Positions 1-64,000 of a DNA stretch of 64,000 nt are shown in pieces. The translations under genes and the position numbers were made by a program. Below the pieces are notes generated by a model. It had not been told where the DNA came from and searched no databases. It saw only the letters and a list, made by a program, of their open reading frames with translations. Positions within the stretch are counted from its first letter, which is position 1, and the number at the start of each line of letters is the position of its first letter. Location of the stretch: assembly GCA_030704615.1 (NCBI GenBank), contig CM060734.1, positions 55,056,001 through 55,120,000 on the forward strand, given 5' to 3'. The stretch comes from Takakia lepidozioides (taxonomy: Eukaryota > Plantae > Bryophyta).

Positions 1-1490
1 TCACAACTATGCTTGACCAATCTACAAAAGAAATAAACAGTCAAGCGGAAAAATGTACGAAGGCAGAAGAAGAGAATGTTGAGCAAATGAAACTCATTGT
101 CGATATGAAGAATACAATCTGTCGCAATGAGGATACTTTCAAGCAATACAGGCAGGTTGAAGCTGATCAAGAGAAGCACATCGTGGAGTTGCAACAAACA
201 TCATGGCCAATAGAAATGAAATCGCGGTCAATAACAAGGCTTGGAAGGAAGCAATAATCTACTTGCTGCCTATGCGAATTTGGTTGAACCTCATGCGAAG
301 CGCATGGAGGCTTTACAACAGCAGTTAGAATTGTACAAACTAAGAGAGGAGCAAACTCTCAGGGGAACCACAAGCAACTTGGTGGATAACAGCCTTATGC
401 AGGTCTGGTTAGCACAAGGGCCAGTGGAGGGCAAAACACCACGAAGCTCACCCAAAGCGAGATGAATGAGCTCAGACTGCAGTGCAGAACATTGCCACAA
501 CTACTATAGACAATGTCTATAGTAGGATAGCAGAGTTAAGGAGGATGTAGACGGACTGCAGACTCAAGTGGAGGACCTCACTTCAAACATCGACAAAAGA
601 GTCTATATCCCTCAGGAACAGCTAATGGCTTCTTATTTACAAGCCAGAACTTTGGCTTTTCAGTCTTCACAGGAGGTGCAGGAGATGCCAATGATACAAG
701 AGCCAGTACCACCAACACCACAACAAGTCACTGTACCAGTAGCTGAACCTGTTGTTACTACAACCACACCACAGCCACCACAGCCTGAGGTATGGGGCAA
801 TGCTGCTTTTAACCCACCTAAAACTCCAGCTGCAAGGGAGTACAGTAGGGCTATGATTATGCCCTTCAACCAAATTCCCATCATGTTGGATTTGGCTTGG
901 AAAGAATTTAGTCCTCCGCAGTCATTCGCACATTACTACCAAATCATGCGCATTTGGCTACCAGTGGCAACTAGGACTCACAGAAATTCGGCATTGATGA
1001 TATTTTCTATAAGGGACATGTGGCATGGAAATACTTGCACGCTGCACAAGTAATTGGTACCCCACTCACCTGGACAGACAAGGAGCTCAGTGTCTACACC
1101 AATTTTGCTGTTCAGCGGTTACACCAAGTTGTAAAATATAAACTTCCAGACATGGTAGGACAACATTGTATGCCCCAGAGGATTCCACAAAAAGTTTGAA
1201 AATTAAAACACCTGAGAGGCGATGAGGATTCTGATACAACTGTTTCTTCACCGAATTCTTTTGACATGGAGAAGACTATGCAATTCAGATGGCAGAGAAG
1301 AAGCGACGGGGGTCTCCTATGCTGAAAGGTTACCTCGATATCAGCCTCCAGAGGGCCTCACTTATCCAGGTAGTGTTCAACATCTCCGTCAACCAGAGAC
1401 AGACCTCGGGCTCGTACACACAGTCCGCCACGAAACTCTCAACGTCAGAAAGGTGCTCACTCACAAAGGTTTGCTAATCGCAATCAGTAA
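1..1490 (+). pseudogene. 3' part of family A extra ORF (copy A1): coiled coil, Pro/Thr linker and C-terminal region; frameshifted, with an internal deletion at about 978
   Basis: Near-identical to 36721-38564. It jumps GGACT|CACAGAAATTC at 978, skipping about 360 bp present at about 37700-38056. Stop TAA at 1488-1490 lies just before the PPT. Confidence 0.85.
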
Positions 1491-1511
1491 ACCGTGAGGA
1501 CACGGCTTTTT

Positions 1512-1525
1512 GAGGGGGGAAGGGG
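1512..1525 (+). other. Polypurine tract of family A copy A1
   Basis: GAGGGGGGAAGGGG, 3 nt upstream of the LTR TG. The same arrangement precedes the LTRs at 18076, 23218, 38601 and 43017. Confidence 0.9.
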
Positions 1526-1528
1526 TAA

Positions 1529-2185
1529 TGTTAGAGGACTGTGGGACTTAGACACTTTACGGGATCTGTAGGGTACCCTTAATTTTTGCACAGACTGAGA
1601 CCAACAGGAGCCTTAGGGGTGACAGCAGCGCACTGTAGAGGGGGTTACACAGCCGTCACAGCCAACACACACAGTCACAGCCACACAGAGCCCGTCACAG
1701 CCGTCACACACTACACCGTCACAACACAGCCACACAGCCAACACAGCCCGTCACAGCCGACACAGCCACACAGCCAGTCACAGCCCGACACAGCCAAACA
1801 CAGTCGCACAGCACAGTTTCACACAGCCAGTCACAACACAGCTGTCACGATCATAGGGAACGGAGAGCAGGACAGGGAACGACTGTGGGGAACAACACCT
1901 GCAAATGGAACATGTTAGTTCACGGACGACGGTTAGTGAGGGAAATGGTTAGAGCCGGGTAGGAAGATAAGGGAGAAGCAGATGATTCGAAGCACGTCTA
2001 GAGTACGGAAGCAAAGATGGAGAGCACGGTGAAGGAGGAGAGATGATTAGTAGATGCTTGTTATATGCAAAGCTAGCGTTAGAGACACAATGGCTTCGGC
2101 CTGATACTTGATAAATCATAATCTGATACTTATACGATACAATCACACTGTGTAGAGAGATCTGAGTGAAGCTGTGGAATGAATG
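1529..2185 (+). repeat. Family A 3' LTR of copy A1, left part (interrupted by element B)
   Basis: Starts TGTTAGAGGACTGT, contains a CACAG array at about 1648-1845, and is colinear with LTR 43017-43890 up to GTGGAATGAATG. Confidence 0.92.
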
Positions 2186-2245
2186 TGTCGTGATCGATTC
2201 CAAACCACACCACACATATATGCACAATAAAGTAGTCTGCCACAA
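2186..2245 (-). repeat. Element B short terminal repeat Y2 (partner of 2618-2662)
   Basis: TCCAAACCACACCACACATATATG and AGTAGTCTGCCACAAT recur at 2623-2662. This block is absent from the other end of the element. Confidence 0.85.
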
Positions 2246-2583
2246 TGATAAGAAAACTAGAAAAACACTGCTTATGAATCCATCGATATCACTCTTTAAA
2301 ACAGAAGTCGAGCCAGGGGCACCCCAAGCTATGGGGACTCCACCCCACAACAACCTACACTCCCATCATAAGCACACTCATCTAAACGCATGAAGGAGCT
2401 CGGTCGCGCAGGCTCAACTCGAGAAAGATGAGCTACGCGACTGCCGCTCTCGTGAAGATAAGACGGGTCAGGTGTCAAACTAAACTTGACACCTGATTTA
2501 ACACTTGACCTAAATCCAAGTGTTAAATACAAATAACTAGCTTTATTCTAGCTAGTTTCACACTGTGCTTATTTAACTTGACA
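2246..2583 (-). repeat. Element B long repeat X2 (LTR-like, 3' copy)
   Basis: TGATAAG..TTGACA, a direct repeat of 13209-13563, nearly identical over the last about 280 bp. Confidence 0.92.
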
Positions 2584-2617
2584 GCTGTTGTGCGCATACG
2601 TATCGCACACAACTACA

Positions 2618-2672
2618 TCGTGTCCAAACCACACCACACATATATGAGTAGTCTGCCACAATCGCCCCCCTA
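2618..2672 (-). repeat. Element B internal repeat Y1 with a short PPT-like tract
   Basis: The minus strand reads TAGGGGGGCGAT-TGTGGCAGACTAC. Y1 matches 2186-2245 with two gaps. Confidence 0.75.
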
Positions 2673-2920
2673 GCTGGTGGATAGGTCCCTCTACCTCCAG
2701 ATAGCTACAAGATGTAATAGCCACAGCCGTACTAAGTCCTCTATCACTGTCCTATGTACTCAAACTCTATAGACCAAGAGGCCGGGTACAAGAGTAGCCC
2801 CATCGTTAGTCGCCGTCTTGCAATCTGTGAACTTGAGCCAGGATCATGTTCAAGGTCTCCTGTAGCTGGGCCTTGCGTTTCTTGTTAGCCTTCCATGGTG
2901 TATCCACTCCCACTATCCAA

Positions 2921-3057
2921 TGCAACTGTGGACATAACCAATCCCCATCCGGAACCATCTCAAGAGGTGGAGTCAAGCATCCCATATGCCAACCTCTAGA
3001 GCATCGATCACACACCAGCATGGTGGCTGCCCCTTAGCAGACCCACACAACATGCAC
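2921..3057 (-). pseudogene. PHD zinc finger at the C-terminus of element B integrase
   Basis: CMLC-GSAKG..(frameshift)..MLVCDRCSRGWHMGCLTPPLEMVPDGDWLCPQ fits C4-H-C3 spacing with the typical P.G.W.C motif. The last Cys is shifted by one extra base. Confidence 0.9.
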
Positions 3058-4334
3058 CTCAAACCTGCAGATACCACTGCCAGGTTTGGGTCAATCCTGC
3101 CATCGACATTCGGAAGGTGACATGGCGCACAATTACGCACATGGTCCTTCCAAGTTATGCCATCCCGACCCTCCAAGACCAAGACGCCTGAGGGCAAGAC
3201 CTCTCGAACCCTCAAAATAACACGTCCTGCAGTCACATCCAGGGTCGTAGGAGCAGTCTGCTGCAGATAGACATAGTCGCCAGGGTTGAATCTCCGAACC
3301 CCAGGACGATAGCCCCCACCACGTATGGTAGCATACCTCAACGTATCACGGTGTTGTGCAATGGCAAGGTTCTCGAAAGCCATGGGCATGACTCTCTTGA
3401 ACAACTCTGCACGCTACTCACATGCACGTGCCCACACGTCCGGATCGTCAAGGTTAAGAACTGTAGCAGCTTCTCTGCGAATGGATGTAGGCAAATCCGG
3501 CTCTCGGCCAAAGAGAAGAAAGTATGGTGAGAAGGAGGCGAGTGATGCTTGCTTGCTGAACCTGTAGCCCATGGCTAACCAGGGTAACTGAAGGTCCCAA
3601 TCTCCTAGGTGGTCCCTTCTGCAAGCCATACTTGCGCAAACCCCTCTTTACTGTCTGAACAACTCTCTCTGCCAAGCCATCGGCCTCAGGATGATCCCGA
3701 GAAGAGGTGCGGTGGTCTATCAAGGCTTGTCACACAACGCCTGAAACTCCCCAAGAACTCTCTCCCTTGGTCCGTGAGTACCTCAGCTGGAGCACCGAAT
3801 CGGCTAAGCACACAATCCAAGAATGCATACGCAGCTCCCTCACTAGCCTTATCAGGCAATGGAACCAATTCATCCACTTGGAGAAGTGCTCCACCATCAC
3901 CAACACGTACTTGTTGTGGCGCATGGTCAGTGGCAATGGCCCTGCAAAGTCAAGACTCCACCTGTAGCCCAATCCCATGATCGGAAGAGGGTGCAATTGT
4001 GGGAGTAGGGGCGTTGAATGAAGCACGCACCCTGTCACACACCATGCACCTAGCCACAAATTGTTGCACCTCTGTGTGCATACCACGCCACCAGTACTGC
4101 CCCTGCAGTAGACTATGAGTGCGTCGCACCCCAAAATGCCCCAACTCCTCATGGGCATGGCGCACTAACCGTCCCGCTGTGTTGGGGAGGCACAATCCTC
4201 ACTCGACCATCCTCCCACACTCGGAGCAGGTGTGTCCCCTCCCACTTGAACCTCTTGGCTCGTTGTAGGATCCGATCCCTCTCCTTGGTAGTCACAGTGG
4301 CTGCCGTGTCTCCAGTGCGGAGGTAGTCCAACAC
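3058..4334 (-). pseudogene. Element B DDE integrase (frameshifted)
   Basis: HHCC finger (HEELGHFG..CMVC), WSLDFAGP, VLTDQGREF, HPEADGLAERVVQ, and C-terminal FNPGDYVYL. Confidence 0.93.
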
Positions 4335-4524
4335 AACTGAATCCTCATGTATATCTTTGCGCCACCTTGCTCATTGCTGGCCTCAGGGTCCTCAGACACT
4401 TGATCTACAGTCATCCCTGTTGCCGGTCCAACCTGGCCTTCCGCTGCCAAGATACACAAAATGCAGATGCATGCCATCCGGGCACCATCTCCTCGTCCGT
4501 CTCACCATGCCACCGAATCCAGTG

Positions 4525-5933
4525 TCATCCTGTTGGCTCGTGCATGGATTGCGACTCAACCATCTGCATTGCGATTGACCAACCCCGGTCGATGCACCAC
4601 CTGAAAGTCATACTCTTGAAGGATGAGTGCCCACCGTGAAGCTTCCCCGTAAGCTTGTCTGACTCCATCAACCACTTGAGTGGTTGGTGATCCGTGACAA
4701 GGGTGAAGAGATTGCCGTATAGATAGCACCTGAAGTGTGCCACGGCCCACACTGCAGCTAAGCATTCTCCCTCATATGAGCTATACTTAGACTCTGCAGC
4801 ATTGTTCGAGCGGCTAGCATAAGCCACTACGAACTCTCTTCCCTCATCATCCACCTGTGTGAGCACCGCTCCAAGCCCCAGCATGCTCCAATCTGTATGC
4901 AGCTGAAAAGGACGCCCCCTGATAGGTCGTCTCAAGATGGGCGCCGAGGTCAACCTCGCCTTGAGCTCTTGAAAAGCTTGTTCTTGCTCATCTTCCCACT
5001 GCCACTCCTGGTCCACCTTGGTCAGCTTGGTTAGAGCCTTTGCAATGGCACTAAATCCCTTAACAAACCGTCTGTAATAGTTTGCTAACCCCATGAAAGC
5101 TCGAACTCGGCTCACATCCGTGGGGCGTGGAACCTGTGCAATGGACTCTACCTTAGTCTGCTGTACCCCAATCCTCCAGGATATATCATGTGACCCAGAT
5201 ACTCAATCTGGTTGTGGAAAAACTTGCACTTTCCGGATGTAACTTCAATCCGTGCGCCCTCAAGCGCTCAAATACCCCTGAAGGTGTCTCTCATGCTCCT
5301 CCACCGTAGCACTAAAGATGATGATGTCATCTATGTAGCACCGAGCAACCTCCACCCCTGCTAGAATCCTGTCCATGACTCTTTGAAACTCAGCGGAGCA
5401 TTTTTAAGCCCAAATGGTAAGAACCGCCACTGGTATAGGCAATCCTTCCCGTGCTCATTGATCCCCCAGAATGCCGTCTTTTGCTTATCCGCCTTGATCG
5501 GCAACTGGTGATATCCGGATCGTAAATCCAACGTGCTAAAGACCTTGGAATGCCCAATGGCATCAAAGATCTCCTCTGGTGTCGGCATGGCATACCTATC
5601 GGACTTGGTCTGACGATTTACAGGCCGGTAATCACCGCACATACGTCTCTCCGTCCAATTGCCATAGACATCCTTCTTGGCTGGCATCACTGTGGCTGAA
5701 GCATACTCTCCACCAGAGAGCTCCACCAAACCTGCCTCCCAAAGATCCTGAGTTCTCATCTGAATCAAGGACCTCTCCATGTCACTGTATCTATAGGGTC
5801 TCCGAAAGATTGGCGTGTCAGTAGCCAATTCAATGCAAATCTCTGACCCTTCAGTGCTCCCAAGTCCTTCAAACTGAAGGCAAAACAATTCCTGTACGCC
5901 CTCAGGAACCACCGCATACGTTGTCTCTCTCAT
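4525..5933 (-). pseudogene. Element B reverse transcriptase and RNase H
   Basis: RMCGDYRPVN, FSTLDLRSGYHQ, LPFGLKNAP, YIDDIIIFS (about 5310-5338), FMGLANYYRRFV, LHTDWSMLGLGAVL, LVTDHQPL. Confidence 0.95.
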
Positions 5934-6329
5934 CCGGTGACAATGGGTCCAATGTCAGGCTCCCAATTGTCCTCCGTAACTGCAACCTTAAGTCCAGTGG
6001 CTTAGAGGTAGAGGACGCGTCCCGTGGTTGCTATGCTGCAACCTTTTGAGCAGTACTCCCTTCCTGCTCAGTCATTGACAAGGCCTCATCCTGCCCCATC
6101 ATCTCATCATTGAGAACCTCCTCATCCCGAGAAGAATCCCCAACCTCATCCATCACAGCTGCCTTCGCTGCCAACTCCCTCTGAACCTCGAGCACCTCCC
6201 ACGTGTGCCATGGATGTCTACACCCCGTGGTCCTCACCGGCTCACCCCCACTCGCTGCTTGTACCGTCCCGGTAGGCAGAGAGACCATGAAGGGGAGTGC
6301 ACTCCGCACTCTACGTTGCTCAGCCATAG

Positions 6330-7290
6330 CCAAGCTAATAATCCAGGTCAAGCAATTGAGATCCATTGCTTGCCCCAACACCTGACGTCGTGATGCCTCA
6401 GAAAGAGAAGGCACCGCCGTGGTCCCAGTGGAAAAACCCCATAGCCCGCTCTCGCTCGTCGGCATTAGGCTCCACTAACTGCTGCAATTGAGCATCCCAC
6501 AGGAGGCCAGGTCCACCATCCCGAAAAGCATGGGATCCTGGGAGCTGAGCAGTGTAGGTAATGCTGCTCGTGGTTGACCCACCCTGTTGACCACTGCCAA
6601 AGGCGAACGGTCATCGTGTCTCACACGTTGAGACTGCCTCCTTGTGTCCAAAATGCCATCCACGGTGAGGTGTGCTGGCCGCTGCACCCCATCAAATGCA
6701 CGCTTGAGTAGTGCAGGTGGCATCAAGTTAGTCCACCAAAGCCGTGGACGATGAGCCCGTGACCCCACTGCGGCTGAATCCAGCAACACTGCTGATCCAA
6801 GCCACGACCGGACTTGATGCACACTGGCCATCACCCTGGCCCGAGAATCGCCCATCAGTGGCACATTCTCCAAGATGTATGCTGGCGATACAGCTTGATG
6901 AAGCTGCAAGTGGCGCAAAATCCGCACCATCTCCCAAAACAGACCCGTCCTCGAGTCTCGCAATCCATTGCCATGCCCGGCTGATGAATGCCCTTGGCAG
7001 GGCCAACCTGCCACTACCAGATCAATGGAGCCAACCTGCTCCAAATCCGGCGCCCCCAACCAACGAAATGTCTGCTGGCAAGGCTTGTTGGTATCCACGA
7101 ACTGCAGACACTGGTAACAAAGCAGGGTACTGTTGTACCAACTGAGCAACATGGCGCAGTGAGACGCGTCGTGCAGTCTCATCCCTCTCCACATACAGGT
7201 AACACCTTACCCGCACACCTGCCTGTAGCACAGCAGCCAATCCAGTGCTGATCCCGCCAAACAAGTCCAAAAGGCAAATGCCTTCATCCG
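6330..7290 (-). pseudogene. C5 cytosine DNA methyltransferase domain inside the element B polyprotein (frameshifted)
   Basis: Motifs in canonical order: I LDLFGGISTG, II YVERD, IV DLVVAGWPCQGHS (catalytic PC), VI ILENV, VIII AHRPRLWW, IX ERERAMGFSTGTT, X RRQVLGQAMD. Confidence 0.93.
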
Positions 7291-7689
7291 GATACTGCCA
7301 CACAATAGGTGTGGTATCCAATGGTGACAACTGAGGTGGTCCTGGTGCAATACCCGCACTCTCCTCCTCTTCTGACGGTACAAAAGCCTCTACCCAGGCT
7401 TGTTGCACCCGTCGATCCAACCTGCTGCAAATCCTTGCTCGTACCCCACAATGGAGTGTGAGCAACCATGGCAGGCAACTCCGCCATACCATGCATGTCA
7501 TCCTGCTCTGCTGGAGGTGGCACATCCTCTGCATGGGCATTGCCTTCCAGCAACTCTCCAGGCCAACTAACTGCAGCTGTAAAGGCGGCTAGTGTTGGCA
7601 TCTTGCCCCGCTGGGCAGCCGCTATACCCCCAATGAATGTCACAGGGAGCTGTGCACGGCGACCATCGCCTGACTGCCATCCAGGCCTG

Positions 7690-8050
7690 TAGGATGCTGA
7701 CTCCTCCCAAAAGTCCAGGGTGAAGCCCATGGGGTATAACACTGCCCCACCAACGAGGACATCGTAAGAGACCGCGTCTGTCACAATGGCCTTGGCTCGC
7801 ATCACTGAGCCATCTCTAGGATGATCCGGCTGCAGTCTAATGGCCAACTGATGCCGTGTCATGCCCCGAGCCTGCTCTGATCCTCCCAGAGATGTCTGTA
7901 TCTGGAAAGGACAAGGCTCCATATCCGCCTCCATGAGGCCCAAACCTGCAATAGCAGCTCTGCCCAACATCAGTGGCTGAGTTCCCGAGTCCAACAAGAC
8001 CCAAGTGGCCGGTACTTCTTGCCTGCCGGTCCACTCAAAGTGAAAATGCC
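7690..8050 (-). pseudogene. Element B aspartic protease
   Basis: LLDSGTQPLMLG active site and downstream YDVLVGGAVL motif, in ORF 7284..7997. Confidence 0.85.
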
Positions 8051-8122
8051 TCCCTGGTGTCTAACAAGACAACTCCAGGTGTCACCGTGGCGCGCTCAAA
8101 GGCTGGCCTAGCTGGCAGCTCG

Positions 8123-10228
8123 TCAACTGGCAGCTGCAGCTTGCCATGGCGCAGCCGTGGCAGTCTTGACCCTCAAATCCGAGGATCCCTCTGCCACTAC
8201 ACCTTCCACTAACTCCGCAGAAGATGAAGTGACCTCCCCACTCTCACAGAGTGTTGCTGCTAGTCTAAACACTGCAGCTGGTCTCACCCCCGGCGTCGCA
8301 ATCATTGTTGCCGAGAACAGTGGGGCCTGACACACAGAGGTGGCTGCCCCCAATAACACACCGGTCGCACTAGCCTTGGCAGCAGGAGTCAATGCTGCAC
8401 GTGTAGCTCTCCCCAATGGCATAGAAACCTCCGCCTCGATAATAGTCGGGCGAGAACTAGGTGCCATGGATGGCGTCGACACAGTCTCCGCCAATGTGAA
8501 TGACTGAGGAAGCCTCGCCTGACGGCTTGCCTCCCCACGCTGTGGATCCAATTCCATCTCTGCACCTCGTGGCTCAGGAACTCGTGCTGCTCCTCGAGTC
8601 ACGGCTGCAGCAGACTCCACCTGCTCTAGTGGTAATGCTGCTCCGCACATAAATCCCATGCCTCCCATATCTCATCCCTCGGGAGCAAGAGGTGGACCAT
8701 CCCGCCTGGGAGCCGGTACTGCCTGAGCTATAGCCATGGCAGCGAGCCTCTGCTCTAGCTACTGAAGCCGGTTGGCCATGCCTTGATCAACACCCTGACC
8801 TCCGCGTCCTTGGCCATGTTGAGCTTGCCCTTGGTCTGCACCTCGTGCCCGACCACCTCGTCCTCTCTGGGCTGGTCCACCTCGCCCCCGGCCACCATTG
8901 TTCCCTTGGAATTGGCCTGGGCGCAACTCAGGATGCAAGTCATAACACTGGGCATCTCCATGCCCATACTTGCCACAATGCCCACACTGCAACTGTGCAG
9001 GCTGTGCTTGTGCCGGCCTTCTGCCACCCTCTGGGCAATCTCTCTTGACATGGGGTCCTCCACATGTCCAACATATCACCCCTGGTTGCTGTTGGCCTGC
9101 AAAAGACGCCACAGGCCTCTGCACCTGAGGTCCCCTGTAAGCTCCATGGAACTTGGGCTGAGCAGCCTTGCCCCCCTGACCACGCTGTTGGGCAGTCCCT
9201 TGTGCCTGTGGGCTGACAGTTGTGCCCCGTGCAGGCATGTCCTTGCCAAATCCAATTGTAACAACTCGCTCCTCCACCATGTTGAGCTCAATCCGCTCAG
9301 CCAGCAGAAACACATCTGCTAATGTGGGTTGGGCTGCTTGTAACAGGGTTGCATCTCGCACCCTTCTCTTGAGCTCCTTGTCCAGAATTCCATACCAAAA
9401 CTGGATTGCCTGAGCTTTAGTAACCCCTTGGGTCACACTTATCAAGCGCCTCATACGAGTGTACGCCTCTCGGAGGCTCTCATTGGGTTTCCGCTGGAAG
9501 TCTTGCAAACTTCGCAGCTTCTCTGTCCGTACGCCTTGGTAGTTCCTCCGCAACTCCTGGAAGAACTCCACCACCGGGTTGAATCTAGGCACATGTGTTG
9601 TAGTCGTGGCAGGAGGAGTAGTAGCACCTTTTGAACTGGTACCACCTGCAGAAGCACCAGCACTACTTGCTCCACTACTAGTGCTGGCAGTGGGAGCTAC
9701 TGGTACTGATGCAGCTACTGGTCGCGTCGTGCCTCGAGTAATGGAGACGTAGTCAGGTGACCAATACATCCTCTACTCCTCAATCTCTGCTTCATGTCCT
9801 CGCTTGAACTCGTGGTAATCGTCCATCGGCGGGCCTTCCAAATGCTGGAACAGTCCCTTCCACGCCATGAATGGGGTGAATAGCTGTGGATTGCGCATCT
9901 GCTGCAAATCACACCAGCTGTCGAACTCCTGGATAAAGTCATCCAACTCGATTGTGCCCACAGCTCCAGAGTACCTACGAGGCCCCTTGGTAGCTCCATA
10001 CATCTCCTCCATGTCGTCCCACAACAATGACGAATGAAAGTGCACATCAGTTGATGAAGCCTCCGAGTCTGTGTCTGACTCTACAGTAATTGAGGGTGGC
10101 GGTGAAGGTGGTCTGAACCGAATACCTCGTCTTGTGAACCCACTCTCACTGTTACTGCCTGTAGCCGTACTCTCCTCAAAACCCTTGGGTAACTCCGTAA
10201 TGACACTCACAATGTGCACCTCCTCCAC
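8123..10228 (-). pseudogene. Element B Gag and gag-PR spacer (one in-frame stop at 9773-9775)
   Basis: LDDFIQEFDSW, QRKPNESLREAYTR, knuckles CWTCGGPHVKRDC and CGHCGKYGHGDAQC, and an RGG-rich tail. ORFs 9773..10228 and 8759..9769 share a frame. The start may lie further upstream (about 10988). Confidence 0.85.
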
Positions 10229-11835
10229 GTGACACTATAAGGCTCTAGTACTAATCTAATAGTGACACGGGTGGGCACCTGTTGCAGTTTAAGGGTCATA
10301 TCCCAATGGCTCAGGGCACCTGCACCTGCACCTGCATCCACCGCAAGAACTCCTATGGTTGGCTGGTCATCAACCCAGCCTCACCATAGAAGAAACACTG
10401 GTGGTCTTGCTGGTCATCACTCCAGCCTCACCACCGACAGCATACTCTAGGATTGACCGGTGATCAAATCCGGCCTAATCCCTATGAAAGCAAGCGCCCA
10501 CACAAAACCAACATGGCGCACAGTCAAGCATGCAGGTGTTGGGGGGGATCCAAACACAAGAAATCAAAACATCAACACCCCCACACCAAAATCCAGCAGC
10601 AACGTTGATCCTGCAGAATATCCCAGCCCAAAACCCCGGACTGACTGGCCTCCACCAAGAGAGGCTTTGGCAACTACAAGTACAAGGTAATGAAAATAGT
10701 ACAGAGATGGAGGAGAAGAATAGAAGCCCGCCCAAGCAAGATCTAATCCTGATCTATGCTATCAACTGCCAGACTTCTCTCAAAGCGCCTCGCTCTGCCC
10801 TCAATGCCAACTACAGCAGTCTGTTGTCTACTGCTAATGCCTGACTCCCAGTATGCAATCAACTCGTCCAACTGTTCTCCACTCAAATCAGTCTGAGTTC
10901 CTTGGGAAACATAAATCCTGTCCCCTTGTGTGCACAGGCTAAGAGAAGAGACCTGCCCTTCAATTACGTCCTCATTTCCCCCAGCCATGCAAGGAGTACA
11001 TCCACAGATTTGTCTCTCATATAGACCAGCACAGGTTCTAGAGACAGGATTGTGGATCTTTTATGGCACACTCACACTCTAAAAATTCCATAGATTTTTA
11101 GCAGAGTCCCAAAAACAGAAACCAGGTCTAGGTAGGTAGATTTCCCCTTTCTGCAGCTATCCTCCCAAAAACTGAGTCAAACGGAGTCCATCTGACAAAG
11201 TTATGACCAGTTAGGCTCTAAATCATTTAAATTAGATCAAAAGGTTTTTTTTTTTTTTTTTTTTTAACACCAAAACGTTCTCGCCATTACAACCTGTTCC
11301 CAGGTTATCTATGGGTTCCCGAGGCCGTTCCCCTCCAGGCTTCTCCAGGCACCAAGAACTCTCCAACTCCAAGACTCGACCTCAGTTATGGATGGGGTAT
11401 CACACCCTGGAGCAGCAGGCGTGCGATAACGGATTGCCCTGCATCACCGAATTGGGGACAACGGCAGAGCTCGAGCGCCTGGGCTTAAGCGCATCCGAGA
11501 TTGATGATCTCCGACACAGTCTCAAGGCATTTCCACATGCCTTTCAGCTCTACATCAGCGGCAGATTTTGAGAAGTCATGCAGACAGACTGCTACAGCCT
11601 AACACTTTACAGCAAATTGAAATTCCTTGTGTCTGGGCATCAACACCGAAAACCTATGTAGGTACGCATGCAAAAATTGTTGCTGATGGCTGATATATGT
11701 GCCTATTCAAGAGGCCCGTTGCAGGTTAAAGGACGATTGGCAGGGAAATAGGCAAGAGTACTTTCCACTGAGCTGACCTTACGATCCCCAGAACTACTTG
11801 GAAACGGTAGCAACGAGAGCAGAGGTCGGACCTCA

Positions 11836-12150
11836 TCAGTGGGAGGGCACCCAGATGAGATCATTCTGAGTTGACCAATGGCATGCTTCGGCTCCCTGAA
11901 TAATGTTGAGAGCCGTGAAGGCAGGATGCTCTGATGCCCAGAGACTGGTATCCAAATGACATATGGCGACTGCGTGAATGATTGATCCATCTACAGCTGC
12001 CAACGACGCCTGCACCACCTTGGTTCCTGTGACATAATGGCAGTAGTAGAGAGCCGAAGGAAACATAACGTTGTGGCAAATGACAACATTCTCGCCCTCT
12101 ACCACACTTCGCTTGGTAAAGTCAACAACCTTCACTGGTGCCTTGGTAAT
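11836..12150 (-). pseudogene. Captured C-terminal fragment of a BURP-domain gene
   Basis: VICHNVMFPSALYYCH..AICHLDTSLWASEHPAF..ACHW..DLIWVP* contains the four CH dipeptides and terminal W of BURP. Confidence 0.9.
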
Positions 12151-12248
12151 GCCTACACGTCCCACTGATTTTGGTGAACAAGACTGACAAGGCCAACAGT
12201 TTTTTTTTTTTTTTTTTTTTTTGCCAAGAAAGCTGATGGGTGCTTTCA

Positions 12249-12960
<712 letters not shown>

Positions 12961-13108
12961 ACCCAAATAGCAGGTCCAGCCCACCTGCTTGTTGTAAAAA
13001 GCTTGGACCCGCTACATTCCCAGGAGGTTAGAACTGCTGCAACGACGCTTTGAGTGGTTCCTGCCTTCCTGTTATGCTCCACTAGGCACACATAGCCAGT
13101 CTAACTAC

Positions 13109-13123
13109 CGGCTCTCGTGACCA
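13109..13123 (-). other. Possible degenerate primer-binding site of element B
   Basis: Minus-strand TGGTCACGAGAGCCG only partly matches the tRNA-iMet PBS (TGGTATCAGAGCC) and lies about 85 bp from repeat X1. Confidence 0.35.
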
Positions 13124-13208
13124 AGCTATATTATAATAGTGCTTAAAAACAAAAACGTCACATCTAGCTTAGCACTAGAAAACTAGATACGGCGTCATCT
13201 TTCTCGAG

Positions 13209-13563
13209 TGATAAGAAAACTAGAAAACACACTGCTCACACCAGAAACAACATGAATCCATCGCTATCACTATTTAAAACAGAAGTCGAGCCAGGGGCAC
13301 CCCAAGCTATGGGGACTCCACCCCACAACAACCTACACTCCCATCATAAGCACACTCAAATCTAAACGCATGAAGGAGCTCGGTCGCGCAGGCTCAACTC
13401 GAGAAAGATGAGCTGCGCGACTGCCGCTCTCGTGAAGATAAGACGGGTCAGGTGTCAAACTAAACTTGACACCTGATTTAACACTTGACCTAAATCCAAG
13501 TGTTAAATACAAATAACTAGCTTTATTCTAGCTAGTTTCACGCTGTGCTTATTTAACTTGACA
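13209..13563 (-). repeat. Element B long repeat X1 (LTR-like, 5' copy)
   Basis: Direct repeat of 2246-2583. It ends TTGACA next to the TSD. Confidence 0.92.
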
Positions 13564-13804
13564 AATGGATGAGTTGATGGAATCCGATAGATTGATGAAG
13601 CAAACTGATACTTAATTATTAATGGTAAGGTACCTAACATGAATGCCAAAAGGGAAACAAATAGGAAACACCCCCATGATACACTAGCTGTAGGTCATGA
13701 CTGATTGTTCTGCGCGGGCTGAGTACTTAGAGATTTCCAACTCTTCTATCTTGGAGTTTCCGCCTCGGATAGCGAAGGGATGGGTGAGTAAAAGCCGCGC
13801 AACA
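13564..13804 (+). repeat. Family A 3' LTR of copy A1, right part
   Basis: Resumes AATGGATGAGTTGATGG and ends GAGTAAAAGCCGCGCAACA. Confidence 0.92.
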
Positions 13805-15628
13805 ACATGGTTAGGCCATGTGTTGTACCAGAAGTAAGTACAATGATAGTAACGAGAAGTAAAGCCAAACTAATACCTCCAGTAGTTGAGGAAGATGATG
13901 ATAATGAAGATGGCAGTGATGTGCCTGAAGATGATGAGGCTTGGAGAGATGAGAAAGAACTGCACAAAGAAGTGGCAGATACCATAAGGGAAATGCAGAA
14001 GAGTACTGATATTCCTATGGCAGATTCCTTAGATTCTGATGGAGAAGAAGAAGTGAGTGAGGAGGAAAGGAAGAAATAAGCTGCAGACATGCAGAGTAAT
14101 GAAGGGACTTTGGCTGAAGTAATATGCCAGACCAAAACAGAGATTACCATTGGACAGCTATTGGCTGTGGCACCTTATTGTAGACACAGGCTGTATCAAG
14201 CAATCAATCGAATTGCACAGGAGACAGGAAACACAGACCTGAACAGCAAGGTGACCAGTTATAATGTGAAGCCGGAAGGGCGAGAAACAGTCATGGACTT
14301 TGATGATTCTATGCCAGTAATCCAATTGAGAATTGGAAGCACAGAACTAACTGATGTACTGATAGATGGAGGCTCTGGAGTGAATATCATGACAGACCAA
14401 TTAAGGCAGAAGCTTGGTCTAAGTAACATGAAACCAGCCCCATTTACAGTAACAATGGCAGATCAAAGAAGTGTACAGCCATTGGGATTGATAAGAGGAG
14501 TTAAGATACAGATTCAAAAGATGATCTTTATGATCACAGTAACTGTGTTAAAAATGGATGAAGTCATGGAGGCTTACTCCTTATTATTGGGACGTCCGTG
14601 GCTGAAACAAGCCAGGGTATTCCATGACTGGAATTCTCAGTTACTAACTGTGCATAATGGGATGCACAAGATACAAATTACCACTAAGAAATCTAGTAGA
14701 TTACCTGCTACGAGAAGACCTCGAGGGGTCAGGGAGTATGACTGGAGGGGAGGACTGGATGAGGAGCAGGAGGCTACTCTGTTCGCTGCACACCTAGAGT
14801 GGGAGCAGGTTGCAGAGATGCAGCTCGAAGGCCTAAGTTGTTTAAGAGGTATCTGCTATGGTGTAGTGACAGCAACACCAATTGAAGAGGAAACCAGCAG
14901 TTACCCACCACATTTCTATGAAGAAAGAGAAGGAGAAATGGAAATCCTAGAGGAACCAGCCACTGTGAGTTTACAGGATGAAGTGGTGACTGGTTGGACA
15001 ATCACAGCTGATGAGCAGGTGAGAGAAGTGAATGTGGGAACTGAAGAGGAACCGAGGATGGTGAAGATAGGGGCTGATTTGGAGCCAAAAAGCTTTGAGG
15101 AAGCTAAGAGTTTGTTCATCAAATACAGAGATGTATTTGCCTGGAGCTACGAGGATCTAAAAGGGATACCACCTGAGATCTGTCAGCATAAGATTGAACT
15201 GGAACCAGGGTCAGTACCAATCAAACAGGCAAGGTACAGAATGAATCCCAACTATGCACAGAAGGTTGGAGAAGAGATCAAGAAGTTGGCTGAGGCTAAG
15301 TTTATATACCCGATAGAGTATACAACTTGGTTGTCACCCATTGTGATAGTTCCCAAGAAAAATGGTAAACTGAGAGTTTGTGTGAACTATAAGAAGTTGA
15401 ATGCTTGCACGAAGAAAGATCCTTTTCCTTTGCCATTCACAGAAGTGGTATTGGACACTGTGGCAGGCCATGAGATGTACTCATTCATGGATGGCTTCAG
15501 TGGTTATAATCAAGTGCAAGTGGCAGAAGAAGACCAGGGGAAGACAACTTTCATCACAGACTGGGGTGCTTATGCATACAAAGTCATGCCTTTTGGACTT
15601 TGGAATGCACCAGCAACCTTTCAGAGAG
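13805..15628 (+). pseudogene. Family A copy A0: end of gag, protease and N-terminal RT, truncated by deletion
   Basis: VLIDGGSGVN, LLLGRPWL, SFMDGFSGYNQ, MPFGLWNAPATFQR, then fused directly to the extra ORF through GAG microhomology at 15626-15628. Confidence 0.92.
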
Positions 15629-18036
15629 GTACCACATGTAGAATATGAAGCAACTGCAGCACCTGTGGCGGATGAGGTGGTTCAGGAAGAAAATCTGGTG
15701 GGGCAATGGCCTGAATGGTTCATGAGGCATCACACTGTTGAGGATCAGGGAGAACAGCAGCAAACTCACCATGATGACCCTCAGCAGGCCATGCTTATGA
15801 GTTCCATAAGCATGAAACTTAATTTGTTGGGCACTTATGTGAAATCCCATGTTCCATCTACCCAATTGGCAGCTTTGAGGGAGGAACTCAGGAAGGAGTT
15901 TGATGCTCGACTTGCCATTGAGTGTGCAAACAAGGTCGATGAGGAGGTCACTCTCAAGTTACAGCAAGAGTTAGAGGATACAACAACTGCTTTGCAGTTG
16001 GCCAAGGAACATTTGATTGAAGCAGGCCTCGCGCAGGACCAGTTGCACAAAGCACATAAACATACAGCTATACCAAATGCAGGTGAAACATGAGAGCAAG
16101 TTGCAAGAAGTGAATGCACTACATACGGAGTTGCAAACAGTACATGGGAGGATGGCCATACAATGTGCTACACTCACAACTACGCTTGAGCAAACTACAT
16201 TAGAAGTTAACAGCCAAGCGGAAAGATGTATAAAGGCACAGGCAGATAATGTCGAGCAGACGAAACTCATTATTGATATGAAGAATACAATCTGTCGCAA
16301 TGAGAACACTTTCAAGCAATACAGGCAGGTTGAAGCTGACCAAGAGAGGTACATCCTGGAATTGCAACAAACGGTCATGGTAAATAGCAATGAACTCTCT
16401 GTGGCTAACAAGGCTTGGAAGGAAGCCAATAATTTGGCTGCTGCCTATGCGAGTTTGGTTGAACCTCATGCGAAGCGCATGGAGGCTTTACAACAGCAGA
16501 TAGATGTGTACAGGCTCACAGAGGAGCAGACTCTCAGGGGTGCCACACGCAACTTGGTGGATAACCACCTTATGCAGGTCTGGTTAGCACAAGGGCCGGT
16601 GAAAGGTAAGGCACCGTGGGAGCTCATCCAGGGCGAGATGAATGAGCTCAGACTACAGGTGCAGAACATTGCCACAACTACTATAGACAATGTCTATAGT
16701 AGGATAGCGGAGCTACAGGAGGATGTAGATGGCCTGCAGACTCAGGTGGATGACCTGAGTTCAAATATTGACAAGAGAGTCTTTGTACCTGAGGAGCAGC
16801 TGATGGCTACTTATTTACAGGCCAGAACTCTAATTTTTCAGTCTTCTTTGCAAGGGGTGCATGAGATGCCAGTGGTAGAAGGGCCAGTGCTACCAATACC
16901 ACAACAAGTGACTGTGCAGGTAGCTGACCCTGTTGTTACTACAGCCACACCACAACCTCCACAGCCTGAGGTATGGGGGGATGCTGCTTTTAACCCACCT
17001 AAGACTCCTGCTGCACGGGAGTACAGTCGGGCTATGATTATGCCCTTCAACCAAATTCCCATTGTGTTGGATTTGGCTTGGAAGGAATTTAGTCCTTCAC
17101 AATCGTTGGCACATTACTACTAGATCATGCGCATTTGGCTGCCAGTGGCAACTAGGACTAAGGTTCTTCCGAACAATCGACCCATTGAGGATCATCACTT
17201 TGCGAGGTACTGGCATGAGGCAAGTACCATGTTGAAGGAATTAATTGCCTTCCAAGTTGTACATGGGTACATTTATACCAAGACCAAGGAGGTAGCAAGT
17301 ATTGTCATGGGCTGCGGGTTATACTATGCTACTTGTTTTCTGGCACGTTATCACATTGAGCAGCAGAAGATGCAATCGCGATTTCTGAGTTATTCTAGTG
17401 GGGATCATTGGGTCTTACCTTCAGTGTCACCTCATATGTACCTATATGAAGCAAAAGTTCTGATGGAAAATGATTCTCAAATTCATTCATGATTTCATTC
17501 GGTCTGGAACAATTTGTCAACACAGAAATTCGGGCCTGATGATATTTTCCTTAAGGGACATGAGGCATGGAAATACTTGCACTATTCTCAAGTCATTAGC
17601 ACACCACTCATCTGTACAGACAAGGAGTTCAGGGTCTTCACCAATTTTGCAATTCAACGCTTACAACAAGTTTTACAAATTAAACTTCCAGACATGGTGG
17701 GACCACATTGTATGCCCCAGAGGATTCCAGTTAGAGTTCGACCGTTAAAACACCTCAGGGGGGAAGACGATTCTGATACTACTGTTTCTTCAGCGGACTC
17801 TTTTGACATGGCAGATGACTATGCAATTCAGATGGCAGAGAAGAAGCGACGGGGGTCTCCTATGCCTGAGAGATTACCTCGATATCAGCCAAAGGAGGGA
17901 CTGACATTTTCCAGGTAGTGCTCAATCATCTCCGTCAACCAGTGACAGGGCACGGGCTCGCACACGGAGTCCTTCACGAGACTCTCAACGTCAGAAGGGT
18001 GCTCGCTCACAAAGGTTTGCTAATCCCAAACAGTAA
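15629..18036 (+). pseudogene. Family A extra ORF, copy A0 (C-terminal two thirds)
   Basis: Near-identical to about 20780-23178; ORFs 16017..17123 and 17127..17492. Confidence 0.85.
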
Positions 18037-18075
18037 ACCGTGAGGACACGGCTTTTTGAGAGGGGGAGGGGTAAA

Positions 18076-19060
18076 TGTTAGAGGGCTGCTTGGGACTTAG
18101 ACGCTTTTACGGGATCTGTGGGGTACCCTTAATTTTTACACAAATTGAGACCAACAGGAGCCTTAGGGGTGACAGCAACAGGCTTTAGGGGGAGAGATAC
18201 ACAGTCTGACACAGCCCGTCACAGTCCGACACAGCCGACACAGCCGACATAGTTGTCACAGTCCGACACAGCCAACACAACCGACACAGTCAGACACAGC
18301 AGTCACAGTCAACACAGCCGCCACAGCTTCGCATAGCCCGACACAGCTCGACACAGCCCGACACAGCCAGTCACAGCCCGCCACAGCCTGATACAGCCAG
18401 TCACAGCTCGGCACAGCTGGGGGACAGTTATCATTGGTAGGGAACGACTGTGCGGGAACGACATCTGAAAAAGGAACGTATACTACAGGGATGATGGTTA
18501 GTTAGGAAATCGGTTAGAACAGCTTGTAGGTAGATAAAGCCAAGAGCGGGGACGTCTGGGGGATGACTTCTTGGGGGGGACTTCTGGCATCGCGGCTTGG
18601 AAATGAAGAGGAGAGCGCATCTCTGAGTGGAAAGATGGAGAGCACGGAGTAGGAGGAGAGACGATCTGTTGATACTTGATGAATGCAAGCTGTAGAATTG
18701 TAATGTAGAGTAGATTAGAGATACCATGGCTTCAGCCTGATACTTGATAGATATTAATCTGATACATACTTCATACTCACACTGTATAGAGAGACCTGAG
18801 TGAAGCTATGGAATGAATGGATGAGTGGATGGAACCTGATAGATTGCTGAAGCAATCTGATACTTAATTGCAGACAGTAAGGTAACTCGCTAACATGAAT
18901 GCGGGAAGGAGTACAAATGGGAAACACCCCCATGATACACTAGCTGTAGGTCATGACTGATTGTTCTGAGCGGGCTGAGTGCTTAGACATTTCCAACTCT
19001 TCTATATTGGAGTTCCCACCTCGGATAGCGAAGGGATGGGTGAGTAAAAGCCGCTTGACA
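18076..19060 (+). repeat. Family A 3' LTR, subfamily b (copy A0)
   Basis: PPT GAGAGGGGGAGGGG upstream; TGTTAGAGGGCTG..GCCGCTTGACA; CACAG array at about 18200-18420. Confidence 0.92.
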
Positions 19061-19431
19061 GGGTGTCATCAAGAAAGAAGACAAAATTGGCCGTCAAAGT
19101 ACCTACCCGGCACGTTAACCAAAATTTATTGTGGGCCCATTAATGCATACAGGAAAAGGGTAACGGAACCCTTTGCAAGTACAGAAAAGCGAAATCCTTG
19201 TCACATAGGCTATCCTAATGGACAGTCCAGGGGGAAAATCCACGGAAGGGAATTAAATTACAAAATCAATCACAGAGCCAACAGCCAATCATAAGCCAGA
19301 ATTACCTGCAGAGGGTATTTTCCAAGAAGCAAGATCAAGAATTTAGAGGGATTCTGAGCGCAAGAGTCGGCGTCGTTCCAAGTAACGGGCGTCTCGACGG
19401 GAGAGACAATCAAAGCTATAGCTTTGAAGCT

Positions 19432-22400
19432 ATGGCGGAAATAACAGACTACACACTCACATTACTACTTACGCAATGGCACAAGGACGGACGAACAGAG
19501 AGTACCTTTTCTCTAAATCAATACTTGCAAGCCCCACAGGCTTACAAGCACTTACCCATTTCATTCTGCGCCAACCATACTTTTATGCTTTGTGCCCCGC
19601 AAGCGTTTTTTCAGTTGTTGCAACCAAAACCTATCTGTTTGTCCAGAATGAAGAGAGTGAGAGGAATGGAAGATATCAGGGTGAAAAGCACCACAATCTT
19701 ACAGAAGCAAACGATCGCTGCACCACAGGCGGTGCAGCTACTAAAGGAGCTGCGATTGGAGGGATTGTTACGCAAGGACCGGTCCTTGCATCATCGGCAG
19801 TTCATGATACAATTTCTTCAGAACTTTGAGCCTCGGATGGGAGTTACTCAGGTGAGGGGAGTAGATATAGAAATTACTCCCCAGTACCTGCAACGATTGT
19901 TTGATTTGCCATCAGGACATGTCGATGTGGATGAGCACAGGGCAAGATTGCAGATAGGGAATTTGTTCCAAGAAACAAGGTTTTGCTTGTACCAAAGTTG
20001 AGTACCCAGGGCTTAGGGAAGTTGGCCAAATCTTGAACGTTCTGTTTGCCATGAAACAGAACCAGCAGTATTTGAGGAGGTCCTTCACAGAGGAGATCCT
20101 GAAAGCTTTGAGGGAACAGGATGTCGCTTGGGCGGAGTTAATGTACAACGGATTGGTGGACGAGATGAAGAGGTTACAGGGCACTGCTGCTAAGTCTCCG
20201 ATCATTGTGTCCAGTCCAGTCATTGCCCAAATAATTCTTGATTCTTGCATACTTGATGCTCGGGAACATAAGGAGATGGGAGTGTTTGAGGCAGAAACCA
20301 CTGCAATAGAAGAGCAAGGCTCTTCAAACAGTGAGGGTGGACTGATAGCGCAACACCAGTCTAAGAGACAAAGGCGGGGTATGACTGTAGTGGCGGATCC
20401 ACTGGCTTCACGGAAACCGCACGATAATGTCTCCCAAGCTCTTGTGCACGATGGGGCACATCAGCACAGAGAGCTGCTATTATTGGAAGCAGGGCCTTCA
20501 GAGAGGGAAGAGGAAGTCACTTCGATACCACAACCACCACAACCAATTGACTCTGTTGTTTTAGAGGTTCCACAGTTAGTATGTGTTGTGGCATCACCCC
20601 TCATTGCTCTGGAAGGAGAAAGGTTGGACATTCCCACTACAGAGCAGGTCGTGGCCGAAATTGAGAAGGGTGACCTTTTCTATGAAATTTTGGGCTTGGT
20701 AAGGGAAACAGTGATTCCAGAGGTGCAGCGGTTGTCCAGGGGAAACCCTGCTGTGCATGTAATACCCACACCTATGACGGAGGTACCAGGGGTAGAATAT
20801 TAAGACACTGCAGCACCTCTAGCGGATAAGGTGGTTCAGGAAGAAAATCTGGTGGGGCAATGGCCTGAATGGTTCGTGAGGCATCACACTGTTGAGGATC
20901 AGGGAGAACAGCAGCAAACTCACCATGATGACCCTCAGCAGGCCATGCTTATGAGTTCCATAAGCATGAAACTTAATTTGTTGGGCACTTATGTGAAATC
21001 CCATGTTCCATCTACCCAATTGGCAGCTTTGAGGGAGGAACTCAGGAAGGAGTTTGATGCTCGACTTGCCATTGAGTGTGCAAACAAGGTCGATGAGGAG
21101 GTCACTCACTCTCAAGTTACAGCAAGAGTTAGAGGATACAACAACTGCTTTGCAGTTGGCCAAGGAACATTTGATTGAAGCAGGCCTCGCGCAGGACCAG
21201 TTGCACAAAGCACATAAACATACAGCTATACCAAATGCAGGTGAAACATGAGAGCAAGTTGCAAGAAGTGAATGCACTACATACGGAGTTGCAAACAGTA
21301 CATGGGAGGATGGCCATACAATGTGCTACACTCACAACTACGCTTGAGCAAACTACATTAGAAGTTAACAGCTAAGCGGAAGATGTATAAAGGCACAGGC
21401 AGATAATGTCGAGCAGACGAAACTCATTATTGATATGAAGAATACAATCTGTCGCAATGAGAACACTTTCAAGCAATACAGGCAGGTGAAGCTGACCAAG
21501 AGAGGTACATCCTGGAATTGCAACAAACGGTCATGGTAAATAGCAATGAACTCTCTGTGGCTAACAAGGCTTGGAAGGAAGCCATAATTTGGCTGCTGCC
21601 TATGCGAGTTTGGTTGAACCTCATGCGAAGCGCATGGAGGCTTTACAACAGCAGATAGATGTGTACAGGCTCACAGAGGAGCAGACTCTCAGGGGTGCCA
21701 CACGCAACTTGGTGGATAACCACCTTATGCAGGTCTGGTTAGCACAAGGGCCGGTGAAAGGTAAGGCACCGTGGGAGCTCATCCAGGGCGAGATGAATGA
21801 GCTCAAACTGCAGGTGCAGAACATTGCCACAACTACTATAGACAATGTCTATAGTAGGATAGCGGAGCTACAGGAGGATGTAGACGGCCTGCAGACTCAG
21901 GTGGATGACCTGAGTTCAAATATTGACAAGAGAGTCTTTGTACCTGAGGAGCAGCTGATGGCTACTTATTTACAGGCCAGAACTCTAATTTTTCAGTCTT
22001 CTTTGCAATGGGTGCAGGAGATGTCAGTGGTAGAAGGGCCAGTGCTACCAATACCACAACAAGTGACTGTGCAGGTAGCTGACCCTGTTGTTACTACAAC
22101 CACACCACAGCCTGAGGTATGGGGGGATGCTGCTTTTAACCCACCTAAGACTCCTGCTGCACGAGAGTACAGTCGGGCTATGATTATGCCCTTCAACCAA
22201 ATTCCCATTGTGTTGGATTTGGCTTAGAAGGAATTTAGTCCTTCACAGTCGTTGGCACATTACTACCAGATCATGCGCATTTGGCTGCCAGTGGCAACTA
22301 GGACTAAGGTTCTTCCGAACAATCGACCCATTGAGGATCATCACTTTGTGAGGTACTGGTCTGAAGCAAGTACCATGTTGAAGGAATTAATTGCCTTCCA

Positions 22401-23178
22401 AGTTATACATGGGTACATTTACACCAAGACCAAGGAGGTAACAAGTATTGTCATGGGCTGTGGATTATACTATGCTGCTTGTTTTATGGCACGTTATCAC
22501 ATTGAGCAGCAGAAGATGCAATCGCGATTTCTGAGTTATTCTAGTGGGGATCATTGGGTCTTACCTTCAGTGCCATCATATGTACCTATATGATGCAAAA
22601 GTTATGATGCAGAAGGAATCCCACCTTCGTTCATAGTTTCATTCGGCTTGGAACAATTTGACAACACAGAAATTCGGCCCTGACAATATTTTCTTTAAGG
22701 GACATGAGGCATGGAAATACTTGCACTGTTCCCAAGTCATTGGCACACCTCTTACGTGTACAGATAAGGAGTTCAGGACGTTCACTAATTTTGCGTGCCA
22801 GCGCTTGCAACAAGTTGTGCAATTTAAACTTTCAGATATGGTTGGACAACATTGTATGCCACAGAGGATTCCACTTAAAGTTTGGCCGTTTAAACACCTG
22901 AGGGGCGACGAGGATTCTGATACTATTGTTTCTTCAGCGGACTCCTTTGACATGGCAGAGGACTAGGCAATTCAGATGGCAGAGAAGAAACGACGGGGGT
23001 CTCCTATGCCTGAGAGGTTACCTCGTTATCAGCCAAAGGAAGGACAGCCATTTCCAGGTAGTGCTCAATCATCTCCGTCAACCAGTGACAGGGCACGGGC
23101 TCCACACGGAGTCCTTCACGAGACTCTCACCGTCAGAAGGGTGTTCGGTCACAAAGGTTTGCTAATCCTAAACAGTAA
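19432..23178 (+). pseudogene. Family A extra ORF, full-length frameshifted copy (about 1,250 codons)
   Basis: MAEITDYTL start, colinear with 34823-38564. It has an N-terminal FLQNF..VRGVDIEITPQYLQRLFDLP region, a long coiled coil, a Pro/Thr linker, an aromatic-rich domain and a basic tail. Confidence 0.8.
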
Positions 23179-23217
23179 ACCGTGAGGACACGGCTTTTTG
23201 AGAGGGGGAGGGGTAAA

Positions 23218-23487
23218 TGTTAGAGGGCTGCTTGGGACTTTAACGCTTTTACAGCGTGGGGTACCCCTAATTTTTACACAGACTGAGACCAACAGGAGCC
23301 TTAGGGGTGACAGCAGCAGGCTTTAGGGGGGGGTTACACAGCCCGCCACAGCGTTATACAGCCCGACACAGCCCGACATAGCCCGACATAGCCAGTCACA
23401 GCCGCCACTGCCAACACAGCCTGATACAGCCCGACAGCCAGTCACAGCCAGCACAGTCATCACAGTCCATCACAGTCGTCACAGTCC
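23218..23487 (+). repeat. Truncated family A 3' LTR (subfamily b)
   Basis: PPT, then TGTTAGAGGGCTGCTTGGG. Homology ends within the CACAG array. Confidence 0.85.
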
Positions 23488-23699
23488 GGGTTTGTGTCTC
23501 TTGGACTCTAGGCTTCTTTCCACCGACGTAGTATCCTGGCCGGCATCCGTTCGGTCCCCAAGGAAGGGAATGCAGATCGTTTGGATTGATAGAAAGGGAA
23601 TAGTCGACTGGAGGGTAATGCATGTTGTCATGTGGAATAATAGAAGAGTTCATTATTAATTTCAATTTGAGAAATCCCAAAGTAGACAAACGGAAGAAT

Positions 23700-24502
23700 G
23701 GAGTTAAAATCATTACCGTTTTTGAAGTCGGCCGCTGAGATCCCTGGGCAGGCTGCTCCTCCTCTTTCCCATCTCTACGTCCAACGTTATCGTCCTTCTC
23801 TGTGGAGCCAGATGGCAACCTCGACTGTCCAGTGGAGGTAACTTGTATGGCCGGCTTAGATAGAGCGACAGTAATTGTTCGATCCACTCTTCTCTTCACC
23901 GTCTCAGTGTCGATGGAGTCGGTCCTCGTGTGTTTGATCTCCTCAGACGTCGTCTCATGAATCTACATGAAATTAATGAAAAATCCCACAGATGACGACT
24001 ATGGTGGTCCAAAATGATGTGACAAAGTTACTGAATTGAGCAATACCGAAGCTGAGACTCAAAGACCATTAATAAGAGTAATAAGAATAAAGCGAATGTT
24101 TTACCCGAATCGGGATCTGTTGTTGGATTACGCGTTTGTGGTGCTCTGTTTCTTCTCCCTCCCCACGAGTAGGAGGATTCTCCGACTCATTCCCTGCAGA
24201 TGGCAACGTCGACTGGACAGTGGAGGTTACTTGCGGAACCGGCTCAGGTGACCTGGCCCTCACTATCAGATCCACGTGTCTCTTCAACGTTTGAGTCTTC
24301 TTTGAGCTTTTTCTTGTGTGCGTCATTTCCACCGATTGGGATTCTTGGATCTACAAGAAAAGTAATCCAAATCGGTTAATGGCTGTCCACAAAGGTGTGC
24401 GAACGGAAATATGTGTCCGGGTGGAAATATTTTATTCGGAAGTCCAGAAAGACGGATATGGGAGAAACATTGGGACTCTATATATAATTACAATATTGTC
24501 AT
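23700..24502 (-). pseudogene. Displaced 3' portion (two paralogous low-complexity exon-like blocks) of the accessory gene seen at 39492-41988 and 49812-51540
   Basis: The reverse complement from 24502 continues the TATGACAATAT repeat that ends at about 41988. Duplicated blocks KRRVDRTI..QVTSTGQSRLPS and KRHVDLIV..QVTSTVQSTLPS each carry the 24 bp palindrome. Confidence 0.55.
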
Positions 24503-24504
24503 AA

Positions 24505-27500
24505 GTAATTTCCGTTTTCTCTTCCGTCAGCCATTTTCCTGAAGTTATTATGCGTCCACTTGTCACTGATTCTATGGATCGTGTAACTTTAGTATGCTGT
24601 GTTGAGCTGTGACAGGCTGTGTCATACTGTGTTACGTTGTGATAGGCTGTGATGCACTGTGGTAAGCTGTGATAGGCTGTGATACGCAGTGGTAGGTTGT
24701 GATAGGCTGTGTTATGTCGTGATGGGCTGTGATAGGCTGTGAGGGCTGTGATAGGCTGTGCTTTGCCTTGATGGGCTGTGATAGGCTATGTCACGTTGTG
24801 ATGGGCTGTGATAGGTTGTGTCACGTTTGTTTTGCCCGCCCTGGTCATATATGCTCGGCCTAGCGACAAGTGCTCCATACTCCGTTCGTAACACTGGTGC
24901 AGCCCGTGACTGCTCTTGCGGTTCAACATGCAAATCATGCTGCAAGGGTTTGTCATGGATACCACTGAACCCCTTCAACTTATTGGCATTGACTCTTCCC
25001 AGCATTTCTTTGTTAATGGTTTGTAACATGGCGGTGTTGTTATCATACATCTTTTGTATGACATAAGGTCCTTTCCATGGTGATTTAAGCTTAGAAGCTT
25101 TAATCTTTCCTTTCTTCTGCAACCATAGAACCAAATCCCCCGTCTTAAAAGTCTTTAACTTGCCTTCATCAAAATGTTCCTTCTCTTCATCTGAATTCTG
25201 GTCATATTATCAGCTGCATCAGCACGTACTTCTTCCACATGGTATAATTCATGTTTCCTGACCTTGATGGAGTCTTGCAATTTCATTCTCTTTCCCCACT
25301 CCGTTTCTCATGGTAGGTAACAGGAATTCCACTGGAAGTAAGGCTTCCATACCATAAACTAATTGGAATGGTGTATACTTAGTGGTGACTTTATATGAAG
25401 TCCTGTATGACCACAAAGCTGTCAGCAGCTTTGTATCCCAATCCGTTCTGTTTGCATTGACTATCTTAGCCAAGATAGTACATAGTATTTTGTTGGTAGC
25501 CTCTGCCTGCCCATTACCCTGTGGGTAATATGTCGTACTCTTTCTATGTACAATCATAAACTCTTTAGTCAACAACTCAATGGTCTCATTCATGAAGTGA
25601 CTTCCTTGATCACTGATAAATTCAAGGGGCCAAATCGTGTAAGTATGTTCTCGTACAGGAACCTTGCTGTGGACTTTGGCTGTGTTGTCCCTCAAAGCTT
25701 TAGCTTCCACCCACTTTGTAGTATAAATCAGTGGCTGTAATTATGTACCTGTTTCGTGTATTCTTGGATGGTGGGTTAATTGGTCCAACAAAATCTAGTC
25801 CCCATTTCTGAAATGGTTCCGTAGGCATTGTAGGATGCAAGGCCATCCTTCCAGATCTCTGCAAAGGTCCTAGCCTCTGACATTCATCACACTTCTGACA
25901 ATACTCGTGTACATCTTTGAACAAAGTAGGCCACCAGTATCCTGCGAGTAGTATCTTTCTACTGGTAGTCTCTTCTCAAATGACCTCCAGCCACTCCTTT
26001 ATGAACTTCCGCCAAACTTTATTTACTTCATGGTGGTACAAGCATCGTTTTAGTACTCCATCAGGTCCTAACTTATACATTCTGCTTCCTACCATAGTAT
26101 AAGGTAAAGCTTTGATAGCGATTCTCTTCCTCTGCTCCTTACCATAACTAGGTGGGCACTGACCATGAGCAAGGTAGTATCTGATTGGCCACTGCCAATC
26201 TAACCATCATCTGCACTTCCTGCACCTCCACTGCAAAGACTCGCATCTGGTAATTGATCATCTATTCCTGTGGCTGGTTCTCCTGTTGAGTCGTGACAAA
26301 TGATCCGCCACAAGATGCAGTCTCCCAGGCTTGTAAACAACCTCGAACTCAAACTCGTGCAAGATTATCAACCATCTTGCTATTCTTCCGCTTATCAAAG
26401 GTTTGTTTACCAGGTATATCAGAGCCTGGTGATCCACATAGAACATAAACTTCTTGCCCAACAGGTAATGCCTGAATTTCTTCACTGCATAGATCATTGC
26501 CAATGCTTCTCTTTCCGTTGTGCTATAGTTCCTTTCAGCACTGTTCATCAACCGGCTAGCATAGTACACAGGTGAATCTATATTCCCTGTAACATTCTGG
26601 GCTAACACCGCTCCCAACGCTTCTCCTGATGCATCGCAGTGAACATGGAATACTACATGCCAGTGAGGGTTAATCAGCACAGGTGTAGTTGTTACTGACA
26701 GTGTAAGTTCCTCAAATGCCTGTTGACATTCAGCTGTCCAGGCAAACACTGCATCTTTCTTCAGTAGTTTGCTCAATGGTGCTGCTATTTGTGCATACCT
26801 TTTGACAAATCTCCTGTAATAACTGGTTTGCCCAAGGAATCTCCTTAGACTTTTAACATTCACTGGTGGTGGAGAGGCTTTAATGGACTCTGTCTTTCTG
26901 GGATCCACAAGAGTCCCTTCTTACACACATGTGTCCCAGAAGCACCCCTGAGTTCACACAGAAAGTACACTTCTCTGGATTCAGGCCCAGACCTCTCATC
27001 CTGCATCTGGCCAAACATAACTCCAATTTATGCAAGTGCTCATTCTTAGAGCTGTACACACTGAAATCATCCAAGAACCTGCATGAAATCATCCAGATAC
27101 TCATGAAAAGATTCACTTATCACTCTCTGAAAGGTCGCTGGTGCATTACAAAGTCCAAAGGGCATGACTTTGTATGCATAAGCCCCCAGTCTGTGATGAA
27201 AGCTGTTTTCCCTTGGTCTTCTTCTGCCACTTGCACTTGATTATAACCACTGAAGCCATCCATGAATGAGTACATCTCATGGCCTGCCACAGTGTCTAAT
27301 ACTGCTTCTGTGAATGGCAAAGGGAAAGGATCTTTCTCGTACAAGCATTCAGCTTCTTATAGTTCACACATACTCTTAGTTTGCCATTCTTTGGGAACTA
27401 TAACAATGGGTGACAACCAAGTTGTATACTCTATTGGGTATATAAACTTAGCCTCAGCCAACTTCTTTATCTCTTCTCCAACCTTCTGTGCGTAGTTGGG

Positions 27501-30500
27501 ATTCATTCTATACCTCGCCTGCTTGATTGGTACTGACTGACCCTGGTTCCAGTTCAATCTTATGCTGACAGACTTCAGGTGGTATCCCTTTTAGATCCTC
27601 ATAGCTCCAAGCAAATACATCTCTGTATTTGATGAACAAGCTTTTAGCTTCTCGAAGAATTCCGGCTCCAAATCAGCTCCTACTTTCACCATCCTCGGTT
27701 CCTCTTTAGTTCCCACATTTACTTCCCTCACCTGCTCATCAGCTGTGATTGTCCAACCAGTCACCACTTCATCCTGTAAGCTCACAGTGGCTGGTTCTTC
27801 TAGGATTTCTATTTCTCTTTCTCTTTCTTCATAGAAATGTGATGGGTAAATGCTGGTTTCCTCTTCAGTTGGTGTTGCTGTCACTACACCACAGCAGATA
27901 CCTCTCAAACTTAGGCTTTCCAGCCGCATCTCTGCAACCTGCTCCCACTCTGGGTGTGCAGCAAATAGGGTAGCTTCCTGCTCCTCATCCAGTCCTCCTT
28001 TCCAGTCATACTCTCTGACTCCTCGAGGTCTTCTTGTAGCAGGTAATCTACTAGATTTCTTTGTGGTAATTTGTATCTCGTGTATCCCATTATGCACGGT
28101 TAGTAACTGAGAATTCCAGTCATGGAATACCCTGGCCTGTTTCAGCCACGGACGTCCCAATAATAAGGAGTAAGCCTCCATGACTTCATCCATTTTCAAC
28201 AGTTACTGTGATCATAAAGATCATTTCTGTATCTGTATCTTAACTCCTCTTATTAATCCCAATGGCTGTACACTTCTTTGATCTGCCATTGTTACTGTAA
28301 ATGGGGCTGGTTTTTCATGTTACTTAGACCAAGCTTCTTCCTTAATTGGTCTGTCATGATATTTACTCCAGAACCTCCATCTATCAGTACATCAGTTAGT
28401 TCTGTGCTTCCAATTCTCAATTGGATTACTGGCATAGAATCATCAAAGTCCATGACTGTTTCTCGCCCTTCCGGCTTCACATTATAACTGGTCACCTTGC
28501 TGTTCAGGTCTGTGTTTCCTGTCTCCTGGGCAATTCGATTGATTGCTTGATACAGCCTGTGCCTACAATAAGGTGCCACAGCTAATAGCTGTCCAATGGT
28601 AATTTCTGCTTTGGTCTGGCATATTACTTCAGCCAAAGTCTCTTCATTACTTTGCATGTCTGCATCTTCTTTTTCCTTTCTTCCTCACTCCCTTCTTTTC
28701 TCCATCAGAATCAGAGGAATCTGCCACAGGAATATCAGTACTCTTTTGCATTTCCCTTATAGTATCTGCCACTTCCTTGTGCAGTTCCTTCTCATCTTTC
28801 CAAGTCTCTTCATCTTCAGGCATATCATTGCCACTTCATTATCATCTTCTTCCTCTACTACTGGAGGTATTAGTTTGGCTTTACTTCTTGTTACTATCAT
28901 TGTACTTACTTCTGGTACAACACATGGCCTAACCATGTGAGCTGCCACCACTGGGCCCTCATTCACAGGAGCTCTCATCTCATTCTGGTGTCTTATCCAG
29001 AATGAACAGGCTGCCTTGCGATGTCCTGGCTGATTACAATAGTAACATAGTTCTTCACCATTGGGTCCTCGCCCTTGGTCTGTTCTTGGATTATTTCTAT
29101 AATCCTGATTCCCGGGCTGGTAATTCCCCCTTGGATTACCCTGATAGTTGCCTCTGGAATTTCCTTGGTAATTCCCTCTTGAATTACCTCTCCCTTCCAT
29201 GCCATTGTTATAACCACCAGACCTACCATAGTGGTCCTGATCATTGTTTCTTCTTGGCTGGGGCTGCACCTGATGCACCCTTACTTGCCTAGGTTCTCTT
29301 GCAGCTGTCCTTCTGTTGTAGTAACAATTCTCAGTAGAATGGTTATCCATTTTACAGATAGTACAGTGTTTCTCCTTCATGTGGCATTCTGTGGTGGTAT
29401 GGCCTTCATTCTGGCACTTTGCACACCATACACCCTTCCTCCAATGTGTTGCAGCCTCTGTGGCATACTTCTTCAAGATTTCTTTCCAATCTTTTTTCAT
29501 AGTTATCCCTCTTCAACTTCTCCTTCTCTTACTCTTTCTTTTTAGTTCTTGCTCTTCTTCTTCATCTGACTCATCCTCAGAGTCCTCATCTTCTTTTTTC
29601 TCTCTCCTGAGCATTCCCAATTGCTCAATTCTGTTCGCAGTTTCAAATGCCTCCTCCACTGTATTATGGGGTAACATATCCACTTTCTTTTGCAACTCTG
29701 GTCTTAGTCCACTCACAAACCAAGTCTTCTGTAAACCGGCGCTGGTACTGCAGCCAGCTTTTTCATCATCAATTCCATCTTCTCCATATACTCTTCAACA
29801 GTTTCATGCTTCTTCTGCTTCAGCTGTTGTAAACTTCCATACACTTCATCCTCAGTTTTACTTGTCCTGAACCTATTTCGAAATGCTGTATTCAAGCCAT
29901 TCCAGGTTAGGAAATGATTATCAGGGAATCTTGCATACCATTCACTTGCTTTCTTGATAAGTGAACAAGGAAACAGTCTCATCTTGGCATCATCGCCATT
30001 CTCATTGTTCACTATACACATGTGCTCAAATTGGCTAATGTGTACATCGGGATCCCCTTTTCCTGAATATATTGGAAAGGGTGGTTTTGCCCGTGTTGGT
30101 TGTAACGCCATCTGTGGCCCTACCTTCTGCCCACTGACAGGTGCTGGCACCCTTGCTGGTGCTGGTCCTTCTGGACCTGTTGTTTTTGTGGTGGATCTTC
30201 CACCAAGTGGTGGCCCTTGAGCACTCCTGCTTCTGGCCCCACGATATTCACAGTATTCCCAGCTTCAGTTGCACTACTTCCCACACTCCTGTCCCCCAGA
30301 GCCAGATCCAGGCAGCCCGCCTGATCCCCCTGAGCCGACACCTTCGTTGGCCTGTGATCCAAGTGCTCCACTTGATCCAGGTCCAACGGGTTGGGATGTC
30401 CTGGTTGTAGTCTCAACCTCAGCTGTTGGTCTACTTCTTCATATTCTTCCTCTTCCAATTTCTTCTCTCTGTTTTCATCCTCCAAGTTCTGCCCTTGGGT

Positions 30501-31548
30501 TTCTTCTTCACTCATGTAACTCAACTGTAATGGTGTTGGAGAGTCTGAACTCTCCGTTGGCTCTGCCACATCCTCTTCTCCTTCTTCACCTTCTGCTTCA
30601 GAAACTGGAGTTCCTGCTTTTGGTGTTCCATGCCAACTCTTATCAAAGATTTCTGTCAAATCTTTTATCCAAGGATGTACCCTCAGATCTTTTCACCTCG
30701 TGATTGATCTTCTTCCTGTACCAATTCCCTTAATCTTTCTTGCAAAAGAACAGAAGGAGTGGCATCCAACTCTAGTTCTTCCGGTATAGGTGATGCTCTT
30801 TTGATCTTAATGGTGTGAGAGGTCCAGATGATTCCCCTATGTCTATTCCTCTCTCCCAAAGATATGGATAATTAGCTTTCAGATAGCTTTCTCTTTTTTT
30901 TGCTGAATATCTCTGTCGTCTAGCTTCTCTTTCATCACTCATGTCCCATGTCTTTCATTTCTTTTAATGTGGCAATAACCAAAACTCTCTTCTGTAATAT
31001 CTCTCGTATATGCCTGGGTTTCTTTCAAGCTTCAATGCACCCTTGGCTATACTTGAAGTCTCCGTTACCATATAACCATATGGCAAACAAGTCTGAAAAG
31101 CTGTTTTGGTGTGAGTTTGATCCACAAAATATCCTTTGGAATCCAATTCTTTACCAGTACAAGCTCTTCATGCATATGAGTATAAACATTCACCTTTCTT
31201 TCTTCCCAGCCTTCAAACTCTACTCGCTTAATGGATAGCAATGCTATCACATAAACCAATGTTGGTAACCAACGTGCTCTTCCTCTACAGGCTACCTGAT
31301 AAATCTTTATCACTCCTTTCTCCAGACCCCATTCCGGATCAGCATCATGCACTCGCTTAAGAATATTTTCTTTACAACCGTCTGGCAATTCCAAGAACCT
31401 TTGAAAGAATTGTTTGGACAATCTTTCTTCCTTCGTTCCACAGGGAATTTGATTCACTTCAAATTCTTTAAATGGTCCAACCACCATGATCCCACCAGAT
31501 GCCTGTCACATCTGGTTGTTCATGACCAGGTTCCCAGTATGGTCGCCA
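24505..31548 (-). mobile_element. Family A copy A3 internal region: PBS, gag, PR, RT, RH, INT and post-INT CACAG array (frameshifted)
   Basis: PBS TGGCGACCATACTGGG at 31533-31548. gag YSGKGDPDVHISQF with three CCHC knuckles; IDGGS; FLDDFSVY; HCDASG; [30 protein letters not shown]. Confidence 0.92.
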
Positions 31549-31550
31549 AA

Positions 31551-31604
31551 TGTCGCGCGGCTTTTACTCACCCATCCCTTCGCTATTCGTGGCGGAAACT
31601 CCAA
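31551..31604 (-). repeat. Terminal about 54 bp of the A3 5' LTR, detached from 32594-33447
   Basis: Reverse complement of the LTR end, carrying the CCACGAATAG variant otherwise seen only in LTR 43017-43890. Confidence 0.85.
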
Positions 31605-32593
31605 TTCTAAGGGACAGCCAAATCGTGTAAGTATGTTCTTGTACATGAACCTTGCTGTGGACTTGGCTGTGTTGTACCTCAAAGCTTTAGCTTCCATCCA
31701 CTTTGTAGTATAATCAGTGGCTGTAATTATGTACCTGTTCCGTGTATTCTTGGCTGGTGGGTTTATCGGTCCAACAAAGTCTAGTCCCCATTTCTGAAAT
31801 GTTCCGTAGGCATTGTAGGATGCAAGGCCATCCTTCCAGATCTCTGCAAGGTCTAGCCTCTGACATTCATCACAACTCTGACAATACTCGTGTACATCTT
31901 TGAACAAAGTAGGCCACCAGTAACCTGCGAGTAGTATCTTCCTACTGGTAGTCTCTTCTCCAAAATGACCTCCAGCCACTCTTTTATGAACTTCCTCCAA
32001 AACTTTATTTACTTCATGGTGGTACAAGCATCGTTTTAGTACTCCATCAGGTCTTAGCTTATACATTCTGCTTCCTACCATAGTATAAGGTAAAGATTTG
32101 ATAGCGATTCTCTTCCTCTGCTCCTTACCATAACTAGGTGGGCACTGACCATGAGCAAGGTAGTATCTGATTGGCCACTGCCAATCTAACCAGTCATCTG
32201 CACTTCCCTGCACCTCCACTGCAAAGAGACTCGCATCTGGTAATTGATCATCTATTCCTGTGGCTCGTTCTCCTGTTGATAACCGTGACAAATGATCCGC
32301 CACAAGATGCAGTCTCCCAGGCTTGTAAACAACCTCGAACTCAAACTTGTGCAAGATTATCAACCATCTTGCTATTCTTCCGCTTATCAGAGGTTTGTTT
32401 ACCAGTATATCAGAGCCTAGTGATCCCTAGAACATAAACTTCTTGCCCAACAGGTAATGCCTGAATTTCTACTGCTAGATCATTGCCAATGCTCTCTTTC
32501 CGTTGTGCTATAGTTCCTTTCAGCACTGTTCATCAACCGGCTAGCATAGTACACAAGTGAATCTATATTTCCTGTAACATTCTGGGCTAACGC
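31605..32593 (-). pseudogene. Family A copy A2: distal RNase H and N-terminal integrase
   Basis: Continues the RH interrupted at 43891. [17 protein letters not shown], breaking at RFGCPLE. Confidence 0.9.
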
Positions 32594-33447
32594 TGTTAGA
32601 GGACTGTCGGGGACTTAGACACTTATACGGGATCTGTAGGGTACCCTTAATTTTTGCACAGACTGAGACCACAGGAGCCTTAGGGGTGACAGCAGCGCAC
32701 TATAGAGGGGGTTACACAGCCCGTCACAGTCGTCACGCAGACACAGCCGACACAGCCAACACAGCCGTCGTCACAGTCGACACAGCCAGGCACAGCCACA
32801 CAGCCAGTCACAGCCCGACACAGCCAAACACAGTCGCACAGCCAGTCACAGTCCGTCACAGTTTCACACAGCCAGTCACAGCTTGACACAGCTGTCACGA
32901 TCATAGGGAACGAAGAGTAGGACAGGGAACGACTGTGGGGAACAACACCTGCGAAGGGAACATGTTAGTTCACAGACGACGGTTAGTGAGGGAAACGGTT
33001 AGAACCACGGATAGGAAGATAAAGGGAGAAACGGGGAATTGAGGATATCATTCGGAGGAGGACTTCTTGGTCATGGAAGAGGGGATCGGGCAGAGATGAA
33101 GAACGGAAGTGAAGATAGAGAGATGATGAGTAGATGCTTGATATATGCAGGCTGTAATGATATTGTAGAGTAGATTAGAGACCAATGGCTTCGGCCTGAT
33201 ACCTGATAAATCATAATCGGATACTTTTACGATACAATCACACTATGTAGAGAGATCTGAGTGAAGCTGTGGAATGAATGGATAGTTGATGGAATCCATA
33301 GATTGATAAAGCAAACTGATACTTAATTATCAATGGTAAGATAGCTAACATGAATACCAAAAGGGAAACAAATAGGAAACACCCCCATGATACACTAGCT
33401 GTAGGTCATGACTGATTGTTCTGCGCGGGCTGAGTACTTAGAGATTT
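32594..33447 (+). repeat. Family A 5' LTR of copy A3 (3' end missing)
   Basis: TG start preceded by AACGC (TSD partner AACAC at 43891-43895). It shares diagnostic variants with 43017-43890. Confidence 0.9.
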
Positions 33448-34330
33448 TATCAGTGATCAGGGAAGTCACTTCATGAATGAGTCCATTGAGTTGTTGACTA
33501 AAGAGTTCATGATTGTACATAGAAAAAGTAGAACATATTACCCACAGGGTAATGGGCAGGCAGAGGCTACCAACAAAATACTATGTACTATCTTGGCTAA
33601 GATAGTCAATGCAAACAGAACTGATTGGGATACAAAGCTGCTAACAGCTTTGTGGTCATACAGGACTTCCTATAAAGTCACCACTAAGTATACACCATTC
33701 CAATTAGTTTATGGAATGGAAGCCTTACTTCCAGTGGAATTCCTGTTACCTACCATGAGAACGGAGTGGGGAAAAATTATGGAATTGCAAGATTCCATTA
33801 AGGTCAGGAAACATGAATTATACCATGTGGAAGAAGTACGTGCTGATGCAGCTGATAATATGACTAGAATTCAGATCAAGAGGAAGGAACAGTTTGATGA
33901 AGGCAAGTTAAAAACCTTTAAGACGGGGATTTGGTTCTATGGTTGCAGAAAAAGGGAAAGATTAAAGCTTCTAAGCTTAAATCACCATGGAAAGACCTTA
34001 TGTCATACAAAAGATGTATGATAACAACACCACCATGTTACAAACCATTAATAAGAAATGCCGGGAAGTCAATGCCAATAAGTTGAAAGGGTACAGTGGT
34101 ATCCATGACAAACCATTGCAACATGATTTGCATGTTGAAACGCAAGAGCAGTCACGGGCTGCACCGGGGTTACAAACGGAAGATGGAGCACTTGTCGCTA
34201 GGCCAAGCACATATGATCAGGGCGGGCAAAACAGCGTGACACACCTATCACAGCCCATCAAGGCGAACCACAGCCTATCACAGCCCATCACGACACAGGC
34301 CACAACACATCACAGCCTATCAGTATGACA
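33448..34330 (+). pseudogene. Family A copy A2: C-terminal integrase (inverted relative to its N-terminal half)
   Basis: Begins TATCAGTGATCAGGG (ISDQGSHF), the exact continuation of GAATT at 31603-31607 on the minus strand. Confidence 0.88.
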
Positions 34331-34822
34331 CAGCCTGTCACATCTCAACACAGCCTACTAGGGTTACACGATCCATAGAATCAGTGACAGGTGGACGCAT
34401 AATAACTTCAGAAAATGGCTGACGGAAGAAAAAACGGAAACTAGTTTAAAAATAGACACGTGGAGGTCAGGGCGCGACACGCAGCTGAGAAGGAAGTGCA
34501 AGACCAGGTGTCATAAAGAAAGAGGACAAGAACGGCCGTCAAAAGATGAAAGGCGGGCCCATTAATGAATACGGAAAAAGGGAAACGGAATGAACGGCAA
34601 GTACAGAAAAGCAAAATTCTTGTCACATGTGTGATCCTAGTGGACTATCCAGCAGGGAAAGTCCACTAAAGAAAATAAATCTAAAATCCAGTCACAGCGG
34701 AACAGCCAATAGAAACCAGAGAAAGATCAAGAAAATGGAGGGAATTGAGCGCAAAAGGCGGCGTCGTTCTGAGTAACGGGCGTCTCGACAGGACAGACCA
34801 TCAATGCTATAGCTTGGAAACT

Positions 34823-37800
34823 ATGGAGGAACTAACAGATTATACGCTCGCAATATTACTTACGCAGCATAGACACGAAAGAACAGAGCGGAGCTTTTCT
34901 CTTGAGCGATGCTTGCAAGCCCCGCAGGCTTACAAGAAATTACCCATAGCTTTGTGGCAACCATACGTTTATGCTTTGTGCACTACAGGCATTTCTGCAG
35001 TTGTTACAGCCAAAACAGTTCTGTGAGTTCAAATGAAGAGAGTGAGAGGAATGGAGGAAATCAGGGTGAAGAGCACCACAATTCTGCAGAAACAAACGAT
35101 TGCTACCCCACAGGCGATACAGATACTGGAGGAGCTGAGATTGCAAGGATTGCAAAGCCTAGATTGGACATTACACCATAGACAGTACATGTTACAATTT
35201 TTGCAGAACTTTGAGCCAAGGACAGGAACAACAACGGTGAAGGGAGTTGAATTAATGATTACTCCCCTATACCTCCAGCAATTGTTTCGATTGCCAGCAG
35301 GTCAGGTGCATGTGGAGGAACACAGGGCAAGACTGCAAATAGGGGACTTATTCCAAGAAGGGAGTTTTTTAAAACTCAGGGTTATGCTTGTACCAAGGCT
35401 GTGTACCCAGGGCTAAAAGGTAGGCCAGGTATTGAACGTTCTGATTGCCATGAAACAGAACCAACAGTATTTGAGCAGATCCTTCACGGAGGAAAATACT
35501 CAAAGCCTGAAGGGACAAGAGGTACAATGGGCGGACATAATGTACAACGCACTGGTAGAGGAGATGAAAAGATTACAAGGTACTACCGCAAAGTCTCCTA
35601 TCATAGTGTCTGGCCCAATCATTGCTCAAATAATTCTTGATTCTGGCATACTTGATGCGCAAGAAAGAAAGGAGATGGGAGTGTTTGAGCCAGAACCACT
35701 GCAATGGAAGAGCAAGGCTCTTCACACAGTGAGGGTGGACTAGCAGGGCAACCCGAGACTAAGAGGCAGAGACGGGGAAAGACTGTAGTGGCGGATCCAC
35801 TGGCTTCACGGATTCCGCATGATAATGTTTCCCAAGCTCATGTGCAGGAAGGGGCACAGCAGCACAGAGAAATGCTATTACTGGAAGCAGGACCTTCAGA
35901 GAGGGAGGAGGAAGTTACTTCAGCATCACAACCATCACAGCCAGCTGATTGACTTGTCACAAGGTCACAAGTTGTCCATGCAGCTCAACCAGAAATAATT
36001 GATTTGGAAAGAGAAGGGTTAGATATTCCAACTACAGAACAGATAGTGGCAGAAATGGAGAAGGGGACCTTCTCTATGAATATTCTGGTCTGGTCAAGGA
36101 GACAGAGATTCCAGAGGTGCAACAGTTTGCCCAAGGGAAATCCTGAGGTGCATATAATACACACACCTGTGTCGGAGGTACCACAGGCGGAAGGTCATGA
36201 CACTGTAGCACCGGTGATAGATGAAGTGGTTCAGGAAGAAAATCCGGTGGGACAATGGCCTGAGTGGTTCGTGAGACATCACACTGTTGAGAGATCAGGA
36301 GGAACAGCAAGCACCTCACCATGATGACCCTCAACAGGCAATGCTGATGAGTTCCATAGGCAGGACACTTAATTTGTTGGGGACTTATGTCAAATCCCAT
36401 GTTCCAACTACCCAATTGACAGCCTTGAGAGAGGAACTCAGGAAGGAGTTTGAGGCTCGACTAGCCACTGAGTGTGCAAACAAGGTCGATGAAGAGGTCA
36501 CTCTCAAGATGCAAGCAGGACTTGGGAATAAGAAGCGGCTTTGCAATTGGCCAAGGAACAATTGATTGAGGCAGCCTCGCGCAAGACCAGTTGCACGAAG
36601 CACATAAGCAACAGCTATACCAAATGCAGGTGCAGCATGAAAGCAAGTTGCAAGAAGTGAATGCACTACATACGGAGTTGCAGACAGTGCATGACAGGAT
36701 GGCCATACAATGTGCTACATTCACAACTATGCTTGACCAATCTACAAAAGAAATAAACAGTCAAGCGGAAAAATGTACGAAGGCAGAAGAAGAGAATGTT
36801 GAGCAAATGAAACTCATTGTCGATATGAAGAATACAATCTGTCGCAATGAGGATACTTTCAAGCAATACAGGCAGGTTGAAGCTGATCAAGAGAAGCACA
36901 TCGTGGAGTTGCAACAAACGATCATGGCCAATAGAAATGAAATCGCGGTCAATAACAAGGCTTGGAGGGAAGCTAATAATCTGGCTTGCTGCTTATGCAA
37001 ATTTGGTTGAACCTCAGGCGAAGCGCATGGAGGCTTTACAACAGCAGTTAGAAGTGTACAAGCTAAGAGAGGAGCAACTCTCAGGGAACCACAAGCAACT
37101 TGGTGGATAACAGCCTTATGCAGGTCTGGTTAGCACAAGGGCCAGTAGAGGGCAAAGCACCACGAAAACTCACCCAAAGCGAGATGAATGAGCTCAGACT
37201 ACAAGTGTGCAGAACATTGCCACAACTACTATAGACAATGTCTATAGTAGATAGCAGAGTTACAGGAGGATGTAGACGGACTGCAGGCTCAAGTGGAGGA
37301 CCTCACTTCAAACATCGACAAAAGAGTCTATATCCCTCAGGAACAGCTAATGGCTTCTTATTTACAAGCCAGAACTTTGGCTTTTCAGTCTTCATAGGAG
37401 GTGCAGGATGCCAATGATACAAGAGCCAGTACCACCAACACCACAACAAGTCACTGTACCAGTAGCTGAACCTGTTGTTACTACAACCACACCACAGCCA
37501 CCACAGCCTGAGGTATGGGGCAATGCTGCTTTTAACCCACCTAAAACTCCAGCTGCAAGGGACTACAGTAGGGCTATGATTATGCCCTTCAACCAAATTC
37601 CCATCATGTTGGATTTGGCTTGGAAAGAATTTAGTCCTCCGCAGTCATTCGCACATTACTACCAAATCATGCGCATCTGGCTGCCAGTGGCAACTAGGAC
37701 TAAAGTTCTTCCGAACAATCGACAATTGAGGATCATCACTTTGCACAGTACTGGCACGAGGCAGGTACGTTGAGGGAATTAATTGCTTTCCAGGTTGTAC

Positions 37801-38564
37801 ATGGACTCATTTATACCAAGACCAAGGTAGCAAGTATTGTCATGGGATGCGGGTTATACTACGCTGCTTGTTTTCTGGTACGTTATCACATTGAGCAACA
37901 AAAGATGCAAACACGCTTTCTGAGTTATTCCAGTGGAGATCATTGGGTATTACCTTCGGTGCCACCTCATATGTACCTATATGACCCAAAAGTTATGATG
38001 CAAAAGGATTCTCAAATTCGTTCATGGTTTCAAGCGGCCTGGAACAATTTGTCAACACAGAAATTCGGCATTGATGATATTTTCTATAAGGGACATGTGG
38101 CATGGAAATACTTGCACGCTGCACAGTAATTGGTACCCCACTCACCTGGACAGACAAGGAGCTCAGTGTCTACACCAATTTTGCTGTTCAGCGGTTACAC
38201 CAAGTTGTAAAATATAAACTTCCAGACATGGTAGGACAACATTGTATGCCCCAGAGGATTCCACAAAAAGTTCGAAAATTAAAACACCTGAGGGGCGATG
38301 AGGATTCTGATACAACTGTTTCTTCACGAATTCTTTTGACATGGGAGAACTATGCAGTTCAGATGGCAGAGAAGAAGCGACGGGGTCTCCTATGCGGAAA
38401 GGTTACCTCAATATCAGCCTCCAGAGGGCCTCACTTATCCATGTAGTGATCAACCATCTCCGTCAACCAGAGACAGACCTCGGGCTCGTACACACAGTCC
38501 GCCACGAAACTCTCAACGTCAAAAAGGTGCTCACTCACAAAGGTTTGCTAATCGAAATCAGTAA
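34823..38564 (+). pseudogene. Family A extra ORF, full-length frameshifted copy (A2, subfamily a)
   Basis: MEELTDYTL start, homologous throughout to 19432-23178, ending just before the PPT. Confidence 0.8.
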
Positions 38565-38600
38565 ACCGAGGACACGGCTTTTTGAGGGGGGAAGGGGTAA

Positions 38601-39491
38601 TGTTAGAGGACTGTCGGGGACTTAGACACTTATACGAATCTGTAGTACCCTTAATTTTTGCATAGACTGAGACCAACATGAGCCTTAGGGGTGACAGCAG
38701 CGCACTGTAGAGGGGGGTTACATAGCCCTCCACAGTCGTCACAGCCGACACAGCCACAGCCGACACAGCCACACATCCCACACAGCCCTCACAGTCGTCA
38801 CACAACACAGACACAGCCGCCAAGACACAGTCACAGTTTTCACAACACAGGACACAGCTGTCACAATCATAGGGAACGGAGAGCAGGATAGGGAATGACT
38901 GTGGGAAACAACACCTGCGAAGGGAACATGTTAGTTCACAGACGACGGTTAGTGAGGGAAACGGTTAGAACCACGGGTAGGAAGGTAAAGGGAGAAGGGG
39001 GGGAATTTTGGGGGGATATCATTCGGAGGAGGACTTCTTGGTCATGGAGGAGAGGGGATCGGCAGAGATGAAGAACGGAAGTGAAGATAGAGAGATGATG
39101 AGTAGATGCTTGATATATGCAAGGCTGTATTGATATTGTAGAGCAGATTAGAGATACAATGGCTTCGGCCTGATACCTGATAAATCATAATCGGATACTT
39201 TTACGATACAATCACACTATGTAGAGAGATCTGAGTGAAGCTGTGGAATGAATGGATGAGTTGATGGAATCCAATAGATTGATAAAGCAAACTGATACTT
39301 AATTATCAATGGTAAGATAGCTAACATGAATGCCAAAAGGGAAACAAATAGGAAACACCCCCATGATACACTAGCTGTAGGTCATGACTGATTGTTCTGC
39401 GCGGGCTGAGTACTTAGAGATTTCCAACTCTTCTATCTTGGAGTTTCCGCCTCGGATAGCGAAGGGATGGGTGAGTAAAAGCCGTGCGACA
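38601..39491 (+). repeat. Family A 3' LTR of copy A2
   Basis: PPT upstream; TG..GTGCGACA. It is followed by AGGAG, the reverse complement of CTCCT that flanks LTR 48800-49811. Confidence 0.92.
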
Positions 39492-41870
39492 AGGAGCACC
39501 GCATTCCGAAGCAGGAGACACTACAGAAAGAGCTTCAAATTACAAGGCACAACAAGATGGATGGAGATGAATTGACAATCGAATCATCACTTGGTGTATA
39601 GTATAATTGACAAGATAGTTGTGACTATTGTTTCATCTCAAAATTAATATCAAATATCAAATGAATTCTCTAACTTTGGCCCTGATAATTTTCGTAGGAA
39701 TTTATGCAAGCATGTCAACTCATACTGGAGATGACTAGCATGAAGGAGCCATGGTTCTGGTTCTCTGTGACGAAGACGTATGGAACCTGTGGGAGGAGGT
39801 TTTCAAACAATGGGAACAAATGAAGCTTATTGATATTTTCAGGATTCAGTGCAAGGGTGAACCGCTACCGCTGAATAAAACCGCTATCGCGAAACTGCAA
39901 TGACTTAATAGCAGGCAGTTGAAAAGAGTGGTGGAGAAAATCCTAAACAGAGACATTTGCATTCGAGGAACGAAATTCAAGGGCGCGGACAAATCCAAAA
40001 ACACATTGAGTGCGTATATTGACCAAATGAAATTGCGACGGTTTATTATCGACGATGTAATGGAAGTCTTAGGGTGGCCTTGGAGGAGCAAACAGAACCC
40101 GGAACTGTATACCAAACAGGAGTGGCGTGATGTTAAAAAAAAATACAACTTGAACAAAGCTGAGTTTGAAACATTTCGAGATAGGCTCGGGAACGACTAC
40201 ATTGTTAGCAAACAGAAGATGAATATGGAGACGCAGCCAATGACTGATGCCTTCAAGAAGTATGTCTTGTCGTGCAAGCAGACCTTCGAGGATAACCAGA
40301 ATGCCCTGGCGATTCTACGCACGAGCTTCAGGTCCCATTACACACAGCTGAGGGGAAACCAGAAATTTGCTGATACCAGATCACGGTTGGGACTTGCACC
40401 AAAGAATCGGTTCGACGACATATCCATGGTGTTTGTCAATATAGTTTGTGATGATGACTCTGTTGTCTTTGAGGCAAAGGACTACTCAAATATCTTGGAT
40501 GCTTTTGTAGCTCGGAAGCTCATGTCTAGTGCTTTTGTGTTTTTCTCGACACAAGAATCATCGGGAAATCTTGTGTCATACATCCGGAATGGCCCTGGAT
40601 CAAAATCGTTTATTATCCGACAGGGTTATTACATTCCCGGCAAGTTTGAATCACCTTACAAGAGCTGCACGACTATTTTTCTCCCGGACGGTCCTGCCTC
40701 GACTACGTATTTCCGGCAACAACTGAGGAGATGGTGAATCCGGACGACCACATTCAAACTGTTTTGTTATCACCGGACCCAATCAATCCCGTTATCCAAG
40801 GACCAGATGTAGACCCGACCTTGCAGGAGACGGAGTGCAGGACTTACAATCATGACCTGAGGCCGGACACCTACGATTACCTGGTTTTTTTTTTTTGCAG
40901 GGACGGAATGTCTTGTGTGAACATTTTCGGAGGACTAGCAATGACATACATTCTGCTTGTAAGTGGATTCTGCATCATGGAATTGTTTGTGTTTTCAGTT
41001 TTCCCGGATTTAACTCTTGTATTGTTGACGTTGTCGGAATAGCGTGTTTAACCTGTGTCTGATTGTTTCCATTTTGTTAACCTCCACTGGGCAGTGGAGG
41101 TTCATGTTATTGGAGTTGTGGGTGTTTTGGGTGTTTGTTATTCTGCAGTTTGGTGTGTTTGGTAGTTGTCTCAAAAGAAAGCCTAACCCTTTCAATGTTT
41201 TTGATGGTTGGTGTTCGTCGGATTTATTTTGATATCATTGTTTGGTTTCATTGCAGGAAAAAAATATTCGTGTGCTCGACATAAACTTTGTAACGAAAAA
41301 GAAATTTTGTAGAAGCAAGGTGGAGGCCTATTTCAGGACCCTCCAGATTGACAATCAGACTATCGCAGGAGACGGATATGACGGAGACTCACTGCAGGAT
41401 GACGAAGTGGACGAAGAAGATGATGATGAAGGACACGACAAGGATTAGGACGAGGAAATGGAGGAGAAACTAGAAGAGGACGACGAGGAGGAGAAAGACG
41501 AAGATGAGAACATGGAAATCGTCAACGGAGACCAGGGGCAGATGCGGCTAACGTGGGAAAGGGAAAGAGAGGGCCAGGAAATTTCCCGGTTGGATAATCT
41601 AGGTAGTACTCCAAATACCCAAAAACGCGTTGCGCCACAAGATGTACACAATCTGGACAGCTCTTCCTCCAGTTCCGATAACACCACGAATAAGAATCCG
41701 GCTTCTCCAGGGGGACAAGAAGTGACATCGAGGGAGTTAGTTGAAACCCTCGGTCAAGGGTTCACACATGTGGAAGGTGACGAGCCATTGATTATGTCAC
41801 CGGATCCCGTTAACAATCGTAGTGAGCCGGTGTCCTAGAATGTCACCCAGGAAGTGGTTCTGGATGTAGG
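39492..41870 (+). pseudogene. Middle exons of a multi-exon transposon accessory gene (continues from 49812, minus strand)
   Basis: The frame reads ..FDLEE|HRIPKQETLQK across the TSD. GT-AG introns are present (e.g. 40959-41256). ORFs 39919..40737 and 40731..41042, then an acidic tail at 41257-41838. Confidence 0.65.
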
Positions 41871-41988
41871 TAACAAATGACAATTAGTGAATATTTATTC
41901 GTACACACTTTTGAATACAATATGACAATATTGTAATTATACATACTTGTGAGTGGAATAATCCGAATGTTTTTTCCATATGACAATA

Positions 41989-42978
41989 TGATTTATGCAG
42001 TCAAGAAATTCAGGCATTACCTATTGGGAAGAAAGTTTATGTTTTATGTGGATCACCAGGCTCTGATATATCTGGTGAACAAACCTTTGATAAGTGGAAG
42101 GATAACAAGGTGGTTAATAATCTTGCACGAGTTTGAGTTCGAAGTTGTTCACAAGCCTGGCCGTTTGCATCTTGTGGCAGATCATCTGTCACGCCTAACA
42201 ACAGGAGAGCCCGCCACAGGAGTAGACGACCAATTACCTGTTGCGAATTTATTTGCAATGGAGGTGCAGGGAAGTATAGATGAATGGTTAGATTGGCAGT
42301 GGCCAATCAGATACTACCTTACTCATGGTCAGTGCCCACCTAGTTATGGTAAGGAGCAGAGGAAGAGAATCGCTATCAAGGCTTTACCTTATACTATGGT
42401 AGGGGCAGAATGTATAAGCTAGGACCTGATGGAGTACTTAAACGATGCTTGTACCACCATGAAGTAAATAAAGTTTTGGAGGAAGTTCATAAAGGAGTGG
42501 CTGGAGGTCATTTTGGAGAAGAGACTACTAGTAGGAAGATACTACTTGCAGGTTACTGGTGGTCTACTTTGTTCAAAGATGTACACAAGAACCATTTCAG
42601 AAATGGGGACTAGACTTTGTTGGACCAATTAACCCACCAGCCAAGAATACACAGAACAAGTACATAATTACAGCCACTGATTATACGACGAAGTGGGTGG
42701 AAGCTAAAGCTCTGAGGAACAACACAGCCAAGTCTACAACAAGGTTCATGTATGAGAACATACTTACACGATTTGGCTATCCCCTGGAATTTATCAGTGA
42801 CCAGGGAAGTCACTTCATTAATGAGACCATTGAACTATTGACTAAAGAGTTCATGATTGTGCATATGAAGAGTACAACATATTACCCACAGGCCAGGGCT
42901 CGTACACACAGTCCGCCACGAAACTCTCAACGTCAAAAAGGTGCTCACTCACAAAGGTTTGCTAGTCGAAATCAGTAA
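41989..42978 (+). pseudogene. Family A RH/INT fragment with internal deletions, fused to the last codons of the extra ORF
   Basis: [30 protein letters not shown], then YYPQ|[11 protein letters not shown] at about 42893. Confidence 0.85.
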
Positions 42979-43016
42979 ACCGTGAGGACACGGCTTTTTG
43001 AGGGGGGAAGAGGTAA

Positions 43017-43890
43017 TGTTAGAGGACTGTCGGGGACTTAGACACTTATACGGGATCTGTAGGGTACCCTTAATTTTTGCACAGACTGAGACCAACAGGA
43101 GCCTTAGGGGTGACAGCAGCGCACTATAGAGGGGGGTTACACAGCCCGTCACAGCCGACACAGCCCGTCACAGTCGTCACAGTCGACACAGCCCGGCACA
43201 GCCACACAGCCAGTCACAGCCCGTCACAGTTTCACACAGCCAGTCACAGCTTGACACAGCTGTCACGATCATAGGGAACGAAGAGTAGGACATGGAACGA
43301 CTGTGGGGAACAACACCTGCGAAGGGAACATGTTAGTTCACAGACGACGGTTAGTGAGGGAAACGGTTAGAACCACGGATAGGAAGATAAAGGGAGAAAC
43401 GGGGAATTGAGGGATATCATTCGGAGGAGGACTTCTTGGTCATTGAGGAGAGGGGATCGGGCAGAGATGAAGAACGGAAGTGAAGATAGAGAGATGATGA
43501 GTAGATGCTTGATATATGCAAGGCTGTAATGATATTGTAGAGCAGATTAGAGACACAATGGCTTCGGCCTGATACCTGATAAATCATAATCGGATACTTT
43601 TACGATACAATCACACTGTGTAGAGAGATCTGAGTGAAGCTGTGGAATGAATGGATGAGTTGATGGAATCCAATAGATTGATAAAGCAAACTGATACTTA
43701 ATTATCAATGGTAAGATAGCTAACATGAATACCAAAAGGGAAACAAATAGGAAACACCCCCATGATACACTAGCTGTAGGTCATGACTGATTGTTCTGCG
43801 CGGGCTGAGTACTTAGAGATTTCCAACTCTTCAATCTTGGAGTTTCCGCCACGAATAGCAAAGGGATGGGTGAGTAAAAGCCGCGCGACA
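43017..43890 (+). repeat. Family A 3' LTR of copy A3
   Basis: PPT at 43000-43013; TG..GCGCGACA; TSD AACAC follows. Confidence 0.93.
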
Positions 43891-46800
43891 AACACCGCTC
43901 CCAACGCTTCTCCTGATGCATCGCAGTGAACATGAAATACTACATGCCAGTGAGGGTTAATCAGCACAAGTGTAGTTGTTACTGACAGTGTAAGTTCCTC
44001 AAACGCCTGTTGACATTCAGCTGTCCAGGCAAACACTGCATCTTTCTTCAGTAGTTTGCTCAATGGTGCTGCTATTTGTGCATACCTTTTGACAAATCTT
44101 CTGTAATAACTGATTTGCCCAAGGAATCTCCTTAGACTTTTAACATTCACTGGTGGTGGAGAGGCTTTAATGGACTCTGTCTTTCTGGGATCCACAAGGA
44201 GTCCCTTCTTACACACAATGTGTCCCAGAAGCACCCCTGAGTTCACACAGAAAGTACACTTCTCTGGATTCAGGCCCAGACCTCTCATCCTGCATCTGGC
44301 CAAACATAACTCCAATTTATGCAAGTGCTCATTCTTAGAGCTGTACACACTGAAATCATCCAAGAATACCTGCATGAAATCATCCAGATACTCATGAAAA
44401 GATTCACTTATCACTCTCTGAAAGGTCGCTGGTGCATTACAAAGTCCAAAGGGCATGACTTTGTATGCATAAGCCCCCCAGTCTGTGATGAAAGCTGTTT
44501 TCCCTTGGTCTTCTTCTGCCACTTGCACTTGATTATAACCACTGAACCCATCCATGAATGAGTACATCTCATGGCCTGCCACAGTGTCTAATACTGCTTC
44601 TGTGAATGGCAAAGGGAAAGGATCTTTCTTCGTACAAGCATTCAGCTTCTTATAGTTCACACATACTCTTAGTTTGCCATTCTTCTTGGGAACTATAACA
44701 ATGGGTGACAACCAAGTTGTATACTCTATTGGGTATATAAACTTAGCCTCAGCCAACTTCTTTATCTCTTCTCCAACCTTCTGTGCGTAGTTGGGATTCA
44801 TTCTATACCTCGCCTGCTTGATTGGTACTGACCCTGGTTCCAGTTCAATCTTATGCTGACAGACTTCAGGTGGTATCCCTTTTAGATCCTCATAGCTCCA
44901 AGCAAATACATCTCTGTATTTGATGAACAAGCTTTTAGCTTCGAAGAATTCGGCTCCAAATCAGCTCCTACTTTCACCATCCTCGGTTCCTCTTTAGTTC
45001 CCACATTTACTTCCCTCACCTGCTCATCAGCTGTGATTGTCCAACCAGTCACCACTTCATCCTGTAAGCTCACAGTGGCTGGTTCTTCTAGGATTTCTAT
45101 TTCTCTTCTCTTTCTTCATAGAAATGTGATGGGTAAATGCTGGTTTCCTCTTCAGTTGGTGTTGCTGTCACTACACCACAGCAGATACCTCTCAAACAAC
45201 TTAGGCTTTCAGCCGCATCTCTGCAACCTGCTCCCACTCTGGGTGTGCAGCAAATAGGGTAGCTTCCTGCTCCTCATCCAGTCCTCCTTTCCAGTCATAC
45301 TCTCTGACTCCTCGAGGTCTTCTTCGTAGCAGGTAATCTACTAGATTTCTTTGTGGTAATTTGTATCTGTGTATCCCATTATGCACGGTTAGTAACTGAG
45401 AATTCCAGTCATGGAATACCCTGGCCTGTTTCAGCCACGGCCGTCCCAATAATAAGGAGTAAGCCTCCATGACTTCATCCATTTTCAACACAGTTACTGT
45501 GATCATAAAGATCATCTTCTGTATCTGTATCTTAACTCCTCTTATCAATCCCAATGGCTGTACACTTCTTTGATCTGCCATTGTTACTGTAAATGGGGCT
45601 GGTTTCATGTTACTTAGACCAAGCTTCTTCCTTAATTGGTCTGTCATGATATTTACTCCAGAACCTCCATCTATCAGTACATCAGTTAGTTCTGTGCTTC
45701 CAATTCTCAATTGGATTACTGGCATAGAATCATCAAAGTCCATGACTGTTTCTCGCCCTTCCGGCTTCACATTATAACTGGTCACCTTGTTCAGGTCTGT
45801 GTTTCCTGTCTCCTGGGCAATTCGATTGATTGCTTGATACAGCCTGTGCCTACAATAAGGTGCCACAGCTAATAGCTGTCCAATGGTAATTTCTGCTTTG
45901 GTCTGGCATATTACTTCAGCCAAAGTCTCTTCATTACTTTGCATGTCTGCCTCTTCTTTCTTCCTTTCTTCCTCACTCCCTTCTTCTTCTCCATCAGAAT
46001 CAGAGGAATCTGCCACAGGAATATCAGTACTCTTTGCATTTCCCTTATAGTATCTGCCACTTCCTTGTGCAGTTCCTTCTCATCTTTCCAAGTCTCTTCA
46101 TCTTCAGGCATATCATTGCCACCTTCATTATCATCTCTTCCTCTACTACTGGAGGTATTAGTTTGGCTTTACTTCTTGTTACTATCATTGTACTTACTTC
46201 TGGTACAACACATGGCCTAACCATGTGAGCTGCCACCACTGGGCCCTCATTCACAGGAGCTCTCATCTCATTCTGGTGTCTTATCCAGAATGAACAGGCT
46301 GCCTTGCGATGTCCTGGCTGATTACAATAGTAACATAGTTCTTCACCATTGGGTCCTCGCCCTTGGTCTGTTCTTGGATTATTTCTATAATCCTGATTCC
46401 CGGGCTGGTAATTCCCCCTTGGATTACCCTGATAGTTGCCTCTGGAATTTCCTTGGTAATTCCCTCTTGAATTACCTCTCCCTTCCATGCCATTGTTATA
46501 ACCACCAGACCTACCATAGTGTCCTGATCATTGTTTCTTCTTGGCTGGGGCTGCACCTGATGCACCCTTACTTGCCTAGGTTCTCTTGCAGCTGTCCTTC
46601 TGTTGTAGTAACAATTCTCAGTAGAATGGTTATCCATTTTACAGATAGTACAGTGTTTCTCCTTCATGTGGCATTCTGTGGTGGTATGGCCTTCATTCTG
46701 GCACTTTGCACACCATACACCTTCCTCCAATGTGTTGCAGCCTCTGTGGCATACTTCTTCAAGATTTCTTCCAATCTTTTCATAGTTATCCCTCTTCAAC

Positions 46801-48797
46801 TTCTCCTTTCTCTTACTCTTTCTTTTTAGTTCTTGCTCTTCTTCTTCATCTGACTCATCCTCAGAGTCCTCATCTTCTTTTTTCTCTCTCCTGAGCATTC
46901 CCAATTGCTCAATTCTGTTCGCAGTTTCAAATGCCTCCTCCACTGTATTATGGGGTAACATATCCACTTTCTTTTGCAACTCTGGTCTTAGTCCACTCAC
47001 AAACCAAGTCTTCTGTAAACCGGTGCTGGTACTGCAGCCAGCTTTTTCATCATCAATTCCATCTTCTCCATATACTCTTCAACAGTTTCATGCTTCTTCT
47101 GCTTCAGCTGTTGTAAACTTCCATACACTTCATCCTCAGTTTTACTTGTCCTGAACCTATTTCGAAATGCTGTATTCAAGCCATTCCAGGTTAGGAAATG
47201 ATTATCAGGGAATCTTGCATACCATTCACTTGCTTTCTTGATAAGTGAACAAGGAAACAGTCTCATCTTGGCATCATCGCCATTCTCATTGTTCACTATA
47301 CACATGTGCTCAAATTGGCTAATGTGTACATCGGGATCCCCTTTTCCTGAATATATTGGAAAGGTGGTTTTGCCCGTGTTGGTTGTAACGCCATCTGTGG
47401 CCCTACCTTCTGCCCACTGACAGGTGCTGGCACCCTTGCTGGTGCTGGTCCTCTGGACCTGTTGTTTTTTGTGGTGGATCTTCCACCAAGTGGTGGCCCT
47501 TGAGCACTCCCTGCTTCTGGCCCCACGATATTCACAGTATTCCCAGCTTCAGTTGCACTACTTCCCACACTCCTGTCCCCCCAGAGCCAGATCCAGGCAG
47601 CCCGCCTGATCCCCCTGAGCCGACACCTTCGTTGGCCTGTGATCCAAGTGCTCCACTTGATCCAGGTCCAACGGGTTGGGATGTCCTGGTTGTAGTCTCA
47701 ACCTCAGCTGTTGGGTCTACTTCTTCATATCTTCCTCTTCCAATTTCTTCTCTCTGTTTTCATCCTCCAAGTTCTGCCCTTGGGTTTCTTCTTCACTCAT
47801 GTAACTCAACTGTAATGGTGTTGGAGAGTCTGAACTCTCCGTTGGCTCTGCCACATCCTCTTCTCCTTCTTCACCTTCTGCTTCAGAAACTGGAGTTCCT
47901 GCTTTTGGTGTTCCATGCCAACTCTTATCAAAGATTTCTGTCAAATCTTTTATCCAGGATGTACCTCAGATCTTTCACCTCGTGATTGATCTTCTTCCTG
48001 TACCAATTCCCTTAATCTTTCTTGCAAAGAAAGAAGGAGTGGCATCCAACTCCATTCTTGCCCTATGTCTATTCCTCTCTCCCCTTAATGGTTTGAGAGG
48101 TCCAGATGATTCCCCTATGTCTTTCCCTCTCCTTTCAGATGCTTTCTCTTTTTGCTGACATCTCTGGCGTCTAGCTTCTCTTTCATCACTCATGTCCCAT
48201 GTCTTTCTTTTAATGTGGCAATAACCAAAACTCTCTTCTGTAATATCTCTCGTATATGCCTGGGTTTCCTTTCAAGCTTCAATGCACCCTTGGCTATACT
48301 TGAAGTCTCCGTTACCATATAATCATATGCAAACAGTCTGAAAGCTGTTCTTGGGTGAGTTTGATGATCCACAAAATATCCTTTTGAATCCAATTCTTTA
48401 CCAGTACAAGCTCTTCATGCATATGAGTATAAACATTCACCTTTCTTTCCTCCCAGCCTTCAAACTCTACTCGCTTAATGGATAGCAATGCTATCACATA
48501 ACTAGTGTTGGTACCAATGTGTGCTCTTCCTCTACAGGCTACCTGATAAATCTTTATCACTCCTTTCTCCCTACCCCATTCCCGGATCAGCATCATGCAC
48601 TCGCTTAAGAATATTTTCTTTACAAACCGTCTGGCAATTCCAAGAACCTTTGAAAGAATTGTTTGGACAATCTTTCTTCCTTCGTTCCACAGGGAATTTG
48701 ATTCACTTCAAATTCTTTAATGGTCCAACCACCATGATCCCACCAGATGCCTGTCACATCTGGTTGTTCATTACTTAGTTCCCCAGTATGGTCGCCA
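43891..48797 (-). mobile_element. Family A copy A2 5' internal region: PBS, gag, PR, RT and start of RH
   Basis: PBS TGGCGACCATACTGGGG at 48781-48797 (tRNA-Arg-like). ORF 43770..44930 contains FMQVFLDDFSVY. Near-identical to about 26606-31548. Confidence 0.93.
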
Positions 48798-48799
48798 AA

Positions 48800-49811
48800 T
48801 GTCGCACGCTTTTTACTCACCCATCCCTTCGCTATCCGAGCGGAAACTCCAAGATAGAAGAGTTGGAAATCTCTAAGTACTCAGCCGCGCGCAGAACAAT
48901 CAGTCATGACCTACAGCTAGTGTATCATGGGGTGTTTCCTATTTGTTTCTCTTTTGGCATTCATGTTAGCTATCTTACCATTGATAATTAAGTATCAGTT
49001 GCTTTATCAATCTATTGGATTCCATCAACTCATCCCTTTCATTCCACAGCTTCACTCAATCTCTCTACACAGTGTGATTGTATCGTAAAGTATCCGATTA
49101 TGATTTATCAGGTATCAGGCCGAAGCCATTGTGTCTCTAATCTGCTCTACAATATCATTACAGCCTTGCATATATCAAGCATCTACTCATCATCTCTCTA
49201 TCTTCACTTCCGTTCTTCATATCTGCCCGATCCCTCTCCTCCATGACCAAGAAGTCCTCCTCCGAATGATATCCCCCCCAAATTCCCCGCTTCTCCCTTT
49301 ACCTTCCTACCCGTGGTTCTAACCGTTTCCCTCACTAACCGTCGTCTGTGAACTAACATGTTCCCTTCGCAGGTGTTGTTTTCCCACAGTCGTTCCCTGT
49401 CCCTGCTCTCTCCGTTCCTATGATCGTGACAGCTATATCAAGCTGTGACTGGCTGTGCGACTGTGTTTGGCTGTGTCGGGCTGTGAGTGGTTGTGTGGCT
49501 GTGTCGGGCTGTGTCGGCTGTGATGGCTTTGTCGGCTGTGACGACTCTGACGGGCTGTGTTGGCTGTGTCGGCTGTGTCTGCTGTGACGACTGTGACGGG
49601 CTGTGTTGGCTGTGTCGGGCTGTGACTGGCTGTGTGGCTGTGTCGGCTGTGCCGGGCTGTGTCGGCTGTGACGACTGTGACGGGCTGTGTAACCCCCTCT
49701 ACAGTGCGCTGCTGTCACCCCTAGGCTCCCTGTTGGTCTCAGTCTATGCAAAAATTAAGGGTACCCTACAGATCCCGTATAAGTGTCTAAGTCCCCGACA
49801 TTCCTCTAAGA
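48800..49811 (-). repeat. Family A 5' LTR of copy A2
   Basis: Reverse-complement LTR adjacent to the PBS, with TG mutated to TC. CACAG array at about 49440-49690. Confidence 0.92.
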
Positions 49812-51540
49812 CTCCTCCAAGTCAAATTTGTTCAATTTGTTCATGTTCTCCACCAGGAACAGTTCCAAGAGTGTACCTAGAAAATCCTTGAAAACCCAAT
49901 GAGCATGAAAAGTTTTGGAAGCGTTCTCCGCAACATCACGTTTTCATGATCATATGATGTTTCAAGTATTTTTTGCGGCACATTTGCGGAACTGTAACAG
50001 GTGGAGAACATAAATAGATTGGGAAAATAAGAGCTGGACAAGCACCTCATTACCAAACAAGACACATTACAAAAGACCCCATTATGTCGAATTTCCGAAT
50101 GCTGAACCATCCCGCTCGTTCATTGTAGCACCCTCCCTTATGAAGTTATTTTTGTAGTGTCTCCTGCTTCGTAATGCGGTCTCCGTTCGTCACATTAAAT
50201 CCGAGCTTGAAAATATTTTGGTTCTCTAGCAAAAGGAACGGAAAACACAATGAATCATTTACCTTCCATTGTCTAGTCTCCGACTTCGTTGTGTGATCGT
50301 TGTACTTTTTCGGCCTCCCCCTCAGCTCGAAGAAATTTCGGGCATGTACAACTTTCTCGGCAAATGTTGTGTCAAATTTCTGCACCTTATTCGGTTCGTT
50401 TATGAGCTTAGATAGCTTCACGAGCCTCATCAGATCCTTTGACCATATAATCTTTGAGGGCCAGTCAGTGTAGTACTTCTTAAGACTGTCGTCGTCTACG
50501 TCTTGCACAAGTTCCTGCGACAGAATTGAATAAGGTCATAAATGATATCGACCTAACAAGCATGTTGTTTAAGTTCATGAACCTCCACTGTCCAGTGGAG
50601 GTTTATGTTGTTACAAAAATTGGATTTTGTAGGGAAATTTACCTTGGCAGCAATGATCGTGTGTTGTCCACCGATGACGAAGAATCTGGAATTTTCCATC
50701 TCCTTCCAGTTTCGAGGTTTCGAACTAGAAACCTCCATAGGCTTCTCGGGGTTTGCGGGAATCAAATGAATTGGATGTTTGGAGTCGAACACCCGGAGCT
50801 GGTAAAGACGCGCTTTGACTTCATCTTTGTGCTTCACATTTAGGGGCCTGTACACCATATCCTTGGGAGCAAGCTCCATCATGGAAACTTTGACGTCTTG
50901 GGTCGCCTCAAACCCAAAAGGAAACATGTCCTTATAGTCTTGCTCCAGCCTCTCCAACATCTTCTCACACTTGTCTTTGTCGAATATGTCTGCAGCTTTG
51001 GGTTTCTTGGTATCTGTCATGAACGCAGGATCCATCTCCTTCTTTTGTTTCTTCTTTCCCCCTGATGTACCGGCTTCATTGTCATCACCACCGGCGTCAA
51101 TGGATTTCCATTTTCCCTTCTTTGGCTTCACTCTTGCAGCCTCCTCCTCCCGCGTCTTTGCAATCTCCTTACCCTTTAAGTAAAGCACATCCAAGAAAAT
51201 ACCCCAAGCCATGCAAAAACCTTCATCTGTAAATTGAGTACCCTCGTCGCAATATGTGAACCCCGCCCGAATGGACTCTCTCATCATGGCCTTCCTTAGA
51301 ATTCATACCTCCAGTTTGAAGCCAAACGTTCTGGGAAATCTACCATCTTCCATCATGAACATTACCAACATCGGAAATTCCACATCCATCTCCAGCTCTA
51401 CGTCGACCACATGTGCATATTTGAGCTCGGCGACCTCTGCACCAATCTTGTATTGGAACCGGAACTTATGGTCCGGAGGTGTGCCAACGGGTACAATGCC
51501 CCATTCTGTGATCTCCGGGTTCAACTCAAAATTTGCCAGG
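49812..51540 (-). pseudogene. 5' exons of the accessory gene with a ParB/Sulfiredoxin-like motif
   Basis: YRPLNVKHKDEV..FFVIGGQHTIIAAK|ELVQ across a GT-AG intron (about 50516-50642). There is an in-frame stop at 51303-51305. Confidence 0.6.
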
Positions 51541-51958
51541 TGATCATTCTTGAAATTCGGAGATTTTTGAGAAACAAATGAACCACAGATAGGTTTGCAC
51601 ATTCCAACAATACAATCCCTCGAGGTAATGTTGCTGTCTACAGAACAAACCACCTTGGTCCTCAGACACATATCATGACAACCATACAAGATTCCCAGGA
51701 CAGTAACCTCCACTGTCCAGTGGAGGTTCAACAATTCATACACTCATAGCTGACAGATAAAAGAGTTCAATTCAGGAGGAAAAAACGATTTCACTTATAA
51801 GAAGAATAATACATTTATTCAGAGAAGGATCGTCTCGCCATTCCATACATCATGCGGTCTCAAAAATTGTTCCTATAACGAATATATAATTTCTACAAGA
51901 AATCGATATTCTTTTGTAAGATGAGTTTCATCTTTTCATTTTCTTGTATCTACAATAA

Positions 51959-52576
51959 CTACATGAGGCTCTCTCGAATCATCCTCAAGGTTTCAGGGGA
52001 GTACTCTCTAGGTGTATATGTTGGAGAATCTCCAGAGATGTATTTTGGAGAATCTCCAGGGACGTACTGAGGAGAATCTGCAGGGACATATTTTGGAGAA
52101 TCAGCGGGGATATATTCTGGAGAATTTACAAGGACTGCATACTGAGGAGAGTGAGGACTGTATCCTGGAGAGGACGGAAGGACGGATCCCGGGTACTGTT
52201 CACTATCTCCTACAGAAATGTCATTATCTGAATCAGACTGAAGATTACACTCATCACTTTCATCTTTCTCTTCCTCTGTTTCCTCCGTTATCTCCCGTCG
52301 AATAAGTCCCTCGAACATTGATTTGTCAGTGCCCGGATTTATGAAGGTTCGCACGTCACAGCCCACATCTGATATTTGATTCTCAGATCTCTTCTCGAAG
52401 GTTTTTGTTTTCGATACAACCAGTGATTCGTCTTGGTTTTCTGCTTCGTTGATGCTTACTGGATTTTGTCTCCTTGGCCTCTTACAAATGTTGACGACGG
52501 TCTCGTAACCATCTTTGGCCACTGTGTGCACTCTCACGCCCGTTCTTTTTATACTGACAGAACAAAAAATCAACAC
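51959..52576 (-). CDS. Hypothetical acidic protein or exon with SPxY repeats
   Basis: 205 aa ORF; 24 bp tandem units at about 52010-52175 encode SPEYIPAD-SPKYVPAD-SPQYVPGD-SPKYISGD-SPTY. Confidence 0.5.
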   Translation of the reverse strand: MLIFCSVSIKRTGVRVHTVAKDGYETVVNICKRPRRQNPVSINEAENQDESLVVSKTKTFEKRSENQISDVGCDVRTFINPGTDKSMFEGLIRREITEETEEEKDESDECNLQSDSDNDISVGDSEQYPGSVLPSSPGYSPHSPQYAVLVNSPEYIPADSPKYVPADSPQYVPGDSPKYISGDSPTYTPREYSPETLRMIRESLM

Positions 52577-55028
52577 AGGGGAGGAACCTACATAAGTCTA
52601 TCTCAATACATCCTTATGTTGTGCCTTGGCATAGTAATACGCAGGAACCTCCACAGGGCAAGCGAGGTTCGTGTGGTTTGTCCTATTGGAGTTTATGGAG
52701 GTCTACTAGAGGTCTAGTGGTCTACGGAGACTAGTCTACTAGAGTAGCCTAGCCCCGAAGAAAAACCCGTTATCAAATATCGGAAATTCGGAAAAACAAT
52801 CGCTAAAAACCATGATCCTAACCCGCCATAACCCTAATCCATAACCCTAATAATCCAGCAGACCAGTAAACCAGGATCACAAACCACCCATACCAACCAC
52901 CATACCAACCACCATACAAACCACCATACAAACCACCAGCAGAGAAGCAGCAATGCATTGAAACACCTAAACAGCTTTAATCAATTCAAACTAATTGAAA
53001 CAGCTTTGGAACCACATGAATTGAAAAGAGATGCTCCGCATCAGACAAGATAGCACACTCACGATACGTGACATGCAAGAATCAAATGGTGCTCTATAAC
53101 CTCTGGAACGAAAGCGAGTGAGGAAGAGAAGCAAACCAATAGCGACGTGGGCGATGCTGACCAACAAAAGCAACAGCAAAACAAAAAGAAAAGCAAATCA
53201 ACAAACAGAACAAAGAGAGAGTGAGAGAATGACAAGCAAGCAAGAGAGAATGACATCAAACCACATGCGTAAACGAGAACATTACCTGCTAGATGCGTGA
53301 GCCATTTCGCTGCCCCTGTTGCTGACCTGAAACGCCTGACCCTTAAGCTTCCACCGCTCCGCTCCGCTCTCCCTTACGCTCTGCTTCCTTCCCGTCTCCT
53401 GTCTGCACTTGAATCCGCTGTCTGCTTCCTTTCGTCCACTACACTCTCACGCTGCACTGAACTGCACGCTCTCTTCTCTCAGCTCTCACGGCACCCTACA
53501 CAACACAGTCTCTGCTCTTCACGTTCTCCCCTATTCAAAACTCTCTCTTTTCTAGCGCTAGTCGGTCTTACCACTTCCGAAGCGCTTCCGCGTACACAAT
53601 GGAGTGGCGAAAGGGTGGGCTGAACGACCACACCCCTTATATGGTGCCGTCGCAAAGGATCTAAACCATCGCGTCCTTTCGAAATCGAACGGTCGCGCGT
53701 GTTCCATCCAACATCCATGCAAATATCATCCAATTCATCCTTTCCATTCTATCCATCCACTTTACGAATGACTAGATGAAATGAAAAAACAGATGAATGA
53801 ACGAGAAAATATGACATTAATGATCCCTTGCACAGGATCATCAATTATAACCCCGCGGGATATTTCCCACACCCCACACGTGACGATAAAAGAAATGTAC
53901 AAGTCAGATCCTCTTGCGGCGTTTTGCCGCTGGGAATTATTGCTCCTGACCATGTCTACATTCGGCAGATTAAGGCTTGGAATATTTCCTCTGTCACTCA
54001 TTTACGCCTGCCGCATTCTCGGCCGAGTGTCATAGCTGCACGATTTCATGAAACGCTTGTCATCGGCGTCAGGCCATCATCCACTTGGACAACATTGAAT
54101 GCAAAATACGTACTGCTTTATAAGCACGAGTGCGAAACCATTGAACCACCATTATCGGCCGTTATCTTTCTGGCATCATAATTGTTACATAGGGATCTAC
54201 CAGTAAAGGACATTTTTCCGAAATCGGTCAAAGAGTGCACTCCTGCACCATCCAGGACCGTTCGATTGTGGCCATATCGGATATCAACGGCGACGGAAAT
54301 CGATCCACGAGACAATGTATCGCACTATCCCATTGGAGGAGTTCCAGCGGGCAACCTGGTTTCCACCTCTATATAAAGTCTGAGTGCAAACTATTCAAAC
54401 TTCTATCTCCATACCTCTCACTTGCAGATTGTGTTTCCAGCACCTCTCTGGTCATCTCCCACCTCGCTTCCCATACTGCACCTCTCTGAGCATCCTGTAC
54501 CTCTGTGGCCATCGCAGGTGTAACTCTCTGAATTTCCATAATCTCTCGTGTGAACTGCATTTTTACCCGTAGAAAATGTTAAGACATCTATGTGTTTTCG
54601 ATACTCTACAGGAAAAGCTACTTATTTGTCATCTGCATGTTTAGAAATTACAGTCCAATACTCTCCGATTTCTGTATTTCGTTATACGTCAAGTCGTGGA
54701 CCTCCACTGGACAGTCGCGTCAATGCTCACATCCATCCGTCATTACAATTATTCATCCACGTAACCATGTTCATCCACTAACATTCATCCGTCCAACTTT
54801 TTCATCTGTATCTCATCTAACCTCCACTATACAGTGGAGGTTATATAATTAGACACAATCTTCAAATGACATGTTCCAGACCAAACAACAATTCCATTTC
54901 TATTCTACTTCTCTGAAACGTTCATACGCGAGTGTATTTCCTTTTATTGAATTGATTCATCTCTGAATATAGTCTTCACTCATACTGCTTATTACTGTCA
55001 GAATAATGAGTATCAAGGAGGGCCTGAC

Positions 55029-58000
55029 ATGAATCCTGATTTTGTGCCGGAGACAAGAGATACAACCGAGAATTCTGACGTCGACGAGGATGAATCAAAC
55101 CACAGACCATCGAAGAGTTCCGGGAATCCGAGCGGAGGACTCGGAAGAAACAACTGGAGAAACTTGCAGTGCGTACTGTTGGGTGATGATGGGGGTGCAC
55201 TGTTCGAGGGGAGGATTCAAGCCTGCATTCCGGACGAGGTGATCCTCAATGACAAATTGGGAGAGGACGATGTTGGAGTTCTTGTCACCAGAATACTTTC
55301 TGGAGGTTCTGGATCTTTGATGTCTCTTGTAAAATGGCCTTTAACAAAAACACGACTTTTGGAAAGTGGGAGTCTACTCTCAAATGATCTAGAGAATTTT
55401 ATTAGATCCTCTGACAGTATCTTGTACGAAGATCACGAGGCAGGTGTGAAGAAAGCGGTGTATCGGCATTTTACAAGAAAGAAGAGGGATCGAGATTTGG
55501 AACACTCCAAAAAAAAAATGAAGAATCTTACTCTGGAGGAAGTCTGGTCCGTGAGCAGCAAACCTTGCTGCAGACTTTACTGCTGTCAATATTTCGATTG
55601 GCGCAAAACCTTGGCTATCTGTACTTCGTTTTGGGGATCCACTTTCGATGAGAAGAGAGAACACGGACTGAATGTTTCGAAACGACTTCACATGCTGGAA
55701 GGGACCTCTCGCAGGGCATACATTACGATTGAGGGTGTGGATGTATGTGAGACTGCTTGGTGGACAATTCATGGAATTGGCAGGTCCACATACATGGAGT
55801 ACAAAAAGTTGAGTAAACAAGGTTGGTTGTCAAGTCTCCATGGGAACCATGGAGTGACGAGGCCACGCCCAAGGACGCTTCAGGCAGAGGGTAACATTAT
55901 ATCCATTGTCAACGGAAATACTGACCTCATGTCCCATAAGACAAGATGCATTGGGGAGGGAAGGAGGGATACTTTGAGAGTCTTACCACCTGAAATGAAC
56001 TGGAAGCGAATACAAGACGAGTCCAACGAGGTATGAAATCTCCATTCTTCAATTTCTTTCCTGGAAGATTTTTCTGATTCAATGTGGATGAGTTTGAATC
56101 AATTATTTGCATGAGGCTTGTTACACAGCCTTTCTCAGGCAAGATGTTCCATGTCTGGGATGGCAACCACCGATTGCTTGCCTGGCAGAACATGATATCA
56201 AGGTATCATGCCTTATTGTAACAGACCAACAGACTTTTCGGGTTGGAAGGAGTCTCGCAGTCGGCTGTTAGCCGCATCCGGAGTCGGATATTTCCTAACG
56301 TGGAAGTTCGTAAAACTGGGAGTACGTTTGCGAAGTGCACGGAGTGTGAGATGTTCAAGGACCTGATCAAAAAGTCTGTCAAGAGAAGTGCGGAACAGGT
56401 GACACACAAACGAACGCTTGATAAACATTTGAGGCACCAAGAGTCATGCAGAAGACTGTACCATAGCTGGAGGAATGAGTCTGTTATGATTCTGGAGGAG
56501 TTTCTCCGTTTTATTCACGACAAAATGGATCATAGGAAAACAGCTGTTCCAAAGCTACAGACACCAAATAAGATGATTTCTGGATTGGGTCAGCTTCCAG
56601 TTTCACTAACGGGAATGGTCACGCACGGACACGGTGATGGAGCTTACGGACAGTATTCTCTTGAGTTCTGGAAGGGAAATTCAAACTTTACAATTGGTTC
56701 TTTGGCACGTTGCCTGCGCCACCTGGAGAAGCCAAGTGTACGAGTGCATATACAAGACACTGGAATGGCACCTCAGACAGCAATGGATTTAGCACGTCAT
56801 GCTGCAGTCATGGTGCGCGTGCATGGCCCTGTAAGTTTATTTCTTTCTGTACCATGCCTCTTAGCAATACATGAGGTAGCTCTCATACTACTGAAGCTTC
56901 ATTCTTGTTTGCTCAATCCCAGGTTTAATTTTTGGTCATGAAAGAGTCTTCAGAGATGATGTACTCATTAGAGGTTGCTTGTTGTAGTCTCGTGGCCATA
57001 GATGCCCTTGGAGCGAGGGACAGACTAGGGTCATGAATACTCACAATTTATGCCTGGCATTTAACAACAGGATCCAAAGGGACGAAAAATGCGCCGGCAT
57101 GCGTTTTTCCATTCTGAATGAGTTGTCCACTGTTAGTCTCTTGATATCATGCCCTGTGGGAGATGGGAATGGTAGCTAGGTAGGTAAGTAATAAATGAAG
57201 GTGAGCATGGGTGTGGAGTGTGCATGTACATTCTTTCTGATTTGATGAGGTCTTTTATGACCTCGCAAGATCTGCAGTTCATTCCACAGATTATTCAGGA
57301 GGTTCCCGACTTCAAGAATTTTGTCAAGGGTTGTATTCTGGATGGAAAGGAGGCGTTGGTCGGGATTTCGGAGATGCACGTCTTCCGTTTTTTTAAGGAT
57401 GCGGAGGGTTGGCCCGTCATGAAGTACAAGAAGTCCGCTACTGATTCGGATTGGCTTCCAACAAACAATAGCGTGAAGATGTGGAAGTCCAATCTTGACG
57501 GGACTCCGAAGCTCCCTGAAGGAGACCCAGACACCGTTCCAAGGAGACCTATCTGGGGAGTCGGGGACGACTCCTCCGAAAAACAGTCATTCATTAAGAA
57601 TGGAATAAAAAAATACAGGGATTTTTGGACGAAAGGAATGATGCGTGACGATCATTACACAGGTCAAATGGAACAATATGACCAGTATTGGGGAAACATT
57701 CTCGCCGAGCTGGATAAGCCAATTCCAGAAGCTTCCGACCGTATTCAGCTTCTTGAGGGATTCTGGCCGAAAACAAATTGGTCCAAGAATCATCACAGAG
57801 ATGGAATCCATCCACATATATTGCCAGATGTGGATGAAGAGGATGAAATCCTAGAACCTTATTGTGGCCCGAGGTGTAAGCGACCAAGAATATCCCTGAA
57901 TCCGTTCAAGGATATTGAGAAAGGGTTTTTTGTGCTCGTTCGCCCTTATGACCCAAGTACGTGCCCGGTCTGGATGGGGGTGGCAATATCTGACGTGATC

Positions 58001-58345
58001 CGCGAAAGGGAGGATCCTAATTTTAAGAAGGTGAAGGTGGAGTGGTGGAGACCGAGAAAATGTGATAACCCAACAAACTTGGAAAGGTACATGGACTGTT
58101 GGTCAAAACTTTGGGAGTATAACTCGTCAGATCATTCTCAATGGATCCACGTGAACAATGTTGTAGGGACAATGCCTCCACGAAAAAATACGACAAGGAA
58201 TAGCACTAAGAGAATTACTGTCGCTGAAGCAGTGAAGGCGCGCGCTAATTTGGAGGAGGCTAATTGTCAGTCAGAAAACGAGTCATGCGAGCGAGTTCCA
58301 GACCAAGGACATATTATTCAGGTCAACTCCAATACCTCGATTTAA
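55029..58345 (+). pseudogene. Sola-like (DUF7869-type) DNA transposase, with the central catalytic part replaced by unrelated DNA
   Basis: CC..CC and VCETAWW N-terminus, FAKCTEC..HLRHQ, FIHDKMDHRKTAVP, VPDFK..HVFRF..PVMKYK..DWLP, and C-terminal FVLVRP..PVWMG..VKVEWWRP. Intron at about 56031-56224; gap at about 56740-57235. The superfamily label is from recall of motifs. Confidence 0.65.
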
Positions 58346-59069
58346 GAAATAATTTTTTCTTCTCTATATGGCCCTTCTTGTTTGCGTTGGGGGATCCTTT
58401 TTGTTATCTTCTTATGTCGCAATGAACCTCGAATGTCCAGTGGACGTTCTCGTCCTTTGTTTCTGGTTTGCTGGATGCTGGCCTACTGTACGTCTTGGTC
58501 AACAACGATGACCCTATGGGGAGTTTCGCCTACATAACATATAGATCACAAGAACAAAATGGGCGGGCACGACCACTGGAGTCTTGAAATTTGGTCAAAG
58601 AGGTTTTTAACAACGGAAGAAAATAGTTCATTTCCAGTCATTTTCTGAAACATTGGACTTGCTTTTCGCATAACCAATTCTCCCACTGAAGTCTCCCACT
58701 AGGAGGAGCCTTACTCAATTGTTGTTGACATACAGTTTTTCAATTTGCCAATCCTCAAGTTTTTGCTATGAGGTTTTCCTCCATTTTCCTTCTAAGCTCT
58801 ACGACTTTTCTACACCAAATTTTCATTTCATTTCATTTTCATACTTCTCATCCTTGGCCCTGGTTTAAGAAGGAATTTCACATGTCCTTTTGCGTTGTTC
58901 AAATTTTTAAGCAATTTTTATTTCTCATAGTTTTTATTTGGTGGTTGACTTTTATCCTCTCCCATGTTTTCTTCAGATCCATTTTCTCCCATGAGATTCA
59001 GACGCTTCCCAAAAGTCGTTATACAACGCCATTTTCTTTCCAAATTTATTCATACCATAACCATAGCCA

Positions 59070-60290
59070 TAACCATATACCATTATGGTTATTGAAATGT
59101 CTTCTCCCTTCACATTTGCGCTAGTTTTTTTCTTTGTTTTGGATTGACATGCATTTAGGCATGTTACAGTTTGCTTTCTATGTTACATCTTAATACTAGG
59201 TCCAGGTTCCAACGACGAGTCTTTCATTTAAATACTTGTCCATAATATTAGGTTCTTCATTTTTTTTTTGCTTACTAGTACCCTACTAACAACACTAAGT
59301 TCTAGCGAAGTCTGGAGTTTTCCATAAGACTTAGTGTTTGTCTATTTTGTAACTTAAACAAAAACCCTAAACCCTTACCCTAAACCCTTACTAGAAAACC
59401 CTAAACATTTACCCTTAACCCAATACCCCAGAACCCTTTCCCTTCCCTTTGCAAATGGGAATCAACTATCCATACCATACTTATAACCATTTTGGTTATC
59501 CAAATCTCTTCAATGTAACGGAATTTCCATTTTGTACCATACTAACACACACTAAGTTGTAGCGAGTGCGAGTCTTCCGGCATGTATGCTCACCATTTCT
59601 GCCTTCAACCCAAACCCTAAACCCTCGTCGGGAACCCTATACAAAACCCTACGCCATTGTTACGTCTAAACCCTTACCCTTCCCTTGCAAATGGGAATGA
59701 AGTATCCATACCATAACCATATGTATCTTAATACCAGGTTCCAAGGACGAATCCTCAATCTAAATACTTCTCCGGCCCAATGACTCTTCCATAATATTTG
59801 TTTCTCCATTTTTTATTTTATTTTTTATCCTTCTAACACACACCAAGTTCTAGCGACTGTGAGTCTTCCATATTTGTTTGTCCAATAGTGTTCTTAAACC
59901 CAAACCAAAAACCCTACCTTTACCATCACCCCTAAACCATTAATCTTACCATAAACCAATAACTTTAGTGTACTACCCTAGTTACACTCCAAACCTTATT
60001 GTACTACTATGTTACATCTTCTCAATGTTTCATGCTCTTTTAATATTTTATTTTGTTGGATAAGATATGATAGAATGATTACAGGGATATCAAATTCCTC
60101 AACCATTTCTTAATTCTACCGAGTGTGAGTCCATCATATTTGTTTGTCTTTTTGTACCCTAAATCCAAACCCTAAACCCTTACCCTTACTGTAAACCCAA
60201 ACCTTATTACACTTCTCTCTAGTTACACCCCAAACCTTATTGTACTACCCTAGTACCTCTTCCGAATGTTTCATGCTATTCTAATATTTT
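59070..60290. repeat. Degenerate tandem repeat (about 255-290 bp unit, about 4 copies) containing AAACCCTAAACCCT teloboxes
   Basis: The block AAGTT(C/G)TAGCGA..GAGT..TCC followed by CCCTAAACCCT recurs near 59290, 59545, 59835 and 60112. Confidence 0.75.
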
Positions 60291-62242
60291 ACTGCCCTTG
60301 TCACATCCAAAACATGATTCATTCCAATGGCGTGGTATGTGAACATTGTGCTTCATATGAAGATTCAATCAATAAAATTACTAGCAAGTTGTATTGAGTA
60401 TGGTAGAGTACGAGTTTGGCCCATGTTCAATGCGACCCATTTGTTTATCATGATGACCTGCAATGGAATATTACTTTATTCGACTTCCAAGTGGACGTTC
60501 AATGAATTGTTCAATTCTGCTACTTCAATATCAAATGGACCTCTTCTATGACACATTTTGAAACAAGTATGACATCACCTGAAATTTCACAAAGTTCAAT
60601 CACACATTACACCATGATATTATTAATATTTCAATTAAATTTAATACAAATATATATTAAGTTTAGTCCGGATTTAAGCCAAAAGTCAAGAATTAATTAA
60701 AATAGGGTTAAATATTATAGGCATTGAAGTGGCAGACCAACTTGCACAACTAGAGCCATACAACCTACATCACAACCCTCAATTGACCCTATCATACACA
60801 AAGCTCACATATCTCTATTCAGGCTATCATCTACTAAAGCCAAATTTCCCCAAAATGCTCCCATCAAATATTTGCATACTTACATAGGAAGAGAAACGAA
60901 AGAGCAAACCCAACCTTCTCGTTTATACACAAACTCATATATTTCTAAGTGGGTTACGTCTCCACAACTCCTTCATAACCTATCCAATCATTTTTGGACT
61001 TCACCAGTCACAATTGAGGCACATATTCGACAAACATTATGCCTCAAATATAGACAATACATGGGAAACCAGAGACGTAACCTATTTTGGCCAACACTAT
61101 ACCCAAAATACTTTGTGAAACTTGCATAATATGTTGTGCCCAACCCCATCCAATAGATCGCATCACCTGCTAATACGTTGCTCCCATTCCATTCCAAGTT
61201 GCTCAATTTCATTAATGCAAGAACTTTCCAAGGACGCCTACTTGATAACCATACCATCCTCCCATGGTCTCTTCCATGTATATGCCTATCCTATCCATGT
61301 GTATATCTGGCATGTCTGTGCCCAAATACATTACTGGTCAAGGGCCTCCGAATCTACTCCTCACCGCCCACATGACCATGTCCATCTCTTACAATATATT
61401 ATTGAATATTGAATATTAGGATGGCTGGTACCACATGCCATTGACCATTATCACTGTTGGAGTTAGACGTGGGGTTCATGGCCAGAACGTGGTGGCCTAC
61501 AACAATCCCTAAAACTACCACGTGCTGCAACCATTAAGTTCCTTTACAACCTCCATTTTACAGCTATTAGATCGCTTACAACTATTGTCTTTTATAAACG
61601 CAACCTCCCGAATATCCGCATTTGAAGGGAAAATGCTCTTATTTACGCTCATCTTGGATAGGTCTCTCTCACTCTTGTATTGATTTCTAATAATCAATCC
61701 AAATTTTAAACCAATTAAAAGAGCTAAAATAATGTATTCAACTTTGTTAAGCTACAGGTAGATATCTATCATTTCATGTGTTCCAAAATCACTGCTTGTA
61801 TAAAATATAAGGCATAATGATGGGGCATTCATCCCCGCGGTCTTCTTTTCCGAAGAGGGAAGACCGGCATAGCTAAATTTATCTCAAGGAGGACTAGAGA
61901 GGGAAAAGACTTTGGCTAAAGCCAACGTAAATATGGAGAGAAGCTAGCGCGTGAGCAGCTCATGTGAATAGGCTCATGCTTTGCACATTAAGCGTGAGCA
62001 GATTCTAAGCATGAGCACATTAGGGAAGCAGAGCCTATAACCGAGGGGAAAAGGGGCCTATTGCCGTGGACACAAACTCGTGTGATCAATTCAGAAATGG
62101 AAAGTTGCGGAAGCTACTTGGAACCAAAACTGTCGAGCTCCATACATGCAAAGATCGATGAATGTGTGATGAAAAAATATTAGATGAATGAAGCATGGAT
62201 GAATGTATGATTGGAATTGGATGAATGTTGGATGAAAAAGTA

Positions 62243-63570
62243 CTAGAAGGTTCCCCCTATGAGCATGAAGTAAGCAGAATTTTGAAAGTATGCAATGGGA
62301 CTTCCTGTTATCATGAAAGTTAAACATTGTCTATATCTGAAATGCCAGAAGTCCAAGCAATCGTCAAGCTCCTTGACATCATCCTCACTTGCAACGTCGG
62401 AGGTGTACCACCATGCTCGGATAGTCTGGTACATGGAATTTGCTTCATGCTCGGTTGTTGCATCTTTATACATACGGCATAGCCTCGTATGCTCTCCCTG
62501 CAACTCTAGTTTTATCGAACTCTTTATATGTCTTTGAAGGGACTGGGTTCAATGAAAGAGGCAAGTGTGTTCTCTGCTTCCCATCGGTATTTTGAGGTCA
62601 CCAGAACCAAAAACACGCCGGACAACATTTCACTTTGTTTGAGCGCTGTCAGTCATGAATCCAGTGAAGTTTGATGGCACACCATTCGCTCTCATGACGT
62701 TCACAAAGTGATTTCCACATGAGATCAATTTGAGACTTTATGTCCTCGTACTGCATGTTGCAAACTGCAATTGTCATAACTCTTTGGTAAGCAGGATCAT
62801 ACACATGACAAGCCATGGTTGTCCAGTCCTTTACACGTTTGACGTGATCAAACATGATCCATGATTTCTCCCAGATCACTAGTACCGGGTTGCATTCTGC
62901 GGACCAAGCTAACCCCACTACCCTCACCCATTGTGGACATCTTGAACAAGTACACTTTCATGGACACCTGACAAAGGGAAGACACTATCCTAAATGAAGT
63001 CATACCGGCTTCTACGCTTCAAGTCCAGGATGCTATCCATTGAACCTCTGCTCCCTTGCCCCATCCTAAGAGCGTTGATCTGGTTACGACGTTGAGCGAA
63101 CTCAATGTGGAGAAATGATCCATGAGAACATCAAGTGATAAACTGTCAAACTTTGTTGTGGTTTCATCTGATTCCCCAATTAGTACATGATTTTGTAGAA
63201 ATGACTCACTTGCTGCAAGTGTAATAGCAGAAGGTGATGCAGTGGAAGCATTATGAAATTCATCTCTAAGCAGTCCCCGGACTGTCTCAATATTCTCCTC
63301 GCAATCTCCTCTGGACACAGGATGTACATGGCTGCCGAAATGGATACAAACTCGTATTAGAGTGTTGCAACGATGAAGCATGTAGTGCATGCGTGCATTG
63401 CATTCGGCAATGCAGGTTGAGACTAGTTTACAGAATTTACAAACAAACGTGTTGTTGTTGGGAGGGGCACATCCTACTATGAATGGTTGTCCGAGACACC
63501 ATCCCACTCCGTTTCGTTTGGAGAACCTGAAATCCTCAAATGCTAGCAAGCGACATTTTGACAATAACAA
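62243..63570 (-). pseudogene. Degenerate Mutator/MULE-like transposase
   Basis: CKFC..C..IHFGSHVHPV, MFDHVKRVKDWTTMACHVYD, GFMTDSAQ (about 62640-62665), CLFH (about 62550-62563), FWHFRYRQ; contains stops and frameshifts. Confidence 0.6.
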
Positions 63571-63824
63571 GGTTTGATGTGGAAGTACGGGTTCTTTAGA
63601 TAGTTCGCCAAGGAAGGAGGCATCCTAAGATCGCAGAACTTCAACAACCAGGCAGGTGGAGATCAGGAAGCTATGAAGCGGGTGACTTATAGTATGTAGT
63701 TCCCTTTAGCTTATTTTGTTGTATTCAACAAATGGTGCGAATGATGATCCTTGCAGTGCCGCAAGCATTTTCCTTGGCTCCCCAACACCCTTTGGTGATG
63801 CAGTGCCAGAGATGCTTAAGGCCT

Positions 63825-63997
63825 GGGTGTTGGAGAGCCAGGTAAGATGGCGCTTGAGGCACCGCAAGCATCTCCGACACCCCTGGGTGTCGGAGAGCCA
63901 GGTAAGATGCTTGAGGCACCGCAAGCATCTTTTGGCACTACATCACCCCTGGTGGTGGAGAGCCAGGCAAGATGCTTGAGGCACCGCAAGCATCTCT
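63825..63997. repeat. Tandem repeat of about 60 bp, three copies, running off the window
   Basis: GGAGAGCCAGG(T/C)AAGATG..CTTGAGGCACCGCAAGCATCT occurs three times. Confidence 0.85.
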
Positions 63998-64000
63998 GGC

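Follow-up and report, generated by a model that had tools for sequence, protein, structure and literature searches.

The stretch of DNA analysed here (the window, 64,000 nucleotides) raises the question of how a Gypsy retrotransposon comes to carry both a cytosine methyltransferase and a PHD finger, and whether the methyltransferase is a recent capture or a long-standing part of a family. Our analysis identifies the element as a dead member of a Ty3/Gypsy family that is old and abundant in its host, probably a moss or another bryophyte, and that encodes a DNMT3-type methyltransferase and a PHD finger at the end of its integrase; we place very high confidence in this identity and its conservation. 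The complete account, which joins to this identity self-priming, a leaky stop codon, self-methylation, end-joined integration and PHD-guided targeting, we regard as probable when taken as a whole.

Extent and coding content of the element

An earlier note on this DNA had placed the element at 2921-10228. That extent proved too small; the element occupies 2186-13563 and comprises, with its flanks, the following features.

2182-2185, unstranded: target-site duplication, left copy, AATG on the plus strand
2186-2245, minus: repeat B2, 3' end of the element, ends CACGACA (same end in L007, L008 and L018)
2246-2583, minus: repeat A2 (TG...CA), differing from A1 by 5 substitutions in 337 aligned bases and 3 indels
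2584-2661, minus: repeat B1 and a 2-base spacer
2662-2671, minus: G-rich polypurine-tract-like sequence, upstream of B1 and not of A2 (conserved in L006, L007, L008, L009, L022 and L024)
2910-3065, minus: PHD finger, C4HC3, end of integrase, frameshifted in this copy (intact in L007, L022 and L024)
3066-4200, minus: integrase, zinc finger and core, frameshifted (PF17921, PF00665)
4600-5950, minus: RT and RNase H, frameshifted (PF00078, PF17917, PF17919)
6025-6033, minus: amber stop with CAR-YYA, a readthrough-type context, closing gag-protease-methyltransferase; no other such site occurs within the coding span
6330-7290, minus: DNMT3-type C5 cytosine methyltransferase, unpermuted motifs, in at least three frames (Pfam, translation, relatives)
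7600-8060, minus: aspartic protease, LLDSG motif near 8000
8100-10140, minus: gag, two zinc knuckles and linker (translation, Pfam)
10141-11244, minus: 5' leader, common to other family copies, high depth down to about 11060
11245-12222, minus: cargo between two A-runs, a BURP-domain fragment (about 11543-12199; PF03181, 3.7e-28) and a second piece
12223-13030, minus: cargo, LHCB4 (CP29) fragment, frameshifted, 3' end cut short (PF00504, depth)
13195-13208, minus: primer-binding site of self-priming type, directly after A1, complementary to 13397-13411 inside A1
13209-13563, minus: repeat A1, 5' end of the element, starts TGTCA
13564-13567, unstranded: target-site duplication, right copy, 4 bp

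Six-frame translation gave the minus-strand domain order gag, protease, methyltransferase, RT, RNase H, integrase and PHD, from 10234 down to about 2920. In a Pfam scan of 14 stop-free sense-strand pieces of the window, RVT_1 (2e-10), RNase H (3e-34) and the integrase zinc finger (4e-17) were matched, with rve and Retrotrans_gag (each 1e-3) falling under the cut-off; the protease piece of the window had no Pfam match, and weak protease matches were obtained in the relatives L022, P0027 and P0260. The order RT-RNase H-integrase, with a DDE integrase, is that of Ty3/Gypsy elements, and the best solved relative of L022 ORF2 was Ty3 Gag-Pol (E 3e-98). The PHD finger previously noticed at the end of the integrase was recovered by PF00628 (E 7.3e-10 on window 2899-3033), with breaks in this copy near 3033 and near 2926. 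In L022 and L024 the PHD is followed by a stop, and the Pfam scan returned no chromodomain (PF00385).

The element was also said to have inserted into the LTR of another element, and indeed that LTR occurs five more times in the window, uninterrupted at the site each time, with the empty target site present in read joints as well. The LHCB4 and BURP sequences, by contrast, had been taken for neighbouring host genes; both are cargo inside the element, and the BURP cargo, whose DNA depth is low, matches a contig of run X7. Note that the family can also carry pieces of host mRNA.

The coding region had been described as one polyprotein. This copy contains more than 10 frameshifts and stops taken together, and one polyprotein would result only if an amber stop were read through. 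Intact relatives have an in-frame stop at the equivalent of window 6031-6033 that splits the coding region in two, with the methyltransferase and RT in the same frame on either side of the amber codon (L001, L022, L023 and L024). The amber codon with CAR-YYA is shared by the window and five loci (those four and L032), the chance of which is about 0.0013 per site; a further 16 loci have CAACCC after TAG (12) or TAA (4), and P0260, P0314 and P0316 have a single open frame without a stop. Given this stop and its context, we think readthrough highly probable. Most ribosomes would stop at the amber codon to yield Gag-protease-methyltransferase, and a minority would read through to yield RT-RNase H-integrase-PHD. 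Because most ribosomes would stop, we propose that the methyltransferase is packaged at capsid stoichiometry; a leaky stop predicts that it is a major component of the particle.

Type, conservation and possible role of the methyltransferase

The C5-methyltransferase motif set reported earlier between protease and RT was confirmed by translation (I near 7270, II, IV (PCQ) near 7005, VI (ENV), VIII, IX, and X near 6370) and by PF00145 (E 4.6e-13); motif IX is broken, in the window copy only. For a relative from Calypogeia, DNMT3A, DNMT3B and DNMT3C accounted for the best 29 of 48 distinct solved-structure matches, with plant DRM next. Similarly, all 34 Foldseek matches listed for the L022 methyltransferase model were DNMT3 structures (best E 1e-12), the model itself being of low confidence (mean pLDDT 55, target-recognition region below 50). 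By its motifs, sequence matches and predicted fold, the domain is DNMT3-related, unpermuted and intact in its catalytic residues.

The dN/dS of the methyltransferase was 0.11-0.13 in all three pairs among L022, L023 and L024, and 0.10-0.14 when L031 and L032 were compared with L022; pairs that included the window methyltransferase were saturated in four of four cases. These ratios show purifying selection on the methyltransferase in the intact relatives in which they were measured. The domain evolves 2-4 times faster than RT and integrase. For the PHD, the one intact pair gave a dN/dS of 0.07.

We considered whether the methyltransferase could instead be a recent, decaying capture of a host DNMT3 or DRM gene, the repeats being chance nested insertions. 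The window copy is broken at many points and has indeed taken up LHCB4 and BURP sequence from the host, and in dead Sphagnum-type copies the dN/dS of the methyltransferase is 0.49-0.82; however, the RT of those same copies decays alike (0.35-0.79). Moreover, 103 and 43 database proteins carry the same domain at the same position, with named kin in Marchantia, Calypogeia, Sphagnum, Closterium and chlorophytes, and the named proteins of the first three bear out the suggestion that the lineage persists in land plants. Among 88 sequences, 28 of the 31 RT splits with support of at least 0.95 recur in the methyltransferase tree, with one conflict (the outgroup consisting of three window RTs only), and RT and methyltransferase correlate with a Mantel rho of 0.79, a value reached by 0 of 200 permutations. 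The host's copies have retained the methyltransferase: its summed contig depth equals 1.02 times that of RT-RNase H and exceeds that of the cargo by a factor of about 1,700, the latter being a rough ratio and not a copy number. These congruent trees, the even depth, the dN/dS of about 0.1 in intact relatives and the conserved TGTCA/CACGACA ends with 4-bp duplications in four of four complete insertions refute a recent one-off capture in substance, and we consider that history extremely improbable.

What the enzyme does for this old family is a separate matter. It would mark new element DNA, probably at CG, and a newly methylated copy would enter the genome already resembling host heterochromatin; the activity is predicted, and on balance we find it likely that the element methylates its own new DNA copy. 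The domain might alternatively have been kept for another role, either methylation or binding of RNA or DNA in the particle as a structural component, or methylation of host or rival-element DNA in trans, which we judge unlikely. Consistent with such a role, the domain lies in the abundant Gag frame here but, in the majority of relatives of the chlorophyte type, is placed between RNase H and integrase (the order RT-RH-DNMT-INT-PHD occurs in 52 of 196 proteins), and element-specific CpG loss is absent. CpG at synonymous junctions is depleted in the window (0.36) and in L001, L022 and L024 (0.05-0.66), but because three neighbouring Ty3 frames of another family are depleted equally or more strongly (0.08-0.30), the comparison of these elements with those frames gave no self-methylation footprint specific to them. 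In addition, the Klebsormidium enzyme produced no methylation in yeast, a result that its authors call inconclusive, whereas the related retrotransposon DNMT3s of Symbiodinium carry out de novo CG methylation, according to the sections of PMC5890265 drawn on here. Also against another role is the conservation of catalytic motifs IV, VI and VIII between families with saturated synonymous sites.

Priming, terminal repeats and integration

Complementarity between the primer site and A1 extends over 15, 16 and 15 bases in the window, L007 and L022, respectively, with sequences that are unrelated among the three families, and 0 of 2,926 leader 10-mers had such a complement. The predicted 5' end folds with a z of -4.75 in the window and only weakly better than shuffles in L007 (z -1.91). 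Transcription would start in the middle of A1, and the first 14-16 bases would pair with the primer site just after A1. This complementarity makes self-priming of reverse transcription very likely.

The ends are laid out as A-coding-B-A-B in the window and L007, and as A-coding-B in L008 and L009. The B1/A2 junction, ACA-GC-TGT, resembles two integrase ends joined head to tail and is found also in L007, L022 and L024. If plus-strand synthesis began at the purine tract upstream of B, the linear copy would have the terminal repeat B-spacer-A, in which, from their observed positions, the integrase ends would lie mid-repeat. End-joining of this copy and a cut at one internal CACGACA/TGTCA site would give A-coding-B-A-B, and cutting both internal sites would give A-coding-B; these layouts are observed, as are the 4-bp duplications. 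The three A2/B2 junctions examined all differ, and that of L018 retains 9 primer-site bases and filler, as joined cDNA ends would. We give such an end-joined intermediate an even chance.

The mirror product, with B before A1 (A-B-A-coding-B), was seen at 0 of 8 distinct left ends, and the end-joined model therefore needs an asymmetry. The A-B-A-B ends could also arise by template jumps like those of DIRS/Ngaro elements, with the B1/A2 junction serving as template and integrase then acting on ordinary linear ends. Such jumps are inherently asymmetric, which fits the lack of mirror products at those ends, and the layout is the split-direct-repeat form of DIRS-type elements, as given in parts of PMC8969392 and in the Fig. 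4 legend of PMC5890265. However, a primer site adjacent to A1 starts the minus strand at A1, and B2, at the RNA 3' end, would be uncopyable in the usual order; the primer-site remnant and filler of L018 likewise resemble joined ends. Template jumping is in our view a rather doubtful origin for these ends.

Three observations weigh against the end-joined model. Equal cutting of the two internal sites in a two-repeat circle should yield mirror products. B1 and B2 differ by two indels, which speaks against the model since it copies both from one template. The A-coding-B copies L008 and L009 could also stem from later B1-B2 recombination.

As to where insertion occurs, the best matches of the PHD were CHD4, PHF12, PHF21A, KAT6A, ATXR5, KDM5 and UHRF1. 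A PHD of the class that reads the unmodified H3 tail would guide new copies away from active promoters, and we lean slightly towards targeting of this kind.

A broader reading, which we put forward tentatively, is of a green-lineage-wide Gypsy clade in which attachment sites lie mid-repeat, end-joined (circular) cDNA integrates, a DNMT3 at capsid stoichiometry pre-methylates the circle and a PHD that reads unmodified H3 replaces the ADD domain of host DNMT3. Integration from circular cDNA is a route long discarded for retroviruses. If this reading is true, de novo CG methylation in bryophytes has a mobile source that numbers hundreds to thousands of copies, and the end structure would exemplify in nature an integrase element that, once integrated, is a permutation of its cDNA. 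Standard LTR surveys may have missed the lineage because its copies are not bounded by a matching pair of terminal repeats. Known hosts of retrotransposon-borne methyltransferases are hard to work with; for Marchantia polymorpha, methylation mutants and methylomes are available. Since close relatives of the element are annotated M. polymorpha genes, the function of such methyltransferases is testable.

Comparison with known systems

The element is of the kind described in 2018 as KnitGypsy-Dnmt3 of Klebsormidium nitens and is therefore not a new class, which supports the connection that the earlier note had drawn to the elements reported by de Mendoza et al. 2018 (PMC5890265). KnitGypsy-Dnmt3 likewise belongs to Gypsy and has a DNMT3-related domain that is unpermuted and evolves under purifying selection, and the Fig. 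4 legend gives its repeats a DIRS-like arrangement, as in the window and L007 (PMC5890265). It was described from a charophyte alga only, with the domain in the Pol frame, and in the sections of PMC5890265 drawn on here there is nothing on a PHD, on land plants or chlorophytes, on a stop that divides methyltransferase from RT, on self-priming, on target duplications or on the working of the repeats. Among our database protein matches there was no Klebsormidium-named sequence.

REM1 of Chlamydomonas, attributed to Perez-Alegre in 2005, is reportedly a PHD-bearing Gypsy element. The pairing of writer and reader in one element, to which the earlier note had drawn attention, is present here; PHD fingers had already been reported from Gypsy polyproteins of Chlamydomonas (PMC9940879), and LTR elements with a writer and a reader from algae (bioRxiv 10.64898/2026.05.21.726589). 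In Gypsy-7a_cRei of Chlamydomonas the PHD is likewise proposed as an insertion guide, and intergenic sites are preferred; unlike in the window element, a methyltransferase goes unmentioned in the portion of PMC9940879 cited. The EpiLTRs of Cymbomonas and Euglena are likewise LTR retrotransposons with a methyl writer and a chromatin reader, in their case an adenine methylase, a DNMT4-like domain and a chromodomain, and their authors, in the part of the preprint used, separate them from Gypsy-DNMT3 (bioRxiv 10.64898/2026.05.21.726589). Pfam scans of L022 found none of these three domains, and its methyltransferase is DNMT3-like.

The Tcn1 and Tf1-Sushi chromoviruses of mosses and club-mosses are likewise self-priming Ty3/Gypsy elements (PMC6317226), and the primer site predicted here from complementarity is of the same self-priming type. 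They end in a chromodomain, whereas the window family ends in a PHD, and that survey lacks the word methyltransferase and any mention of Marchantia or Sphagnum (PMC6317226). DIRS/Ngaro elements share with the window element the split direct repeats A1-internal-B1-A2-B2. The 14 sense-strand pieces scanned in the window and the two L022 ORFs gave no match to a tyrosine recombinase and have a DDE integrase instead, and DIRS/Ngaro elements make no target-site duplication, in contrast to the 4-bp duplications of the window family. Finally, foamy-virus integrase cuts two-LTR circle junctions, so that there, too, an internal palindromic end-to-end junction is cleavable (PMC1180852, in part); the foamy-virus junction forms only in the circle, whereas the one described here is part of the element's own sequence and has been retained by all full copies.

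Structure and state of the element

Six-frame translation showed that the minus strand, read from 10234 down to about 2920, encodes in succession gag, protease, a C5 methyltransferase, RT, RNase H, integrase and a PHD finger. This bears out the arrangement read by eye in an earlier note, with the methyltransferase between protease and RT and the PHD finger at the end of the integrase. Of the two Pfam profiles that the note had named, PF00145 matched the methyltransferase piece (E 4.6e-13) and PF00628 the PHD finger (E 7.3e-10). The first match came from a scan of 14 stop-free pieces, which likewise recognised RT, RNase H and the zinc finger of the integrase; the matches to gag and the integrase core fell below the cut-off, and the protease piece contains the motif and has no Pfam match. 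More than ten breaks, frameshifts or stops, disrupt the copy as assembled; some may be assembly errors.

The limits of the insertion follow from its empty site. An LTR is split here by 11.4 kb, five other copies of this LTR in the window are uninterrupted at the corresponding point, and contig joints match the same empty site, so that the claim of a landing inside another element's LTR held. The insertion starts with TG, ends with CA and has a 4-bp duplication on both sides. Because it spans 2186-13563, the LHCB4 and BURP sequences, previously taken for neighbours, lie within the element. The features are as follows.

2186-13563, minus strand: the element
11245-13030: cargo within the 5' leader, specific to this copy: an LHCB4 piece truncated at its 3' end, then an A-run, a BURP piece, a stretch with intermediate depth (about 11266-11540) and one more A-run
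1501-2185 with 13564-13805: the split host LTR copy
18047-19054, 32594-33447, 38573-39492, 42989-43891 and 48800-49809: further host LTR copies

(The host LTR, of which the window contains at least six copies, carries a 10-base unit in arrays. A Ty3-type protease and RT are encoded in the family's internal regions, such as 14080-15645 and 43773-46079, where CpG loss is strong. The family also has a long extra frame, at 15616-17915 and again, about 5.15 kb on, at 20770-23250, with a further occurrence at 1-1500; the pieces of it that were scanned had no Pfam match. Elsewhere, 54951-58342 holds three long frames with no Pfam matches, where CpG loss (0.71) is milder than the window average.)

In contigs of sequencing run X1, the coding body was about 1,700 times deeper than the LHCB4 and BURP pieces (a contig depth and not a copy number), and this contrast separates an abundant family from copy-specific cargo. 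The depth ratio of methyltransferase to RT-RNase H in the same contigs was 1.02; thus other copies retain the methyltransferase, and the loss of this segment that the earlier note had allowed for was not seen. The cargo looks like the outcome of template switching among abundant mRNAs. With no target duplication found around it (longest shared word 7 bases), it may have come either from a LINE-type insertion or from capture during replication. Among 16 named proteins compared, identity to the LHCB4 N-terminal piece (86 residues) was highest in Sphagnum (90%), followed by Ceratodon, Physcomitrium, Calypogeia and the hornwort Nothoceros (86-88%), Marchantia and Riccia (80%), Diphasiastrum (79%), and a fern, seed plants and Mesotaenium (70-77%). 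The second LHCB4 piece discriminated less well (64-74%). A bryophyte of some kind is the likely host. The LHCB4 cargo is matched at about 97% by a contig of run X7, possibly an RNA run, with the same organism code.

Relatives and age of the lineage

With the methyltransferase piece as query, 43 longer proteins were recovered, the best at 60-71% identity. Those named come from Marchantia polymorpha, Calypogeia fissa and Sphagnum, which supports the earlier suggestion that the lineage persists in embryophytes. A full-length relative used as second query recovered 103 proteins, including ones from Closterium, Scenedesmus, Haematococcus and Chlamydomonas eustigma. Metagenome contigs contributed 37 loci (L001-L037), of which 32 either match strongly or have additional domains; L033-L037 are weak matches to the methylase only, and L022 is complete and unbroken except for a single in-frame stop. 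The viral contigs searched yielded six phage-type methylases and no such element. (Several Marchantia members, P0285, P0286 and P0290, have gene models on the V (male sex) chromosome that are labelled hypothetical or CCHC-type; annotations of this kind may confuse or inflate counts of methyltransferase genes.)

Two layouts were found. The window element, the bryophyte proteins and Closterium have protease-methyltransferase-RT; a chlorophyte-type layout, RT-RNase H-methyltransferase-integrase-PHD, was present in 52 of 196 proteins with a domain match. Either the methyltransferase domain shifted position within the polyprotein or it was acquired twice. (Of note, chlorophyte-type relatives such as P0033, P0035 and P0253 have a further conserved region beyond the PHD finger, one G-patch match and one chromodomain match (P0380) occur among them, and in two Haematococcus proteins the PHD finger is located before RT.)

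The nearest solved structures to the methyltransferase are DNMT3A/B/C, both by sequence, with DRM and bacterial enzymes ranking behind, and by predicted fold (a low-confidence model). Motifs IV, VI and VIII are retained in the window and most loci. In all three pairs among the intact loci L022, L023 and L024, dN/dS was 0.11-0.13 for the methyltransferase and 0.04-0.05 for RT, with 0.07 for the PHD finger in one pair, values that argue against neutral decay of the methyltransferase. All four pairs involving the window were saturated at synonymous sites and differed by 22-32% at non-synonymous ones. In dead copies of a Sphagnum-type family, whose protein ends resemble those of named Sphagnum proteins, the two domains decay to a similar degree (0.49-0.82 for methyltransferase, 0.35-0.79 for RT). 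Trees built from 88 sequences, one for RT and one for the methyltransferase, were congruent: 28 of 31 strong RT splits recur, one conflicts, and Mantel rho is 0.79 (FastTree local supports; sequences with fewer than 150 RT or 200 methyltransferase residues and seven near-duplicates were excluded). The window clusters with Marchantia, L001, L009, L022 and L024 with supports of 0.999 and 0.997. Judged by sequence, this is an old lineage and no recent capture.

End structure, priming and an in-frame stop

On the sense strand the order is A1, primer site, cargo, leader, coding region, purine tract, B1, two bases, A2, B2, where A and B are the repeats of the 5' and 3' ends. The same layout occurs in L007 with unrelated repeat sequences. 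(A1 and A2 alone were considered as LTRs and rejected; their flanks carry no matching duplication.) All four complete insertions have 4-bp duplications, the left end always being TGTCA and the right end CACGACA. (L022, with a 3' end of B-A-primer site-leader that may reflect a collapse in assembly, was excluded; L004/L007, L018/L019 and L025/L026 have common flanks and each pair was counted once.)

In the window, L007, L022 and L024, the B1/A2 junction places both element ends head to tail. Since the purine tract is located before B1 and the integrase ends lie at B1/A2, an ordinary reverse transcription product would carry a terminal repeat B-spacer-A, with the integrase ends inside it. If the ends of such a copy were joined, cutting one internal site would give A-coding-B-A-B and cutting both would give A-coding-B; foamy-virus integrase has been reported to cut end-to-end junctions of this sort (PMC1180852). 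The A-coding-B form was found in L008, with its duplication intact, and at the 3' end of L009, but could also be explained by later recombination. Three A2/B2 junctions were seen, all different, that of L018 retaining nine primer-site bases and filler. Against joined ends stand the absence of the mirror form (0 of 8 left ends) and the two indels by which window B1 and B2 differ. A template jump could also produce the repeat layout, and we regard the two routes as about evenly balanced. (Note that a near-perfect inverted repeat within B1, at 2586-2615, is missing from B2 and may have been skipped in copying. L008, at 5963-5973 and 11501-11613, has an A repeat of only 11 bases and lacks the middle of the element, from RT to the integrase core, yet its 4-bp duplication is intact.)

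Directly after A1, a run of 14-16 bases can pair with a site midway along A; this holds for the window, L007 and L022. As the sequence itself is unrelated among the three, it is the pairing that is conserved. None of 2,926 leader 10-mers has such a complement, and in the fold of the predicted 5' end the two segments are paired (folding z -4.75 for the window, -1.91 for L007). Self-priming has been described for Tcn1 and Tf1/Sushi elements (PMC6317226).

Where a stop divides the coding region, the single polyprotein proposed in the earlier note would form only through readthrough. P0260, P0314 and P0316 have one open frame, with no stop between methyltransferase and RT. In L001, L022, L023 and L024 a single amber codon follows the methyltransferase, the frame running open up to it and beyond it into RT. 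In these four loci, L032 and the window, the six bases after the amber fit CAR-YYA, a readthrough signal of the tobacco mosaic virus type. The window has no other such site within the coding span (chance about 0.0013 per site). In the Sphagnum-type family, 16 loci carry CAACCC, a near-match, after the stop. The chain ends 94-138 residues past motif X in many database proteins, six of them from Marchantia and about 1,280 residues long. A leaky stop would let the methyltransferase be produced together with Gag, in much larger amounts than RT and integrase.

Putative roles and known systems

Methylating its own new copy would be the simplest use for a Gag-packaged enzyme, and Symbiodinium retrotransposon DNMT3s are described as methylating CG in yeast (PMC5890265). 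At synonymous junctions the observed/expected CpG ratio was 0.36 for the window element, with a range of 0.05-0.66 across relatives; CHG was not depleted. Three neighbouring Ty3 frames are CpG-depleted too (0.08-0.30), so this composition test does not single out self-methylation. Among the best 60 of 92 matches, the nearest solved relatives of the PHD finger belong to CHD4, PHF21A, KDM5, UHRF1, BAZ2, AIRE and ATXR5, whose PHD fingers mostly read the unmodified H3 tail. A finger of this class would favour silent chromatin, with which the window's insertion into another LTR, a single case, is consistent.

In the literature within reach, which leaves out much in subscription journals, Repbase reports and theses, we found no description of the lineage in land plants or chlorophytes, and nothing that explains its repeats or mentions the stop, the predicted self-priming or the internal integrase site. 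Interest rests chiefly on the end structure and on testability in Marchantia. The kind of element is already known, as KnitGypsy-Dnmt3; PHD-bearing Gypsy elements are reported from Chlamydomonas (PMC9940879), and LTR elements with writer and reader from algae (bioRxiv 10.64898/2026.05.21.726589). For the Klebsormidium element, a figure legend mentions DIRS-like repeats and gives no explanation there (de Mendoza 2018, PMC5890265); the window family differs from DIRS elements in its DDE integrase and 4-bp duplications.
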